A stretch of DNA of 64,000 nucleotides from the NCBI GenBank assembly GCA_017460745.1, contig JAFUAL010000014.1, positions 924 to 64,923 on the forward strand. Reading direction: 5' to 3'. Below, in pieces: positions 1-64,000 of this stretch (the stretch's first letter is position 1; every line of letters starts with the position of its first letter). A model generated the notes under the pieces. The model was not told where the DNA came from, made no database searches, and saw only the letters and a list, made by a program, of their open reading frames with translations. The position numbers and the translations under genes were made by a program. The DNA is from Bacilli bacterium (lineage in GTDB: Bacteria > Bacillota_I > Bacilli_A > RF39 > UBA660).

Positions 1-2
1 AA

Positions 3-251
3 GGTTTAGCATCTGGAGTTTATACATTAGAAGAAACAGAGGCGCCAAGTGGATATGCTTTAAGTACTGAAAAAATAAAATTTACAGTTACAGAGGATAA
101 TAATATTACAAAGGTTGTTATGTACAACACTAAATTAATTAATATTCCAATAACAGATTTAAATATAAGTACAATGACGTTGACATTTGGTTCAATTATA
201 ACTTTCATGGGTGCTGGAATAATAGTATTTTATAAGAAGTTTTATATATAA
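3..251 (+). CDS. C-terminal fragment (5' end outside window) of a cell-surface repeat/adhesin-like protein with a C-terminal hydrophobic anchor
   Basis: Frame 3 is open from the window start to TAA at 249-251. Translation is GLASGVYTLEETEAPSGYAL...IPITDLNISTMTLTFGSIITFMGAGIIVFYKKFYI. The G-x-Y-x-L-x-E-T-x-A-P-x-G-Y motif is typical of Gram-positive SpaA/Cna-B-type surface-protein domains. The protein ends in a TM segment plus a basic tail. Confidence 0.5.
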   Translation, partial: GLASGVYTLEETEAPSGYALSTEKIKFTVTEDNNITKVVMYNTKLINIPITDLNISTMTLTFGSIITFMGAGIIVFYKKFYI

Positions 252-330
252 TAGGTAAAACATCAAATTGATGTTTTACTTTTTTTATAAAAAAGATCAA
301 AACTTTTATATTTTTAATTGTAAAAAATAA

Positions 331-1875
331 ATGTTTGTGATACCATATTATTATATGGAGGATTGTATGCAGGATAAAAAGGATAGAATTGAAGATAGTA
401 ATATAGATAATGAATTTATAGAATTACAAAAGACTAAAAAATCAAAGACTAATATCTCAGGCTTTATTTTGTTGTCTGTAATTACAACAGTTGGGGTTAT
501 GTTAGCCTTAGGTCTTTCTTTTTCAGCAATAAAGTTAATGGATTCAAATGAAACAATTAATACTTTGATATCAAGTTTAACTGGTGATGATAATCAAGAT
601 AAATATATAATTACTTATGTAGAGAGTACAGGAGACTTGGATGAATTTGGTAGAAATATAGGAAGTGGATCTATTTATATATCAAATGCAACTTTTTCAA
701 ATGCAGAAAATGGAGGAAGTGGTGAAGTAACTTATTTTGGTGGATTATTGTTAACAACTAAAACGACTTTTGATAATGCAAACTCTAAAATAACGTATGA
801 AGTTACATTGATGAATGGAACTAAAACACCAAAAACATTTCAAGGATTAATTTTTAACAATGATGGCAATGTCAAATATACTATTTCTGGAATAAAAGAA
901 GGAGATGTAATCAAAGCAGGTCAAAGTGTTAAAACTTATGTCACTGTTGAGTATGTTCCAAGTCAAGATGCTGGAAATAAAAATAATACAGAATTTCCAA
1001 AAACGATTGAATCATCAGCTGAATATAGTTTTGAACAATCAGATAAATCTTTGCATATAGAAAGTGCTGAGACTTATAAAACAACAAATGATGGAAAAGG
1101 TGAAGTAATATTTTATAATGGAATGATGTTAACAACTAAAACAACTTTACCAAATGATAAATCAACAGTAACTTATAAAATAACTATAAAAAATGATTCA
1201 ACAGAAGTAAAAACTTTTAATGGTTTAAATTATAATAAAGACTCAAACGTTAAATATACTATATCAGGAATTAAAGAGGGAGGAACAATTAATCCCGGTA
1301 GTAGTGCAGTTATTTATCTTGTAGTAGAGGGTAATGAAAATGCAAAATATCCTTTAACTGTAGAAACAACTGTAGAACTTGATTTTTCAGATTTTGGAGT
1401 AAGCACTCAAGAAACAGGTATTTATTTAACAAACCAATTTCCGACTAAGGATGAAGTTGGAAAAGAATTTGAAGGTACAAATTATGTTTATTCTTTTTCA
1501 CTTATTGTAGGAAGTAAAACAGTTGGTGCATATTATGAGATAACAGCTGTTCCAAGTGCTGATAATACTCTTAACCCAAATTATGTTAAAGTTTATATGG
1601 AAAAAAATAATAAAGGTGTAGATTTATCCTTTAGAAAAAATGGACGTGTAAAAGTATTTACAGAATATTCAAATAGCGAAAATGGAGCAGAAGGAAAAGT
1701 TATTTATAAGGGATATATTACTGAAGAAGATGCAGCAGTTGGTAAAATAAATTTTGTTATGCGCATGTGGATATCAGAAGATGTAAATTTATCAGATGAT
1801 AATTTAATGGATTATATGAATAAAAAATTTAGTGCAAAAGTTAATACATATGCAACTTTTACCGATAATAAATAA
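331..1875 (+). CDS. Membrane-anchored extracellular protein with two ~120-aa tandem internal repeats; function unknown
   Basis: 514-aa ORF with an N-terminal TM segment (FILLSVITTVGVMLALGLSF). Repeats: GEVTYFGGLLLTTKTT...YTISGIKEGDVI and GEVIFYNGMMLTTKTT...YTISGIKEGGTI. Start is uncertain (ATG 331, 355 or 367; GGAGGA at 357-362). Confidence 0.5.
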   Translation: MFVIPYYYMEDCMQDKKDRIEDSNIDNEFIELQKTKKSKTNISGFILLSVITTVGVMLALGLSFSAIKLMDSNETINTLISSLTGDDNQDKYIITYVESTGDLDEFGRNIGSGSIYISNATFSNAENGGSGEVTYFGGLLLTTKTTFDNANSKITYEVTLMNGTKTPKTFQGLIFNNDGNVKYTISGIKEGDVIKAGQSVKTYVTVEYVPSQDAGNKNNTEFPKTIESSAEYSFEQSDKSLHIESAETYKTTNDGKGEVIFYNGMMLTTKTTLPNDKSTVTYKITIKNDSTEVKTFNGLNYNKDSNVKYTISGIKEGGTINPGSSAVIYLVVEGNENAKYPLTVETTVELDFSDFGVSTQETGIYLTNQFPTKDEVGKEFEGTNYVYSFSLIVGSKTVGAYYEITAVPSADNTLNPNYVKVYMEKNNKGVDLSFRKNGRVKVFTEYSNSENGAEGKVIYKGYITEEDAAVGKINFVMRMWISEDVNLSDDNLMDYMNKKFSAKVNTYATFTDNK

Positions 1876-1893
1876 AAACGGTAGGTGATAAAA

Positions 1894-2496
1894 ATGGGTA
1901 TGAGTTTTGAACAAAAAACAACATGGCAAAAGATAAAATGGCTATTGAATTTTGTAACTACCGTATTAATGAATTCGATAATTGTTATTTTAGTTTTAAT
2001 TGGTATTATATTTTTGCTATATTACATTGATGTAGTGAAAAATTCTACTAATGGCAAATGGCAGCCACCGCTTTATCAAGCATATGTTATAGTTAGTCAA
2101 AGTATGGAACCAACGATTCATGTTCAGGATGCTATTGTTACGAAAAGAATGGATGATTATAAAATTGGAGACGTATGTACATATTTATCAAAAAATCCTA
2201 ACTTTTTTGGTGTAATGATTACTCATAGAATAATAGGTACAGATATTGATAAAGATGGCAATAAAGTTTATGTATTTAAGGGAGATAACAATTTTTCTGC
2301 TGATAACATGAATGTTGAAAAAGACCAGATATATGGTAAAGTTGTAATGAAGATACCAAAAATAGGTTATGTTCAATATTTCTTATCAAGCGCATCTGGT
2401 TGGATAATTGCAATAGTTATTCCATGTGTTGGTATAATAACACTTGACATATTAAAGTTGATAAATACGCTTAGAAAGAAAAAAAGAAGAGGTTAA
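1894..2496 (+). CDS. Signal peptidase I, SipW/archaeal-type (S26 family)
   Basis: SQSMEPTIHVQDAIV is the S26 catalytic Ser motif. N- and C-terminal TM segments are present and the size (~200 aa) is typical of SipW-like peptidases. RBS GGTAGGTG at 1881-1888. Confidence 0.7.
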   Translation: MGMSFEQKTTWQKIKWLLNFVTTVLMNSIIVILVLIGIIFLLYYIDVVKNSTNGKWQPPLYQAYVIVSQSMEPTIHVQDAIVTKRMDDYKIGDVCTYLSKNPNFFGVMITHRIIGTDIDKDGNKVYVFKGDNNFSADNMNVEKDQIYGKVVMKIPKIGYVQYFLSSASGWIIAIVIPCVGIITLDILKLINTLRKKKRRG

Positions 2497-2498
2497 AT

Positions 2499-3047
2499 AT
2501 GAAGAATAAAATATTAATTATTTGTGGATTTTTAGTCTTGACTATATTTATAGTTTTTAATACATTTACATGGTATACATATTTTACTAACGCAAGTAAT
2601 GGTTTTAATGTAAGTAATAATAGTAAATATTTAGAAACATCTGGTATAATTTTTCAAGATAATGGAAATAATGTTTATGACTCTAAAGCAGAAAGCTTAG
2701 AAGATGATAATATTGAAAGTGTTCCATCATATAACTTTAAAGTAACTAATACAAATAATCGAGCTGGAATATATAATTTGTATATTGAAGATTTACCAGT
2801 TAATATGATAAATGATGGTTGTACTGAGGATACGCTTCTGACACGTGATCAATTAAAATATCAATTTATAATGAATGGTGTTATAATTAAAGATGGTGTT
2901 ATGAATACAATAAATGATAATATACTTGATACTAGAGAAATAAGTGCAAATACAACAAATGATTATTCTTTGAAAATATATATTCATGATGAGGCACTTA
3001 ATTGGTTTGGCAAGCATTATCATTATAAAGTTACTATAAATAAATAG
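2499..3047 (+). CDS. Putative SipW-cognate secreted protein (TasA/camelysin-like class signal peptide)
   Basis: Lies immediately downstream of the SipW-type peptidase. The N-terminal hydrophobic region ends in TFTWYTYFTNAS, which resembles the SipW-dependent signal motif (GGTxAYFSD). Confidence 0.35.
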   Translation: MKNKILIICGFLVLTIFIVFNTFTWYTYFTNASNGFNVSNNSKYLETSGIIFQDNGNNVYDSKAESLEDDNIESVPSYNFKVTNTNNRAGIYNLYIEDLPVNMINDGCTEDTLLTRDQLKYQFIMNGVIIKDGVMNTINDNILDTREISANTTNDYSLKIYIHDEALNWFGKHYHYKVTINK

Positions 3048-3055
3048 GTGATTAA

Positions 3056-3724
3056 ATGAAAAAATTTATTAAAGATTATATAAAAATAATTTCAACAACT
3101 TTGATAGGATTAGTATTTGTTTTAGCAAGTTTTTACTTAATGATTAACTATAATCATAGTGAGGAAATCAAAAAACAAGTATATATAAGTTATAATGATT
3201 CAAGGTATCAAGAAGGACAAGAAATTTTAAGAAAAATTAATGATAATTTAGTTAAATTTCAAAATAATTCTAATAAAAGTAATGCTAAAGTATTGATGTA
3301 TAATAGCATCTTAAATTGTTATAATGTATTACAAAGTGAAGGAACATTCTTTACTTTAAAACCAGAGAAAAGTTATAGTTCATATGAAATATATGAATTA
3401 GGAGAAAATTTTCAAAGTAAATTAATTAATTCTTGCTATGTATTAAATCTTAGTTATTTAAAAACAGAGGATTTACCAAATGAGTTTAAAGATGTTGCTC
3501 CATTTGTTACTAGTTATGTTGATTCTATAAATGCAAATGTTCAAGATAGTTTAGCAGAGATTGAAAATAATAGTAGTTATTTTTATACAACAAATATTAC
3601 ATCAGCAACTATTAGAAATTATTTAAATAGTGACTATTCAACAATTGCTAATGCTTATATTGATTTTGCTAATATTATACTTAACTTATCCGAAAATATA
3701 AATAGTGTTGGGGAGGGAGTATAA
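3056..3724 (+). CDS. Hypothetical membrane-anchored protein
   Basis: 222-aa ORF with an N-terminal TM segment and an RBS. No recognisable domain. Confidence 0.4.
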   Translation: MKKFIKDYIKIISTTLIGLVFVLASFYLMINYNHSEEIKKQVYISYNDSRYQEGQEILRKINDNLVKFQNNSNKSNAKVLMYNSILNCYNVLQSEGTFFTLKPEKSYSSYEIYELGENFQSKLINSCYVLNLSYLKTEDLPNEFKDVAPFVTSYVDSINANVQDSLAEIENNSSYFYTTNITSATIRNYLNSDYSTIANAYIDFANIILNLSENINSVGEGV

Positions 3725-4209
3725 TGCTAAAGATATTAAACAAAATTATTTTACATTTAAAAAATATTATATTAATTCTTTTAGTTCCTGTAACTATCTA
3801 TATAGTAGGATATATGTTTGAAAGAATTGGAAAAGAAATGTTTGGAGAACATTTATTAGAATTTATCGATGTTTTGTTTCCGTTCATATTGTTAATTATT
3901 TTGAATTTAATTAATTTATTTGCTAAACAAGAAGAAGTAAAAGATAATTTTTATTATAATATAACATCACTTTTGTGTATGATAGTAATTTCTATATTTT
4001 GTTATAGAGCTTTAATGGATTCTAATATGTACTTTTTAAATAAGTATAAATATCATATTAATTTTAATTATTTTTCTGATCAAATAGCTCCAATTAAAGT
4101 AATGCTATATGGTTTATCAGTTAGTAATATCTTATTAATGATTTCAAATGCAATAAAGATAGAAAATAAAGAAATAAAAGAAACTAAAAAAGTGAATAAA
4201 TCAAAGTAA
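3724..4209 (+). CDS. Hypothetical polytopic membrane protein
   Basis: 161-aa ORF that is start-stop coupled to the previous gene. It has 4 predicted TM segments. Confidence 0.4.
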   Translation: MLKILNKIILHLKNIILILLVPVTIYIVGYMFERIGKEMFGEHLLEFIDVLFPFILLIILNLINLFAKQEEVKDNFYYNITSLLCMIVISIFCYRALMDSNMYFLNKYKYHINFNYFSDQIAPIKVMLYGLSVSNILLMISNAIKIENKEIKETKKVNKSK

Positions 4210-4237
4210 ATAAAAACATAATATCTTAGGTGATATT

Positions 4238-4834
4238 ATGTTTTATTTTATTATAAAGATTATTTTTTATTTGTTAATTATACTTAGTATATACTATTTT
4301 TTAAATAAACATGAAATAAAAATATTAGAAATTATTATTTTATTATTTATTTTTAATATATGTATTTATTCTATGAACAATAATATTAGTATTATATATA
4401 CTTTAATAACATCTTTAATAATTTTATTAAGTTATTATTTGTATAATTATTTATATAATACAAGTATAAATAAGAAAATAACTAATGATAATGTTATTAT
4501 TAATCGTGGTATAATTAATTTTAATAGTTTAATAAAAGAAAAAATTAGTTATGATAATTTGATATATGAATTAAAAAAGAAGGGGATAGATAATCCAAGT
4601 CTTGTTGATTATTGTATTAGAAAAAATAATGAATTTATTATTTTTAAGAAAAATAGTATTAGAAATTATCCAATTAGTTTAATAATTGATGGAAATATTT
4701 TAAAGGATAATTTATTTAGTATAAATAAAAGCTTAGAATGGATGAATCAAAAAATTATGGAAAATAGTTTAGAACTTAAAGATATTAATTATGCCTATTT
4801 TAAAAATAAAGAGATATATTTTATTACTAATTAG
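4238..4834 (+). CDS. Hypothetical membrane protein with a soluble C-terminal domain
   Basis: 198-aa ORF with an N-terminal TM bundle and a C-terminal ~100-aa soluble region. Confidence 0.35.
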   Translation: MFYFIIKIIFYLLIILSIYYFLNKHEIKILEIIILLFIFNICIYSMNNNISIIYTLITSLIILLSYYLYNYLYNTSINKKITNDNVIINRGIINFNSLIKEKISYDNLIYELKKKGIDNPSLVDYCIRKNNEFIIFKKNSIRNYPISLIIDGNILKDNLFSINKSLEWMNQKIMENSLELKDINYAYFKNKEIYFITN

Positions 4835-4845
4835 TATTAATAGAA

Positions 4846-4875
4846 AAAGTAGCAAGTTTATCTTGTTATTTTTTT
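4846..4875 (+). terminator. Probable intrinsic terminator after the membrane-protein gene cluster
   Basis: agcaag-tttat-cttgtt hairpin (one G-U pair) followed by a T8 run. Confidence 0.35.
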
Positions 4876-4898
4876 CTTTAACCTGTATAATATTGTAG

Positions 4899-7064
<2,166 letters not shown>

Positions 7065-7068
<4 letters not shown>

Positions 7069-7793
7069 AAATAATAAAATATGAAAGAAGTAAAAAAAAT
7101 AAGTATAAAGTATACTTAGAAGATGGTGAATTTGTAGAATTATATGAAGATATTATTTTAAAACATGAGTTACTTTTTAAAAAAAATATAACTGATATCG
7201 AAAAAATAAAAAAAGAAAATGATGATTATAAACTATATATTAAAACTCTTGAATATATTAATAAACGTATTAGGTGTGAAAGTGAGATTAGAATTTATTT
7301 AAAAAAATATACGAGTGATTCAAATTTAATAGATGAAATAGTAAAAAAATTATATGATAAAAAATTATTAGATGATGCTCTTTATATAAAAAGTTATATA
7401 AATGATAAAATTAATTTTACAAATGATGGACCAATTAAGATAAAAAAGAATTTAACTGATTTAGAAATTGATACATTTTTGATTGATGATTTACTTTTAA
7501 TTTTTGATGAAAAATTAGAACTTGAAAGAATAGAAAATTATGTTAATAAAAATTTAAAAACTAATAAAAAAAGTTTATATTTATTTAAACAAAAGATGTT
7601 TATTAATTTAGTAAATTTAGGATATAATAGAGATACTATCATGAGTTTTTTAGATAAAATAAATTTTTCTGAATCAAATCTAAAAGAAAAAGAAGAAGAC
7701 AAGTTAAGAAAAAAATATTCTAAAAAGTATGAGGGTAAAGAACTTGATTATTTTATAAAAAGAAAATTATATGAAAAAGGATTTAGAGATTAA
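7065..7793 (+). CDS. recX: Regulatory protein RecX
   Basis: The N-terminus MKIIKYERSKKNKYKVYLEDGEFVELYEDIILKHEL and the repeated helical modules are typical of RecX. Confidence 0.65.
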
Positions 7794-7925
7794 CATTAAT
7801 TAATTTGATCATTTTATGTAAATAAATAATATAGATTATTTTGAAAATATGTACAAAACAATCTATATTTTTTTTTAATTATGTGATAAAATATTACCAT
7901 AATAGGTATAATAAAGGTGATGAAA

Positions 7926-9365
7926 ATGAAAAAAACAATTTTATTATTAGTAAATGGATTTGGAGTTGAAAAAAAGAATTCATATTCAATCTATGATGAT
8001 TCTTTAATGCCTACATTTGCTGAATTATCTAAAAAATACTTATTTTCTAATAATTCAGTTATTTCTAAAGTTAATAATATATATGATGCATATCGTAATG
8101 TTTCAATGAATATAAATGAACCATATAATTACAGCATACTTGATTCAGAAATAGAAGATAGAAAATTAGGAAATAATGAAATTTTATTAAAAGTTAAAAA
8201 TGACTTTGATACTAAAAATGGTAATTTGCATTTCTTTTGTTTAGTAGATACAAGTTTGAAGATTGTTGATCATTTAAAATATATTTTAAAAACAATTAAC
8301 CCTAATTCAAAAAAGAAAATATTTCTTCATTTAATAATATCATCTAATAGCATTGAGGATTACAAATATTTAACTGATGTATTTAGTCATATAAATATGG
8401 ATTTGGCCGGGTATGCGGAAATTGGTTTTATTTTGGGACTTAATTCCATATCAAATGATGCTAAACAAGTTGATATGAACTTTTTCTTTAGAATGTTTAT
8501 TTCTAAAGTAGGAGAAAAATGGCAATCATTTACTCAAAAGTTTGATGTTTTATATGCGATGAAAACATTACCATATGATACTAAACCATTTATAGTTAAT
8601 TCTAATTTTAGTTTAGAAATGAATGATACATTCTTTATTTATAATTATGATAATGTAGATTTAACTAATTTTATAACTACTTTATCTAATATTAGTTATG
8701 GAGAAAATAAAAATAACTATACATATTATTCTTTATTTCCAGTTATTAGTAATATGAATATTTCTCATATTTATGAAAGTATAACTGCGAAGAGATCACT
8801 TGCAACAAACCTTGAAACACTTGGAGCAAAGGCACTTATTTTTTGTAATGCAAATCAAGTTAATATATTTAATTACTTTTGTAATGGATTAAAAAATGAA
8901 CAAAATGAAACTTTATCATTTGTTGATATAAAACCAATAGAAAATAATCCAGAAGTAATATTTAGTACAATAGAAAAAATGGATAGAGAATTAACTATTA
9001 TAAATTATAATTTAGATGAAGCAAGTACAACTACTGAAATAAAAGATAAGTTGAAAATGGTTGATAATTTATTAAAAGTACTTGAAACTAATAGAAATGG
9101 AAATAGATATACAGTTATTTTATCTAGTTTGTATGGAATGGTTAAGTCAGTTAAAAATGAAAATGATGTTGTATCTAATGTAATATTTTCCAATGAATTA
9201 CCATTTTTGTATATAGATGATTTTCTAACTAAAAAAGATTATTTAATAACAAGTGGTTCGATTAATGATATTATAAATAGTTGTTATAAAAGTTTAAATG
9301 AAAGAGTAAAATGCAATTCTTTAGTTGAAAGAAAAAATAGTTTATATAAATTGTTCTTTAAATAG
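7926..9365 (+). CDS. Cofactor-independent phosphoglycerate mutase (iPGM) homologue lacking catalytic motifs (probable pseudo-enzyme)
   Basis: The N-terminus LLLVNGFGVEKKNSY aligns with iPGM LIILDGFGLRxET, and GNLHFFCLVDTS aligns with LHLFGLLSDGGVHS. The MGNSEVGH catalytic Ser segment is absent, and the metal-ligand positions are substituted (D to N; DGRD to SSNS). Confidence 0.45.
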   Translation: MKKTILLLVNGFGVEKKNSYSIYDDSLMPTFAELSKKYLFSNNSVISKVNNIYDAYRNVSMNINEPYNYSILDSEIEDRKLGNNEILLKVKNDFDTKNGNLHFFCLVDTSLKIVDHLKYILKTINPNSKKKIFLHLIISSNSIEDYKYLTDVFSHINMDLAGYAEIGFILGLNSISNDAKQVDMNFFFRMFISKVGEKWQSFTQKFDVLYAMKTLPYDTKPFIVNSNFSLEMNDTFFIYNYDNVDLTNFITTLSNISYGENKNNYTYYSLFPVISNMNISHIYESITAKRSLATNLETLGAKALIFCNANQVNIFNYFCNGLKNEQNETLSFVDIKPIENNPEVIFSTIEKMDRELTIINYNLDEASTTTEIKDKLKMVDNLLKVLETNRNGNRYTVILSSLYGMVKSVKNENDVVSNVIFSNELPFLYIDDFLTKKDYLITSGSINDIINSCYKSLNERVKCNSLVERKNSLYKLFFK

Positions 9366-9373
9366 GAGTTGTT

Positions 9374-10774
9374 ATGTATAAGTTTTTAATAACTTTAAAA
9401 AAAATAGGATTTTTGTATATTCCTGTTACTATATTAGTAATAATTTTAAGCTTATTATTTAAAATAGATATTTTATTAGTATTAAAATTTATATTTAGTT
9501 CAATTTTAATAATATTTGGAGTTAGTTTTTACTTAATTGGATATGATTTAAGTTATTTAAAGATAAGTGATAAAATTTGCAATAATTTATTAAAAAAGAA
9601 AAATATTTATTATATGCTTGGAATATCTTTTCTAATATCCTTTTTTTTAATTATATTTGAACCTGAAATATTGAAAGTTTCATATTCTAATATTAGTTTA
9701 TTAATTATATTATCTTTAAGTATTAGTTTCTTTTTTATATTATCACTTATTAGAATATTAAGTAAATCTAATTATAAGTATTACTTAATTATTTCTTATA
9801 TTATTGTATTTTTACTTATGAATTTAACGGATAAAGAAATTATTCCTTTTGTTTTAGAAAGAAGTACTTTGATGCTAGGACTAGTATCAGCTCCTTTCTT
9901 ACTTACAATGGGGCTTAGTTTATCAAAGAGGAAAAAAAATAAAAATAGTAATCAAACTAGTTTTGGTATACTTGGTCTTTCATCAATTGGACCTATGATT
10001 GTGTTTTTAATAATAGGAATGTTTTATAAAATAGATACAAATAATATTCAAAATATTAACTTTATTTATAGTCTATTATATATTTTAATTTCTTTGGTTA
10101 TACTTTTTATAGTTTATTTAGTTTTTTTAAGATTTAATATTAAAAGAAATAAAAAACAAATATTAATAGTTATCAAAGGATTAATACTAGTTTTCTTGGG
10201 TATTAGTTTGTTTTTAGTAGGTGCAAATAATTATTATGAATTTGCAAGTATTTTAGGAAGTAAATTAAGTAGTTATCATACTATTCAAATTGCAATAGTA
10301 ATGTTTATTTTTTCATTCTTTATTATTAGAGTTGAGCCGTCATTTAATTTCTTAATGAATTATGTTGTTGATGTTACAAGTGGTGGTATCAAAGATAAAT
10401 TTTTGGAATTATTTTTAGGAATAGGAGCAAGTCTTGCTTTAATAATTTCAGTTTATATAGTTAAAAATAATTTAGAAATTATGGAATTTTTAATACCTAG
10501 TTTCTTTTTAGCAATTTTGTTGTCATTTTTTACACCTAATAAGTTTTTAGGAATAGCCTTTGATTCTCTTGGTGCGATTATAGGAACTATTTCTTCGACA
10601 TTTTTCATACCATTTTTACTTGGATTAAATAGTAGTGCAAATACAATTGGATTACTTGCATTTATTGGAATTGTTCCAGTTATATTTTTAGAACTTGCTG
10701 GTTTTATTTACGAAAAAGAAGTGATACTTCATGATTATAATAGTTTAGATGAAGGAATAGTTGATTATGATTAA
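9374..10774 (+). CDS. DUF1538-family polytopic membrane protein
   Basis: 466 aa with ~12 TM segments. Paired with a downstream P-II-like gene, as is typical for DUF1538. Confidence 0.55.
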   Translation: MYKFLITLKKIGFLYIPVTILVIILSLLFKIDILLVLKFIFSSILIIFGVSFYLIGYDLSYLKISDKICNNLLKKKNIYYMLGISFLISFFLIIFEPEILKVSYSNISLLIILSLSISFFFILSLIRILSKSNYKYYLIISYIIVFLLMNLTDKEIIPFVLERSTLMLGLVSAPFLLTMGLSLSKRKKNKNSNQTSFGILGLSSIGPMIVFLIIGMFYKIDTNNIQNINFIYSLLYILISLVILFIVYLVFLRFNIKRNKKQILIVIKGLILVFLGISLFLVGANNYYEFASILGSKLSSYHTIQIAIVMFIFSFFIIRVEPSFNFLMNYVVDVTSGGIKDKFLELFLGIGASLALIISVYIVKNNLEIMEFLIPSFFLAILLSFFTPNKFLGIAFDSLGAIIGTISSTFFIPFLLGLNSSANTIGLLAFIGIVPVIFLELAGFIYEKEVILHDYNSLDEGIVDYD

Positions 10775-11396
10775 ATTATTAGTTGTTATTTATAATAAAG
10801 AAAAAAGATTAAAATTAATTTTTCAAAAGTATAATTTAAATTATAAAGTAGTTTCAAATGCAACAGGAACAGCTAATAGTAAAATACTAGAATATTTAGG
10901 TTTAAATGGAATTAAAAAAAATGTTTATTATACTTTAATTGATAGTGCTATGGAAGATTATATTTTTAATGATTTGAAACTTTGGTGTAATATTAATAAA
11001 AAAGGTATGGGAATAGGTTTTACAATTAGTTTGTCAAGTTCTAGTAAATTTATTAAAGATAGTTTAGAAAGTGGAGATATTAAAATGAACAGTAATAAAA
11101 AAAATTATGAACTTATTGTTACCATCGTAAGTACAGGTTTTAGTGATGAAGTAATGCAAGCATCTCTTGCCGAGGGGTGTAGTGGTGGAACAGTTATAAA
11201 AGGTCGAAGCATTGGAAGTCATGGAACAATGTTTTTAGATATATCGCTTGAACCTGAGAAAGAAATAGTTTTAAATATTGTGCCAACTACTATAAAAAAA
11301 CAGGTTATGGAACGTATTACAAAAGAATGTGGAATAAAAACTGAAGCAAGAGGAGTAGTTATTTCTATGCCGCTTGATAATGTGGTAGGAATCTAA
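10761..11396 (+). CDS. P-II (GlnB-like) family protein with tandem domains; partner of DUF1538
   Basis: The C-terminal half GGTVIKGRSIGSHGTMF...ARGVVISMPLD matches the P-II fold signature. It overlaps the upstream membrane-protein gene by 14 nt. Confidence 0.5.
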   Translation: MIMIKLLVVIYNKEKRLKLIFQKYNLNYKVVSNATGTANSKILEYLGLNGIKKNVYYTLIDSAMEDYIFNDLKLWCNINKKGMGIGFTISLSSSSKFIKDSLESGDIKMNSNKKNYELIVTIVSTGFSDEVMQASLAEGCSGGTVIKGRSIGSHGTMFLDISLEPEKEIVLNIVPTTIKKQVMERITKECGIKTEARGVVISMPLDNVVGI

Positions 11397-11510
11397 AATT
11401 ATTTTTCTAAAATTGTGGTAAAATATGTCGAATATTAAAAAAAGTATGTAACTTTAAGTATAAAAAGTTTACATATTTTTTCTTTATTCAAATTGTTTGA
11501 TACATTAAAT

Positions 11511-11539
11511 TTGACAAAAATGCCACTTTGTGCTATAAT
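11511..11539 (+). promoter_or_regulatory. Consensus sigma-A promoter for the L,D-transpeptidase gene
   Basis: TTGACA, a 17-nt spacer, then TGcTATAAT (extended -10). It lies ~25 nt upstream of the RBS AAGGGGGA. Confidence 0.6.
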
Positions 11540-11562
11540 ATTAGCGATAAAAGGGGGATAAT

Positions 11563-12201
11563 ATGAAAAAACAATTTAAAACAATTATTATAATTTTTTT
11601 AGTATTATTAATGGGAACATATGTAAATGTTGAGGCTAAAACTAAAACATTAACTGGTATCGTATTAAATAATAATGTTGATGTAAAAAGTGATACTTCA
11701 AAATCATCTAAGAAGATTTATACATTAAGTCAAGGAACAAATGTAAAGGTAAAAGAAACATCAGGTAGTTATTATATATTAGAAGGCAAAGGACAAGTTG
11801 GTTATGTTAAAAAAAGCTCTATTGCTTTAACATATATTTTAGTCGATATAAGCGATCAAAAATTATATGTATATAATGATGGTGTAAAAAAATGGAGTGC
11901 TAATGTTGTAACTGGTACTAAGGGTGTTAATGATACACCTAAAGGACATTATACATTAAAAAGAAGTAATTTTAAAAAAGATACTTATTTAATGGGTAAT
12001 TCACACGTTGATTATTGGATGCCATTTATAACAAGCAGAGGAATAGGATTTCATGATGCTTCATGGAGAAGTTCATCAAATTTCAAGAAAAGTACATATT
12101 TAAAACATGGTAGTCATGGATGTGTTAATATGAAAACAAAAGATGCTAAAAAATTATATGAAACTGCACCAAGTAGTGTGGATGTTATAGTAAGACAATA
12201 A
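11563..12201 (+). CDS. L,D-transpeptidase (YkuD fold) with N-terminal signal peptide and SH3b-like domain
   Basis: HGSHGCVNM is the catalytic Cys motif. The SH3_3-like region is GTNVKVKETSGSYYILEGKGQVGYV. Confidence 0.8.
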   Translation: MKKQFKTIIIIFLVLLMGTYVNVEAKTKTLTGIVLNNNVDVKSDTSKSSKKIYTLSQGTNVKVKETSGSYYILEGKGQVGYVKKSSIALTYILVDISDQKLYVYNDGVKKWSANVVTGTKGVNDTPKGHYTLKRSNFKKDTYLMGNSHVDYWMPFITSRGIGFHDASWRSSSNFKKSTYLKHGSHGCVNMKTKDAKKLYETAPSSVDVIVRQ

Positions 12202-12454
12202 GTTATAAATATAAAGATATTATTTAATGAGTTTAATTACAATTGTAGTTAAACTTTTATTATTAAAAAATGTAATAATATTAAGAAATAGAATAATTTT
12301 TTTGAATCAAAAAATAAACTTAATTGTATTTTTTTGAGTTTACATAATTTACATGTCATTTACAAAATGTGTTTGACTTATTATTTGAAGTTTGTTATCA
12401 TAGACAATGTGCATAAAAAAATAAAGCACATTTAAGAGGTGTAAAAACATAAAT

Positions 12455-13363
12455 ATGAATACAAAAAAAAGATTAAATTGTTATGTATTTAGCAATTTAA
12501 TAATTAGTTTTCTAACACTTAATTTGTTAACTACAACATCAACTACAAATTTAATAAAAAAGACATCTAATAATGTTTTAAACAAGATTTATGAAAAAGG
12601 AAATGTAGAAGTTTCAGCAGTTGCAGATACATTTATAAGCAGTGAAAAAACAAGTAATGTAATAATGATTAGTAATAAAGTCGTTCAAAGTGGAAATGTT
12701 TTAGAATATGTTCGACCAAGTTATAATAGTTTAACAGGAAATAATTTAGTAAACTATGCTTTAAAATTTATTGGACTTCGATATGTTTCAGCTGGAAGAT
12801 CACTTGCAACAGGAACGGATTGCAGTGGGTTTACTAGTTTAATTTATCAAGAATTTGGTATTACTTTAGGACCAACGGTTGCAAGTCAACTCTATAGTGG
12901 AACATATGTTGCTAAAAATGATTTACAACCTGGTGACTTAATATTTTATAGTTATGGAACAACTGCAAGTCATGTTGCATTATACATAGGAAATGGTCAA
13001 ATCATTCATGAATCTAATCCAAGAGATGGTGTAAAGATTAGTACAATGAATATAATGAATTATATAACTGCAAGAAGATTAATAACGACATATGTAGTAG
13101 TTAGTAATCAAAAAGTAAATGAGCAAGTAGTAGAGGTTGTTGATGAAGTCGTAGTTCCTGATTCTAATAATCAAGAAGTAGAAGAGATAGTAAATAATGA
13201 AGAAGTAGTAGTTGAAGTTAATAATACAGAGGAGACTTTAATTACAGAAGATAATAGCACTGATGAAAATAATAATAGTAATGAATTAGTTGAAGAAGTA
13301 GAAAGTGTGTTAGAAACAAATTTAGAAAATTCAGTTGAAGTTGAAAATACTGACGATGAATAA
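12455..13363 (+). CDS. NlpC/P60-family peptidoglycan endopeptidase with an acidic low-complexity C-terminal tail
   Basis: DCSGFTSLIYQEFGI is the catalytic Cys, followed by HVALYIG and IHES. The C-terminal ~90 aa are E/V/N-rich. An upstream promoter TTGACT-17-TATCAT lies at ~12376-12404. Confidence 0.8.
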   Translation: MNTKKRLNCYVFSNLIISFLTLNLLTTTSTTNLIKKTSNNVLNKIYEKGNVEVSAVADTFISSEKTSNVIMISNKVVQSGNVLEYVRPSYNSLTGNNLVNYALKFIGLRYVSAGRSLATGTDCSGFTSLIYQEFGITLGPTVASQLYSGTYVAKNDLQPGDLIFYSYGTTASHVALYIGNGQIIHESNPRDGVKISTMNIMNYITARRLITTYVVVSNQKVNEQVVEVVDEVVVPDSNNQEVEEIVNNEEVVVEVNNTEETLITEDNSTDENNNSNELVEEVESVLETNLENSVEVENTDDE

Positions 13364-13422
13364 AAAAATAAATTTGGGTATTGTAAAATATAAAAAAATA
13401 TTATATAATATCCTTGTTATTT

Positions 13423-13499
13423 GTTCCAGTAGCTCAGCTGGATAGAGCATCGCCCTTCTAAGGCGAGTGTCAGGGGTTCGAATCCCTTCTGGAACACCA
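13423..13499 (+). tRNA. tRNA-Arg (anticodon TCT), CCA encoded
   Basis: Cloverleaf: acceptor GTTCCAG/CTGGAAC, D-arm GCTC...GAGC, anticodon stem TCGCC/GGCGA with loop CTTCTAA, T-arm AGGGG-TTCGAAT-CCCTT, discriminator A, then CCA. Confidence 0.9.
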
Positions 13500-13510
13500 T
13501 ATTATGATTA

Positions 13511-13537
13511 AAAAAGTCTTGTTTAAGACTTTTTTTA
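13511..13537 (+). terminator. Intrinsic terminator after tRNA-Arg
   Basis: aaaaagtctt-gttt-aagacttttt hairpin followed by a T run. Confidence 0.7.
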
Positions 13538-13583
13538 ATAAAAATATTTACAAATGAATAATTTTGATATATAATATATGTGT

Positions 13584-13661
13584 ATTTAGTTCTTGATGAA
13601 CAACTGTGTGGTTGTGGTGGTAGTCATCTATACGGTTGTTCATCAAGGACTAAATTTTTTT
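13584..13661 (+). other. Long-loop hairpin (21-bp stem, 30-nt GT-rich loop, U-tract) between the tRNA and the SufU-like gene
   Basis: The arm atttagttcttgatgaacaac (13584-13604) pairs with gttgttcatcaaggactaaat (13635-13655) with one G-U pair. A T7 run follows. Confidence 0.5.
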
Positions 13662-13740
13662 ATTACTTTTGTTTAAATAAAATAATTTGTAACTTTATAA
13701 AAAAAGTATTATAATGATTACGGAGGTTTGACGGATAATA

Positions 13741-14169
13741 ATGGATAATAATTTGAAAAGAGAGATAATAATAGATAACTATGAAAATCCATATCATCAT
13801 GCGATGATTGATGATTTAGAATATATAAAAGCTAATACTCATAATGAATCTTGTATTGATAATATAGATTTATATGTAAAAATTGATGGTGATAAAATAG
13901 TTGATGCATATTTTTCAGGTGAAGCCTGTGCTATTACAACAAGTGCAACAAGTATTATGTTAAAAAAAATAATTGGTTTAAAGATAGAAGAAGCAAGAAC
14001 TTTAATGCAAGAATATTATAATATGATAGAAGAAAAAGAATATAATAAAGAGTTACTAGGAGAATTGAATGCATATTATGATATAGGACATCAAGCTAGC
14101 AGAATAAAATGTGCAACTTTACCATTTGAAACATTGAAAAAAGTAGTAAATGTATATGAAGGAGAGTAG
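13741..14169 (+). CDS. sufU: Fe-S cluster assembly scaffold/sulfur-transfer protein SufU (NifU N-terminal family)
   Basis: IIDNYENPYHH, GEACAITTSATS and the conserved C-terminal Cys (IKCATLPFE) are present. ~140 aa. Confidence 0.7.
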   Translation: MDNNLKREIIIDNYENPYHHAMIDDLEYIKANTHNESCIDNIDLYVKIDGDKIVDAYFSGEACAITTSATSIMLKKIIGLKIEEARTLMQEYYNMIEEKEYNKELLGELNAYYDIGHQASRIKCATLPFETLKKVVNVYEGE

Positions 14170-14170
14170 T

Positions 14171-14812
14171 ATGCAAAATAAAGATTTATTTATAGAAGGA
14201 AAAAGTATTGCAGATAGTTATATAAAAAAATATAAATACCCATTTGAAGTTTTGCCAAATATATCTGATATTATTATGGATATAGGAAAAAATCTTGATG
14301 ATAACTATGAAAAAATTGGAGATAATATTTGGATTGAAAAAAGAGTTAAATTACCTGCATTTTATACTATTATTGGACCATGTATTATTGATAGTGATGC
14401 TGAAATTAGACCAAGTGCATTTATAAGAGGTAATGTTATAATAGGAAAAGGTTCGGTTTTAGGTAATTCCTGTGAGGTTAAAAATTCTATTATTTATGAT
14501 AATGTAGAAGTACCACATTTTAATTATGTAGGAGATTCTATTTTAGGATATAAATCTCATATGGGAGCCGGTAGTATTACATCTAATTTGAAAAGTACTA
14601 AGACAAATGTAGTTATTAATGATATTGAAACTAAATTAAGAAAAGTTGGGGCCTTTTTAGGAGATTATGCTGAAGTTGGTTGTAATGCTGTTTTAAATCC
14701 TGGAACAGTAGTTGGACGCAACACAATTATCTATCCTTTAACTATGGTTCGTGGAGTAATACCAGAAAATAAAATTGTTAAGAGTATGGATAATATAGTA
14801 GAAAGAAGGTAA
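14171..14812 (+). CDS. Left-handed beta-helix (hexapeptide-repeat) acyl/acetyltransferase, GlmU C-terminal-domain-like
   Basis: Repeating [LIV]-G-x-x-x-x-[LIV] hexapeptides (IIGKGSVLGNSCEV, VGCNAVLNPGTVVG). Stand-alone 213 aa, immediately upstream of glmM. Confidence 0.5.
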   Translation: MQNKDLFIEGKSIADSYIKKYKYPFEVLPNISDIIMDIGKNLDDNYEKIGDNIWIEKRVKLPAFYTIIGPCIIDSDAEIRPSAFIRGNVIIGKGSVLGNSCEVKNSIIYDNVEVPHFNYVGDSILGYKSHMGAGSITSNLKSTKTNVVINDIETKLRKVGAFLGDYAEVGCNAVLNPGTVVGRNTIIYPLTMVRGVIPENKIVKSMDNIVERR

Positions 14813-14814
14813 AT

Positions 14815-16137
14815 ATGAAGTTATTTGGAACAGATGGAGTAAGAGGACTTGTAAATTTAGAACTTGATAGTTTACTTGCTTTAAAGCTTGGGGCAAGTGT
14901 TGCTCATATTCTAAAAAAAGAATTAAACAAAGATAAATTAACTTTCTTAATAGGAAGTGATACAAGAATATCTGCTGATATGTTAAAATCAAGTGTTATA
15001 TCAGGTTTTTTAAGTGAAGGATGCAATATAATTGATACTGGAATAATTCCAACTCCAGCCATTTCTTATTTAATTACTAAATATAATTTAGATGGAGGAT
15101 TTGTTATAAGTGCTAGTCATAATCCAGTAGAGTATAATGGGATAAAGGTATTTAATAGTAAAGGTTATAAATTAGATGATGTTGTAGAAGAAAAAATAGA
15201 AGATTATTTATTAAATGAATTTGAGCTTAATAAAAATATAAATGAAGTAGGAATTACCGAAGAAAAAGATTTAAAAAGTGATTATGTAGAGTTTTTACTT
15301 AGTACAATCGATTCGAAAAAGATGCCATTTAAAGTCGTAATTGATGTTGCCAATGGTGCATCATATAAAACAGCTGAAATGTTATTTTCAAGACTTGATA
15401 TAGATTATAAAATTATTCATAATGAAGTAGATGGATATAATATTAATAATAATTCAGGTTCAACACATATGGATATTTTAAAAGAAACAGTAATAAATGA
15501 AAAATATGATTTAGGTATAGCCTTTGACGGAGATGCTGATAGATGTTTATTTGTTGATGATAATGGAGAAATAGTTGATGGTGATTATGTTTTAGCAATT
15601 GCATCTAAGTATTTAGGTCTAAATAAAATTGTTGGAACTATTATGTCAAATCTTGGACTTATTAAATATGCAAAGGAAAATAATATTGATTTTGTTCAAA
15701 CTAAAGTTGGGGATAGATACGTATTAGAAGAAATGCTTAAAAATAATCAACTTGTTGGTGGAGAACAAAGTGGTCATATTATATTTAAAAAATATTTGAA
15801 TACTGGAGATGGAGAACTTACAGCTTTACAAATATTAAATATTATGACTAAAGAAAATAAGAAATTATCAGAATTAAAACAGATTATGAAAAAATATCCT
15901 CAAGTACTTGTTAATTTAGAAGTAACTAAAGAACAAAAAGATGGATTTGATTCTAATGAAGATATAAATAATTTAATTAAAGAATATGAAAGAAAATTAG
16001 AAAACAATGGTCGAATTGTAGTTAGAAAAAGTGGAACTGAAAATTTAATTCGTATAATGATAGAAGGTACGAGTATCGAAGAAATTAATGGATTAGCAAT
16101 CTCACTTAAGACAGAAATTGAAGAGTTGATTAATTAA
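14815..16137 (+). CDS. glmM: Phosphoglucosamine mutase
   Basis: MKLFGTDGVRG N-terminus and the SASHNP phosphoserine motif. 440 aa. Confidence 0.95.
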   Translation: MKLFGTDGVRGLVNLELDSLLALKLGASVAHILKKELNKDKLTFLIGSDTRISADMLKSSVISGFLSEGCNIIDTGIIPTPAISYLITKYNLDGGFVISASHNPVEYNGIKVFNSKGYKLDDVVEEKIEDYLLNEFELNKNINEVGITEEKDLKSDYVEFLLSTIDSKKMPFKVVIDVANGASYKTAEMLFSRLDIDYKIIHNEVDGYNINNNSGSTHMDILKETVINEKYDLGIAFDGDADRCLFVDDNGEIVDGDYVLAIASKYLGLNKIVGTIMSNLGLIKYAKENNIDFVQTKVGDRYVLEEMLKNNQLVGGEQSGHIIFKKYLNTGDGELTALQILNIMTKENKKLSELKQIMKKYPQVLVNLEVTKEQKDGFDSNEDINNLIKEYERKLENNGRIVVRKSGTENLIRIMIEGTSIEEINGLAISLKTEIEELIN

Positions 16138-16185
16138 TAAAAGTATTGTATAATACATATATCTTATTAATAATAAGGAGGAGTT

Positions 16186-16668
16186 ATGAAATATTTTAGA
16201 AAGAATAAATATACAATATTTGCTTTAGTAATTTTAATCATTTTAGTATTTGTTGGTATTAAATTTAAAAATATATTTGTACCAGATGAAGGAAAAGCAT
16301 CATATGGTACTAGGTTGTCAGGAATTGAAAATCATAAAATCGACGATGCAGATTTAAAAGAAATTGGAACTAAACTTAAAGAGGATGAAAAAGTATTAGA
16401 TTTTGAATATAAAATACATGGTAAAATAATTAATCTAATTATAACTGTAAGTGATGATATGAGTGTCGAAGATGCTAAAGCTAAGGCAAATAGCACGATA
16501 TCTTTATTTACAAACGGTGAATTGTCTTTTTATTCATTACAAGTTTATGTTAAGAAAAATGATTCTAAATTAAATAATTTTCCAATTGTTGGTTATAAAG
16601 GAACTGATGCAAAGGAATTAGTATTTTCAAAGGATAGAGAAATAACAGAGAATACTGAGGGTGAATAA
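16186..16668 (+). CDS. Hypothetical membrane-anchored protein
   Basis: 160 aa with an N-terminal TM segment and a good RBS (AGGAGGAG). No recognisable domain. Confidence 0.4.
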   Translation: MKYFRKNKYTIFALVILIILVFVGIKFKNIFVPDEGKASYGTRLSGIENHKIDDADLKEIGTKLKEDEKVLDFEYKIHGKIINLIITVSDDMSVEDAKAKANSTISLFTNGELSFYSLQVYVKKNDSKLNNFPIVGYKGTDAKELVFSKDREITENTEGE

Positions 16669-16670
16669 AA

Positions 16671-18722
16671 ATGAAAAATAAAAAGTTAATAACATTTATT
16701 ATTGTAATTGCTATTCTTTTGTTTATAGGACTCTTCTTTGTATATTACTATCATGAATCAAGTTTACTCGATTCCAACGATAAAAAATGGATAAGCGATA
16801 ATGGTAAAAAAATAATAGATATAGAAGTATTTAATGATGTAGCAGTTTTTGGACTTGATGGAAATGGAGTGGTATTTGATTTTTTAAGTTATGTAACAGA
16901 TGAGACAGAATTACAATTTAATAAAAAGCCATACTCAAAAGAAGTTGGTCCAACTACTAATTCCTATAGAATAGAAATGGTTGATGGATCATCTTCCATT
17001 GATTCTAATAGATTATTAATGTATGAAGATAATTATGTTGCAATTTCTAAAAAAGAAACAAAAATAAATAAGTTAAGTGATTTTTCAGGTTATACATTGG
17101 GAGTGCTTAAAAGTGATGAATCAAATATAAACTATTATTTAAAACATGTTGATAATTTAAAATGTTCTTCTTATGATGACTTTGCTTCTTTATTTAATGC
17201 ACTAGATAATGATGAAATAAATTTTGTTGTAGCATCTAATATAATGACTCTTGATAAGACAATAAATGGCAAATACCTTATTAATTATTTTTTCACGGAT
17301 ATAAAAAAGGATATTGTTGTTACACTTGATACTAGCAATCAAAATAATGCATCTTTAAATACAATTTTAACAAAATACTTTAATAATTTTATGAAAGAGT
17401 ATTATGTTTCGAATTATAATAAATTATTACTTAATTATTATATAAGTGAAAATAATATAAATGATAAAACTAGAACTGATCTTTTAAGTAAAACTTATGT
17501 ATATGGATATGTTGAAAATACTCCTTATGAAGTTACAAATGGTTCTAAATTAAATGGAATAAGTGCCGAATATATAAATAGAGTAATAAGACTTACAGAT
17601 ATTGATTTTACTTATAAAAAGTACAACAATATTGATGATTTAAATAAAGCAATAAGTAAAGGAGAAGTAGATATCTATTTTGACTATATTGATAATCAAA
17701 ATAATAAATATTTAAAATCAACATCACCTTTTATAGAAAATTTTGTAGTTCTTGGAAAAGTTAAAGATAATTATATTGTATCATCTCTTGAAGGTTTGAA
17801 GGGAATGAACGTATCACTTTTATTTAATAATAAATATCTTGTTAATTATATAAAAAATAGTACAATGTCTAATGTTAAAACTTATAATAATATTAAAGAA
17901 TTAGTAAAAAAATCAAGTAATGAGGCTAGTATATTAGTTCTTGATAAGGAAGTTTATACATATTATAAGAATAAAGAATTAAAAGATTATGAAGTATTAT
18001 TTAGTGATATCATGACAACAGATTATTCTTTTATGATAAAAAGTGATAATGAATCATTTTATAAATTATTTAATTATATAATTAATACAAATTCATATTA
18101 TAAATATCGTAATAATGGATTTAATAATTTAAATGTTTCACCACTTAAAACATCAAGTTTTGAAGAGACTTATTTACTTATTTTAGGAATTATTTTAATA
18201 CCAATTATAATAGGAGCTCTTGTAATTACCTATATCAAAAATCGTCATAAACTAAAATTAGTAAAGAAAGAAGATAGAAAAAAATATACTGATATGTTAA
18301 CTTCTCTTAAAAATAGAAATTATTTAAATTTACAAATAGACAATTGGAATGCAAGTCGAGTATATCCTCAGTCAATTGTAGTAGTAGATATTAATAATTT
18401 AAAATTTATTAATGATAGTTATGGAAGAGAAAAAGGAGATAACTTAATTGTTAGAACTGCTAGTATTCTTGTAAATACTCAACTTGAGAACAGTGAAATT
18501 ATAAGAACTGATGGAACAGAATTTATTATTTATTTAGTTGGGTATACAGAAAATCAAATAGAAATATATACTAAAAAACTTCGTAAAGAATTAACACTTC
18601 TTCCATATGGATATGGTGCATCAGTTGGATTTAGTATGATATTTGATAATATTAAAACAATAGATGATGCAATAAGTGAAGCTTTAATTGATATGCAAAG
18701 TGATAAGGATAGTTATAGATAA
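16671..18722 (+). CDS. Membrane sensor protein: periplasmic solute-binding-like domains, a TM segment, and a degenerate GGDEF domain
   Basis: N-terminal TM, a ~480-aa extracytoplasmic region and a second TM (LLILGIILIPIIIGALVITYI). The C-terminal GGDEF fold (LTSLKNRNYL...VDINNLKFINDSYGREKGDNLI...) carries RTDGTEF in place of the GG(D/E)EF active site. Confidence 0.65.
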   Translation: MKNKKLITFIIVIAILLFIGLFFVYYYHESSLLDSNDKKWISDNGKKIIDIEVFNDVAVFGLDGNGVVFDFLSYVTDETELQFNKKPYSKEVGPTTNSYRIEMVDGSSSIDSNRLLMYEDNYVAISKKETKINKLSDFSGYTLGVLKSDESNINYYLKHVDNLKCSSYDDFASLFNALDNDEINFVVASNIMTLDKTINGKYLINYFFTDIKKDIVVTLDTSNQNNASLNTILTKYFNNFMKEYYVSNYNKLLLNYYISENNINDKTRTDLLSKTYVYGYVENTPYEVTNGSKLNGISAEYINRVIRLTDIDFTYKKYNNIDDLNKAISKGEVDIYFDYIDNQNNKYLKSTSPFIENFVVLGKVKDNYIVSSLEGLKGMNVSLLFNNKYLVNYIKNSTMSNVKTYNNIKELVKKSSNEASILVLDKEVYTYYKNKELKDYEVLFSDIMTTDYSFMIKSDNESFYKLFNYIINTNSYYKYRNNGFNNLNVSPLKTSSFEETYLLILGIILIPIIIGALVITYIKNRHKLKLVKKEDRKKYTDMLTSLKNRNYLNLQIDNWNASRVYPQSIVVVDINNLKFINDSYGREKGDNLIVRTASILVNTQLENSEIIRTDGTEFIIYLVGYTENQIEIYTKKLRKELTLLPYGYGASVGFSMIFDNIKTIDDAISEALIDMQSDKDSYR

Positions 18723-18724
18723 CT

Positions 18725-19528
18725 ATGATAAAAGAATATCTAAAAAAGAATTTAAATATAAATGTAGTAAAGATAAATGAAATGGAGATTCTTCCAGGAC
18801 ATTTATCTTTCTATTTAATATTTATGATTATTCCAATTATATCTTTTATTGGACTTATTGGAAGTCAAATTAACTTAAACTTAGGAACAATTCTAATAAA
18901 TAAAAATATTCCTAAAGCAGTTGCGTCTTTAATTCAAGAAATAAATATAAATTCTAGTAATATGAATATCTTAATTTTTACTATTTTAAGTTTATGGTTA
19001 GCATCTCGTGGTACTAAGGCTATTATTATATCAAGTAATTTATTGTTTAAAATCAAAGAAGATGATAATTTAAAAATAAGAATTAAATCACTTGTTGTAA
19101 CCGTAATATTATTTATTTTAATAGGATTTATGATAATAGTACCAGTTTTAGGTGATTTAATCATTAATTATTTAAGTAGTATAATGACAAATAGTAGTAT
19201 TATAAATTTTATGAACAGTTTTTATGATTTATTAAAATATCCAATTTCTGTAGTTTTAATATTTTTCTTAGTGAAAGTTTTATATACTATTTCACCAACT
19301 GTTAAAATAGAAAGCAAATATATGAATAAAGGATCTTTTTTTACAACAGTAATGTGGCTCTTATCATCAAGAATTTATTCATTTTATTTAAATAATTTTA
19401 ATCATTATAATTTGTATTACGGTAATATGTCGAACATATTAATACTTTTAGTTTGGGTATATTTAATTTCTTATATTTTTGTTATTGGAATGAGTATCAA
19501 TGCCAATAGTTATTTAAATAGAAAATAA
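18725..19528 (+). CDS. yihY: YihY/BrkB-family polytopic membrane protein
   Basis: 267 aa with 6 TM segments and the family-typical layout. Confidence 0.55.
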   Translation: MIKEYLKKNLNINVVKINEMEILPGHLSFYLIFMIIPIISFIGLIGSQINLNLGTILINKNIPKAVASLIQEININSSNMNILIFTILSLWLASRGTKAIIISSNLLFKIKEDDNLKIRIKSLVVTVILFILIGFMIIVPVLGDLIINYLSSIMTNSSIINFMNSFYDLLKYPISVVLIFFLVKVLYTISPTVKIESKYMNKGSFFTTVMWLLSSRIYSFYLNNFNHYNLYYGNMSNILILLVWVYLISYIFVIGMSINANSYLNRK

Positions 19529-19616
19529 TATCAGAGTTTGATATTATTTTTTTAACTTTGATTTGCAAATATAATATTTCTATGTTATGATATGCTTGTT
19601 TTTAGGGGGAATATGC

Positions 19617-20423
19617 ATGAATTTATTAGTTTTAATTGTTGAATTATTACTTAGTTCTATTTTGTTTTTATTAATGAACTATCTAAGTGATAATAAATTA
19701 AATAGAATAGATACTATTATTATTCCAAATATTAGTATGATTTTACTTGCTTGTATTTTTACTAAATTAAAAGATTTTATGATTTTATTTCTTATTTTTT
19801 ATTTAGTTATTGATTTTATATATGTTTTTTTAATTAGTAAAAAATCACTTTTAATAAATAATAAAAATTATTATTTAAATAGTATTATTACTTTAATAAT
19901 TGGAATTATAATTTATCAATTCTTTTTATTAAAAGTAGAATATGCTTATGTTGATATGGAAGTATTTAAAAACTTTATATGGGTACTTATAATATTTTAT
20001 TTTTATAATAAATTAAATATTAAAAGTATTAAATTAGATAAGTTAGATAATGATAATTACTTAGAGTATTATAAAGAATTTGTTGTTTTAAATTATGCTA
20101 GATTAAAGAATAAATATAATTATTTAATAAAAACAAATATAGATATAGAAAATGTATTATATAGTATTTTAATATATGAAACTTATAAGAAAAATAAAAA
20201 TATTATTTATTTAATAAAAGATAGATTTAATAAGAAAAATAATTTATTTGATAATGATAAAACCATAGAAGAAAATATTGTATTTTTAAAAGATAAATTA
20301 GAAGCAAAATATAAAAGAGTTAAAAATAATAAATTAGAAAGTATTATAAAAGATAATTATAAAGATATAAATGATTATAATGAAATATTAAAAATAATGG
20401 ATATAATAAAGGAATTTAAATAA
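19617..20423 (+). CDS. Hypothetical membrane protein with a lysine-rich soluble C-terminal domain
   Basis: ORF with RBS AGGGGGA and ATG at 19617. Four N-terminal TM helices. Confidence 0.4.
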   Translation: MNLLVLIVELLLSSILFLLMNYLSDNKLNRIDTIIIPNISMILLACIFTKLKDFMILFLIFYLVIDFIYVFLISKKSLLINNKNYYLNSIITLIIGIIIYQFFLLKVEYAYVDMEVFKNFIWVLIIFYFYNKLNIKSIKLDKLDNDNYLEYYKEFVVLNYARLKNKYNYLIKTNIDIENVLYSILIYETYKKNKNIIYLIKDRFNKKNNLFDNDKTIEENIVFLKDKLEAKYKRVKNNKLESIIKDNYKDINDYNEILKIMDIIKEFK

Positions 20424-20499
20424 AATAAATTCTTTTTTTTTATAAAATCTTTAATATTTTTTCTAAATAGTTTATAATTGTTATAAGGAAGGTAATATT

Positions 20500-20934
20500 A
20501 TGGAAAATAATTATAATAATGAAGAAAACAAAGTACAACAAAATGTAAATACATTTAATGCGAGCGAACAAGCTGAAAAATTTAATCAAGCAATGGGTGT
20601 AAATACTGAAAAAAAGTCTAAAGTTAATTTGGATAATAGTACCATAATGGGAATTCTTTCATATATAGGACTTTTGGCTTTGATTCCTTATTTTAAAGAA
20701 AAAGAAGATTCGTTTGTCATATTTCATGCTAAACAAGGAATGAATTTACTTATTCTAGAAATTATTGCATATTATGCTGCTTCATTACTTGAAAGATTTT
20801 TGCGTATGCCTGGATTCTTTACTGCTCTTATTGAAATAGGAAGTATTATATTATCAGTTTTAGGAATTGTTAATGTTATTCATAAAGAAACTAAAGAGTT
20901 ACCACTTATTAATCAAGTTAAAATAATTAAATAA
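20500..20934 (+). CDS. DUF4870-like small membrane protein
   Basis: The GILSYIGLLALIPYF...FHAKQGMNLLILEII pattern is typical of DUF4870. Confidence 0.45.
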   Translation: MENNYNNEENKVQQNVNTFNASEQAEKFNQAMGVNTEKKSKVNLDNSTIMGILSYIGLLALIPYFKEKEDSFVIFHAKQGMNLLILEIIAYYAASLLERFLRMPGFFTALIEIGSIILSVLGIVNVIHKETKELPLINQVKIIK

Positions 20935-21009
20935 AAAAACTTATCTTTTGATAAAGTTTTTTTTGCTTTTCAGCAGTTATTGTTATATAATACATATAGG
21001 TTTGGAGGG

Positions 21010-21312
21010 ATGAGTGTGGATAAATTAAGTAGGGAAGAAGTATTACACGTTCTTGATTTGGCAAGACTTAATGCGAGTGATGAAGAAATAGAAAAATATC
21101 GAGTAGAATTAAAACAAATGATTACTGAAATAGATAAGATAAAAGATATAAATGATTTTGATAGTGATTATTTAATTGCACCTTGGAGTAATGAAAGCAC
21201 TTTAAGAGATAATGGAAGTATTTTAATTAGTAAAGATAATGTTTTAAAAAATGTTCCAAATAAAAAGGGTAATTTTGTATCACTTGATGTGGAGGTTTTA
21301 AAAGATGAGTAA
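21010..21312 (+). CDS. gatC: Asp/Glu-tRNA amidotransferase subunit C
   Basis: SREEVLHVLDLARLNASDEEIEKY is typical of GatC. The gene is immediately followed by an overlapping gatA. Start is uncertain (ATG 21010 or GTG 21016). Confidence 0.8.
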   Translation: MSVDKLSREEVLHVLDLARLNASDEEIEKYRVELKQMITEIDKIKDINDFDSDYLIAPWSNESTLRDNGSILISKDNVLKNVPNKKGNFVSLDVEVLKDE

Positions 21313-22735
21313 ATATTTAGATTTAAGTATTAAAGAAATTCATGAATTATTAGTTAAGCATCAAATTAAACCAATTGATTTGGTAGAAGAAGTGATAGAT
21401 AGATATAATAATAATGAATTAAATGCTTTTATAACGATGGATATCGATGGTGCAAGAAGTAGAGCAAAAGAACTTGAAGAAATAGAAGTAGAAGAAGATA
21501 ATTTATTATTTGGAATACCAATTGCTATTAAAGATAATATTAATGTTAATGGATTAAAATGTACTTGTGCATCTCATATTTTAGAAAACTATGAATCAGT
21601 ATATGATGCTAGTGTTGTATCTTTAATTAAAGAGAAAAATATGATAATAGTTGGAAAAACGAATATGGATGAATTTGCCATGGGCTCAACAAGTGAAACA
21701 AGTTACTTTGGTCCACCAATAAATCCTTACAATAAGAATAAAGTACCAGGTGGTTCGTCTGGTGGAAGTGCTGTTTGTATTGCTGGAGGAATTGTTCCAT
21801 TTTCACTTGGAAGTGATACTGGTGGTTCAATTAGACAACCAGCATCATTTACTGGAATAGTTGGAATGAAGCCAACTTATGGAAGGGTTTCACGTTTTGG
21901 ACTTATTGCATTCGCTTCAAGTCTTGATCAAATTGGGCCAATGTCAAGAAATGTTTATGAGAATGCAATCCTTTTAAATGCTATTAGTGGTAAGGATGAA
22001 AAAGATTTAACAAGTTTTAAGACAAATGAAGATTTTACAAGAATGATAGGTGAGGATATTCGTGGTATGAGAATAGCTGTACCTAAATATTTTGTATCTG
22101 ATATTGTGTCCCCTGAAGTAGTAGAGATTTTTAATAAAAATATAGAATTACTAAAGCAAAGTGGTTGTATTGTTGATTATGTAGATATTAAATTTATAGA
22201 AAAAGCGGTTGTCTTATATCAAATAATTGCTATGGGAGAAGCAAGTAGTAATTTAGCAAGATTCGATGGTGTAAGATATGGTTTAAGTGAATCCGGAAAA
22301 ACAATTGATGAAATGTATAAAAAAACAAGAACAGAAGGTTTTGGACGAGAAGTAAAAAGAAGAATTATGGTTGGCTCTTTACTTTTAAGTGGAGAAAATG
22401 CTAAAACTTACTATAATAAAGCGATGGCCATTCGTGATGATTTGAAGAAAAGTTTTGAAGAGATATTTAAAAGTTATGATTTAGTACTTGGTCCTACCAG
22501 TAGTCGTGTTGCATATGATTTAAATAGTAATAATGATAATCCTTTAAGTGGATTTATGGATGATATTTTAGTTATGCATGCTAATATGGGAGGATTCCCT
22601 GCTATGAGTTTACCTATGGGTAAAATTAATGAATTACCAATTGGATTGCAAATAATGGGACCAATGTATTCGGAGGCAACTATTTATAAATTAGGTTCAT
22701 ATTTAGAAAGTATTTTAGGAGGTAGCAATGACTGA
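21305..22735 (+). CDS. gatA: Glu/Asp-tRNA amidotransferase subunit A
   Basis: Amidase-signature family (GGSSGGSAVCIAGG...GSDTGGSIRQPA). 476 aa. Confidence 0.95.
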   Translation: MSKYLDLSIKEIHELLVKHQIKPIDLVEEVIDRYNNNELNAFITMDIDGARSRAKELEEIEVEEDNLLFGIPIAIKDNINVNGLKCTCASHILENYESVYDASVVSLIKEKNMIIVGKTNMDEFAMGSTSETSYFGPPINPYNKNKVPGGSSGGSAVCIAGGIVPFSLGSDTGGSIRQPASFTGIVGMKPTYGRVSRFGLIAFASSLDQIGPMSRNVYENAILLNAISGKDEKDLTSFKTNEDFTRMIGEDIRGMRIAVPKYFVSDIVSPEVVEIFNKNIELLKQSGCIVDYVDIKFIEKAVVLYQIIAMGEASSNLARFDGVRYGLSESGKTIDEMYKKTRTEGFGREVKRRIMVGSLLLSGENAKTYYNKAMAIRDDLKKSFEEIFKSYDLVLGPTSSRVAYDLNSNNDNPLSGFMDDILVMHANMGGFPAMSLPMGKINELPIGLQIMGPMYSEATIYKLGSYLESILGGSND

Positions 22736-24146
22736 TTATAAAAAAACAATTGGAATAGAAGTGCACGTTGAATTAAAAACAAAAGAAAAATTGTTTTCAC
22801 CTATGATTAATAACTATGGAAGTCTTGCTAATAGTAATGCTAATATTATTGATTTAGGTCTTCCCGGTGTACTTCCGACACTTAATCGTGAAGCAATTGA
22901 TTTAGCCATCCGTGCTTGTCATGTTTTACATTGTAAGATAAATCATCATATGCATTTTGATAGAAAAAATTATTTTTATCCAGATAATCCTAAGAACTTC
23001 CAAATTACTCAAGAAAGAACTCCAATTGGACGTGATGGTTATGTTGAAATAAATGATAATGGTATTAAGAAAAAAATAGAAATACTTGAAATGCATATAG
23101 AAGAAGATACAGCTAAAAGTATTCATGCTAAAAATAATACTTTACTTGATTTTAATCGTGCAGGTGTTCCACTTATTGAAATAGTTACTAAACCATGTAT
23201 CAAATCAAGTCGTGAGGCCGTACTTTATCTTGAAGCCTTAAGAGAATTACTTTTATATGCTAAAGTATCGGATTGTAAAATAGAGGAAGGTTCAATGAGG
23301 TGTGATGCTAATATATCTATTAGTAACTCAGATAAACTTGGAACTAAAATAGAAATAAAAAATATTGGTTCAATTACTAATGTAGGACTTGCAATAGAGT
23401 ATGATGCGAGAAGACAAGAAGAACTACTTAGTAAGGGAGAGATTTTAAAAGAAGAAACAAGAAGATACGATGCTAAGTTAGATAAAACTATTTTAATGCG
23501 TGTTAAAGAAACCGGAAATGATTATAGATATTTTCCTGAACCAGATATTCCTTTCTTTACCATAGATGATGAGTATATCAATAATATAATAAGTGAAATT
23601 CCACTTAATGCTTATAAAAGACGTGAAAAATATTTAAATGCTGGAATTAATACCATAAATGTGGATAAAATTATTGCTAATATTGATATATGTGATTATA
23701 TGGAAACTTTAAATGATGTAAATTTAAAAACAGCATCAAACTTACTACTTGGTGATATAAGTGCCTATTTAAATAAGAAAAATATTAGTATTTTTGAAAC
23801 AAAGTTAACACCATCAAAAATGAAGGATTTAGTAGAAAAACTTGATGGTAATATTATTAGCAATAAAAATTTCAAAGAGATTGTTGTTGATATAATGGAA
23901 AGTGATTTAAATATTGACGAAATACTAGAAAAAAATAATATTAAAAATGTTGTTGATAATAAAGAAATTGAATCTTTGATTAATAAAGTATTAGAAAATA
24001 ACTTAAATGTTGTTTCGGATTACTTAAATGGAAATGAAAGAAGTTTAAAATATTTAATGGGACAAGTTATGAAGGAAAGCCATGGAAGTATTAATCCAGC
24101 TAAAGCCAATGAAATGCTTGTTAAGTTACTGGAAGTTAAAAGATAA
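22728..24146 (+). CDS. gatB: Glu/Asp-tRNA amidotransferase subunit B
   Basis: The N-terminus TIGIEVHVELKTKEKLFS and a C-terminal GatB/YqeY domain. 472 aa. Overlaps gatA. Confidence 0.95.
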   Translation: MTDYKKTIGIEVHVELKTKEKLFSPMINNYGSLANSNANIIDLGLPGVLPTLNREAIDLAIRACHVLHCKINHHMHFDRKNYFYPDNPKNFQITQERTPIGRDGYVEINDNGIKKKIEILEMHIEEDTAKSIHAKNNTLLDFNRAGVPLIEIVTKPCIKSSREAVLYLEALRELLLYAKVSDCKIEEGSMRCDANISISNSDKLGTKIEIKNIGSITNVGLAIEYDARRQEELLSKGEILKEETRRYDAKLDKTILMRVKETGNDYRYFPEPDIPFFTIDDEYINNIISEIPLNAYKRREKYLNAGINTINVDKIIANIDICDYMETLNDVNLKTASNLLLGDISAYLNKKNISIFETKLTPSKMKDLVEKLDGNIISNKNFKEIVVDIMESDLNIDEILEKNNIKNVVDNKEIESLINKVLENNLNVVSDYLNGNERSLKYLMGQVMKESHGSINPAKANEMLVKLLEVKR

Positions 24147-24209
24147 TATTCAAAACTTTTAGATGTGAATATTTTATTTAAAATTACATAAAATATAATA
24201 GAAAGTCAT

Positions 24210-24238
24210 TTGACTTTCTTAAAAATGTGTGCTAATAT
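24210..24238 (+). promoter_or_regulatory. Consensus sigma-A promoter driving the tandem RNA repeats and the toxin gene
   Basis: TTGACT (24210-15), a 17-nt spacer, then TAATAT (24233-38). The -35 sits inside a gaaagtca/tgactttc hairpin that follows gatB. Confidence 0.6.
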
Positions 24239-24257
24239 ATATGGCACATAAGTGATT

Positions 24258-24367
24258 ATGTAATTGATTGCATTGTGAAAGGAAACTGAGGAACATATTA
24301 GTCAATCAATTTATTTCATCTATGAATAGCGTTGTGAAGGGAAACTGAGGAACATGTTAGTCTATTC
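24258..24367 (+). ncRNA. Two tandem ~59-nt structured RNA repeats (candidate type III antitoxin RNA)
   Basis: The core RTTGTGAARGGAAACTGAGGAACATRTTAGTC occurs at 24272-24302 and 24331-24361 and differs only by three A/G transitions. Each core is enclosed by a stem of different sequence (attgattg/caatcaat versus gaatag/ctattc), which is compensatory covariation. No ORF is present in the region. Confidence 0.6.
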
Positions 24368-24376
24368 TAAGATTTT

Positions 24377-24405
24377 GGGAATTCAATTATGGATTCCCTT
24401 TTCTT
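24377..24405 (+). terminator. Intrinsic terminator between the RNA repeats and the toxin ORF
   Basis: gggaattc-aattat-ggattccc hairpin followed by TTTTCTT. It sits 18 nt before the toxin RBS GGAGG (24411-15). Confidence 0.65.
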
Positions 24406-24422
24406 AACTTTGGAGGCAACAT

Positions 24423-24809
24423 ATGAATAATGGTCAAATATTTTATATAAATTTTAGCGGTTATAAAGGGTCTGAAATAAATGACACTCATTTAGGCATT
24501 GTATTTCGTTTACCTAATGTGAAAAATATGGTATTTTGCATACCATTAACCAGTCCTAAAAGGAAACACTTTAAATCGATCGAGGCATTTAACAATAGAA
24601 ATTATAACGAATTAAAATACCAAAATCTGATTTATATAAATCAAACTGATTCAATTGCATTACTTGATCAATTGAGAACAATTTCTACTGCAAGGTTATT
24701 AAACGAATACAAAGATGCAGATAATCACAGTATTGTTTTAAATGAAGAAAATCTATCATTAATTACTATAAAAACAATTAAATATTTAAAACATATATTC
24801 AAATATTGA
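24423..24809 (+). CDS. PemK/MazF(Kid)-fold endoribonuclease toxin
   Basis: GQIFYINFSGYKGSEINDTHLGIVF...VFCIPLTSPKRKHF aligns with the MazF/Kid signature G-[DE]-[IV]-[WY]-x-[VI]-x-F-x-P-x-K-G-S/H-E-x-x-G-x-R-P-x-[VL]-V...P-x-T-[ST]. 128 aa. Confidence 0.65.
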   Translation: MNNGQIFYINFSGYKGSEINDTHLGIVFRLPNVKNMVFCIPLTSPKRKHFKSIEAFNNRNYNELKYQNLIYINQTDSIALLDQLRTISTARLLNEYKDADNHSIVLNEENLSLITIKTIKYLKHIFKY

Positions 24810-24958
24810 TTATATATATCTAAATTGTAAACTATATAGTTTATAATATTCTTATTGATATGCTTAAATAATAAAAAAACATATAATATATCAAAAAAGT
24901 TGTGAAAAATGCTTGATTATTTGCAACTTTTTTTATACAATTATTGTGGGTGGTAAAA

Positions 24959-25243
24959 ATGTCTAAAAGAAAGATTGTAGAAGAGATTTCAGAGGAGTAT
25001 AAAGAAAGACTTGAAAGACTAGATAGTCTAGAACAAGAGTTTGTTGATTCTGTTGTTAAGTTAAGAAAAGATAAAAAATTAACTCAACAAGAGGTTGCAG
25101 ATGATGCAAGTGTAATTAGAGAAACAATTGCAAGAATTGAAAATCGTATTACATCACCTCAAGTTAATACTTTACTTAAAATTCTTGAACCATTTGGTTA
25201 TACAATTAAAATTACTAAAATAAGTAAGAAAAAAGAAAATTAA
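24959..25243 (+). CDS. XRE-family helix-turn-helix DNA-binding protein
   Basis: HTH LTQQEVADDASVIRETIARIENRITSPQVNTLLKI. RBS GGGTGG precedes ATG 24959. Confidence 0.6.
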   Translation: MSKRKIVEEISEEYKERLERLDSLEQEFVDSVVKLRKDKKLTQQEVADDASVIRETIARIENRITSPQVNTLLKILEPFGYTIKITKISKKKEN

Positions 25244-25257
25244 GAATTGATTTATTC

Positions 25258-25674
25258 TTAATTTTCTTTTTCTATATAACCTTGAGTTTTAATTTCTTGT
25301 TCTAATTCAGAGTTACTTATATATATATCACTTATTCTAGATAATACTGTTTCTTCTTTTCCGTCTTTAATAAATAAAACTATGTTTGTTTCATCAAAAG
25401 TAAAGATTTTTTTTAATGATTCTAGTTCATCATCATTTAATTTAACAGTATTTAAATAATAAATATTAATTTTATTATCATTTGCTACATCTTTTAAATT
25501 GTTTTTTAAAACTTTTCCTTCATCATTATCAGTTAAATATAGAACGAAACTTTCTTTATTATCTAACATCTGATTTAAATTTTTTATATTTATATTTTTT
25601 AAATAATTATTAGAACAAGCACAGCTTAATAGTAATATTGTAACAAGAAATAATATTTTTTTCTTCATAAACAC
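25258..25674 (-). CDS. Small lipoprotein (only minus-strand gene in the window)
   Basis: Lipobox LLLSCACSNN after a signal peptide. 138 aa. Confidence 0.55.
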   Translation of the reverse strand: MFMKKKILFLVTILLLSCACSNNYLKNINIKNLNQMLDNKESFVLYLTDNDEGKVLKNNLKDVANDNKINIYYLNTVKLNDDELESLKKIFTFDETNIVLFIKDGKEETVLSRISDIYISNSELEQEIKTQGYIEKEN

Positions 25675-25758
25675 CTCAATTGATATGATAACACATAAAA
25701 AAAATGTTGTAAATAGATTAAATTTATGGTATTCTTTATATAGAAAATAGGTGAGGAT

Positions 25759-26433
25759 ATGAAATATGTAAAGTATTTAATGCTATGTTTTTTATTTTGT
25801 ATTACTTTAAATGTTAAAGCACTTGACAGTTGTACAACAGATGAAATGAATAGACTTAAAGAATTAGCAGGTAATGTTGAATTTAAATATAACTATGAAA
25901 TAAGTAATGAATATATTGCAGAGAATGCCGCTGAAGAAAATTTTGTAGAAGGGGTATTTAAAATACAAGTTTTAAATCATAATGAGGATTTAAGATATGT
26001 TCTTCAATATGATGGTTCCGAATTTGAAATAAATGGTAATGATTTAAGTAGTTTTAGTTTTGATGAAGGAGAAACAATTACTTTTAAAATATATTCATAT
26101 ACTACTAATTTATGTACTCACAATATGTTAAAAACTTATACTATAAAATTACCTTATTATAATCAATATTATCATTATAATAAAGATAAATGTGAAAGTA
26201 ATCAAGAATTTGAATATTGCAAAGAATATTTAGATAAATATACTGGTAAATCAATTTCAGAGATTGACGAAGAATTTGAAAAAAATAAAAATGATGGTTT
26301 AAATATTGTTTCTGAATTACCTAAAAATAATATTGTAATAATTATAATTTCCCTAATAGTAGTTTTAGGATTAGGAATAGGTGGAGTTGTTGTTTATAGC
26401 CAATACAAGAAAAGAAAAAAAGATGATTTATAG
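25759..26433 (+). CDS. Secreted Cys-rich protein with C-terminal TM anchor and basic tail (paralog A1)
   Basis: Signal peptide ...TLNVKA/LDSC, four conserved Cys (CTHNML...CESNQEFEYCKEY), a C-terminal TM IIISLIVVLGLGIGGVVVY, then KKRKKDDL. It is a paralog of 28082-28765. Confidence 0.55.
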   Translation: MKYVKYLMLCFLFCITLNVKALDSCTTDEMNRLKELAGNVEFKYNYEISNEYIAENAAEENFVEGVFKIQVLNHNEDLRYVLQYDGSEFEINGNDLSSFSFDEGETITFKIYSYTTNLCTHNMLKTYTIKLPYYNQYYHYNKDKCESNQEFEYCKEYLDKYTGKSISEIDEEFEKNKNDGLNIVSELPKNNIVIIIISLIVVLGLGIGGVVVYSQYKKRKKDDL

Positions 26434-26448
26434 TATAGTGGTGATAAT

Positions 26449-28062
26449 ATGAAAAAAAATAAATTTATATATATGAGTATAATAGTTTTAATTTTTATTG
26501 CTGCATTAAACATTCTTAGTGTTAAGAGTGTTAAAGCTGAAACTAGTTATACTAATGGTGATCTAAGAAGGTGCAAAGAAGAAGATAAGAACAGTGGAAA
26601 ATGTGAAGAAAAAATAGTGGGTGGAAAAGTAATTGAAACAAGAATAAAAGAAACGTTTGATGAGTACACCGTTACTAAAATTGTTCGTAAAAAAACAGGT
26701 AGTGCTGATAAATTTGATATTAGTTTTATTGTAGATGGACCAGATGCTACTCAAACTCAAGTGTCACGTAATGCAAATATAGTTGTTTTATTTGATAAGT
26801 CAAGTTCTTTAACTGGCAATTCAAATTCATATGAGAATGCGAGAAACGCTGTTGTTGATTTTAGTAAGAGGTTCCAAGAACAAAAGTTGTCTTTGGTGGT
26901 ATTTGCTGGAAATATAAAAACGTTTACAGGAACTCCGTTTAATGCAAACAGTATAAAAAATGCTGGAGTTGGTAGTTCATCTCATATAGAAAAAGCCTTT
27001 AAAAAAGCTAACGAAATATTTGATAACTCAGGTGATGATGAAAATAATTACGTTATCGTTTTCGGTGATGGTCAGTATTGGTTTGAAGGTAATACTTGTA
27101 GAAAATGTGATAATTGCAGATCTAATGAATGTCAGCAAGGGAAAAGTAACACTAATTGTGCAATAACATTTGAAGATGAATTGCAGAAATTAAAATCCAG
27201 AAGTAACATTAATTTTTATGCAATTTTATACAAATCATCTTCTACTACTATTTCTTGTGATTATGAATGGATTAAAAAAATTGCTGATGGTGAAAATTTT
27301 TATGACGCAAGAAGCAATAACAATTATTCAGAATTTTTTGAAAGAATTGCCGAAAGTATTGAAACGCATCAGGAATCAACAACTATTACTATTACAGCTC
27401 TTGTAAAAGATCAAATAGGAAGTGATTTTAATTTAACAAGTGGTAATAATATCATAAATGTTGATAAATTAGGTGTTGAAACTACATCCTTTGAAGTTCA
27501 ATTAAAAGAAAGTGCAAAAACTGAATCAGATGTTTTGTGGCATAGTACTAATAATGGATATACAGTAACTATTCAAAAATCTGATGGAACAAATCGTGAT
27601 TTAAGTTCTAGCTTAAGTCCAGAAGTATATTGGAAACCTGAATCAACAGAATTGGAAAGTTGTTCAGGAAATATCAATAATCCAAAAAGTGAATCGAGTT
27701 CAAATGATTACTTTACAGAAGTATGTGAAGACATAGTTACAGGTAATGTTATTGTAAATAATCTTGATTTAGGAGCAAAAAGTTTTAGCATTCAAAGTGG
27801 ATTAGGTTTTCCTGCTAAAATTAATTTAAATGATACAGTAGCATGTACTTATACATTTAATGCATCTAAATTTAAAGAAGATTACATGGTATATCATAAT
27901 CAATTAAGTTCTAGTGATCCAAAAGAAGTAGCAGATGCTACGGTTAGTTTAGAAGATATGAATAGTAAATTGAATTCTTTTTATGAACTTACAACAGGAA
28001 GTAGATTAAATGTATTTAAAGATAATGAATTTCCTGGACAAACTGCAAAGGTACCTGATTAG
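26449..28062 (+). CDS. Secreted vWA-domain protein (paralog B1), putative pilus-associated adhesin
   Basis: Signal peptide, then GDLRRCKEEDKNSGKC, then a vWA domain with the MIDAS motif VVLFDKSSSL. The C-terminal region has the conserved EVYWKPEST...C.G.IN.P motif shared with B2. Confidence 0.6.
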   Translation: MKKNKFIYMSIIVLIFIAALNILSVKSVKAETSYTNGDLRRCKEEDKNSGKCEEKIVGGKVIETRIKETFDEYTVTKIVRKKTGSADKFDISFIVDGPDATQTQVSRNANIVVLFDKSSSLTGNSNSYENARNAVVDFSKRFQEQKLSLVVFAGNIKTFTGTPFNANSIKNAGVGSSSHIEKAFKKANEIFDNSGDDENNYVIVFGDGQYWFEGNTCRKCDNCRSNECQQGKSNTNCAITFEDELQKLKSRSNINFYAILYKSSSTTISCDYEWIKKIADGENFYDARSNNNYSEFFERIAESIETHQESTTITITALVKDQIGSDFNLTSGNNIINVDKLGVETTSFEVQLKESAKTESDVLWHSTNNGYTVTIQKSDGTNRDLSSSLSPEVYWKPESTELESCSGNINNPKSESSSNDYFTEVCEDIVTGNVIVNNLDLGAKSFSIQSGLGFPAKINLNDTVACTYTFNASKFKEDYMVYHNQLSSSDPKEVADATVSLEDMNSKLNSFYELTTGSRLNVFKDNEFPGQTAKVPD

Positions 28063-28081
28063 GAAGAAAGGATAAGATTAT

Positions 28082-28765
28082 ATGAGAAAAATTAAATATA
28101 TGTTAGGATTATGTTTATTCTTTACAGTTTTAAATGTTAAGGCAATTGATGCATGTACTAGTGAAGAAATGTCAAGACTTAAGGAGTTAGCTAATAATGT
28201 TGAAATTAAGTATGACTATGAATTATTCGATGATGAATACGAAGATGATAATGGAAACACTGTTAATACAGAAAATAAGTTTGCTCAATATAAATTTACA
28301 GTTTTGAATACTAATGATGATTTAAGAATAGCATATTCTATCGGTAATGAAAGCGAGAAAAAAACAACTAAGGAAGCAATTGAAAACGAAATCTTTAATG
28401 AAGGAGATCATCTAAGATTTGCAATTTATGCAAGAACAAAAAATTTGTGTATTGATAAAATATTAAGGACAGTAGATATAAAACTTTCTTATTATAATAA
28501 TTGGTATTCTGAAAACGAAGAAAAGTGTGAAGAATACAAAGAATTTAAATATTGTAAACAATTTCTTGAAAAAAATGTTGATAAAGATACTATAGAAAAA
28601 GAATTTAAGAAATATTCTCAAGATGTGAATAAAGAAAAACGTAGTAAAATATGGAATAATTTTGTTAATAATTATTTATTTAAAATATTAATTGGTATTG
28701 CTGTTGTTGGTGGAGGAGTAGCAGTCTTTATCATTAGAAGAAGAAAAATGTTGGAAGGATTATAG
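28082..28765 (+). CDS. Secreted Cys-rich protein with C-terminal TM anchor (paralog A2)
   Basis: Same architecture as A1: signal peptide ...LNVKA/IDAC, conserved Cys pattern, C-terminal TM, then RRRKMLEGL. Confidence 0.55.
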   Translation: MRKIKYMLGLCLFFTVLNVKAIDACTSEEMSRLKELANNVEIKYDYELFDDEYEDDNGNTVNTENKFAQYKFTVLNTNDDLRIAYSIGNESEKKTTKEAIENEIFNEGDHLRFAIYARTKNLCIDKILRTVDIKLSYYNNWYSENEEKCEEYKEFKYCKQFLEKNVDKDTIEKEFKKYSQDVNKEKRSKIWNNFVNNYLFKILIGIAVVGGGVAVFIIRRRKMLEGL

Positions 28766-28769
28766 TAAT

Positions 28770-31181
28770 ATGAAAAAGTTTATAAAAGGTTTTCTTGTAG
28801 TATCTTTGTTATTTGGTATATTTTTAGTATCTTTTAACACTTTTGCAGATGATGCTTCTGCGGACAGAGGCGATTTAAGGTGTACACCTGAGTATAAGAA
28901 TGTTAAATGTTGGGAACATGATGATAATAGTGATGGTAAAGTAGATAGAGTTACAATTCCAGTTACTGTAACATCTAGTAGCGGAAACACTTATACACTT
29001 ACAAAGGTTGCAGAAAAAACTCTTGATGAGGGAACTGTCAAAATTCATTTTGAAGTAACAGGTGATGGTTTTACCACGATTACTCACACAACCGAAACAC
29101 CATATGCTGATATTGCGATTTTGCTTGATTATTCAGGTTCGTTTTCAAGCCATGCATCTAGTGCAAAAGCGGCTATTAAGGCTTTTTCAAAAGAATTTTT
29201 TAGTAAAAATACAGATGGTGATTTACGTTATCAAATTGCTTATGCTCAGTTTAATGAAGCATTAGGTGACGATAATAAAACAAAAAAAGTTTCAAATTAT
29301 ATATCCAGTATGGATAATTATACTTTTAGTTGGCCTGGATTATCTGAAGATAAACATTCAGTAGTTAATGATGGTTTATATGTAGTATGGAGAGATATTC
29401 TTGGGGAAGCTACTAGTGGCAAAAGAAGTGATGTACCATCATACCTTATCGTGGTAAGTGATGGTGGTTTTAGAAATTATGGTTCTTATGCAAAGACTCA
29501 TATGACAAAATATAAAAAAGATTGTGGTTCAAGTGGAAGTCTGGGTGCTGAAAAAGGGCATGATGAAATGGAAGATGAAGCTGATATAATAAAAAATACA
29601 TATAATACTACTATAATGGGAATTATTTATAATAATGATAAAACATGTTATGATCATGCGGATAGGTCTGAAGATATGAATGCTATATTGAGCTCTCCGA
29701 ATAATTTAGTTAAAATGTGGGATAACCTTGGAGATACTTCGGAATTGGAATGCGATGAAATCGAAGACAAAGCATGGTGTTTAGCGTTTAATATGATTTA
29801 TAAACAAATTACAACTGGAGAAACTACTACTTATGATCAAATAGTTGCAAGTGGTATGGATTATTATGGCGAACATTTTAGAACAGGTGGAACTGTAAAA
29901 AAATCATTTAATATAAGAAAAGAGCAAGGTGCATCACAACCTTATAAATCAAAATCATTTAAGGTTAGTATAGATGAGACAGTACCAGCAGGATGGTATC
30001 CAACAAATGATGGTTTTGAAGGTAAAATTAGAATTGGAACTGAAGAGTTAACAATTCCTCGTGATAGTAACGTTAATCCTGAAATATATTGGAAACCGAA
30101 TCAACCAGAAAAAGAATGTGGCGTTGGAATAAATTATCCAGGTTCAAAATTTGTAAATACGGTAGAAGATATTTATAGTATTGTTTGTACTGAAGAGTTT
30201 GAAGGTCCACATAAAATAAATGATGGAGTGACACCAATAGAGGGAATGTATGGTTTTTCATCAACTCTTGATTTTAAAACAAATGCAAAATGTACATATC
30301 GATTCGACCAAGCAGAATATAATTCTATAAAAGCAGATTTGGAGGCACAAATAGCAAAGGCAGAAGCAGAATTGACAGAAGAAGAAAAAGAATTTGAAAT
30401 AGCATCTCTTCAACGTCAATTGCAAGATCTAGAAGATAGAAGAACAGCTTATTATAATAAGGTTGATACTACTTATAACAATACTAGTTTTTTACATACA
30501 TATTCAAGTAGTTTTTATGATATAGAAGCATCTTTAGAAGTAACAAGTACAAAATCAACTAAGACGGTTCTATTTGAAGAAGAGGAAAGAAGTGGTGGAG
30601 AAGTTGATTGTAGTGGTTCAAAAGAAAATAGAACATGTACAATGAATGCAGAGAAAAAAATGTATTTACCTATTAGTTGTTTAGATCCAAGTACAGGAAA
30701 TCAGTATGATACGTTACACGATAATTGTATATCGGGCGGTAGAAAATTTTATCCTCCTAAAAATGAAGGCTCTGGACATGCTACGCTGTTTGCAAAACAT
30801 GTAACATACCTTTCATTAGATGTTGAAGCAGGTGGTTCAAAATGTGATTATGGTATGGAAGAGATAAGAGATATATTTTATCGTCAAATAGATGTTGCAG
30901 ATCCCTTTGTTCAAAATACGGCAGGCTCAAGAGCAATAGGAAGAAACTTCCAAAATAATGATTTGAAATATGATTTTGTTAGAATAATAGATGCAAATAT
31001 CTGGGATGGAGAGTATGAATATTTATTCCAGTTAGGAAAAACAGATATTTTAGATGTCAAAAATGAAACTATTGGTGATAGCGCTAAAGTAAAAAGTTAT
31101 TTAGGTGAAGGATGTAGCTTAGACTCAAATAGCAACAAAATTATTTGTCCATTGGTAAGAGAACTACGAAATATGGGATAA
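28770..31181 (+). CDS. Secreted large vWA-domain protein (paralog B2), putative adhesin
   Basis: Signal peptide, GDLRCTPEYKNVKC, vWA with MIDAS ILLDYSGSFSS, the conserved EIYWKPNQPEKECGVGINYPGS block, and a coiled-coil segment. 803 aa. Confidence 0.6.
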   Translation: MKKFIKGFLVVSLLFGIFLVSFNTFADDASADRGDLRCTPEYKNVKCWEHDDNSDGKVDRVTIPVTVTSSSGNTYTLTKVAEKTLDEGTVKIHFEVTGDGFTTITHTTETPYADIAILLDYSGSFSSHASSAKAAIKAFSKEFFSKNTDGDLRYQIAYAQFNEALGDDNKTKKVSNYISSMDNYTFSWPGLSEDKHSVVNDGLYVVWRDILGEATSGKRSDVPSYLIVVSDGGFRNYGSYAKTHMTKYKKDCGSSGSLGAEKGHDEMEDEADIIKNTYNTTIMGIIYNNDKTCYDHADRSEDMNAILSSPNNLVKMWDNLGDTSELECDEIEDKAWCLAFNMIYKQITTGETTTYDQIVASGMDYYGEHFRTGGTVKKSFNIRKEQGASQPYKSKSFKVSIDETVPAGWYPTNDGFEGKIRIGTEELTIPRDSNVNPEIYWKPNQPEKECGVGINYPGSKFVNTVEDIYSIVCTEEFEGPHKINDGVTPIEGMYGFSSTLDFKTNAKCTYRFDQAEYNSIKADLEAQIAKAEAELTEEEKEFEIASLQRQLQDLEDRRTAYYNKVDTTYNNTSFLHTYSSSFYDIEASLEVTSTKSTKTVLFEEEERSGGEVDCSGSKENRTCTMNAEKKMYLPISCLDPSTGNQYDTLHDNCISGGRKFYPPKNEGSGHATLFAKHVTYLSLDVEAGGSKCDYGMEEIRDIFYRQIDVADPFVQNTAGSRAIGRNFQNNDLKYDFVRIIDANIWDGEYEYLFQLGKTDILDVKNETIGDSAKVKSYLGEGCSLDSNSNKIICPLVRELRNMG

Positions 31182-31251
31182 GTAATAAAAGATAATAAAA
31201 AATTCTTGATTATCAAAAAGAATTATTGTATAATCAAATAAGATAGGAGGT

Positions 31252-31839
31252 ATGTTTACGAAAGTAGCAATGTGGGCTGTCTTCATATTCCTACTTGGTT
31301 TATTTGGTGTAGTATTAATTAATACATTTGGTGTTATTACTACAACTAATCAACAAGATTACACTTTAGTTAAAAATGCAGTTGAAGCTGCAATGAATGA
31401 TTCAATTGATTGGGCATCATATAGAACAGGATTTTATTTGTGTACAGATAAAACTGGTGATGGAGAAGGTATGAGAACATTCACTAGTAAAGATGAATAT
31501 AAAGTTATTCTTAATAGTGATTTGATAACACATGAAGGTGATGCAATAACAGACAAGAATGCTCCTGATTCAAAATGTGCTTTATTGATGGCAGAATACA
31601 AATTAAATAAAGATGTATTTGTTGAAAGTTTTATAAGAAGATTTGCCAATAATGTAAATAACAATAAAAGTTATCAAGTAACAATTCAAGAAGTAATTGA
31701 GTATCCTCCTAAGGTAAGTGTAAGGATTGATACTTTAAATACTTATAATTCTGTTGAATCACGAACAGAGGAATTTAATTTAAATCCAGATTATAGCATC
31801 AGAAATCAAATTGATGCAATATTAGAAGAAAAGAGTTAG
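31252..31839 (+). CDS. Membrane-anchored protein, possibly a TadE/pseudopilin-like pilus-assembly component
   Basis: N-terminal TM MWAVFIFLLGLFGVVLI followed by NAVEAAMNDS, which is weakly TadE-like. Located directly upstream of cpaB. Confidence 0.3.
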   Translation: MFTKVAMWAVFIFLLGLFGVVLINTFGVITTTNQQDYTLVKNAVEAAMNDSIDWASYRTGFYLCTDKTGDGEGMRTFTSKDEYKVILNSDLITHEGDAITDKNAPDSKCALLMAEYKLNKDVFVESFIRRFANNVNNNKSYQVTIQEVIEYPPKVSVRIDTLNTYNSVESRTEEFNLNPDYSIRNQIDAILEEKS

Positions 31840-31850
31840 AGAGGGAGAAT

Positions 31851-32612
31851 ATGAAAAAATTAAAACAAATTTTATCAAACAAAAATACTGTAACACTTGT
31901 AGGCGCAGTATTAATAGTTCTTGTATTATATGTTTTTTATAACATAAAAGTTAATCAAGCAACAACACCTATAAGGGTTCCTTATGCAATTCAACCAATT
32001 GCAGCAAGGACAAAAGTTACAAAGGATATGATTGGATATCTTGAAATTACACAATCTGCCTTAAAGGGAGATATCTATACACATGAAAATCAAATAATTA
32101 ATAATGTATTATATACTAGATATGAAATTCCAACAGGTAGTTTATTTTATGTAGATGCATTATGCGAAGAAAAGGATTTACCAGATTCTTGGATGCTTCA
32201 AATGGATGACGGAATGGTAGCATATAATTTTGATGTTACAATGAAATCAACATACGGTAATTCAATTTATCAAGGAGATAAGATAGATTTATATTTTAGA
32301 GGAAGAGATGATACTGGATTAGTTCTAGTTGGAAAATTCTTAGAAAATGTAAAGGTTTTAATTGTAAAAGATTCATCTGGACGTAATGTTTTTGAAAATA
32401 CTACTGAAGTTGGTACTCCTAGTCAGATGATTTTAGAAGTAACTGAAGAACACCATTATTTATTAAGAGCAGCTGAGAAAATTAATAATGTTGAAATTAT
32501 TTTAGTTCCAAGTGGAACGACACTAGAAAATAATACAAATGAAAAGGTACAAACATTAACTAGTGAAGAAGTTAAACAATATATAGAAACCAAATCAAAA
32601 ACAATGCAATAG
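31851..32612 (+). CDS. cpaB: Flp pilus assembly protein CpaB/RcpC-like
   Basis: N-terminal TM, then an SAF-like region (PIRVPYAIQPIAARTKVTKDMIGYLEI). Size and position upstream of the Tad ATPase are typical. Confidence 0.6.
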   Translation: MKKLKQILSNKNTVTLVGAVLIVLVLYVFYNIKVNQATTPIRVPYAIQPIAARTKVTKDMIGYLEITQSALKGDIYTHENQIINNVLYTRYEIPTGSLFYVDALCEEKDLPDSWMLQMDDGMVAYNFDVTMKSTYGNSIYQGDKIDLYFRGRDDTGLVLVGKFLENVKVLIVKDSSGRNVFENTTEVGTPSQMILEVTEEHHYLLRAAEKINNVEIILVPSGTTLENNTNEKVQTLTSEEVKQYIETKSKTMQ

Positions 32613-32619
32613 GTGAGTT

Positions 32620-34110
32620 ATGAATCAAGGTATAAACGTATATGATTTAACACCTAAAAGTAACGAAAACAAAACCAATACTGAGATAAACGATAGTTTA
32701 TTTTCCAGTATTGATTTTGGGCCTTTAAAGGCATATCTAGATGATGATAACATTACCGATATTTCTTATAGTAATAATGGACAAGTTTGGCTTAAATCAC
32801 TTGATCGTGGAGTTTACCGTGTAGATAATCCTGGTATTAATAATGATTTAATGGAAAAAATTGCATTCCAATGTGCAAATATCATGGGGAAAACCTTTAA
32901 TATGGCAAGTCCACTTCTTGATAGTGAATCAAGTGAACTTCGTATGAATTTTATTCATGATTCAATTGCTAGAAATGGAATTGCAGCGGTTTTCAGAAAA
33001 ACACCAGCTAAGATAAGGCTTGAAAAAGAAAAAATTGTTGAACAAAAATATATTACGACAGGCATTCATGATTTTTTAATTGAATGTGTTAAAGGACATT
33101 GTAACATAATTGTAAGTGGTGAAACTGGTTCAGGAAAAACTGAGCTTGTTAAGTACCTTGCAAGTCATACTGCAACGAATGAAAAAATAATTACAATTGA
33201 AGATACTTTGGAACTTCACTTAGATAAAATATTTCCGGAACGTGATATAGTTTCAATGAAGACTAATAATATAGCATCATACTCTGACGTTTTAGTTGGT
33301 TGTATGAGACAGAATCCAAAATGGATATTACTTTCCGAGGTTCGTAGCGCTGAAGCAGTTACGGCAGTTCGTAACTCTATTTCATCAGGTCATAATATTT
33401 TGTCAACAATCCATGCTGATAAAGCGTCAAGTATTCCTTATCGTTTATATAGTTTGTTGGAATCTAATATTGATGTTGAACAATTCATGACAACAATTTA
33501 TAGATATATTCAATTAGGTATACATGTTCGTGCTAGATATGATAAGCAAACTGGTAAGTTTATGAGAGAAGTATGCGAGGTGTGTGAGTTCTTTGTTAAT
33601 GAAGAAAATCAACCAGAGTATAATATTATATATAGAAAAAATGTTGATGGAACGGAAGTAGTAAATGGACCTTCAACACATTTAATAGAATATTTAGAAA
33701 GTCAAGGGGTTGACTTAACTAAAAAGAGTTTTGATAATATTAAAATTCCATCACCATTTGAAGAACCTTTAATCAATGATGATATGGAAGAAGATTTAGA
33801 ACAAACCTCAAAGCAAGAAGAAACAAAAGACAATGGTCATCAAGATGCAAGTCAACAAAATATTAATCAGTTGAATAATAGTAAGCAAGTTGTAAGTCAG
33901 CAAATGCAAGCAAGACCGAATAATGTAAGGCCTACTCAAAATGTTCAGCCAATGCAAAATAGACAACCAACAATGCAATCTAGCATAAATAACTTAAATA
34001 TAGTACCAAATGGAGTAAGACCTAATAATTTTAATAGTAATCAAAACATTCAATCTCCAAACAATATGAGAGCAAATGCTCAACCATTTATTGAAGATGA
34101 GATGTTATAG
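32620..34110 (+). CDS. cpaF: Tad/Flp pilus assembly ATPase CpaF/TadA with an unusual Q/N/P-rich C-terminal extension
   Basis: Walker A GETGSGKTE, Walker B/Asp box ILLSEVRSAEA, His box STIHADKA. The last ~100 aa are low-complexity and Q/N/P-rich (QNVQPMQNRQPTMQ...). Confidence 0.85.
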   Translation: MNQGINVYDLTPKSNENKTNTEINDSLFSSIDFGPLKAYLDDDNITDISYSNNGQVWLKSLDRGVYRVDNPGINNDLMEKIAFQCANIMGKTFNMASPLLDSESSELRMNFIHDSIARNGIAAVFRKTPAKIRLEKEKIVEQKYITTGIHDFLIECVKGHCNIIVSGETGSGKTELVKYLASHTATNEKIITIEDTLELHLDKIFPERDIVSMKTNNIASYSDVLVGCMRQNPKWILLSEVRSAEAVTAVRNSISSGHNILSTIHADKASSIPYRLYSLLESNIDVEQFMTTIYRYIQLGIHVRARYDKQTGKFMREVCEVCEFFVNEENQPEYNIIYRKNVDGTEVVNGPSTHLIEYLESQGVDLTKKSFDNIKIPSPFEEPLINDDMEEDLEQTSKQEETKDNGHQDASQQNINQLNNSKQVVSQQMQARPNNVRPTQNVQPMQNRQPTMQSSINNLNIVPNGVRPNNFNSNQNIQSPNNMRANAQPFIEDEML

Positions 34111-34124
34111 GAAGGTGTGATGAT

Positions 34125-35021
34125 ATGGAATTTATAATAATATTATTAATTGTTATATTTGTTGTTTTATATCGAAAGAGTAATGGTGAATCAGTTTATA
34201 AATTTGTTTCAACAAGTATCGGAGATATATATGACAAATATGCACCATATTCGTTTAAAAATATAAGAGAAAGATGTAAGGAGATGGGACTTGAGTATAC
34301 ACCAAGACAATATACAGTTCAAGTAATTGTTTTTGCATCTCTTGCCTTCATTATCTCATATTTGTATTTTTACAATATAGTTATATCTTTCTTGTATGTA
34401 GTGGCAGTTGTTTCAATAATACCATATTTAGCATATCTTAGATGTAAAAGATTGTATAGTGAATTTATATTTGAACAAGTTCAAGTATATGTAACTAACA
34501 CGATTATGGAATTTCAGACTACTCAATCATTCGTAAAAGCTCTTGAAGGAGTTTATAATTCAGGAGTTTTGGAAGAACCTTTAAAAACAGATATTAAAGT
34601 TATGATTGATTTGGCATATCATAATGGAGATGTTATGGAATCAATTACATATATGAATAGTAAATATGATTTTTATATGACTAGAAATATGCACCAATTA
34701 TTTTTACAAGTTACCCGAGAAGGTGCACATGATACCATTCAAGTACTTGATAATATGTTACTTGATGTTGACCAATTAGTTGAAGGAGTTTATCAAGATA
34801 GAATGAATCGACAAGCCTTCCATAAATCATTTATTACATATGGTTTGATGTTATATTTGATGGTAATGTTAATTCAATGGTTAATTGGAAAAGAAACATA
34901 TATAAGTTTGGTTAATAGCAATATAATAATGCAAATTGGACTTCATATAGTAATACTTTTTAATAGTTATTTTCTTCTATCAGGAGAAAAATATTATAAC
35001 GAGAATGTAGGTGCTGAGTAA
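34125..35021 (+). CDS. tadB: TadB-like (GspF/T2SSF-family) pilus assembly membrane protein
   Basis: 298 aa with an N-terminal TM, a cytoplasmic domain and C-terminal TMs. Position directly after cpaF. Confidence 0.55.
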   Translation: MEFIIILLIVIFVVLYRKSNGESVYKFVSTSIGDIYDKYAPYSFKNIRERCKEMGLEYTPRQYTVQVIVFASLAFIISYLYFYNIVISFLYVVAVVSIIPYLAYLRCKRLYSEFIFEQVQVYVTNTIMEFQTTQSFVKALEGVYNSGVLEEPLKTDIKVMIDLAYHNGDVMESITYMNSKYDFYMTRNMHQLFLQVTREGAHDTIQVLDNMLLDVDQLVEGVYQDRMNRQAFHKSFITYGLMLYLMVMLIQWLIGKETYISLVNSNIIMQIGLHIVILFNSYFLLSGEKYYNENVGAE

Positions 35022-35809
35022 TGGAATTTGCAATTATAATTATAATAGTAGTTTTTGTTCTTAGTTATAGTGGTTCACTTAGTACAAAACAAATATATGA
35101 AGATAATAAAACATTATTTGGATTACTAAAAGAAAAAGATTATGATTTCTTAGTTAAGGCTAAGTATGGAAATGAAGTAAATCCCGATGACTATTTTGAA
35201 AAAAGAATACAACAATTTATTTTAGAATTAGTTGTTGTTGCCGCTGTTTTAATGTTTAATTTTACATGGATTAATTTAATAATCGGTTTAATTATTTTAG
35301 TTGTTTTATATAGAAGTCAATATTCATCATTAAAAAGTTTTTATAAGAAAAATTTAACAGCAATTGATCAAAATTTACCATATTATTTGAAGAGTATTGA
35401 AATACTTGCTCAACACTATACTATACCAGTTGCAATATCAAGATCAATTGAAACAGCTCCTGATATGTTTAAAGAAGGACTTACAGAAATGATTAAGCAG
35501 ATTGATGCAGGTGATTCATCAATTAATCCATATCTTGAGTTTGCAAGAAAGTATCCAGTTGGTGATTCTCTTCGTATGATGAGACTTTTATATCGTTTAA
35601 GTATTGGTGCACAGGAGAATAAGCAAGAGCAATTATCAGTTTTTTCTAAGAGCGTATCAAGTCTTCAAAATAAAGCAAGAGAGATGAAATATGCTTCAAG
35701 ACTTAATACTATGGAAAAAAAGACAATGACAATGTTGATAGTAACTGGTGGTGGATCAATGTTGGTTTTATTCTTTGCAATGGTAATGATGATGGCAAAT
35801 TGGGGGTAG
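35021..35809 (+). CDS. tadC: TadC-like (GspF/T2SSF-family) pilus assembly membrane protein
   Basis: 262 aa with similar topology, start-stop coupled (ATGA) to tadB. Confidence 0.55.
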   Translation: MEFAIIIIIVVFVLSYSGSLSTKQIYEDNKTLFGLLKEKDYDFLVKAKYGNEVNPDDYFEKRIQQFILELVVVAAVLMFNFTWINLIIGLIILVVLYRSQYSSLKSFYKKNLTAIDQNLPYYLKSIEILAQHYTIPVAISRSIETAPDMFKEGLTEMIKQIDAGDSSINPYLEFARKYPVGDSLRMMRLLYRLSIGAQENKQEQLSVFSKSVSSLQNKAREMKYASRLNTMEKKTMTMLIVTGGGSMLVLFFAMVMMMANWG

Positions 35810-35901
35810 TAAATAAATGTAAATTTTAATAAAAGTTATTGAAAAAAAAATAAAACTATGGTACATTATAAATGTACAATTGGAAAGGAGAAATATAATT
35901 T

Positions 35902-36111
35902 ATGAAAGAAGCAAGTGGAGAGTTATCAATGACATTAATTGTTATAATTGCTGCTGGTGTTATTGTTATGATTTTTGCTGCATTTTGGCCTCAAATTCAA
36001 GATTTTATTAATCAAAAATGGACTCAGTTTGATGGTCAAGCAGGTACACCAATGATTGTTACACATGGAAGTATTGAAATTCCTGGTTATAGTGTCGTTT
36101 TAGGAAAATAG
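35902..36111 (+). CDS. Flp-family prepilin-like protein (divergent)
   Basis: MKEASGELSMTLIVIIAAGVIVMIF resembles Flp ..DESGATAIEYGLIAALIAV... It is 69 aa with an RBS GGAGAAA. The Glu normally at +5 is replaced by Thr. Confidence 0.5.
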   Translation: MKEASGELSMTLIVIIAAGVIVMIFAAFWPQIQDFINQKWTQFDGQAGTPMIVTHGSIEIPGYSVVLGK

Positions 36112-36129
36112 TTTATAGGAGAGTGAAGT

Positions 36130-36579
36130 ATGAGGGAAGCCGTTGGTAGTTCTATTTTGTTCTATATTATTTTGATGTTTATTGGTATTTTTATTGTTTT
36201 TATTGCTATTATTATGAATTATGCTGCTGCATATCGTACTAATAATTATGTGGTTAATATGATAGAGCAAAGCGAAGGACAAGATAATTTTAATTCTGAT
36301 TTAGTTTCGTATTTACAGAGTAAAAATTATAATAATGGATTGATTGTAACTTGTTCTCATAATGAAAATGGTTCAGTTTTTCATATTAAAACGTATGTTA
36401 CGTTTTACATTCCTATAATTGAAGCTGGTTTTCCTTTAGAAATCAATAACGATACTAAAACAATATATACTAAATATAATAATAATTTTTGTAATAGTAG
36501 TGGTGGCTACTATGATATGAATTATCCATCAGTTGGATGTTGGGCAGGTTCTGGCACAACTGGAATTAGCTGTTATTAA
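36130..36579 (+). CDS. TadE-like pseudopilin
   Basis: MREAVGSSILFYIILMFIGIFIVFIAII followed by NYAAAYRTNNYVV matches the TadE-like N-terminal pattern. 149 aa. Confidence 0.5.
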   Translation: MREAVGSSILFYIILMFIGIFIVFIAIIMNYAAAYRTNNYVVNMIEQSEGQDNFNSDLVSYLQSKNYNNGLIVTCSHNENGSVFHIKTYVTFYIPIIEAGFPLEINNDTKTIYTKYNNNFCNSSGGYYDMNYPSVGCWAGSGTTGISCY

Positions 36580-36611
36580 CAGCTTTTTTTCTTTAATGTG
36601 GAGGTGAAAAT

Positions 36612-37622
36612 ATGAATATAATAGTTACAAATAAATATAAGGATTTAATTTATAGTGCTAATATAGAAATATTAAAAGAATTAAATGGAGTATTCAAGGT
36701 TAGTCAAATCGTTAATAGTTTTAATTCTATATTCTATAAAAAAATAATAATAGATGCGACTGCTTTAGAGAATTTTCCAAAAGAAAATGTGTTAAAAGAA
36801 CTTGCTGCAGCATTTGAAAAGGATAAATTGATTTTACTTTTGCCACCTGATAATCCACCACCAAAAAAGTTTTTATCTTTTTTAGTTAGTATTAATATTT
36901 ATAATTTTACTGACAATGCAAGTGGATTATTAGAATTAGTTCATAAGAGTAATAAGATAAATGATGTAAAAAATTATATAGAAGAGAGAGAAGAAAAAAT
37001 TGCTGAGACTAAAAATGAAGAAAGTACAATTCATGATGAAAATGATTTACTACCTCAACAAGTAATTTTAGGATTTAATGGTGTAACTGGTAATTCTTAT
37101 GTAACTGAAATAATTTATAGTATAAAGAAGGAATTAGAAGAAAGATATCAGAAGAAAGTATTAGCAATAGAGGTTGAGAAAAGAGATTTTGTTTTTTATA
37201 ATTCTTCTAGTATGATGTCTATAGGTAAAGATAAAGTAAATATCTTTTTACAAAATAATTTAAATGACTACGATTTTATTTTAGTAGATTTAAGTAATTA
37301 TAATAATACTACAATTTGTAATGATGTTATTTATTTAGTTAATCCGTCATTATATGAAGTAAATAAAATAATGATGAAAGATAGAACAGTATTTATGAAG
37401 TTGAAAGGTAAAAAAGTGGTTTTTTCTAATAGTTTACTTACAAGTAATGATGTAAATCAATTTGCAAGAGAAGCCGGAATAAGTGTTTATTATAACCTAA
37501 CTCCTATTAATGATAGAGGAACTAATGATAATATTAGCAAATTACTTACTAAAATGGGAGTTCTTGATAACGAATCAAGTGATAAATCAACTAAAAAGGG
37601 ATTATTTGATATTTTCAAATAG
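36612..37622 (+). CDS. TadZ/CpaE-like protein with degenerate ParA/MinD motifs
   Basis: An N-terminal receiver-like region, then ILGFNGVTGNSYVT in the position of a Walker A motif (the conserved Lys is absent), then YDFILVDL, which is Walker-B-like. Confidence 0.35.
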   Translation: MNIIVTNKYKDLIYSANIEILKELNGVFKVSQIVNSFNSIFYKKIIIDATALENFPKENVLKELAAAFEKDKLILLLPPDNPPPKKFLSFLVSINIYNFTDNASGLLELVHKSNKINDVKNYIEEREEKIAETKNEESTIHDENDLLPQQVILGFNGVTGNSYVTEIIYSIKKELEERYQKKVLAIEVEKRDFVFYNSSSMMSIGKDKVNIFLQNNLNDYDFILVDLSNYNNTTICNDVIYLVNPSLYEVNKIMMKDRTVFMKLKGKKVVFSNSLLTSNDVNQFAREAGISVYYNLTPINDRGTNDNISKLLTKMGVLDNESSDKSTKKGLFDIFK

Positions 37623-37671
37623 TTGCTTTTTTTTAATGTTTATTGTATAATCTACGTAGGTGAGGCGGATT

Positions 37672-37989
37672 ATGTGTAATAGTGATATGCAAATGCTTGT
37701 TGATATAATTATAAAGCTTTTAGATGTCGTACATTTTTTTGTACCTATTGTTCTTATAATATTTTGTACAGTTGATGTTTTTAAAATAATTGTTTCTAAA
37801 AAGGAAGACGAAGTTAAAAAACTACGAAATGATGTATTTTGGAAAATAGTTTATGCAATTGTTATATACTTGATTCCATTTTTAGTACCATTTATTTTAA
37901 GTGCTGCTGATAAAATATTGCCAATGGAGTATGATAATAGTTGGAAAGAATGTTATGATTATGTCAAAAAAAATCAAAATCATAACTAA
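37672..37989 (+). CDS. Small two-TM membrane protein, paralog 1 of a D-[MV]-F-K family (VirB2/TrbC-like topology)
   Basis: TM1 FFVPIVLIIFCTVDVFKIIVS, a charged loop, TM2 IVYAIVIYLIPFLVPFIL. RBS AGGTGAGG. Confidence 0.5.
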   Translation: MCNSDMQMLVDIIIKLLDVVHFFVPIVLIIFCTVDVFKIIVSKKEDEVKKLRNDVFWKIVYAIVIYLIPFLVPFILSAADKILPMEYDNSWKECYDYVKKNQNHN

Positions 37990-38057
37990 TTTGTCAAAAA
38001 GACTTGATTTATTAACTAATATTTAGTATTATAATTTTAGATATGGAGGAAGATTTT

Positions 38058-38522
38058 ATGTTTCAAATATTAGATTTTTGTTCTGCTGATATGCAAGTAC
38101 TAGTATCTGCTGTAAAGACAGTATTTACTTTAATACAAATAGCTATTCCTGGAGTTTTAATTGTTCTTGGTACAATTGATATGTTTAAGGCAATGGCAAG
38201 TGGAGATGAAAAGAAGACAAAAGAGGCTCAAAGAACTTTTGTAAGACGTATGATATATGCAGTTGTTGCTTTCTTAATACCATTTATCATCCGTTTAGTA
38301 TTTAGTTTCATTGCTAATAATATTGGTGCTGATGAAGCTAAAGCTGGTCAAAATTCTTATAATGAATTCTTTGCATGTTGGAATGGAGCTAAATCATCTA
38401 GTGGAAGTGGTAGCGATTCAGGCAGTACTGGCGATTGTAATGTATGTTGGAAAGATGGACAATCTTATACTGGTGTATCAAGAGACAATTGTGAAAATTA
38501 CATGCAAGGTTATTGCTCATAG
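38058..38522 (+). CDS. Small two-TM membrane protein, paralog 2, with Ser/Gly linker and Cys-rich C-terminal tail
   Basis: IAIPGVLIVLGTIDMFKAMASGDEKK...RRMIYAVVAFLIPFIIRLVFSF, then SSSGSGSDSGSTGDCNVCWKDG...CENYMQGYCS. RBS GGAGGAAG. Confidence 0.5.
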   Translation: MFQILDFCSADMQVLVSAVKTVFTLIQIAIPGVLIVLGTIDMFKAMASGDEKKTKEAQRTFVRRMIYAVVAFLIPFIIRLVFSFIANNIGADEAKAGQNSYNEFFACWNGAKSSSGSGSDSGSTGDCNVCWKDGQSYTGVSRDNCENYMQGYCS

Positions 38523-38582
38523 TATTAAGTTAGAAAATTATTTGAAGTCAGATGACTTCATTTTTCTTTAAGAGGTGAATTT

Positions 38583-38993
38583 ATGTTTATTTTAGAATGT
38601 ACAGATACTGTTCAATTATGTTATAATGCTAGAAAAATTTTAATATTAGTTAAAGAATTTATTAAAATATTACAATGGAGTATTCCAGTACTACTAATTG
38701 TCTTAGGAACATGGGATATGTTTAAAGCTGTAACCAAGGGTGATGATCAAAAAGCAGTTCAAGATGCAACAAAAGCATTTATTAGAAGATTAACATCAGG
38801 TGTAATAGTTTTTTTAGTACCCTTTATAATTAGACTTGTATTAGGATTTGTTGAAGACAATATGCTTTCAAGTAGTAATGGAGATGTATCTGCCACTTCT
38901 TGGATAGGTTGTTGGAATAATGTTGATGATAAGAATTCAAGTTATTTTGCAGGATGTAATAATATTTATCAAGGTAGTTCAAGTACTTCATAG
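38583..38993 (+). CDS. Small two-TM membrane protein, paralog 3, with Cys-containing C-terminal tail
   Basis: SIPVLLIVLGTWDMFKAVTKGDDQK...RRLTSGVIVFLVPFIIRLVLGF, then a tail WIGCWNNVDDKNSSYFAGCNN. RBS AGAGGTGA. Confidence 0.5.
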   Translation: MFILECTDTVQLCYNARKILILVKEFIKILQWSIPVLLIVLGTWDMFKAVTKGDDQKAVQDATKAFIRRLTSGVIVFLVPFIIRLVLGFVEDNMLSSSNGDVSATSWIGCWNNVDDKNSSYFAGCNNIYQGSSSTS

Positions 38994-39106
38994 TATTTGA
39001 ACTTTTTAATTGATATTTTATATAGTCAATTAGTGTCAAGTAATCCTAAAAAAATATTGAAATAGCAGTATTTTTTTTATATAATATTAGGCGTTAGGAG
39101 GATTAT

Positions 39107-41737
39107 ATGAAATATGTTTATTCCTTTAAAGAAGGAAACAAAGACATGCGTAATTTACTAGGTGGTAAAGGCGCAAACTTAGCTGAAATGGCAAATTTAG
39201 GTTTACCTGTTCCTCATGGATTTACTATTACAACAGAAGCTTGTACAGCTTATTATAATGATGGTAAAGAGATAAATGAGGAAATAAGAACCCAAATTGA
39301 TGAATATTTAGTTAAATTAGAAAATGAACAAGGCAAAAAATTTGGAGATACAAGTGATCCACTTTTAGTATCAGTTAGAAGTGGTGCTCGTGCATCAATG
39401 CCAGGAATGATGGATACTATCTTGAATCTTGGTTTAAATGATGAAGCAGTTGAGGGATTTGCTAAGAAAACAAATAACCCAAGATTTGCATACGATTCAT
39501 ATAGAAGATTTATTCAAATGTTTTCTGATGTTGTTATGGAAGTACCAAAGAGTTATTTTGAAAAAATAATTGATGAAGTAAAAGAAGCTCGTGGTATTAA
39601 ATATGATGTTGAATTAACAGTTGAAGATTTAAAAGAATTAGTTACAAAATTTAAAGCAGTTTATAAAGAAAATAGAAATGAAGATTTTCCACAAGATCCA
39701 CATACTCAATTAATGGAAGCAATTAAAGCAGTATTTAGATCATGGGATAATCCAAGAGCAATTGTATATCGTCGTATGAATGATATTCCAGGAGATTGGG
39801 GAACAGCAGTTAATGTTCAATCAATGGTATTTGGAAATATGGGAGATACTAGTGGAACAGGTGTTGCATTTACAAGAAATCCATCTACTGGTGAAAAAGG
39901 AATATTTGGTGAATATTTAATAAATGCTCAAGGAGAAGATGTTGTTGCAGGTGTTCGTACTCCTCAACCTATTTCAAAACTTGAAAGTGATTTACCAGAA
40001 TGTTATAAACAATTCATGGAACTTGCAGAAAAATTAGAAAATCATTATCATGATATGCAAGATATGGAATTTACAATTCAAGAAGGAAAACTATATTTCT
40101 TACAAACAAGAAATGGAAAGAGAACTGCTCCAGCTGCAATTAAAATTGCCTGTGATTTAGTTGATGAAGGAATGATTACACCAGAAGAAGCTGTTTTAAG
40201 AATTGAAGCTAAGAGTTTAGATCAATTATTGCATCCAACATTTGTACCAGATGCTCTTAAAAAAGGAGAAGTTATAGGAGAAGCACTTCCTGCATCACCT
40301 GGTGCTGCAGCAGGTTATGTTGTATTTAATGCCGAAGATGCAAAACGTCTTGGAACAGGTGGAAAAGGTGATAGAGTTGTACTTGTAAGACTTGAAACTA
40401 CTCCAGAAGACATTGAAGGAATGATAGCTAGTCAAGGTATTTTAACTGTTCGTGGAGGAATGACAAGTCATGCTGCTGTTGTTGCTCGTGGTATGGGAAC
40501 TTGTTGTGTATCAGGATGTGGAGATATTCACATGAATGAAGAAGAAAAAGAATTTACTTTAGGTGGATATACATTCCATGAAGGTGATTATATTTCACTT
40601 GATGGTACAACAGGAAAAATTTATAAAGGCGACATTGAAACAATGGATGCAACTGTAAGTGGTAACTTTGGTCGTATCATGGCTTGGGCTGATGAATACA
40701 GAACACTTAAAGTTAAAACAAATGCTGATAATCCAAGAGATACAAGAAAAGCTGTTGAACTTGGGGCTGAAGGAATTGGACTTTGCCGTACAGAACATAT
40801 GTTCTTTGATGAAGAAAGAATTCCAGCAATTCGTAAGATGATTTTAAGTGAAACAGTAGAACAAAGAGAAGAAGCACTTTCACATTTAATTCCATTCCAA
40901 AAAGGTGACTTTAAGGCAATGTATAAGGAATTAAAAGGTCTTCCAATGACAGTTCGTTATTTAGACCCACCACTTCATGAATTTCTACCAAAAGAAGAAA
41001 AAGATATTCGTGCTTTAGCAAGTGACTTAGGTGTAACTTATGAACATTTATTAGAAAAATGTGATGAGTTACATGAATTTAATCCTATGATGGGACATCG
41101 TGGATGTAGATTAGCTGTTACTTATCCAGAAATTGCTCGTATGCAAACACGTGCACTTATGGAAGCAGCAATTGAGGTACATAATGAAGAGGGATTTAAT
41201 ATTGAACCTGAAATTATGATACCACTTGTAGGAGAGAAAAAAGAACTTAAGTATGTTAAAGATGTAGTAGTAGCAGAAGCTGAAAAAGTAAAAGAAGAAT
41301 TAAAATCAGATATTAAATATCATATTGGTACAATGATTGAAATTCCACGTGCTGCTGTTACTGCAGATCAAATTGCTGAAGAAGCTGAATTCTTCTCATT
41401 CGGAACAAATGATTTAACTCAAATGACATTTGGATTCTCAAGAGATGATGCTGGTAAATTCTTAGATAGTTATTATAAAGCAAAAATCTATGAACAAGAT
41501 CCATTTGCAAGACTTGATACAACAGGTGTAGGAACACTTATTAGAATGGCTGCTGAAAAAGGTAGAGCAACTCGTCCAGAACTTGAACTTGGAATATGTG
41601 GAGAACATGGTGGAGATCCTTCATCAATTGAATTCTGTAATGAAGTAGGACTTAACTATGTATCTTGTAGTCCATTTAGAGTACCTATAGCACGTCTTGC
41701 TGCTGCTCAAGCTGCTATTAATAAAAAAAATAGATAA
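39107..41737 (+). CDS. ppdK: Pyruvate, phosphate dikinase
   Basis: 876 aa. The N-terminus GGKGANLAEM (ATP-grasp), the phosphohistidine region GGMTSHAAVVARGMG and the C-terminal PEP-utilising domain (CGE...) are all present. Confidence 0.95.
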   Translation: MKYVYSFKEGNKDMRNLLGGKGANLAEMANLGLPVPHGFTITTEACTAYYNDGKEINEEIRTQIDEYLVKLENEQGKKFGDTSDPLLVSVRSGARASMPGMMDTILNLGLNDEAVEGFAKKTNNPRFAYDSYRRFIQMFSDVVMEVPKSYFEKIIDEVKEARGIKYDVELTVEDLKELVTKFKAVYKENRNEDFPQDPHTQLMEAIKAVFRSWDNPRAIVYRRMNDIPGDWGTAVNVQSMVFGNMGDTSGTGVAFTRNPSTGEKGIFGEYLINAQGEDVVAGVRTPQPISKLESDLPECYKQFMELAEKLENHYHDMQDMEFTIQEGKLYFLQTRNGKRTAPAAIKIACDLVDEGMITPEEAVLRIEAKSLDQLLHPTFVPDALKKGEVIGEALPASPGAAAGYVVFNAEDAKRLGTGGKGDRVVLVRLETTPEDIEGMIASQGILTVRGGMTSHAAVVARGMGTCCVSGCGDIHMNEEEKEFTLGGYTFHEGDYISLDGTTGKIYKGDIETMDATVSGNFGRIMAWADEYRTLKVKTNADNPRDTRKAVELGAEGIGLCRTEHMFFDEERIPAIRKMILSETVEQREEALSHLIPFQKGDFKAMYKELKGLPMTVRYLDPPLHEFLPKEEKDIRALASDLGVTYEHLLEKCDELHEFNPMMGHRGCRLAVTYPEIARMQTRALMEAAIEVHNEEGFNIEPEIMIPLVGEKKELKYVKDVVVAEAEKVKEELKSDIKYHIGTMIEIPRAAVTADQIAEEAEFFSFGTNDLTQMTFGFSRDDAGKFLDSYYKAKIYEQDPFARLDTTGVGTLIRMAAEKGRATRPELELGICGEHGGDPSSIEFCNEVGLNYVSCSPFRVPIARLAAAQAAINKKNR

Positions 41738-41826
41738 TTTGATATAAAGGTTAAATAGAAATATTTAATCTTTTTTATTGACAATGTAATGCATATTTGC
41801 TATCATAATTGATGAGGTAATAGTTA

Positions 41827-42093
41827 ATGAAAAATGAGAATGAATATATTATAAATGATGAAGAGTTTGATTTAATATGTAAATATGTAAAAATCAGATA
41901 TGAATCAAAAGTAAGCCAAAGAGAGTTAGCTAAAAAAATAGGAATAGCTCAATCTACTATTGCTAGAATGGAGAAGAATATACATTCTATGTCAATTGGA
42001 AATTTTACTAAATTATTATCAGCACTTGGTTACAAATTAGAAATTATAGAGAAGGAGGATCAACATGGAAAACAAAATAATAGCATTAACTAA
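41827..42093 (+). CDS. XRE-family HTH protein, copy 1
   Basis: HTH SQRELAKKIGIAQSTIARMEKN. It is 99% identical over 76 aa to copy 2 (43093-43341). Confidence 0.6.
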   Translation: MKNENEYIINDEEFDLICKYVKIRYESKVSQRELAKKIGIAQSTIARMEKNIHSMSIGNFTKLLSALGYKLEIIEKEDQHGKQNNSIN

Positions 42094-42895
42094 ATCATTT
42101 GAAGATGAAAAAATAAGAACAGTATGGAATAAGGAAGAAGAAAAATATTATATTAGTATAGTTGATATGATTAAAGTATTAACAGAAAGCACTGAACCTA
42201 GGAAATATTGGAATTGGTTAAAGAATAAATTACTAAAAGAAGAAAATTTTGAAACGTCTAGTATTACTAGACAGTTGAAATTAAAAGCAACAGATGGAAA
42301 AATGAGATTAACGGATGTTGTAGATATTGAAGGAATGTTTAGAGTTATTGAATCTATTCCATCAAAAAAAGCTGAACCTATTAAGTTATGGCTTGCTCAC
42401 CTTGGAAAAGAAAGAATAGATGAAGAATATGATCCTGAGATAACAATTAATAGAGCACTTGAAGCATATCGAAGAAAAGGTTACTCTGATGATTGGATTA
42501 ATCAAAGATTGAAAGCAATAGATGCCAGAAAAGAATTTACTGATGAATTAAAAAATAATGGTATTGAAAGTAGTAAGGATTTTGCTATACTAACAGATTT
42601 ATTAACTAAAACATGGAGTGGATATTCAACAAAAGAGTATAAGTCATATAAAGGATTAACTAAAGAAAACTTAAGGGATAATATGACTAATATGGAATTA
42701 GTATTAAATATGCTTGCAGAGGCAACCTCTACAGAAATAGCAAAATCAAATAATGAGAAAAGCAAAGAAAATGCAAGAAGTTCAGTAATTGAAGGTGGCA
42801 CTATTGCTAAAAACACAAGAGAACAAATAGAGCGAAAAACAGGAAAGAAAATAGTAACAAATATTAACAATAAAAATATAAAGCAAATAAAATAA
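42065..42895 (+). CDS. RhuM-family (Bro-N/virulence-protein RhuM-like) protein, copy 1
   Basis: The N-terminus IRTVWNKEEEKYYISIVDMIKVLTES matches the RhuM family signature (ETVWLTQAQMAELF...). Confidence 0.55.
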   Translation: MENKIIALTKSFEDEKIRTVWNKEEEKYYISIVDMIKVLTESTEPRKYWNWLKNKLLKEENFETSSITRQLKLKATDGKMRLTDVVDIEGMFRVIESIPSKKAEPIKLWLAHLGKERIDEEYDPEITINRALEAYRRKGYSDDWINQRLKAIDARKEFTDELKNNGIESSKDFAILTDLLTKTWSGYSTKEYKSYKGLTKENLRDNMTNMELVLNMLAEATSTEIAKSNNEKSKENARSSVIEGGTIAKNTREQIERKTGKKIVTNINNKNIKQIK

Positions 42896-42976
42896 AGTAT
42901 TGTAAGAGTTATTTTAACATAAATTTATATTGAAGACACTTTATGGTCTTACTGCAAGGCAGATAAGATAGTAGTA

Positions 42977-43092
42977 CAAGCTGCTATTAATAAAAAATAG
43001 ATAATTATGATATAAAGGTTAAATAAAAATATTTATTTTTTTATTGACAATATAATGCGTATTTGCTGTCATGACTAATGAGGTAATAGTTA
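42977..43092 (+). repeat. Second copy of a ~350-bp direct repeat (41707-42060 / 42977-43325) that includes the last ~30 nt of ppdK, the promoter region, and the HTH gene
   Basis: caagctgctattaataaaaaa(aa)tagataatt...ttgacaat[g/a]taatgc[a/g]tatttgct[a/g]tcat... aligns with the ppdK 3' end and downstream region at >90% identity. Confidence 0.7.
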
Positions 43093-43341
43093 ATGAAAAA
43101 TAAGAATGAATATATTATAAATGATGAAGAGTTTGATTTAATATGTAAATATGTAAAAATCAGATATGAATCAAAAGTAAGCCAAAGAGAGTTAGCTAAA
43201 AAAATAGGAATAGCCCAATCTACTATTGCTAGAATGGAGAAGAATATACATTCTATGTCAATTGGGAATTTTACTAAATTATTATCGGCACTTGGTTACA
43301 AATTAGAAATTATAGAGAAGGAGGCCAAAAATGAAAAATAA
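43093..43341 (+). CDS. XRE-family HTH protein, copy 2
   Basis: Identical to copy 1 except E4K and a different C-terminal tail. Confidence 0.6.
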   Translation: MKNKNEYIINDEEFDLICKYVKIRYESKVSQRELAKKIGIAQSTIARMEKNIHSMSIGNFTKLLSALGYKLEIIEKEAKNEK

Positions 43342-44188
43342 CAAATTAGAAACTATTTCAAATTTATTTGAAGGTCAGGAAATAAGAAGTATATGGGATA
43401 AAGAGAAAGAAGAATATTATTTTAGTGTAGTAGATGTTATAAGTGCATTAACTGATGCAACTATACCTAAAAGATATTGGAGCGATTTAAAACGAGAGCT
43501 AATAAATGAAGGTAGTCAGTTGTACGAAAAAATCGTACAACTGAAGTTAAAGTCCTCAAAGGATGGTAAAAATTATTTAACTGATACACTAGATACTGAA
43601 GGTATATTTAGACTTATTGAATCAGTTCCTAGTCCTAAGGCAGAACCATTTAAATTATGGTTAGCCAAACTTGGTAGACAAAAGGTTGATGAAATATTTG
43701 ATCCTTCTAAAGGAATTGATGAGATGATAGATTTTTATTTAAAAAAAGGATACACATTAGAATGGATTGAAGCTAGAATTAAAGCTATTATTGATCGAAA
43801 AAGGCTTACTAAAGTATGGAATGATGGTGGTGTTAAAGAAGGAAAAGAATATGCAATGCTTACTAATGCTATTTATAAAGAATGGTCTGGTATGACTGCA
43901 TCAGAATATAAAGCATTTAAAGGTATAAGAAAAGAAAATTTAAGGGATAATATGTCTAGAATTGAAGTATTATTAACTGACTTAGGTGAATTAGCAGCTC
44001 ATGATATTGCTGAAGAGGAGCACCCCCAAGGTTTTAGAGAAAATGTAAAAGCAGCTAAGCGTGGTGGAAAGGTTGCAAAAGATGCTAGAAATTCATATGA
44101 AAAAGCAACAAAAAAGTCAGCAATTTCAAAAAATAATTCTTTAAAGTATAAATATATAGATGAAAACAATAAAATAGAAAAAAGGTAA
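43331..44188 (+). CDS. RhuM-family protein, copy 2 (diverged, ~50% identical to copy 1)
   Basis: QEIRSIWDKEKEEYYFSVVDVISALTDA and the conserved KENLRDNM block are shared with copy 1. Confidence 0.55.
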   Translation: MKNNKLETISNLFEGQEIRSIWDKEKEEYYFSVVDVISALTDATIPKRYWSDLKRELINEGSQLYEKIVQLKLKSSKDGKNYLTDTLDTEGIFRLIESVPSPKAEPFKLWLAKLGRQKVDEIFDPSKGIDEMIDFYLKKGYTLEWIEARIKAIIDRKRLTKVWNDGGVKEGKEYAMLTNAIYKEWSGMTASEYKAFKGIRKENLRDNMSRIEVLLTDLGELAAHDIAEEEHPQGFRENVKAAKRGGKVAKDARNSYEKATKKSAISKNNSLKYKYIDENNKIEKR

Positions 44189-44257
44189 ATGTTTTAGTTT
44201 AGTTCTTTTATATTCGAACTATAAAAAAGTAAAAATAAATATGATGCATATAATATA

Positions 44258-44530
44258 ATGGTGATGTTTATGTATAATTTACAAGATGCTTTGCATGCTG
44301 CTTTAATATTAGGAGTTGACTTTTATAATTTTAGTCCAGAAGATTTTTTAAATGGAATTAATATTGAAATGGAACATGGAACTGTAAATAAAGAAACAAA
44401 TGTAACAAATGATAATTTAATTATGACGGCTAAGATTGCATTAGCACATTTAAATGAATTTCCTAATTATTATAATAAAGAATATGGTTTAGGAAAATTT
44501 GAAGAATTTTTGAAAAGTAAACTAAAATAA
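44258..44530 (+). CDS. Small hypothetical protein
   Basis: 90-aa ORF (alternative start at 44270). No recognisable domain. Confidence 0.3.
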   Translation: MVMFMYNLQDALHAALILGVDFYNFSPEDFLNGINIEMEHGTVNKETNVTNDNLIMTAKIALAHLNEFPNYYNKEYGLGKFEEFLKSKLK

Positions 44531-44645
44531 GCAATATTTGAACAAAAATATTGCTTTAATTATAATTTTTTTGATTTTGTTTTATATTAGGTTTGATTAT
44601 TTTTCAAATTTATATTAAAATATACTCGTTAAAGGGGAGATTAGT

Positions 44646-45917
44646 ATGTTTATAGATGAAGTAAAAATTGAAGTAATTGCTGGAAATGGAGGCGACGGGT
44701 GTACTGCTTTTCGTCGTGAAAAATATGTTGCTATGGGTGGTCCATTTGGTGGAGATGGAGGACGTGGCTCTGATATTATTTTTAAAGTTGATACTGGGCT
44801 TCATACTTTAATTGACCTTAGATATATGAAAAGAATTAAAGGTAAAAAAGGTGAAAATGGAACTGGTAAAAACATGAATGGAAGCGATGCCGAAGATGTT
44901 ATTATAAAGGTACCACAGGGAACAGTTATAAGTGATTATGAGACAAATTTAGTTATAGCAGATTTAAAAGATAAAGATTCGGAGTTCGTAGTAGCTAAAG
45001 GTGGCCGTGGTGGATATGGGAATACACATTTTAAAACTATTTCAAATCCTGCTCCAAATTTTTCAGAGAATGGAGAACCAGGAGAAGCTAAAACTTTAAA
45101 ACTTGAATTAAAGTTACTTGCTGATGTTGGACTTGTTGGTTTACCAAGTGTTGGAAAAAGTACAATTTTATCATGTGTATCAAAAGCTAAACCAAAGATA
45201 GCAGATTATCATTTTACAACATTAACACCTAATCTTGGAGTTGTAAAAACTAAAGATAATAGAAGTTTTGTTATGGCCGATTTACCTGGCCTTATTGAAG
45301 GAGCAAGTGAAGGATTAGGTCTTGGTGATAAATTTTTAAGACATATTGAAAGAACAAAAGTAATTGCTCATGTTATAGATATGGGTGGGGTTGAAGGCAG
45401 AGACCCATATGAGGATTTTGTATTAATTAATAAAGAATTAGAATCTTTTAGTGATAAATTAATTAAAAAACCAATGATAGTTATTGCTAATAAAATGGAT
45501 ATGCCAAATAGTCAGGAAAATTTAGAAAAATTTAAAGAAAAAGTTGATTTAGAAATTTTTCCTATAAGTGCAATTACAAAGACAGGACTTGATCCAGTTC
45601 TTATTAAACTTGCCGATTTAATTGAAACGACACCTGACACTCCTTTATATGCTGAATCTGAATATATATCACATGTTTTATATAAATATGAAGAAGAAAA
45701 ACCATTTACAGTAGAAAAAGTAGATAATAAATACATTATTAAGGGTAAAGTAGTAGAAAGAATGTTTCAAATGGCTAATTTTCAATCTGAGGAAGGTATA
45801 GAAAGATTTTTACATCAAATTAAAAAACTTGGAGTAGATGCTGAACTTGAAAAGATGGGAATTAAGGATGGAGATAGAGTTATCATATCAGATTTTGAAT
45901 TTGTTTATCAAAAATAG
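44646..45917 (+). CDS. obg: GTPase Obg/CgtA
   Basis: The Obg fold N-terminus MFIDEVKIEVIAGNGGDGCTAFRREKY, G1 GLPSVGKST, G3 DLPGLIEGA, and a C-terminal OCT/TGS-like domain. Confidence 0.95.
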   Translation: MFIDEVKIEVIAGNGGDGCTAFRREKYVAMGGPFGGDGGRGSDIIFKVDTGLHTLIDLRYMKRIKGKKGENGTGKNMNGSDAEDVIIKVPQGTVISDYETNLVIADLKDKDSEFVVAKGGRGGYGNTHFKTISNPAPNFSENGEPGEAKTLKLELKLLADVGLVGLPSVGKSTILSCVSKAKPKIADYHFTTLTPNLGVVKTKDNRSFVMADLPGLIEGASEGLGLGDKFLRHIERTKVIAHVIDMGGVEGRDPYEDFVLINKELESFSDKLIKKPMIVIANKMDMPNSQENLEKFKEKVDLEIFPISAITKTGLDPVLIKLADLIETTPDTPLYAESEYISHVLYKYEEEKPFTVEKVDNKYIIKGKVVERMFQMANFQSEEGIERFLHQIKKLGVDAELEKMGIKDGDRVIISDFEFVYQK

Positions 45918-45924
45918 GAGATAT

Positions 45925-46494
45925 ATGATTGTAGCAACCAATAATAAGGGAAAATTAAAAGAATTTAAAGATATATTAAAAGATTATGAATTATATTCTT
46001 TAAAAGAAAAAGGAATAAATATAGATATTTTAGAAGATGAAGATACTTTTTTAGGAAATGCTAAAAAGAAGGCTTTGAAAATATATGAAATTGCTCATGA
46101 AGCTGTTATTTCTGATGATTCGGGATTGTGTGTAAGTTGTTTAAATGGTTTTCCAGGTGTAATGACTCATAGATTTTTAGGGAGCAACGCAACAGATAAA
46201 GAAAGAAATGAATATATAATTCAGGAAGCTAGTATTCATAATGATAGAAGTGCACAGGTTATTTGTAATATTGTATATTATGATGGCGAACATTTGCTTG
46301 TGGGTGAGGGAATATTAGATGGCTTTATTTCTGATAGTCCAAGAGGTGTGAATGGTTTTGGATTTGATTCTATATTTGAACTTCCAAATGGTTTAACCTT
46401 AGCAGAACTTACTTCCAATGAAAAAAATAAGATAAGTGCTAGAGCATTAGCAATTAAAGATTTAGAAAAAAAATTACAAGGACTTTCAAAGTAA
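45925..46494 (+). CDS. rdgB: Non-canonical purine NTP pyrophosphatase (RdgB/Ham1 family)
   Basis: MIVATNNKGKLKEF...DSGLCV...FGFDSIF. Start set at ATG 45925 after the obg stop, because the upstream in-frame extension from 45838 overlaps obg. Confidence 0.85.
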   Translation: MIVATNNKGKLKEFKDILKDYELYSLKEKGINIDILEDEDTFLGNAKKKALKIYEIAHEAVISDDSGLCVSCLNGFPGVMTHRFLGSNATDKERNEYIIQEASIHNDRSAQVICNIVYYDGEHLLVGEGILDGFISDSPRGVNGFGFDSIFELPNGLTLAELTSNEKNKISARALAIKDLEKKLQGLSK

Positions 46495-46547
46495 TTATAA
46501 TAATTCAAATCTTTTTTTTTATATAAAAAAATGATATAATAAAATTT

Positions 46548-47012
46548 ATGAAAAGACGAGTTTATATATATAGTTTTATATTATTAATTATTGATATAAT
46601 TTCAAAATTAATTGTTAAAAATAATATGGTTTTAAATCAAAGTATTAAGATTATACCTAATTTTTTTAACTTAACTTATGTGTTAAATGATGGAGCAGCT
46701 TTTAGTATATTAAGAGGAAAACTTAATTTATTAATAATTCTTGGTCTAGTAATATTTATAGGTATTATTTATTATTTAAATAAAGAAAGACTTAACAATT
46801 ATAAAATAGTTTATTATAGTTTATTAATTGGAGGATTGCTTGGTAATTTAATTGATAGAATTATTTATAATGCGGTTATTGACTTTTTAGATTTTAATAT
46901 TTTGGGTTTAAATTTTCCTATTTTTAACTTAGCGGATACATTTATTTGTGTAAGTATAGGACTGATTATAATAGAAGGGATTGTAGATTTATATGGAAAT
47001 AAAAGTAGATGA
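46548..47012 (+). CDS. lspA: Lipoprotein signal peptidase (signal peptidase II)
   Basis: NDGAAFSIL...FNLAD conserved motifs. 154 aa with 4 TM. Confidence 0.85.
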   Translation: MKRRVYIYSFILLIIDIISKLIVKNNMVLNQSIKIIPNFFNLTYVLNDGAAFSILRGKLNLLIILGLVIFIGIIYYLNKERLNNYKIVYYSLLIGGLLGNLIDRIIYNAVIDFLDFNILGLNFPIFNLADTFICVSIGLIIIEGIVDLYGNKSR

Positions 47013-47883
47013 AAGTGGAATAAGAATTGATAAATATTTATCTTTAAAAACTGAGTATTCAAGAAATAAGATTCAAAAATTAATTGATAAGGAATTGATT
47101 CATGTAAATGGTCGAGTGATATATAATAATTATAAAGTAGAGTTAGGGGATTTAATTGAAATATTAGAACTGCCAATTGAGCCACTTGATAATTTAGAAC
47201 CAAGTGATATTCCACTTGATATTGTATATGAAGATGATGATTTAATAGTTATTAATAAAGCATCAGGTATGGTTGTTCATCCAGCTCCAGGTAATTATCA
47301 AGATACTTTAGTAAATGCTTTAATTGGAAGACATAATTTAAGTAATAATGGATATAGACCAGGTATTGTGCATAGACTTGATAAAGATACAAGTGGTTTG
47401 ATGTTAGTTGCCAAAAATGATTTTACTCATGAAAAATTATCCACAATGATTGGGGAAAAGCAAGTTGAGAGACACTACTTAGCCTTAGTTGAAGGAACAT
47501 TTAATAATGAAACTGGAACGATAGATGCACCAATTGGACGAGACTCTAAATATAGAGAAAAGATGACAGTTACAAGTATTAATAGTAAAAATGCCATTAC
47601 TCATTTTAAAGTATTAGAAAGATTTAATAACTATACTTTAATTGAATGTATCTTAGAAACAGGTAGAACTCATCAAATAAGAGTTCACATGAAATATATC
47701 AATCATCCTATAGTAAATGATCCTATATACGGTAAAGTAGTATCAGGTTACTTAGAATTTGGACAACTTTTACATTCAAAAAAAATAAAATTTAAGCATC
47801 CAAGAACTGGACAAGTACTGGAATTTGAAGTCATGCCACCTCAAGAATTCATGGATATTTTAAACTGGGTTGTAAACGATTAA
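46993..47883 (+). CDS. rluD: 23S rRNA pseudouridine synthase, RluA family (RluD-like) with S4 domain
   Basis: N-terminal S4-like RIDKYLS, then HRLDKDTSGLMLVAKN with the catalytic Asp. Confidence 0.85.
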   Translation: MEIKVDESGIRIDKYLSLKTEYSRNKIQKLIDKELIHVNGRVIYNNYKVELGDLIEILELPIEPLDNLEPSDIPLDIVYEDDDLIVINKASGMVVHPAPGNYQDTLVNALIGRHNLSNNGYRPGIVHRLDKDTSGLMLVAKNDFTHEKLSTMIGEKQVERHYLALVEGTFNNETGTIDAPIGRDSKYREKMTVTSINSKNAITHFKVLERFNNYTLIECILETGRTHQIRVHMKYINHPIVNDPIYGKVVSGYLEFGQLLHSKKIKFKHPRTGQVLEFEVMPPQEFMDILNWVVND

Positions 47884-47902
47884 TAAAAATAATAGGAGGG
47901 TT

Positions 47903-49153
47903 ATGAAAAAAATATTTATTATAATTACTTTGATTTTAATAATTACAGGATGTAAATCAACTACTAGTAAAGATTTAGAAAAGACAGATGAAGTATTTAA
48001 TTTTACAGATAATATACTTGATAGTGTAGATATTGATGTTTATTCAATATATGGAAGATTTTTTAATATTTCAGGTATTTTAAAAACAAAAGATAATTAC
48101 AAAGTAGTTTTAAAAAATAATGAATTAGAGAAAGAATTTGATATTTATATAAATGATAATAGTGATAAAATAACCTTTCAAACTAGTAAATTAATTAATG
48201 AAGGAATAAATTTAGAAGAAATCGAACCTGGTACTTATATTGTTTTCCTTAAGAACAATGATACTTATTATAATTTAAAAAATGTAAGTAATTATAAAAA
48301 TTTAGAATATTATACGATAACTCAAAATGGAAAAAATAGAAAGATAACCATAGAATTTACAAAGATATTAGATGTTCCTTATTTAATTTTAAATTGTATT
48401 GATGAGAAATTACCAAGTGATGTATATGATATAGTAATTGATCCAGGTCATGGTGGAAAAGATATAGGTGCTAGTTACAAAGATTATACAGAAAGTAAAT
48501 TTAATTTAGAATATGCACTTAAGTTAAAAGAAGAATTAGAGAGTTTGGGTTTAAAAGTAAAACTAACAAGGGAAACAGATAAATCACTTGATAACTATGG
48601 AGAAAAAGGACGAGTTAGTATTCCATATATTACTAAAGCTAAACTTATGTTATCTCTTCATTTAAATTCGGCAAAGCTAAACGTTGGAAAAGGTGGAGTA
48701 GAAATTTATATTGCAAATAATAGTAATATTGATTTTGCTAAAAAAATGGCAGAGAGTATCGTAGAAAAAACGGGTACAATTTTTTCTACTAATTCATCAG
48801 ATAGAGTTGCAAGTGGTGTTTATTTAAGAAAACTTACAAAAAGTGATTTAGATGAATTAAAAAAAGAAGCCGAAAGGGATGGATATACTCCATATGAAAA
48901 GGCAACTACTAGTTCAACATATTATTATATTATAAGAGAAATAGGTGGAATTGTAACAGGCTCATATATAGATGGGCGAAATAAGAAGAAACCAAGTAAT
49001 CCATACTATAATAGCAATCATGGATGTGAAAGTTACTTAGTAGAACTTGGTTATATCAGCAGTGATACTAATTTAGATTTACTTATAAACAAAAAAGATA
49101 AATATATAGAAGCAATAAAAGAAAGTATTAAGAATGAATTAAATATAAAATAA
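47903..49153 (+). CDS. N-acetylmuramoyl-L-alanine amidase (Amidase_3) lipoprotein
   Basis: Lipobox LIITGCKST. The amidase_3 domain begins at IDPGHGGKDIGA...ELGYIS. Confidence 0.8.
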   Translation: MKKIFIIITLILIITGCKSTTSKDLEKTDEVFNFTDNILDSVDIDVYSIYGRFFNISGILKTKDNYKVVLKNNELEKEFDIYINDNSDKITFQTSKLINEGINLEEIEPGTYIVFLKNNDTYYNLKNVSNYKNLEYYTITQNGKNRKITIEFTKILDVPYLILNCIDEKLPSDVYDIVIDPGHGGKDIGASYKDYTESKFNLEYALKLKEELESLGLKVKLTRETDKSLDNYGEKGRVSIPYITKAKLMLSLHLNSAKLNVGKGGVEIYIANNSNIDFAKKMAESIVEKTGTIFSTNSSDRVASGVYLRKLTKSDLDELKKEAERDGYTPYEKATTSSTYYYIIREIGGIVTGSYIDGRNKKKPSNPYYNSNHGCESYLVELGYISSDTNLDLLINKKDKYIEAIKESIKNELNIK

Positions 49154-49205
49154 ACTTGAAGTATCTTTTTAAACTCTTTTAACATATAATTTATTAGGTG
49201 GTTTT

Positions 49206-49556
49206 ATGTCTAAAATTGAATTTAAAGAGTTTGTAAAAAAAAATACGGATTTAATTTCGTTTGTTGAACGTGGAGAAACAACTTGGCAAAAATTATATGA
49301 GTTATATGATTTATATGGAGAAAGTAGTACAGTATGGGATAAATATTTAAAAAATACTTCAACTATTAATAATAACATTGGAAGTAACTTTAAAGATTTA
49401 GTTAATTTAATAAAAGGGGTAGACTTAAATACAGTTCAAAAAGGCCTTTCTAGTTTAGATAAAGCAATAGATGCTTTTAAAGATATAATTCCTACTAAAA
49501 CACCAAATATAGATTCTTATGAACCACGTCCAACTTATAAATATTTTGAGGATTAA
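49206..49556 (+). CDS. Hypothetical protein
   Basis: 116-aa ORF with RBS AGGTGG. No recognisable domain. Confidence 0.35.
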   Translation: MSKIEFKEFVKKNTDLISFVERGETTWQKLYELYDLYGESSTVWDKYLKNTSTINNNIGSNFKDLVNLIKGVDLNTVQKGLSSLDKAIDAFKDIIPTKTPNIDSYEPRPTYKYFED

Positions 49557-49559
49557 AGT

Positions 49560-49781
49560 ATGAGTATAGAAACCCAATTTTATTTAAATAATAATTTATT
49601 ACTTAAGAGATTTTTACATGAAAATCCTATGTATTATAAATACTTAAATAGAGACCCCAGATTTGTTATAGAACTTTCCAAGATAATGAAAGAAAAATAT
49701 AAAATAACACTTCCAGATAAAATAGATAGATTTAAAGATAAACTAGATATGTTGAATACGTTTATTGATATTTTTAATTAA
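49560..49781 (+). CDS. Hypothetical small protein
   Basis: 73-aa ORF tightly packed after the previous gene. Confidence 0.3.
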   Translation: MSIETQFYLNNNLLLKRFLHENPMYYKYLNRDPRFVIELSKIMKEKYKITLPDKIDRFKDKLDMLNTFIDIFN

Positions 49782-49799
49782 ATTTGATAGAATATACCT

Positions 49800-50087
49800 G
49801 TGATTTATATGAAATACAACGATTTAATAAATGAACTACTTGAAATACTCGATAAAAATTCAGATATAGTAAATTTGAAAGAGTTAAAAAAAACATTGTT
49901 AAATGACTCTAATTTTTTACGTGATTTAGAGAAATTTCATTTAATAAAAACGGTAGAGAACAAAAAGATATTATATCAAAATGATAATTATTTAAAATAC
50001 TTAAAATGTGAGACAAATATTAATATTTTAATTCAAGAAATAAAAAATAAATTTAAAATATTTAAGAAAAATGGGTGTTTAAGATGA
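49800..50087 (+). CDS. Hypothetical small protein
   Basis: 95-aa ORF that overlaps the rsmD start. Confidence 0.3.
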   Translation: MIYMKYNDLINELLEILDKNSDIVNLKELKKTLLNDSNFLRDLEKFHLIKTVENKKILYQNDNYLKYLKCETNINILIQEIKNKFKIFKKNGCLR

Positions 50088-50653
50088 AAGTAATAAGTGG
50101 AACTTTAAAGGGAAGAAAGATACTAGGATATAATATAGATGGTACTCGTCCTACAATGGATAGAGTAAAAGAAAGTATTTTTGCTCTTATACAAGATAAT
50201 GTTAAAGGAAGTATGGTACTTGATTTATTTTCTGGAAGTGGTAATTATGGAATAGAAGCAATTAGTAACTATGCAAATCTTGTATATTTTAATGATTATA
50301 ATAAAGAGTGTTGTAAAGTTATAAAGAAAAATCTTGAAACGTTTGATGTTTTAGATAAAGGTATAGTTTTAAATTTAGATTATATAAAATGTTTAGATTT
50401 ATTAAAAAAGCAAAATAAAAAATTTGATTTAGTTTTTTTGGACCCACCATATAAACTTGACGTAATAGATAAAATCATGAGCATTTTAGAAAAAAATAAA
50501 TTGTTAAATAATAATAGTTATGTTATAGTAGAGTTGGTAAATGATAATCTAAAAGAACAATATAATAGTTTAGTCAGAATAAAAAAACGAGTATTTGGTG
50601 AAAAAATTATATATGTATATAAGAATATGGGTGAAAGAGATGAATTTGAATAA
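50084..50653 (+). CDS. rsmD: 16S rRNA (guanine966-N2)-methyltransferase
   Basis: MKVISGTLKGRKI...DLFSGSGNYGIEA...LDPPY motifs. Confidence 0.85.
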   Translation: MKVISGTLKGRKILGYNIDGTRPTMDRVKESIFALIQDNVKGSMVLDLFSGSGNYGIEAISNYANLVYFNDYNKECCKVIKKNLETFDVLDKGIVLNLDYIKCLDLLKKQNKKFDLVFLDPPYKLDVIDKIMSILEKNKLLNNNSYVIVELVNDNLKEQYNSLVRIKKRVFGEKIIYVYKNMGERDEFE

Positions 50654-50822
50654 AAAAGGGTTTGCAATTTCTACTATGTTATATGGTCTTGTATTTGTTA
50701 CAATTGCTATATTTTATTTAATAATTGCAATGGTTAGTGGAAGACATGAAACTAATGAAGAATATACAGAAAGTGTTAGAAGTGAATTAAATGGATTAGA
50801 AATTGTTGTAAGTTGGAGGTAG
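50640..50822 (+). CDS. Type IV prepilin-like mini-protein
   Basis: MNLNKKGF/AISTMLYGLVFVTIAIFYLII has a KKGF-hydrophobic prepilin-like N-terminus with Thr (not Glu) at +5. RBS GGGTGAAAGAG. 61 aa. It overlaps the rsmD end. Confidence 0.4.
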   Translation: MNLNKKGFAISTMLYGLVFVTIAIFYLIIAMVSGRHETNEEYTESVRSELNGLEIVVSWR

Positions 50823-50825
50823 TAT

Positions 50826-51803
50826 ATGTGTGAAAATGTATTGTTTTTAAGAATATTAAGTTTTTTTTATACTGCAATGAGTTTTTTAAGATTTACTATT
50901 CCAATTATTTTAATAATAAAATTAACTTTTGATATATATAAAGGGATAATAAATACAAATGATAATTCATTTAAAGAGAAAGTAAGTCGTAGAATAATTG
51001 CATGTGTTATTATCTTTTTAGTACCAACAATTATAAATGTTTTTTTAGGATTAATTGAAACAGTAACGGGGATGGCATTTAATTATTCAGAGTGTACTGC
51101 TAATATAAAAAATATAGATTATTATGTTGAGAAAAGAGAACTTGAGGAAAAACTTTTATATGAAAAAGAAAGTAGTGAAGCATATCAAAAGTATCAAAAT
51201 GCTATTAATGATTTAACCAAAAAGATACAGGAAAGTTCAAGTAGTACAGGAAGCGGAGATGCAACAGCTATTAGAATAGGTGAAAAATATAATGTTACCG
51301 ATAAACAATTAGAAAATATTGCAAAAGTATGCCAAAGAGAACAAGGACGACCAGAGGGAGCTGCTGCAGAGGCTGAGTTAATGATAAATAAATATGTTTT
51401 AAGTGGATATAGTGGTTCTTTCTATGACTATTTATTTAATTCTAGTAATGGAAATTGGTGGCATCCAATTAAGGCTGGTAACTATGGTTCAACTAAATTA
51501 AAACCTGAAATAAAAGAAGCAGTTAGAAAAGTAGTAGTTGAGGGTCAAAGAAAGTATCCAGCTTACATAAATGAACATGATTGTATTAGTTGTGGAGATG
51601 TTTTATATATAAAAACAGATGGCCAAAGTGCAAATAAAAATAACAGAAGTGATTTTGTTCAAGATAAAACATTTGTTTATACAAAATATAAACAAAATTC
51701 TAAAGTTAAGTATTGGATATTCTATGCTTTTCCAGATGAAAAAAGTGATCCATTTGGTTATACTTATGATGCAAAAGATAAGTTAGCCGCGATCAGTAAG
51801 TAG
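50826..51803 (+). CDS. Two-TM D-x-Y-K family N-terminal domain fused to a ~230-aa C-terminal domain of unknown function (tandem paralog 1)
   Basis: The N-terminus FTIPIILIIKLTFDIYKGIINT...RRIIACVIIFLVPTIINVFLGL is homologous to the three small proteins at 37.6-39.0 kb. A SSSTGSGD linker follows, then a C-terminal domain with conserved Cys/His (KVCQREQG...NEHDCISCG). Confidence 0.55.
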   Translation: MCENVLFLRILSFFYTAMSFLRFTIPIILIIKLTFDIYKGIINTNDNSFKEKVSRRIIACVIIFLVPTIINVFLGLIETVTGMAFNYSECTANIKNIDYYVEKRELEEKLLYEKESSEAYQKYQNAINDLTKKIQESSSSTGSGDATAIRIGEKYNVTDKQLENIAKVCQREQGRPEGAAAEAELMINKYVLSGYSGSFYDYLFNSSNGNWWHPIKAGNYGSTKLKPEIKEAVRKVVVEGQRKYPAYINEHDCISCGDVLYIKTDGQSANKNNRSDFVQDKTFVYTKYKQNSKVKYWIFYAFPDEKSDPFGYTYDAKDKLAAISK

Positions 51804-51809
51804 GTAGTT

Positions 51810-52778
51810 ATGTGTGAGAATGTATTATTTTTAAGAATATTAAGTTTTTTTAATACTGCAATGAGTTTTCTAAGATTTGCTATTCCAATTATTTTAATAA
51901 TAAAATTAACTTTAGATATATATAAGGGAATAATAAATACAAATGATAATTCATTTAAAGAGAAAGTAAGTCGTAGAATAATTGCATGTGTTATTATCTT
52001 TTTAGTACCAACAATTATAAATGTTTTTTTAGGATTAATTGAAACAGCAACAGGAATGTCATTTAATTATTCAGAGTGTATTGCTAATATAAAAAATATA
52101 GAATATTATGTAGAAAAAAGAGAACTTGAAGAAAAACTTTTATATGAAAAAGAAAGTAGTGAAGCATATCAAAAGTATCAAAATGCTATTAATGATTTAA
52201 CCAAAAAGATACAGGAAAGTTCAAGTAGTACAGGAAGTGGAGATGCAACAGCTATTAGAATAGGTGAAAAATATAACGTTACCGATAAACAATTAGAAAA
52301 TATTGCTAAAGTATGTCAAAGAGAACAAGGACGACCAGAGGGAGCAGCCGCAGAGGCCGAGTTAATGATAAATAAATATGTTTTAAGTGGATATAGTGGC
52401 TCTCTTTATGACTATTTATTTAATTCTAGTAATGGTCGTTGGTGGCATCCAATTAAGGCTGGTAACTATGGCTCAACTAATTTAAAACCGGAGATAAAAG
52501 AAGCAGTTAGAAAAGTAGTAGTTGAAGGTCAAAGAAAATATCCGGCTTATATAAATGAACATGATTATTTTGGTGATATATCTAAAATTGTTACAAATGG
52601 TCAAAGTACAAGTAGTAGTTCTAGTATAAAAACACGTACAAATTATGTAAAAGATAACACCGTTATTTATAATAAAATGGGTTCAGTTTATACTTTTTAT
52701 ATGTTTCCAGATGATAAAAGTGATCCATTTGGTTATACTGTTAAGGCTAAAGAAAAAGTAGATGCAATGAATAAATAG
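51810..52778 (+). CDS. Tandem paralog 2 of the same fusion protein, with divergent C-terminal ~75 aa
   Basis: Near-identical to paralog 1 over ~245 aa, then diverges (NEHDYFGDISKIVTNGQSTSSSSS...). Confidence 0.55.
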   Translation: MCENVLFLRILSFFNTAMSFLRFAIPIILIIKLTLDIYKGIINTNDNSFKEKVSRRIIACVIIFLVPTIINVFLGLIETATGMSFNYSECIANIKNIEYYVEKRELEEKLLYEKESSEAYQKYQNAINDLTKKIQESSSSTGSGDATAIRIGEKYNVTDKQLENIAKVCQREQGRPEGAAAEAELMINKYVLSGYSGSLYDYLFNSSNGRWWHPIKAGNYGSTNLKPEIKEAVRKVVVEGQRKYPAYINEHDYFGDISKIVTNGQSTSSSSSIKTRTNYVKDNTVIYNKMGSVYTFYMFPDDKSDPFGYTVKAKEKVDAMNK

Positions 52779-52787
52779 GAGGATTAT

Positions 52788-53303
52788 ATGAAAAAAAATA
52801 TAACATATTTAGTAGTTTTAGTAATTGTTGTAGGTGCCTTGTTTGGACTTAATTATTTTTTAAGACCTAGTATGAAAGAACAGATAAAAACATATTTATT
52901 GGATAATGGTTTTAATCAAAGTGAATATGAAGATGTACTGGTTAAACAAGAATCAACTACTAAAAAAACATCATTTAGTTTAGGGGATTATACTTATATG
53001 TTAGAAGTGGATGAAACTAAAAGTGGAATGAAGACATCTCTTAATGCAACTTATGATTATAAAACGGAAGCTGTAGTTTATTCTTATCGAGTAAATTATA
53101 GTAATAATATTAATATTTGGTTTAAAGGTGAATATAAAGATGATTCTTTTACGTGTAATAAAGAGTTTTCATCAGCAACAATATCTTCTAGTGAGCAAGA
53201 AAATATTTGCAATTTAGCCAGTGTTAATGTTAAAATATTTGAACTTGAGGCCAAAACATTATTTACTAAATATAAGTATGTTGATTATATAAAAAATAGA
53301 TAA
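52788..53303 (+). CDS. Secreted/membrane-anchored hypothetical protein
   Basis: 171 aa with a signal-anchor LVVLVIVVGALFGL and RBS AGGAGGA. Confidence 0.4.
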   Translation: MKKNITYLVVLVIVVGALFGLNYFLRPSMKEQIKTYLLDNGFNQSEYEDVLVKQESTTKKTSFSLGDYTYMLEVDETKSGMKTSLNATYDYKTEAVVYSYRVNYSNNINIWFKGEYKDDSFTCNKEFSSATISSSEQENICNLASVNVKIFELEAKTLFTKYKYVDYIKNR

Positions 53304-53336
53304 AATACTAGAAATAAAAACAAGAGGAGGAATAAA

Positions 53337-54983
53337 ATGAGTAAAATAAATATATTTGCACTTGGAGGATTAAATGAAGATGGCAAAAATATGTATGTTG
53401 TATCAGTTGATTCTGACATATATGTTTTTGATGCTGGACTAAAATATCCAAAAGATAGATATTTAGGAATTGATTATATAATACCATCATTTGATTATTT
53501 AAAGAAAAATATAAAAAAAGTAAAAGGAATATTTTTATCTCATGGTCATGAATCAAATATTGGAGCAATTTCTGATATTCTAATGGATTTACCAAATATT
53601 CCTATTTATGCAACTAAGTATACGATGGAAATCTTGAAAATTCAACTTGAATTTGATAATGTTAAAGCAAATAATTTAAGAGAAATTAAATTTAATGTGC
53701 CAATTTCTTTTGGAAATAATTCTATTTTTCCAATTAGGGTAACACATTCCATACCAGACTCTACTTTATATGTTTTAAATACCAAAGATGGAAGTATTGT
53801 TTATACGGGAGATTTTATATTCGATCCAACTATGCCTGAACATTTTTCATGTGATATTGGACGTCTTGCGTATGTTGGTAAACAAAATGTATTATGTTTA
53901 TTAACAGAATCAATGTACTCTGAAAAACCAGGCTTTACAACTCCAGAACATAGAGTTGGAGGATTTATTAGAAAGGTATTACATGAAAATGAATCTCGAA
54001 TTATCATGAGTGTTTTACCAGCCCATATCTATAGAATTCAAGAAATATTTGATGAAGTATCCAAAACAAATCGCAGTATTGTTATAATGGGGAAGCTTCT
54101 TAATGAGATTATTAATCGTTCAATTGATATGAAATATTTAAATATAAATCGTAATAAAATTGGAGATTTAAGTAATTTAAATGATAAAGGTGTAATCGTT
54201 TTAGTCAGTGATTTAAAAGAAAAACCATATGCTAATTTGGAAAGAATTTTAAAAGATAATGACAAATATATTAAACTATCAAGCGATGATACAATCTTTA
54301 TAACAGAACCAATGTATATGGGTGTTGAAAAAAGAATGGTTTATATCATGGATGAATTTGCAAGACGTAGAATAAATGTTGTAGCCTTGTCTTCAAAAGA
54401 ACATTTATTATTTCACCCATCTAAAGAAGATATTATGTTAATGATTCAACTTATGAATCCTAAATATTATTTTCCAGTTAAAGGTAATTACAAAGATCAA
54501 GTGGAAAATGGAAATCTTGCTTTAAAACTTGGTATAAAAAAAGACAAAATATTATTAAAACAAAATGGAGATATTGTAACATTTGTAAATGGAAAACTTG
54601 AAGAAAACTTTAAAAGTATCAAAGTTGATGAAGTATTAATTGATGGAAAAAGTCAAAATGATATTGGAGAAGTAGTTTTAAAAGATCGTGAAATGTTAGC
54701 AGAGGCTGGTATTGTAATTGTAACAGCAACTCTTGATAAGAAAACAAAAGAAATGTTAACTGATGTTGAAATACTTACAAGAGGATTTATTTATGTTAAA
54801 GATAATATGGATATTTTAAAAGAGGCAAGTATTATTTCAGAACAAATTATTAAGAATAATACTACTAATAATTATGTTGATTATAATAATATTAAACAAG
54901 AAATACGTAGTACTTTAGGAAAATATTTTTATGATGAAGCTGAATGTCGTCCAATGATTATTACTGTAATTGGAGAAATTTAA
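53337..54983 (+). CDS. rnj: Ribonuclease J family protein with non-canonical motif II (RNase J2-like)
   Basis: Beta-CASP/metallo-beta-lactamase architecture. 548 aa. Motif II reads HGHESN instead of the canonical HGHEDH. Confidence 0.8.
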   Translation: MSKINIFALGGLNEDGKNMYVVSVDSDIYVFDAGLKYPKDRYLGIDYIIPSFDYLKKNIKKVKGIFLSHGHESNIGAISDILMDLPNIPIYATKYTMEILKIQLEFDNVKANNLREIKFNVPISFGNNSIFPIRVTHSIPDSTLYVLNTKDGSIVYTGDFIFDPTMPEHFSCDIGRLAYVGKQNVLCLLTESMYSEKPGFTTPEHRVGGFIRKVLHENESRIIMSVLPAHIYRIQEIFDEVSKTNRSIVIMGKLLNEIINRSIDMKYLNINRNKIGDLSNLNDKGVIVLVSDLKEKPYANLERILKDNDKYIKLSSDDTIFITEPMYMGVEKRMVYIMDEFARRRINVVALSSKEHLLFHPSKEDIMLMIQLMNPKYYFPVKGNYKDQVENGNLALKLGIKKDKILLKQNGDIVTFVNGKLEENFKSIKVDEVLIDGKSQNDIGEVVLKDREMLAEAGIVIVTATLDKKTKEMLTDVEILTRGFIYVKDNMDILKEASIISEQIIKNNTTNNYVDYNNIKQEIRSTLGKYFYDEAECRPMIITVIGEI

Positions 54984-56083
54984 TGAATATTTTAAGTATT
55001 ATAATAATTGTTATCTTAATAATTTTAGTTATATTAAATATCTTTTTATTAATTAAATTAAATAGTAAAAAAAGTAATAATCTTGATTTAATAGAAAGAT
55101 TAGGTAAATTTGAATTATCTATTAATAAAGAAGTAAGTGATTTAAAAGAAAATTTAAAAAGTGATATGATGAATAACTTTATTAAAGTAAATGATAAATT
55201 AGAAACTAAATTAAATGAAATAGATAATAAAGTTAATAATCGTATTGATGAAAACTTTGAAAAAACTAATAAAACGTTTACTTCTGTTTTAGAGCGTCTT
55301 TCTAAAATAGATGAGGCTCAAAAGAAAATTGATAATTTATCAATGGATATAATCTCACTTGAAAATATTTTAACAGATAAGAAAACAAGAGGTATATTTG
55401 GAGAAGTTAATTTATATAGTATTTTAAAGAATGTTTTTGGTGAACGAAATGATAGAATTTATAGAAAACAATATAAATTATCAAATGGTTATATAGCCGA
55501 TTCAGTAATATTTTCACCTAGTCCTTTAGGAACAATTGCAATTGATTCAAAGTTTCCATTAGAAAATTATCGGATAATGGTTGATAAAAAGAAAAGTGAT
55601 GAAGAAAGAACAATTGCTTATAAAAAATTTAAGACTGATGTAAAAAAACATATTGATGATATAAGTTATAAATATATTATTGATGGTGAGACAAGTAATC
55701 AAGCTATGATGTTTATACCAGCTGAAGCAATATTTGCTGAAATAAATGCTTATCACATGGATTTAATTGAATATGCTTATAAGAAACGTGTTTGGCTTGT
55801 TAGTCCTACAACTTTAATATCAACTTTAACTATGATTTTAATGATAATTCAGAATATTGAAAGAGATAAATATACAAGTATAATACATGAAGAATTAAAT
55901 AAACTAGGTAACTTGTTTGATAATTTTAAAGAAAGATTTGATAAGTTATCTAGAAGTGTTGTAACTGTTAATAAAGATATAGAATCATTTGCAATTACAA
56001 CCGATAAAATTAAAAAGAAATTTGATAGTATATCAAATGTTGAAATTAAAGATAATAAATTAATAGAAGTAGAGGACGAATAA
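54983..56083 (+). CDS. rmuC: DNA recombination protein RmuC family
   Basis: An N-terminal TM, a long coiled-coil and a C-terminal RmuC-like domain. ATG overlaps the rnj stop (TAATG). Confidence 0.55.
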   Translation: MNILSIIIIVILIILVILNIFLLIKLNSKKSNNLDLIERLGKFELSINKEVSDLKENLKSDMMNNFIKVNDKLETKLNEIDNKVNNRIDENFEKTNKTFTSVLERLSKIDEAQKKIDNLSMDIISLENILTDKKTRGIFGEVNLYSILKNVFGERNDRIYRKQYKLSNGYIADSVIFSPSPLGTIAIDSKFPLENYRIMVDKKKSDEERTIAYKKFKTDVKKHIDDISYKYIIDGETSNQAMMFIPAEAIFAEINAYHMDLIEYAYKKRVWLVSPTTLISTLTMILMIIQNIERDKYTSIIHEELNKLGNLFDNFKERFDKLSRSVVTVNKDIESFAITTDKIKKKFDSISNVEIKDNKLIEVEDE

Positions 56084-56168
56084 AAGATAAAATTAATTTT
56101 TAAATTAAATTATCTTTTTTTTCTTTAATTTTTAATTTTTATGATATCATAATAATATAGGAGTTTTT

Positions 56169-57893
56169 ATGAAGAAAAAGCGTGTTAAATTAAAAAAGAA
56201 AAATTTCAGCTTGTTTATCATAATTATTATATTATTTACATTAGGATGTATTTGGATATTTAATAAAGAAGGGGTAACGACCAAATTTTTTGAAACACCA
56301 AGTACAGGTTATATTGCAAGTACAAATAATAAAGTTATGTTAATGAAATTAGAAACTGCTTCAGAAGAAGAAAAATTAGTTGATGGTAAAGAACTTGTAA
56401 GAGGTACTACTATTAAGTATTTAAATAAAGATAAGAAAACAATAGATGAAAAAGAATATATTTGTGTTAAATTAGATGACGGAGAATATTATATTTTATC
56501 CACTAATGTTGTGGATAAAAAAGAAGATGTCGTTCAAGAGAGTGAAATGTACGTTAGGACCAGTTTTAATTTACTAAAAGATTTAGATGGAAATATTGAT
56601 ACTTTATTAAAAAAAGGAGATAAAGTTGAAATAATTGGTTATGAAAATTTAGATGCTGATGGAAAAGTTGATATTTATAAAGTTAAAAGTGAAGATAATG
56701 AAGGCTACTTTTATGGTGATTATTTAGTCCTTACAAATGAAGAAGCCCTTAGTAATTATGATGCAGATGGAATTTATAAAATTCATGAATCGCGTAGTGA
56801 CAAATATGGTGGAGGAAGTGCAGCCACTTTAGATTATTTTCCAGTTTTAAAACCAACATTTGAAAATAATAAAATGCCAGATGAAGTATATGCTTTATAT
56901 ATAAATGGTTCCAAAGGAATAAAATCGAGTATAGATAATTATATAGAATATGCTAAAACAACTAAAATAAATGCTTTTGTTGTTGATATAAAAGATGATC
57001 AAGTTCCAGCTTATAAAAGTAAAATATATGAAACATATTCTCCAACAAATTTCAAGTATGCCTACAATAGTGTAGAAGACTATGAATATGCTATTTCCCG
57101 TCTTAAAGAAGAAGGCTTTTATGTAATTGGGAGAATTACAACTTTTAAAGATGATTATTATGCTATAGATAATCCAGATAATGTTATTAAAAAAAGTGAT
57201 GGAAGTTTACTTAAACATAATGGTTCTTATTGGCCAACAGCCTTTAGTCGTGATGTATGGAAATTTAATGTTGATCTTGCAAAAGAAGCAATTAATTTAT
57301 TCCATTTTGATGAAATTCAATTTGATTATTGTCGTTTTCCGGATCGTTTAAATACATATGAAAAAGCAGGTACAATTGATTATAATAATAAATACAAAGA
57401 AACAAAAGCTGAGGCTATTCAAAAGTTTTTAATGTATGCAACAAGGGAAATTCATAAATTAAATGTTTATGTATCGGTTGATGTATTTGGTGAATCAACT
57501 TGGGGATATGTAACAGCCTATGGACAATATTGGCCTGCAATGTCAAATATAGTTGATGCTATAAGTGCCATGCCATATACTGATCACTTTGAACGTGTGG
57601 AATCTTATTGGAAAAATCCATATCAAACTATGCTTAATTGGGGAAAGACAGCCAGTATTCGTCAACAAGAAACACCAACTCCAGCTATACCTCGTACTTG
57701 GATTACAGCTTATGATACACCATATTGGAATCCGACAGTAACATACGATGGAAAAATGCTTGAACAAGAGATTCAAGGATTATATGATGCTGGTCTTAAA
57801 GGTGGATACATGACATGGAATTCAGGTAGTAATTTAGCAAAATACAAAACCCAAGCCTCTGCATTTAGTAAAATATATATAAGTAAAACATAG
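56169..57893 (+). CDS. Membrane-anchored putative glycoside hydrolase (DUF4015-like)
   Basis: An N-terminal TM and a C-terminal TIM-barrel-like region (ALYINGSKGI...AFVVDIKDD...FDEIQFDYCRFP) resembling DUF4015 putative hydrolases. Confidence 0.4.
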   Translation: MKKKRVKLKKKNFSLFIIIIILFTLGCIWIFNKEGVTTKFFETPSTGYIASTNNKVMLMKLETASEEEKLVDGKELVRGTTIKYLNKDKKTIDEKEYICVKLDDGEYYILSTNVVDKKEDVVQESEMYVRTSFNLLKDLDGNIDTLLKKGDKVEIIGYENLDADGKVDIYKVKSEDNEGYFYGDYLVLTNEEALSNYDADGIYKIHESRSDKYGGGSAATLDYFPVLKPTFENNKMPDEVYALYINGSKGIKSSIDNYIEYAKTTKINAFVVDIKDDQVPAYKSKIYETYSPTNFKYAYNSVEDYEYAISRLKEEGFYVIGRITTFKDDYYAIDNPDNVIKKSDGSLLKHNGSYWPTAFSRDVWKFNVDLAKEAINLFHFDEIQFDYCRFPDRLNTYEKAGTIDYNNKYKETKAEAIQKFLMYATREIHKLNVYVSVDVFGESTWGYVTAYGQYWPAMSNIVDAISAMPYTDHFERVESYWKNPYQTMLNWGKTASIRQQETPTPAIPRTWITAYDTPYWNPTVTYDGKMLEQEIQGLYDAGLKGGYMTWNSGSNLAKYKTQASAFSKIYISKT

Positions 57894-57904
57894 AAAGGAA
57901 ACAA

Positions 57905-58195
57905 TTGATGAAGACAAAAGAAATAAAACTAGAAAGTAATAGTTATACAGTAGTTGAAAATAAAAATGATTGCTTAAATATAGAAGAATTAGAAGGAAAA
58001 TATACTGACTATTTTAATGACTATGATTATATATTAGGAGATTATGCTTATAATAAACTACGTTTAAAAGGTTTCTGTGATAAGCAAAATAAAAAATGTA
58101 ACAATATTAATAATATAAATATCAAAGATAAATATTTAAAAGAACTTTGTGCATACGAATGTAACTATTTTTTAATAAAAAAAATTAATCAATAA
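57905..58195 (+). CDS. Small Cys-containing hypothetical protein
   Basis: 96-aa ORF with RBS AAAGGAAA. Confidence 0.3.
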   Translation: MMKTKEIKLESNSYTVVENKNDCLNIEELEGKYTDYFNDYDYILGDYAYNKLRLKGFCDKQNKKCNNINNINIKDKYLKELCAYECNYFLIKKINQ

Positions 58196-58266
58196 ATTCT
58201 TGAATTTATTGGTTTTTTTACAAAAATAAAGTAAAAGTACTTGAAATATAAAATAAATATGTTAAA

Positions 58267-58563
58267 ATGAATATAGAAGATATGGAGGATAATATGAATA
58301 TTGATGAGAAAAAGAAAATGACATTGACTCTAGAAAATGGTACTAAAGAAGAAGTAGAACTTTTATTATCTTTTAAATTCAACGATAATAATAAAGAATA
58401 TGTTATATATACAAAAAACGAAAAAGATGATAATGGAAACGTAACGATTTATGTTTCTAGTGTTACTCGTGTAAATGATGATATTACACTTGGCACAATA
58501 ACAGATGATGCGGAATGGTCAAGAATTAAAGATCTTTTAAGAGAACTTTCAAAAAATGAATAA
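58267..58563 (+). CDS. DUF1292-family small acidic protein
   Basis: LTLENGTKEEVELLLSFKFNDNNKEYVIY matches the DUF1292 pattern. Alternative start at ATG 58294 after GGAGGA. Confidence 0.5.
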   Translation: MNIEDMEDNMNIDEKKKMTLTLENGTKEEVELLLSFKFNDNNKEYVIYTKNEKDDNGNVTIYVSSVTRVNDDITLGTITDDAEWSRIKDLLRELSKNE

Positions 58564-58578
58564 TCGGGAGGTGAAATT

Positions 58579-59481
58579 ATGCTTAACAATATTAGTACGA
58601 CAGATGATAGTATCTATTATTTAGGTGATAGACCAAGAAATGGAGCAAGATTAGTAAAATTAAGTAATCCCGGTTCGTTTAAAGCTAAAACAACAAAATT
58701 ACAAGAAGAATATAGAAGTAGTCATCCAGTAGAAGAAAATAATGTTGAAGTTTCAAGCGCTCAAGAAACACCAGTTGCGTCTAACTCTGAAGTAGACCAA
58801 CAAGTTGAGTCAAAAGAAGCAGATGAACCTAATGATAATATACTTCCATTTACAAGTAAAGAGGTATTATTATCAAAAAAAGATAGTTTAGGAATTGAAG
58901 CATATCAAGATGTTGAAAGCAATATTGTTAATTTACAAGATTATCAAAATGCAAGAAGGCTTAGGGTAAATGAAGTAGTAGTAGGAAATGCAAATCGTAC
59001 AAGAAATGTTCTTGGTACTGTAAGAGCAAATGTAGAAAGCAATACAGAAGTAAGTCAAGAGCCATTTGATTTTAGTAATGTTGTTGCCTCAAATCAAACT
59101 GATGCAGCTAGTGAAGCAGAGGTAAAATATGATAACGATACAAAATTAGATCAATGGTTGAATAAAGAAAATGGAACACAGTCAATAAATACAAATGATG
59201 CAATGTTAAATGAGGTAAATGAATTACAAAATAAACGTAATGACAATGCTAATTCGCTTGCAACCCAAAAAGAAATATTAGAAGCCCTTCGTGCTCGTAT
59301 AGCAACAAATGAAGAATTGTGTAGACAAAGAAAACAACAATTAGAAGAAGAAAATTTACAACTTACTCAAGAATTAAATGATGTTCTTGCTGAGATAAAT
59401 CAATTAACAAGTTTAGCTAATGAGCAAGAAGCATTCTTAGGAATATCTGATGAAGAAGTAGGTAAGAGTAAAGCAGCTTAA
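58579..59481 (+). CDS. Hypothetical protein with C-terminal coiled coil
   Basis: 300-aa ORF with RBS GGGAGGTGA. The C-terminal 80 aa are heptad-rich. Confidence 0.4.
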   Translation: MLNNISTTDDSIYYLGDRPRNGARLVKLSNPGSFKAKTTKLQEEYRSSHPVEENNVEVSSAQETPVASNSEVDQQVESKEADEPNDNILPFTSKEVLLSKKDSLGIEAYQDVESNIVNLQDYQNARRLRVNEVVVGNANRTRNVLGTVRANVESNTEVSQEPFDFSNVVASNQTDAASEAEVKYDNDTKLDQWLNKENGTQSINTNDAMLNEVNELQNKRNDNANSLATQKEILEALRARIATNEELCRQRKQQLEEENLQLTQELNDVLAEINQLTSLANEQEAFLGISDEEVGKSKAA

Positions 59482-59585
59482 AATAAAAGTATAAAGTTAT
59501 AGATTAGTCTATAACTTTTTTTGAATAAAAAAATAAATATTAATCATAATATTAAAGAGAAAATAGTATTATTTATTGGTGAGGT

Positions 59586-59786
59586 GTGATACGTTTTTTT
59601 CTATTCTTAATAGGTTTTGGTTTTAGTGTTATAGGTTGTATGTATATAATTTTATATTTAAATTATTTAACCATTGGATATAGTTTTTTAGAATATCTAA
59701 AATTTATTTTAGGAAGATTTGAATGCTTATTATCCGTTATAGGTTTTCTTTTAATTATTATATCCATATGTAAAAAGGAGATATGA
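59586..59786 (+). CDS. Small two-TM membrane protein
   Basis: 66 aa with RBS GGTGAGGTG. Start-stop coupled (ATGA) to the next gene. Confidence 0.35.
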   Translation: MIRFFLFLIGFGFSVIGCMYIILYLNYLTIGYSFLEYLKFILGRFECLLSVIGFLLIIISICKKEI

Positions 59787-60424
59787 TGACATATATATAT
59801 GATATTTTATTGAATTTTAATGATGATTTTTATGAATTTTATGAATGGGAAAAAAATGATAAAATTTATCATATTAAAAAAATACCACTTTTTAAAGTAG
59901 ATACTAATACCTTAGAAGATATATATAAGAATAAAGTAATATTTAATGAAAACTTTTTAAATATTATAATGAATAAAACAGAATTATTTAATAATAAAAA
60001 AGCTAAGAATTTAAAATATGCATTTTTATTAACTGATTCATATAAAGTAATAGGAATAAATATTGTTAATAATAATATTACTTATAGTGATTTATTACTT
60101 GATGAAGCATGTGATATTACTAGTATATCTGAACGAATCAATTATACTAATCTAGAATATAATATTGTAGAATCTAAAAATATTAATTATTTTGAAACAA
60201 GAAAAGAAACAAATTTAAAAAATAGTTTGTTAGAAGAAATAGAAAAAATTGTTAATGCTAAAGATTTTGAAAAATTAGAATATTTATATTTTGAATATTT
60301 TGGTAAATTAAAAAATAATGAAAATATTTATACTGAATTAGTTAATAGTTTAGATAAAATTAATGAAAGGCATTATAAACTATTAGAATTAATAAAATTG
60401 AGTAATAAAAAGAAGGTAATTTGA
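59783..60424 (+). CDS. Hypothetical protein
   Basis: 213-aa ORF coupled to the upstream gene. Confidence 0.35.
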   Translation: MMTYIYDILLNFNDDFYEFYEWEKNDKIYHIKKIPLFKVDTNTLEDIYKNKVIFNENFLNIIMNKTELFNNKKAKNLKYAFLLTDSYKVIGINIVNNNITYSDLLLDEACDITSISERINYTNLEYNIVESKNINYFETRKETNLKNSLLEEIEKIVNAKDFEKLEYLYFEYFGKLKNNENIYTELVNSLDKINERHYKLLELIKLSNKKKVI

Positions 60425-60476
60425 CAAATTAAGATTATTTTGGTAGTATATTAACTTGCAATTTGAAGGAGGCTTT

Positions 60477-61160
60477 ATGTTTTATTCGACTAAGCAAGCA
60501 GAGGATGTATGTAGTTGCGAACCGGCCCTCTTATTTGATTTAATAAAAGAGAGTGACAAAGAGGTACTTGAAAATATACTTAATAGTGATACAGATTTTA
60601 ATATAGAAGATGATAATGGAAATAATATTATAATGTGTTTACTAAAAAATAAGTATTATGATTTAGTACTTAAGTATATTGATCGTGTTGATATTAATCA
60701 TCAAAATGCAGCGGGTGATACCATAATGCATATATTATTTAGTATTGATTATAAAGATGTTCGTGAAATAATAGAATATATTCTAGAAAATATGACAATT
60801 GATTTAAATATTAAGAATAATTTAGGAGAAACAATTCTTGATAAATCAATTAGTAAAAATTACTTGTATACAACCATTAAAATACTTGAAAATGATAGTT
60901 TTGATTCAATTGATATATATTCATTTAAAAAACTATATGAAACATATATTAAAAGTAATAATTATGGAATGTATTCTAAGTTATCTAATCTAGAAATAAT
61001 TATGGATAGTATAGAACATAAGAGATTAATACCTAAAATGAGAAAACTTGTGTATTTAATCAATAATAATAAAGATGATATTGAAAAAGATTTTTATAAA
61101 TCTAAAATAGATGTTTTAGATAATTTAATTAATAAAGTTGTAAAAGAAGTAATAAATTAA
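60477..61160 (+). CDS. Ankyrin-repeat-like protein
   Basis: Repeating D-x-N-G-x-[TN]-[IP]-[IL]-[MH] units (DDNGNNIIMCLL, NAAGDTIMHILF, NNLGETILDKSI). Start at ATG 60477 after GAAGGAGG. Confidence 0.45.
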   Translation: MFYSTKQAEDVCSCEPALLFDLIKESDKEVLENILNSDTDFNIEDDNGNNIIMCLLKNKYYDLVLKYIDRVDINHQNAAGDTIMHILFSIDYKDVREIIEYILENMTIDLNIKNNLGETILDKSISKNYLYTTIKILENDSFDSIDIYSFKKLYETYIKSNNYGMYSKLSNLEIIMDSIEHKRLIPKMRKLVYLINNNKDDIEKDFYKSKIDVLDNLINKVVKEVIN

Positions 61161-61249
61161 ATAGTTTTAAAAACTATTTTTTTTATATTATAAATTTGAC
61201 TTTAATAAAAAAATAAGTATAATATTCCCCTTGGGGAGTTGATTTATAA

Positions 61250-61801
61250 ATGAAAGAACAAATAAATTTATTTGGTGAAGATTTTGAAAAAACAAGAATG
61301 GAATGTTTAAAAGAAGAAAGAGAAATTCGTATTTATCAAGAAAAACTTGCTATTTTAACAAGAAAACTTAGAGAAAAAAATAAGGAAAGAGCGAGTAAAA
61401 TAAATGAAATTAGAAAGAATAAAATAAAAGAAATAGATGAAGAATTAATTAAGACAAATGTTAAATTAGAAAATACAAAAAAATTAGAAGAACTTGATTC
61501 ATTAAAGCAAGAAATAGAATATTTGAAATATTTAAAAGAAAAATTATGTGAATTCTTTGGACATGAAGCAATTCTTAATAGCAATGGCTGGAAATGTAGT
61601 TGCTGTGGTAAAACGATATCTTTTATTGAGGTATGTAATGTAACTACAAAGTATATGAATATTATTGATGCAAATCAACCTAATGACAATAATAATAAAA
61701 TTAGATTTACAGATTTTTTAATACCAAATCCAATGGATGCAGATTCCATTCTTCCAAGTTTTGAAAGTTATCAACAAGAATTACGAAAAAATAATAAGTA
61801 A
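61250..61801 (+). CDS. Hypothetical protein with coiled coil and CxxC...CxxC zinc-ribbon-like motif
   Basis: The motif KCSCCGKT lies after KLCEFFGHE. 183 aa. Confidence 0.35.
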   Translation: MKEQINLFGEDFEKTRMECLKEEREIRIYQEKLAILTRKLREKNKERASKINEIRKNKIKEIDEELIKTNVKLENTKKLEELDSLKQEIEYLKYLKEKLCEFFGHEAILNSNGWKCSCCGKTISFIEVCNVTTKYMNIIDANQPNDNNNKIRFTDFLIPNPMDADSILPSFESYQQELRKNNK

Positions 61802-61861
61802 TTATAATGTAATAATTGTATAAATTTCTTTAAAAATGCCATATTATTATTGGGTGAAATT

Positions 61862-62416
61862 ATGAAAAAAATTACAAGTTTTGTTTTATTGGTTTTAGGT
61901 TCTATATTACTTATAACAGGGTGTGGAACGGATTTAATGAATACTCCGACTAAAAGAGTAGAAACAATGTTAAATAACTATATTACTCTTGATAGTGAGG
62001 TATTAAAAGATTTAGATGAAACAATACTATCAGATACTACCATGACATCGACTCAAAAAGAAGAATATAGAAATATTATCAAGAAACTTTACCAAAATAT
62101 GTCATATGAGATAAAAGATGAAACAATTGATTCTGATAATGCAACAGTTGAAGTTGAAATAGAAGTATATAATTATAAAAAAATAATAGATGATGCTAAT
62201 AATTACTTACAAAATAATCAAAATGAATTTTTGAATGATGATAATACTATTGATTTAGAAAAATTTAATGATTATAAATTAAGTGAATTAAAAAAGGCTA
62301 AAGATAAAGTTACTTATACTCTTAATTTAACTTTACATCAAATTGAAGATAAATGGGTTCTTGATAATTTAAGTGATACTGAAATTAGTAAATTGCATGG
62401 AATGTATGCATTATAG
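61862..62416 (+). CDS. Lipoprotein of unknown function
   Basis: Lipobox LLITGCGTD with RBS GGGTGA. Confidence 0.45.
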   Translation: MKKITSFVLLVLGSILLITGCGTDLMNTPTKRVETMLNNYITLDSEVLKDLDETILSDTTMTSTQKEEYRNIIKKLYQNMSYEIKDETIDSDNATVEVEIEVYNYKKIIDDANNYLQNNQNEFLNDDNTIDLEKFNDYKLSELKKAKDKVTYTLNLTLHQIEDKWVLDNLSDTEISKLHGMYAL

Positions 62417-62503
62417 AATAACTTTTATAGTTATTTTTTTTATTGTATTATATATATTGTTATGTTAAAATAGCAATAACATTTAAGTGAGGAATGATTA
62501 GTT

Positions 62504-63718
62504 ATGGAAGATACTAGTTTTATAGATTTAACAAGAGGTGAAAATCTAAGTAAAATTAAAATGGATGAAGAATTAATTCCTATATTTAAAAGGGCAATGA
62601 TAAATTTTCAGAAGCATTTTAATCGTATGGGATATACTAGTACTAGAAATTATAAAGAATTTTTTGATAAATATTTAATTGGTCGTTATCCAATTCGAAA
62701 TATATCTATTGAGTTTAATAAATTACATAAACCACTTGATTGTATGGGAATATATTATCGTGATAAAAGAAAAATAATTATTAATAGAAATTATGAAAAA
62801 GAGCCCCAAATTTTATTAGATATTTTTACACATGAATTTATACATTTTTTAGTTCATCATTATGTTTATGATAAACAAATAGAAGATAATATAACGATGA
62901 TACCTTTTTTTGATGAAGCCTTAACTGAGATGTTGAAAACGGAAATATTACCATATACTTTTAAATCATATTTTTCTCTTATTAAGATGGTTAATTTTTG
63001 GTCTATTATAAATGATAAGAAAATAGATATGAATCTATTTTTAAAAGGCAAAATAGAAGGAATAGATTCTAATTTAATAGAAATTATAAATGATTATGAG
63101 TATGACGGATTAGATGATTATGAAAATAAATTTTATGTAAATATTCAAAGATACATTATAAATCAAGTTAATATAAATATTACTAATTTGAAAGAATATG
63201 AAAAATTGATTGAAAAAACTGCTAAAAGACCATCATCTGATATATATTTTATGAATAAATTTTATAAACAACTTGAAAGAAATATGTTTTTTAATCTTCA
63301 AATATATGATAAGAGCATTCAAAAAAGATTTAGTTTTTATTTAAAAGAATATAGATTAATAATTGAAACGTTAGCTAAAAGGAAATTTAATGGTACTTTA
63401 AATTTAAATATAGATGATGAATTTTATGAAATAGATAAAAGAGGGATAGTTTATAAAGATGAACAATTTTATAAACAAATAAAACGGATAAAACTTCCTA
63501 TAAATGAAAAGAATGTTAATTATTTTGAAAAACAAATTAAAGATATTGATTTTAATAAAATAGCATTACGTGATGAAAAATTAAAAAAAGAATTAATTAA
63601 TAAAAAAGAAAGAATTGAAAGTATTTTAAAATACTTAAAGTTTATAAGTGATTCAGTTAATGAAGAAAAAACAACAGATAGTAGTTATTGCTTTTGTTTA
63701 AATAAAGAAAAAAAATAA
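62504..63718 (+). CDS. HExxH-motif protein (putative zinc metallopeptidase-like)
   Basis: DIFTHEFIHFLVHH contains HEFIH. 404 aa. Confidence 0.35.
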   Translation: MEDTSFIDLTRGENLSKIKMDEELIPIFKRAMINFQKHFNRMGYTSTRNYKEFFDKYLIGRYPIRNISIEFNKLHKPLDCMGIYYRDKRKIIINRNYEKEPQILLDIFTHEFIHFLVHHYVYDKQIEDNITMIPFFDEALTEMLKTEILPYTFKSYFSLIKMVNFWSIINDKKIDMNLFLKGKIEGIDSNLIEIINDYEYDGLDDYENKFYVNIQRYIINQVNINITNLKEYEKLIEKTAKRPSSDIYFMNKFYKQLERNMFFNLQIYDKSIQKRFSFYLKEYRLIIETLAKRKFNGTLNLNIDDEFYEIDKRGIVYKDEQFYKQIKRIKLPINEKNVNYFEKQIKDIDFNKIALRDEKLKKELINKKERIESILKYLKFISDSVNEEKTTDSSYCFCLNKEKK

Positions 63719-63880
63719 TAAAATAATTGAATTATTTGTATGAAAAGTTATAAAATTTGTTAAAAAGACTTGCATATTTAACAAATTACGTGTATATTAT
63801 TAGTAGTTACCAGTTCTATGTTTGGGATTCCTCAAACCCTTACTCAGATTTGGTGGATATAGAAAAAAGGAGGTAAAAGA

Positions 63881-64000
63881 ATGGCTTTAACAAAAGAAAA
63901 GAAAACTAGTATTGTTGAAAGTTTTAGAAGAGATGAACATGATACTGGATCTGTTGAAGTACAAGTTGCAATTTTAACTAACGAGATTAATGCTTTAACA
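63881..64000 (+). CDS. rpsO: 30S ribosomal protein S15 (3' end outside window)
   Basis: [50 protein letters not shown]. Confidence 0.9.

Follow-up and report, generated by a model that had tools for sequence, protein, structure and literature searches.

A tandem gene pair of uncultured Bacilli predicted to encode membrane-tethered peptidoglycan hydrolases, homogenised in part by gene conversion

In the genome of an uncultured gut or rumen bacterium, two adjacent genes, A and B, share a nearly identical N-terminal trunk and end in dissimilar tips, which raises the questions of what the two proteins do and how the contrast between trunk and tip arose. The original prediction, made from the letters of the DNA, compared the locus with those of polymorphic toxins or adhesins and suggested a peptidase or peptidoglycan hydrolase as the function of the second domain. 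We analysed both genes and their surroundings in a stretch of 64,000 nucleotides, referred to as the window, to which all coordinates apply.

The gene pair and its C-terminal domain

Both open reading frames are present at the positions given below, and every motif that had been quoted from them was found.

50826..51803, plus strand: gene A, 325 amino acids; VirB2-like two-TM hairpin, helical stalk, SleB-fold domain, tip type a
50826..51125, plus strand: two-TM hairpin domain of A, aa 1-100 (alignment of 32 N-domains, hydropathy, loop charge)
51126..51257, plus strand: charged linker of A, aa 101-144, likely helical, ending in the Ser/Gly hinge SSSSTGSG (sequence)
51258..51581, plus strand: alpha-helical core of the putative peptidoglycan-hydrolase domain of A, aa 145-252 (AlphaFold2 model, invariant columns)
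51582..51800, plus strand: beta-strand subdomain of A, the tip, type a, aa 253-325, with SDPFGYT and a C-terminal helix (AlphaFold2 secondary structure)
51810..52778, plus strand: gene B, 322 amino acids; architecture as in A, tip type b

The proposed arrangement of tandem duplicates joining a two-TM domain to a second domain is borne out, the second domain being predicted to be extracytoplasmic and about 180 residues long; A and B each consist of a two-helix membrane hairpin, a helical stalk and this globular domain. The motifs lie at aa 36-39 (DIYK), 137-145 (SSSSTGSGD), 167-174 (KVCQREQG), 249-252 (NEHD) and 303-313 (PDEKSDPFGYT or PDDKSDPFGYT). Overall the two proteins are 83% identical (273/329, BLASTP). 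The near-identity of the trunks was recognised correctly, and the earlier figure of about 90% over some 245 residues was too low: over aa 1-252 there are 10 amino acid differences (96% amino acid and 95.0% nucleotide identity), so the trunks are closer than had been thought. Over aa 253-325 nucleotide identity is 64.6%, and the last 73 or so residues are, as predicted, sharply divergent (about 40% identity) while PD[ED]KSDPFGYT is kept in both.

The C-terminal domain (C-domain) carries no name in the source annotations. Neither A nor B matched Pfam at E ≤ 1, and the same held for Hydrolase_2 with the C-domains of 60 other family members. None of the Pfam, NCBIfam and PHROG models was significant over the whole globular domain, and two profile searches of the PDB sequences, each starting from its own alignment, found nothing significant and nothing connected with cell-wall enzymes; 4F55 and 4FET were not recovered by either. 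The AlphaFold2 model of the 180-residue domain is nonetheless of high quality (pLDDT 94, pTM 0.90) and has the SleB catalytic-domain fold. Its only coherent PDB matches by Foldseek were the SleB catalytic domains 4FET and 4F55 (prob 0.9; TM 0.56 on target length), and phage SleB-type cell-wall hydrolases account, by name, for at least 25 of the top 50 matches in BFVD (best E 8e-4, prob 1.0). SleB/CwlJ (Pfam PF07486, Hydrolase_2) and the phage SleB-like hydrolases are therefore the best, essentially the sole, fold match, and the C-domain would be a remote structural relative of these lytic enzymes.

All four family alignments keep E172 and D252 without exception; E182, N188, W211, G240, R242 and H251 are invariant in most of them and reach at least 90% conservation in the others. 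E172 stands at the C-terminal end of model helix 15-29. When the family profile was compared by hhalign in local mode with an alignment of 15 SleB sequences, homologues drawn from viral contigs, E172 paired with the first Glu of SleB GESRGE, in a non-significant match of 29 columns (P = 0.088) that sets E-x-G...G-x-A-x-A...N of the C-domain beside GEsRGE..Gq.AVA..LNR of SleB. The SleB glutamate is described as indispensable for the activity of that enzyme (PMC12331253). In the C-domain E172, at the end of helix 1, would serve as the general acid, and D252 of NEHD is the candidate for a second carboxylate; the domain most likely cuts the glycan strand, as a muramidase or lytic transglycosylase. 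It has some 60 residues more than SleB, an additional beta-subdomain and motifs of its own (E182, EHD, DPFGY), and it shows no significant sequence or profile similarity to SleB. Since these family-specific invariant motifs are missing in SleB, the chemistry could differ, for example by being metal-dependent.

A Cys/His peptidase, the other function suggested earlier, was rejected. The histidine of NEHD (H251) is indeed invariant or nearly so across every alignment, but Cys169 of KVCQ is Ala or Gly in other members (LCGVAKAEQG, AVLGKAEQG), and CHAP, NlpC/P60, transglutaminase-like and C39 families were found neither by Pfam nor among the Foldseek matches.

The C-domain is carried by 759 protein clusters (at 50% identity), and its company is that of wall enzymes. 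In 60 multidomain members the companions were Peptidase_M23 (13), CHAP (13), NlpC/P60 (9) and Phage_lysozyme2 (8), with PG_binding_1, SpoIID, ELLD, SH3_3 and LysM besides; giant multi-hydrolase proteins combine it with M23, CHAP, NlpC/P60 and lysozyme domains. It also occurs on 57 IMG/VR contigs. Phage and bacterial proteins of about 250 residues contain the C-domain and PG_binding_1 and nothing else, an association known from SleB too, although in the phage lysins the order is reversed, with the catalytic domain first. On viral contig L032 such a gene (245 aa) follows a holin gene and precedes an integrase gene, and in holin-adjacent endolysins of phage contigs the C-domain is the sole candidate catalytic domain. 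This last observation, the wall-enzyme company and the SleB-like fold make a predicted peptidoglycan hydrolase the most likely identity of the C-domain of A and B, and so back that part of the original prediction.

Could the domain instead be a non-catalytic cell-wall or glycan-binding module, making A and B anchored wall-binding or adhesin proteins? The lack of sequence matches to characterised enzyme families, the frequent position beside bona fide catalytic domains and the moderate degree of structural similarity to SleB would fit. We regard this as highly improbable, given the proteins made up of the C-domain and PG_binding_1 alone, one of them in a holin-endolysin slot, and the invariant acidic residues and His, placed as in lysozyme-like enzymes.

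A and B themselves were rejected as prophage endolysins. The holin-adjacent lysis cassette is a feature of the relative on L032 and not of A and B, whose flanks are housekeeping genes, and no viral contig carries the two-TM fusion. Searched by tblastn against INPHARED phages and PLSDB plasmids, the C-domain of A gave no match; matches of P0160 to phages and plasmids were confined to its ELLD and PG-binding parts.

Gene conversion and the divergent tips

The boundary between trunk and tip divides the two genes as follows.

50826..51581, plus strand: gene-conversion tract, copy in A; partner 51810-52565 in B (sliding identity)
51810-52565, plus strand: converted trunk of gene B, aa 1-252
52566-52775, plus strand: ancestral copy-2 tip of gene B, aa 253-322

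Compared in steps of 45 nt, the two genes agree at 41-45 positions all the way from the ATG to the NEHD codons, and the count drops to 20-25 directly after them. The tract thus has sharp ends, at the ATG and just past the NEHD codons, with 95% nucleotide identity inside. Between A and B, dS is 0.21 within the tract and 0.80 in the tip, about a four-fold difference; since dS as well is higher in the tip, the segments differ in age, the mark of partial gene conversion and not of faster protein evolution. The tandem pair is old, copy 1 consisting of core I with tip a and copy 2 of core II with tip b, and gene conversion wrote the first 756 nucleotides of A over B in the present genome. In L158 and L159, which carry the same tandem pair, homogenisation extends only over about aa 1-100/125.

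Both tips, type a (EHD-CISCGD...KVKYWIFY, in A) and type b (EHD-YFGDISKIV...SVYTFY, in B), are conserved in other genomes at 65-88% identity, and three recurrent types in all were seen. The A tip shares 75-88% identity with the tips of P0002-P0011 and 40% with that of B. Between orthologues, ω of the tip is 0.08-0.34, against 0.09 for the core, and that of the A tip is 0.08 against its L159 orthologue. The acceleration at the C-terminus that the original prediction implied is not seen between orthologues. In the AlphaFold2 model the tip is the beta-subdomain of one compact, confidently modelled fold, not a separate domain. A conserved trunk with a variable tip, as in a polymorphic toxin or adhesin, is not what these data describe: the tips belong to a single fold, fall into old types and are under purifying selection, and the contrast between trunk and tip is an evolutionary by-product. 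Partial conversion between old tandem paralogues can mimic diversifying tips, and dS and orthologues should be checked first.

Neighbouring genes and the polymorphic-toxin reading

The small genes noted on both sides of the pair exist, and both are conserved in relatives.

50640..50822, plus strand: mini-gene, 60 aa, with a basic leader (MNLNKKG) followed by F and a hydrophobic helix, without Glu at +5
52788..53303, plus strand: p171, 171 aa, with an N-terminal TM anchor and an extracytoplasmic alpha+beta domain

By its leader and helix the mini-gene product is type-IV-prepilin-like. It is 64% identical to a 58-aa ORF at the same position in L159 and matches, at 56% identity over 48 aa, the N-terminus of a 531-aa DUF6273 protein of L001; it corresponds to just the N-terminal segment of this larger prepilin-like protein, which fills the slot there. 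The p171 model (AlphaFold2, pLDDT 90.7) shows a helix, about seven antiparallel strands and long C-terminal helices, and residues C123 and C141 are invariant. Foldseek found no significant PDB match for p171, the best being an incoherent p32-like one (E 0.04, TM 0.29), and neither p171 nor the mini-gene product had a significant match in Pfam, NCBIfam or PHROGs. Sub-threshold matches to Phage_nozzle in two p171 homologues were judged spurious.

In at least 14 loci the hydrolase gene is directly followed by a homologue of p171 (53-96% identical among those detected). The window, L001, L158 and L159 share the slot as a whole, rsmD-(prepilin-like gene)-hydrolase(s)-p171-rnj-rmuC, and L084, a contig that starts inside the hydrolase region, shows its hydrolase-p171-rnj-rmuC part. 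In the window A and B are part of a tightly spaced, co-directional housekeeping run, ylbD-ylbE-ylbF-rsmD ... rnj-rmuC, in which no plus-strand terminator is predicted; the sites returned by a promoter and terminator scan were not above the level of shuffled sequence.

The position of p171 recalls the sleB-ypeB(-ylaJ) operon, where a membrane-anchored partner directly follows sleB (PMC12331253), and by analogy with SleB-YpeB p171 may be a conserved partner, possibly a stabiliser or an inhibitor, of the hydrolases. A membrane-anchored partner gene directly downstream is thus common to both systems, whereas p171 itself is unrelated to YpeB, with no PepSY match, and no link to spores is evident for A and B.

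An immunity or partner gene had been expected downstream of the pair. The immunity reading of the whole locus makes A and B exported wall-degrading effectors whose tips diversify in conflict, with p171 as extracytoplasmic immunity protein. Superficially the locus does look like one of polymorphic toxins or contact-dependent effectors: the N-terminal parts are nearly the same, the C-terminal ends diverge and a small gene follows. The conserved pairing of a wall enzyme with a small membrane-anchored extracytoplasmic protein, the duplication of the enzyme with different tips and, in L104, the duplication of the entire hydrolase and p171 pair point the same way. However, a single p171 follows two different tips in the window, which is unlike cognate immunity genes, and a homologue still 55% identical stands beside the tip-c gene of L085, so that co-varying immunity is lacking. 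A and B are without a trafficking, secretion or delivery domain and are tethered by two TM helices; the tip, as part of the fold, offers no separable toxin cassette; its types are few, old and under purifying selection; and the contrast with the trunk appears in dS as well. Nor is the context variable or mobile, the slot between rsmD and rnj being syntenic and part of the core genome in at least four genomes. We consider a toxin or adhesin locus very unlikely.

The two-TM hairpin and the Tad-like locus

In the hairpin of A, TM1 (about aa 17-38) and TM2 (about aa 57-77) enclose a basic loop at aa 39-56, KGIINTNDNSFKEKVSRR, with 5 K/R against 2 D/E; the hydropathy peaks are around aa 13-38 and 52-83. 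C2, P26, L29, K39, F64, P67 and C90 are near-invariant in 32 aligned N-domains. Pfam T4SS_pilin (PF18895) is matched at E ≤ 1 by 16 of the 32 (best 4.3e-6), not including the N-domain of A, and DUF4134 by four; in NCBIfam there were weak matches to Mycoplasma ICE pilin-like families, far under cut-off. The window's own hairpin copies reached no curated threshold in the Pfam and NCBIfam scans. Judged by its sequence, the hairpin of A and B remotely resembles VirB2/T4SS pilins. Lipoproteins were rejected for A and B, Cys2 having neither a preceding signal peptide nor a lipobox.

The hairpin is probably inserted with both termini outside and the basic loop facing the cytoplasm. That would leave both conserved cysteines, Cys2 and Cys90, outside, where a disulfide between them could staple the hairpin. 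The charged stalk of about 45 residues, probably helical, would with its Ser/Gly hinge position the C-terminal domain within the wall; the linker varies in length between homologues, with insertions in P0010 and P0014.

Hairpins of the same kind also occur by themselves, next to a type IV filament locus of the window.

25759..37622, plus strand: Tad-like (type IV filament) locus (Pfam matches, ORFs)
37660..38993, plus strand: three tandem stand-alone two-TM paralogues of 109, 159 and 136 aa (BLASTP, alignment)

The Tad-like locus encodes two VWA proteins, DUF5411, RcpC/CpaB, a T2SSE-family ATPase, two membrane proteins of TadB/C size, small Flp-like and pseudopilin-like ORFs and a 336-aa protein, and its gene order is repeated in L155-L157. 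The stand-alone paralogues follow it directly (E 1e-8 to 5e-6 against A and B, BLASTP), and in three other contigs this locus likewise has homologues of about 105 aa at its 3' end. Neither VirB4 nor VirD4 was seen at the locus, in the window or in L155-L157. The resemblance to VirB2/TrbC pilins (PF18895, DUF4134; Mbov_0395/MMCAP2_0566) lies in the size of the hairpin (about 100 aa), in its two TM helices joined by a short basic loop and in tandem arrays of two to three stand-alone genes, such as have been reported for CPR/Patescibacteria. In contrast, the neighbouring machine is Tad-like, with RcpC and a T2SSE ATPase in place of VirB4/VirD4. Some VirB2/TrbC pilins are cyclised head to tail, and here a conserved Cys pair takes the place of cyclisation.

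Elsewhere an anchor of this type is fused to NlpC/P60-like and alpha/beta-hydrolase domains (P0034, P0036-49). To our knowledge, no fusion of a VirB2-like hairpin to enzymes has been described. Known systems of similar role include the VirB1-like hydrolases of monoderm secretion and conjugation machines (PrgK, TcpG, TraG-pIP501, CwlT, CD419), which are membrane-anchored, muralytic and thought to make a local opening in the wall for an apparatus that spans the envelope (10.1101/2025.01.22.634366). A and B are likewise membrane-anchored and predicted to be muralytic. They differ in their new candidate catalytic domain (SLT, GH73, LytM or CHAP in the VirB1-like enzymes), in their VirB2-like hairpin (a single TM or lipobox there) and in location, VirB1-like genes lying inside the T4SS operon and A and B 12 kb from a Tad-like, not VirB4-type, locus. 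Since they lie there among housekeeping genes, their link to the machine consists solely of the shared N-domain.

A and B might instead be ordinary housekeeping autolysins for growth or cell separation, the hairpin being a mere membrane anchor unrelated to the Tad-like pilus machine. Their place in the co-directional, tightly spaced run with no predicted plus-strand terminator fits such a role, as do the likewise housekeeping contexts of the NlpC/P60 and alpha/beta-hydrolase fusions. Yet C2, P26, K39, F64, P67 and C90 are common to A and B and the stand-alone proteins of the pilus locus, a constraint that exceeds the need of a passive anchor; the stand-alone copies are fixed in the Tad-like operon in four genomes; and a prepilin-like gene lies directly upstream of A, here and in related genomes. 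We find this explanation rather unlikely. The hairpin and the small VirB2-like proteins encoded where the Tad-like pilus locus ends would be one and the same module, whose probable role is to dock enzymes that modify the wall into a common membrane assembly and not to anchor them passively.

Taken together, we think it likely that A and B are membrane-tethered peptidoglycan hydrolases with a docking hairpin, p171 as partner and a history of conversion. A bolder version makes the hairpin a VirB2-like subunit of an undescribed Tad-like machine, bearing enzyme-carrying fusions regulated by p171, and the C-domain a new and widespread Glu/Asp (E172/D252) class of peptidoglycan hydrolases and phage endolysins; this we put forward as a tentative and doubtful proposal. 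It would concern uncultured, wall-bearing Bacilli in which a SleB-fold hydrolase, NlpC/P60 and an esterase are the fused enzymes and, if true, the machine would bring its own wall-opening activities.

The nameless C-domain family, with 759 clusters and no sequence relative in Pfam, NCBIfam or the PDB, appears to be enzymatically active in phage endolysins and in giant multi-hydrolases of gut and rumen Firmicutes. Lysin annotation would benefit from a name and an assay for it, and engineered lysins may gain a further catalytic module. The VirB2-like hairpin anchors three different wall enzymes and recurs as tandem genes at a Tad-like pilus locus, a reuse which hints that wall remodelling and a pilus-type machine are connected in uncultured Bacilli of reduced genome.

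A pair of mosaic genes

The window has a G+C content of ~25%, and all genes of the region under study lie on the plus strand. Two of them form a tandem pair:

50826-51803 (+), gene A, 325 amino acids
51810-52778 (+), gene B, 322 amino acids

Both products are identical to "hypothetical proteins" (P0001, P0003) of a "Bacilli bacterium" MAG at NCBI, and contain all the motifs quoted in the original prediction. Overall they are 83% identical. The near-identical trunks and sharply diverging ends reported there were confirmed: only 10 positions differ over amino acids 1-252 (95.0% nucleotide identity), whereas the C-terminal 73 and 70 residues, here called the tips, share ~40% amino acid and 64.6% nucleotide identity. 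Between the ATG and the NEHD codons, each stretch of 45 nt has 41-45 identical positions, after which the count drops abruptly to 20-25. The trunks gave a dS of 0.21 and ω of 0.09 and the tips a dS of 0.80 and ω of 0.53, although dS is near saturation in these and the orthologue comparisons and the ω values are rough.

The A tip (type a) is 75-88% identical to those of P0002-P0011, and the B tip (type b) 65-77% to those of P0014, P0018, P0019, P0021, P0024 and P0029, and 62% to that of P0032. Among homologues, core types I and II of the C-terminal domain occur in all combinations with tip types a, b and c. In two related loci, L158 and L159, core I is joined to tip a in copy 1 and core II to tip b in copy 2; the two copies of a locus are 87-91% identical in their N-terminal domains and 34-35% in their cores, and between loci orthologous N-terminal domains are only 70-72% identical. 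Gene B is distant from the copy-2 genes in its core (dN 0.63-0.65) and close in its tip (dN 0.21-0.23). The expected C-terminal acceleration was not borne out between orthologues, since A and L159 copy 1 gave equal constraint on tip and core (ω 0.08 and 0.09, rough values). The simplest account of these sequences is an ancient tandem duplication giving copies 1 and 2, followed by recurrent 5' gene conversion with end points differing between genomes; here the tract reaches the NEHD codons.

A second tandem module of similar mosaic appearance lies at 41827-44188, where two HTH genes (88 and 82 amino acids) are 94% identical and the ~280 amino acid genes after each only 43%. This may represent a further instance of partial homogenisation, or a toxin-antitoxin or phage-repressor-like pair.

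The C-terminal domain

After the N-terminal domain come a charged linker, probably helical, a Ser/Gly hinge and a 180 amino acid C-domain (A residues 145-325). The AlphaFold2 model of the latter, supplied with 29 homologues (pLDDT 94, pTM 0.90), has five helices, a beta-subdomain and a terminal helix. The variable tip (A residues 253-325) is this beta-subdomain, and not a separate module. No significant match to the C-domain sequence was found in Pfam, NCBIfam, PHROGs or PDB profile searches. The only coherent Foldseek matches in the PDB were SleB catalytic domains (4FET and 4F55; prob 0.9, TM 0.52-0.56 on target length), and of the 50 best matches among viral models, at least 25 were phage proteins bearing the name of SleB-type cell-wall hydrolases, with a best E of 7.9e-4 and prob 1.0. 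The peptidoglycan hydrolase previously suggested is supported, with a fold and chemistry different from those proposed; the Cys of the proposed Cys/His domain, Cys169, varies among homologues.

E172 and D252 are invariant across every C-domain alignment, and E182, N188, W211, G240, R242, H251, P309 and G311 in most, with at least 90% conservation in the rest. One Glu of SleB is described as essential for activity (PMC12331253). We take this to be the first Glu of GESRGE, the only one to be conserved among the phage homologues. In hhalign, 29 columns of the C-domain family were paired with the SleB alignment (P = 0.088, not significant), with E172 opposite this residue. The tip types differ mainly by a Cys-bearing insertion after the invariant EHD (51582-51600 in the window, A residues 253-258, and homologues): CxxC in a, CxxC...C......C (four Cys, knuckle-like) in c, and no Cys in b. 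The insertion could serve as a metal or disulfide site that the fold can do without.

An exhaustive profile search gave 759 clusters at 50% identity, 275 of them below 1e-30; ~47 of the best 150 have the two-TM fusion architecture. Sixty larger proteins combine the C-domain with Peptidase_M23 (13), CHAP (13), NlpC/P60 (9), Phage_lysozyme2 (8), dockerin, PG_binding_1, SpoIID, ELLD, SH3_3 or LysM, and relatives of ~250 amino acids consist of the C-domain and PG_binding_1 and nothing else. It occurs on 57 IMG/VR contigs, usually N-terminally in proteins of 160-450 amino acids. On one of these (L032), tail-fibre-like genes are followed by a holin (phrog_297), a 245 amino acid C-domain protein and an integrase, which places the third in an endolysin position. 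This position, the domain company and the PG_binding_1-only proteins make the C-domain very probably muralytic; the modelled fold and the Glu/Asp pair point to a glycosidase (a muramidase or a lytic transglycosylase).

P0050 (532 amino acids) lacks the anchor; it carries a signal peptide, a glutamine-amidotransferase/peptidase C26-type (gamma-glutamyl hydrolase-like) domain and then the C-domain, and may thus be a wall enzyme with two activities. Giant ORFs (>2300 amino acids) with a C-domain lie on IMG/VR contigs of 120-290 kb (L027, L038, L042, L044, L053-L056, L059, L065). These contigs could be those of megaphages, or of conjugative elements wrongly classed as viral.

Genomic slot and neighbouring genes

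All full-length fusions came from uncultured MAGs of the gut and rumen that carry the labels Bacilli, Erysipelotrichaceae, Tenericutes, Mollicutes or Mycoplasmatota. The window, L001, L158 and L159 share one slot: ylbD-ylbE-ylbF-rsmD, one or two hydrolase genes, a homologue of the downstream 171 amino acid protein (p171; 52788-53303), and rnj-rmuC. L084, a contig starting inside the hydrolase region, has the hydrolase-p171-rnj-rmuC portion. A prepilin-like gene lies between rsmD and the hydrolase(s) in L001 and L159; none was called in L158.

Both predicted flanking ORFs, of 60 and 171 amino acids, exist. The upstream product (50640-50822) is 64% identical to a 58 amino acid ORF in L159 and corresponds to the N-terminus of a 531 amino acid DUF6273 protein in L001; DUF6273 appears in papers about phage receptor-binding proteins and DGR targets. 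At least 14 loci have a p171 homologue directly 3' of the hydrolase gene, suggesting a partner role. p171 is a TM-anchored alpha+beta protein (model pLDDT 90.7) for which no informative fold or family match was obtained and which no family covers. The proposed polymorphic toxin with its immunity gene found no support.

C123 and C141 of p171 are invariant, and its helix/seven-strand sheet/helix topology bears a faint likeness to p32/MAM33 (E 0.04, TM 0.29). In L104 (6845-9525), a second hydrolase-like ORF and then a p171-like ORF immediately precede the main hydrolase-p171 pair, which suggests that the pair was duplicated in tandem; the match to the first copy covered only 128 amino acids. L091, L092, L094 and L096 carry an extra two-TM-only gene ~2 kb downstream of the pair (~11000-12600).

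The two-TM anchor and the Tad-like locus

Residues 1-100 of A and B are a helical hairpin, its two hydrophobic helices joined by a basic loop (KGIINTNDNSFKEKVSRR), with C2, P26, L29, K39, F64, P67 and C90 near-invariant. With the loop in the cytoplasm, C2 and C90 would both face outward and could form a disulfide. A profile of 32 N-terminal domains retrieved 135 proteins, mostly stand-alone and of ~105 amino acids. Such genes also occur in a Tad-like locus of the window, and at the same 3' end in three other contigs (L155-L157):

37660-38993, three small two-TM paralogues in tandem, at the 3' end of the Tad-like locus
Window and L155-L157, Tad-like locus encoding VWA proteins, DUF5411, RcpC/CpaB and a T2SSE-family ATPase

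A functional link of A and B to the Tad-like machine is inferred. To our knowledge, a VirB2-like array joined to a Tad-type, and not a VirB4-type, machine seems undescribed. Locus and array together (25759-38993) also hold TadB/C-sized membrane proteins, a Flp-like 69 amino acid ORF and two large VWA proteins (26449-28062 and 28770-31181), each preceded by one of two secreted, C-terminally anchored paralogues of ~225 amino acids (25759-26433 and 28082-28765; 40% identical). This pairing indicates internal duplication inside the pilus locus.

Half of the 32 N-terminal domains matched Pfam PF18895 "T4SS_pilin" weakly (best 4.3e-6) and four of the 32 matched DUF4134, while NCBIfam gave sub-threshold matches to Mycoplasma ICE pilin-like families. 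PF18895 serves as a VirB2-like profile in the literature, and tandem VirB2 arrays have been described in Patescibacteria (10.1101/2025.01.22.634366). Fusions of the anchor in other genomes carry an NlpC/P60-like domain (P0036-P0049) or an alpha/beta hydrolase (P0034), both in housekeeping neighbourhoods. These fusions (L152-L154) share anchor and stalk, the former having 378 amino acids (more than 70 contigs) and the latter 381; in L152 a 169 amino acid ORF with a weak T4SS_pilin match lies directly upstream. The most fitting description of A and B is that of wall hydrolases with a SleB fold, tethered to the membrane by a VirB2-like anchor and accompanied by a conserved partner.
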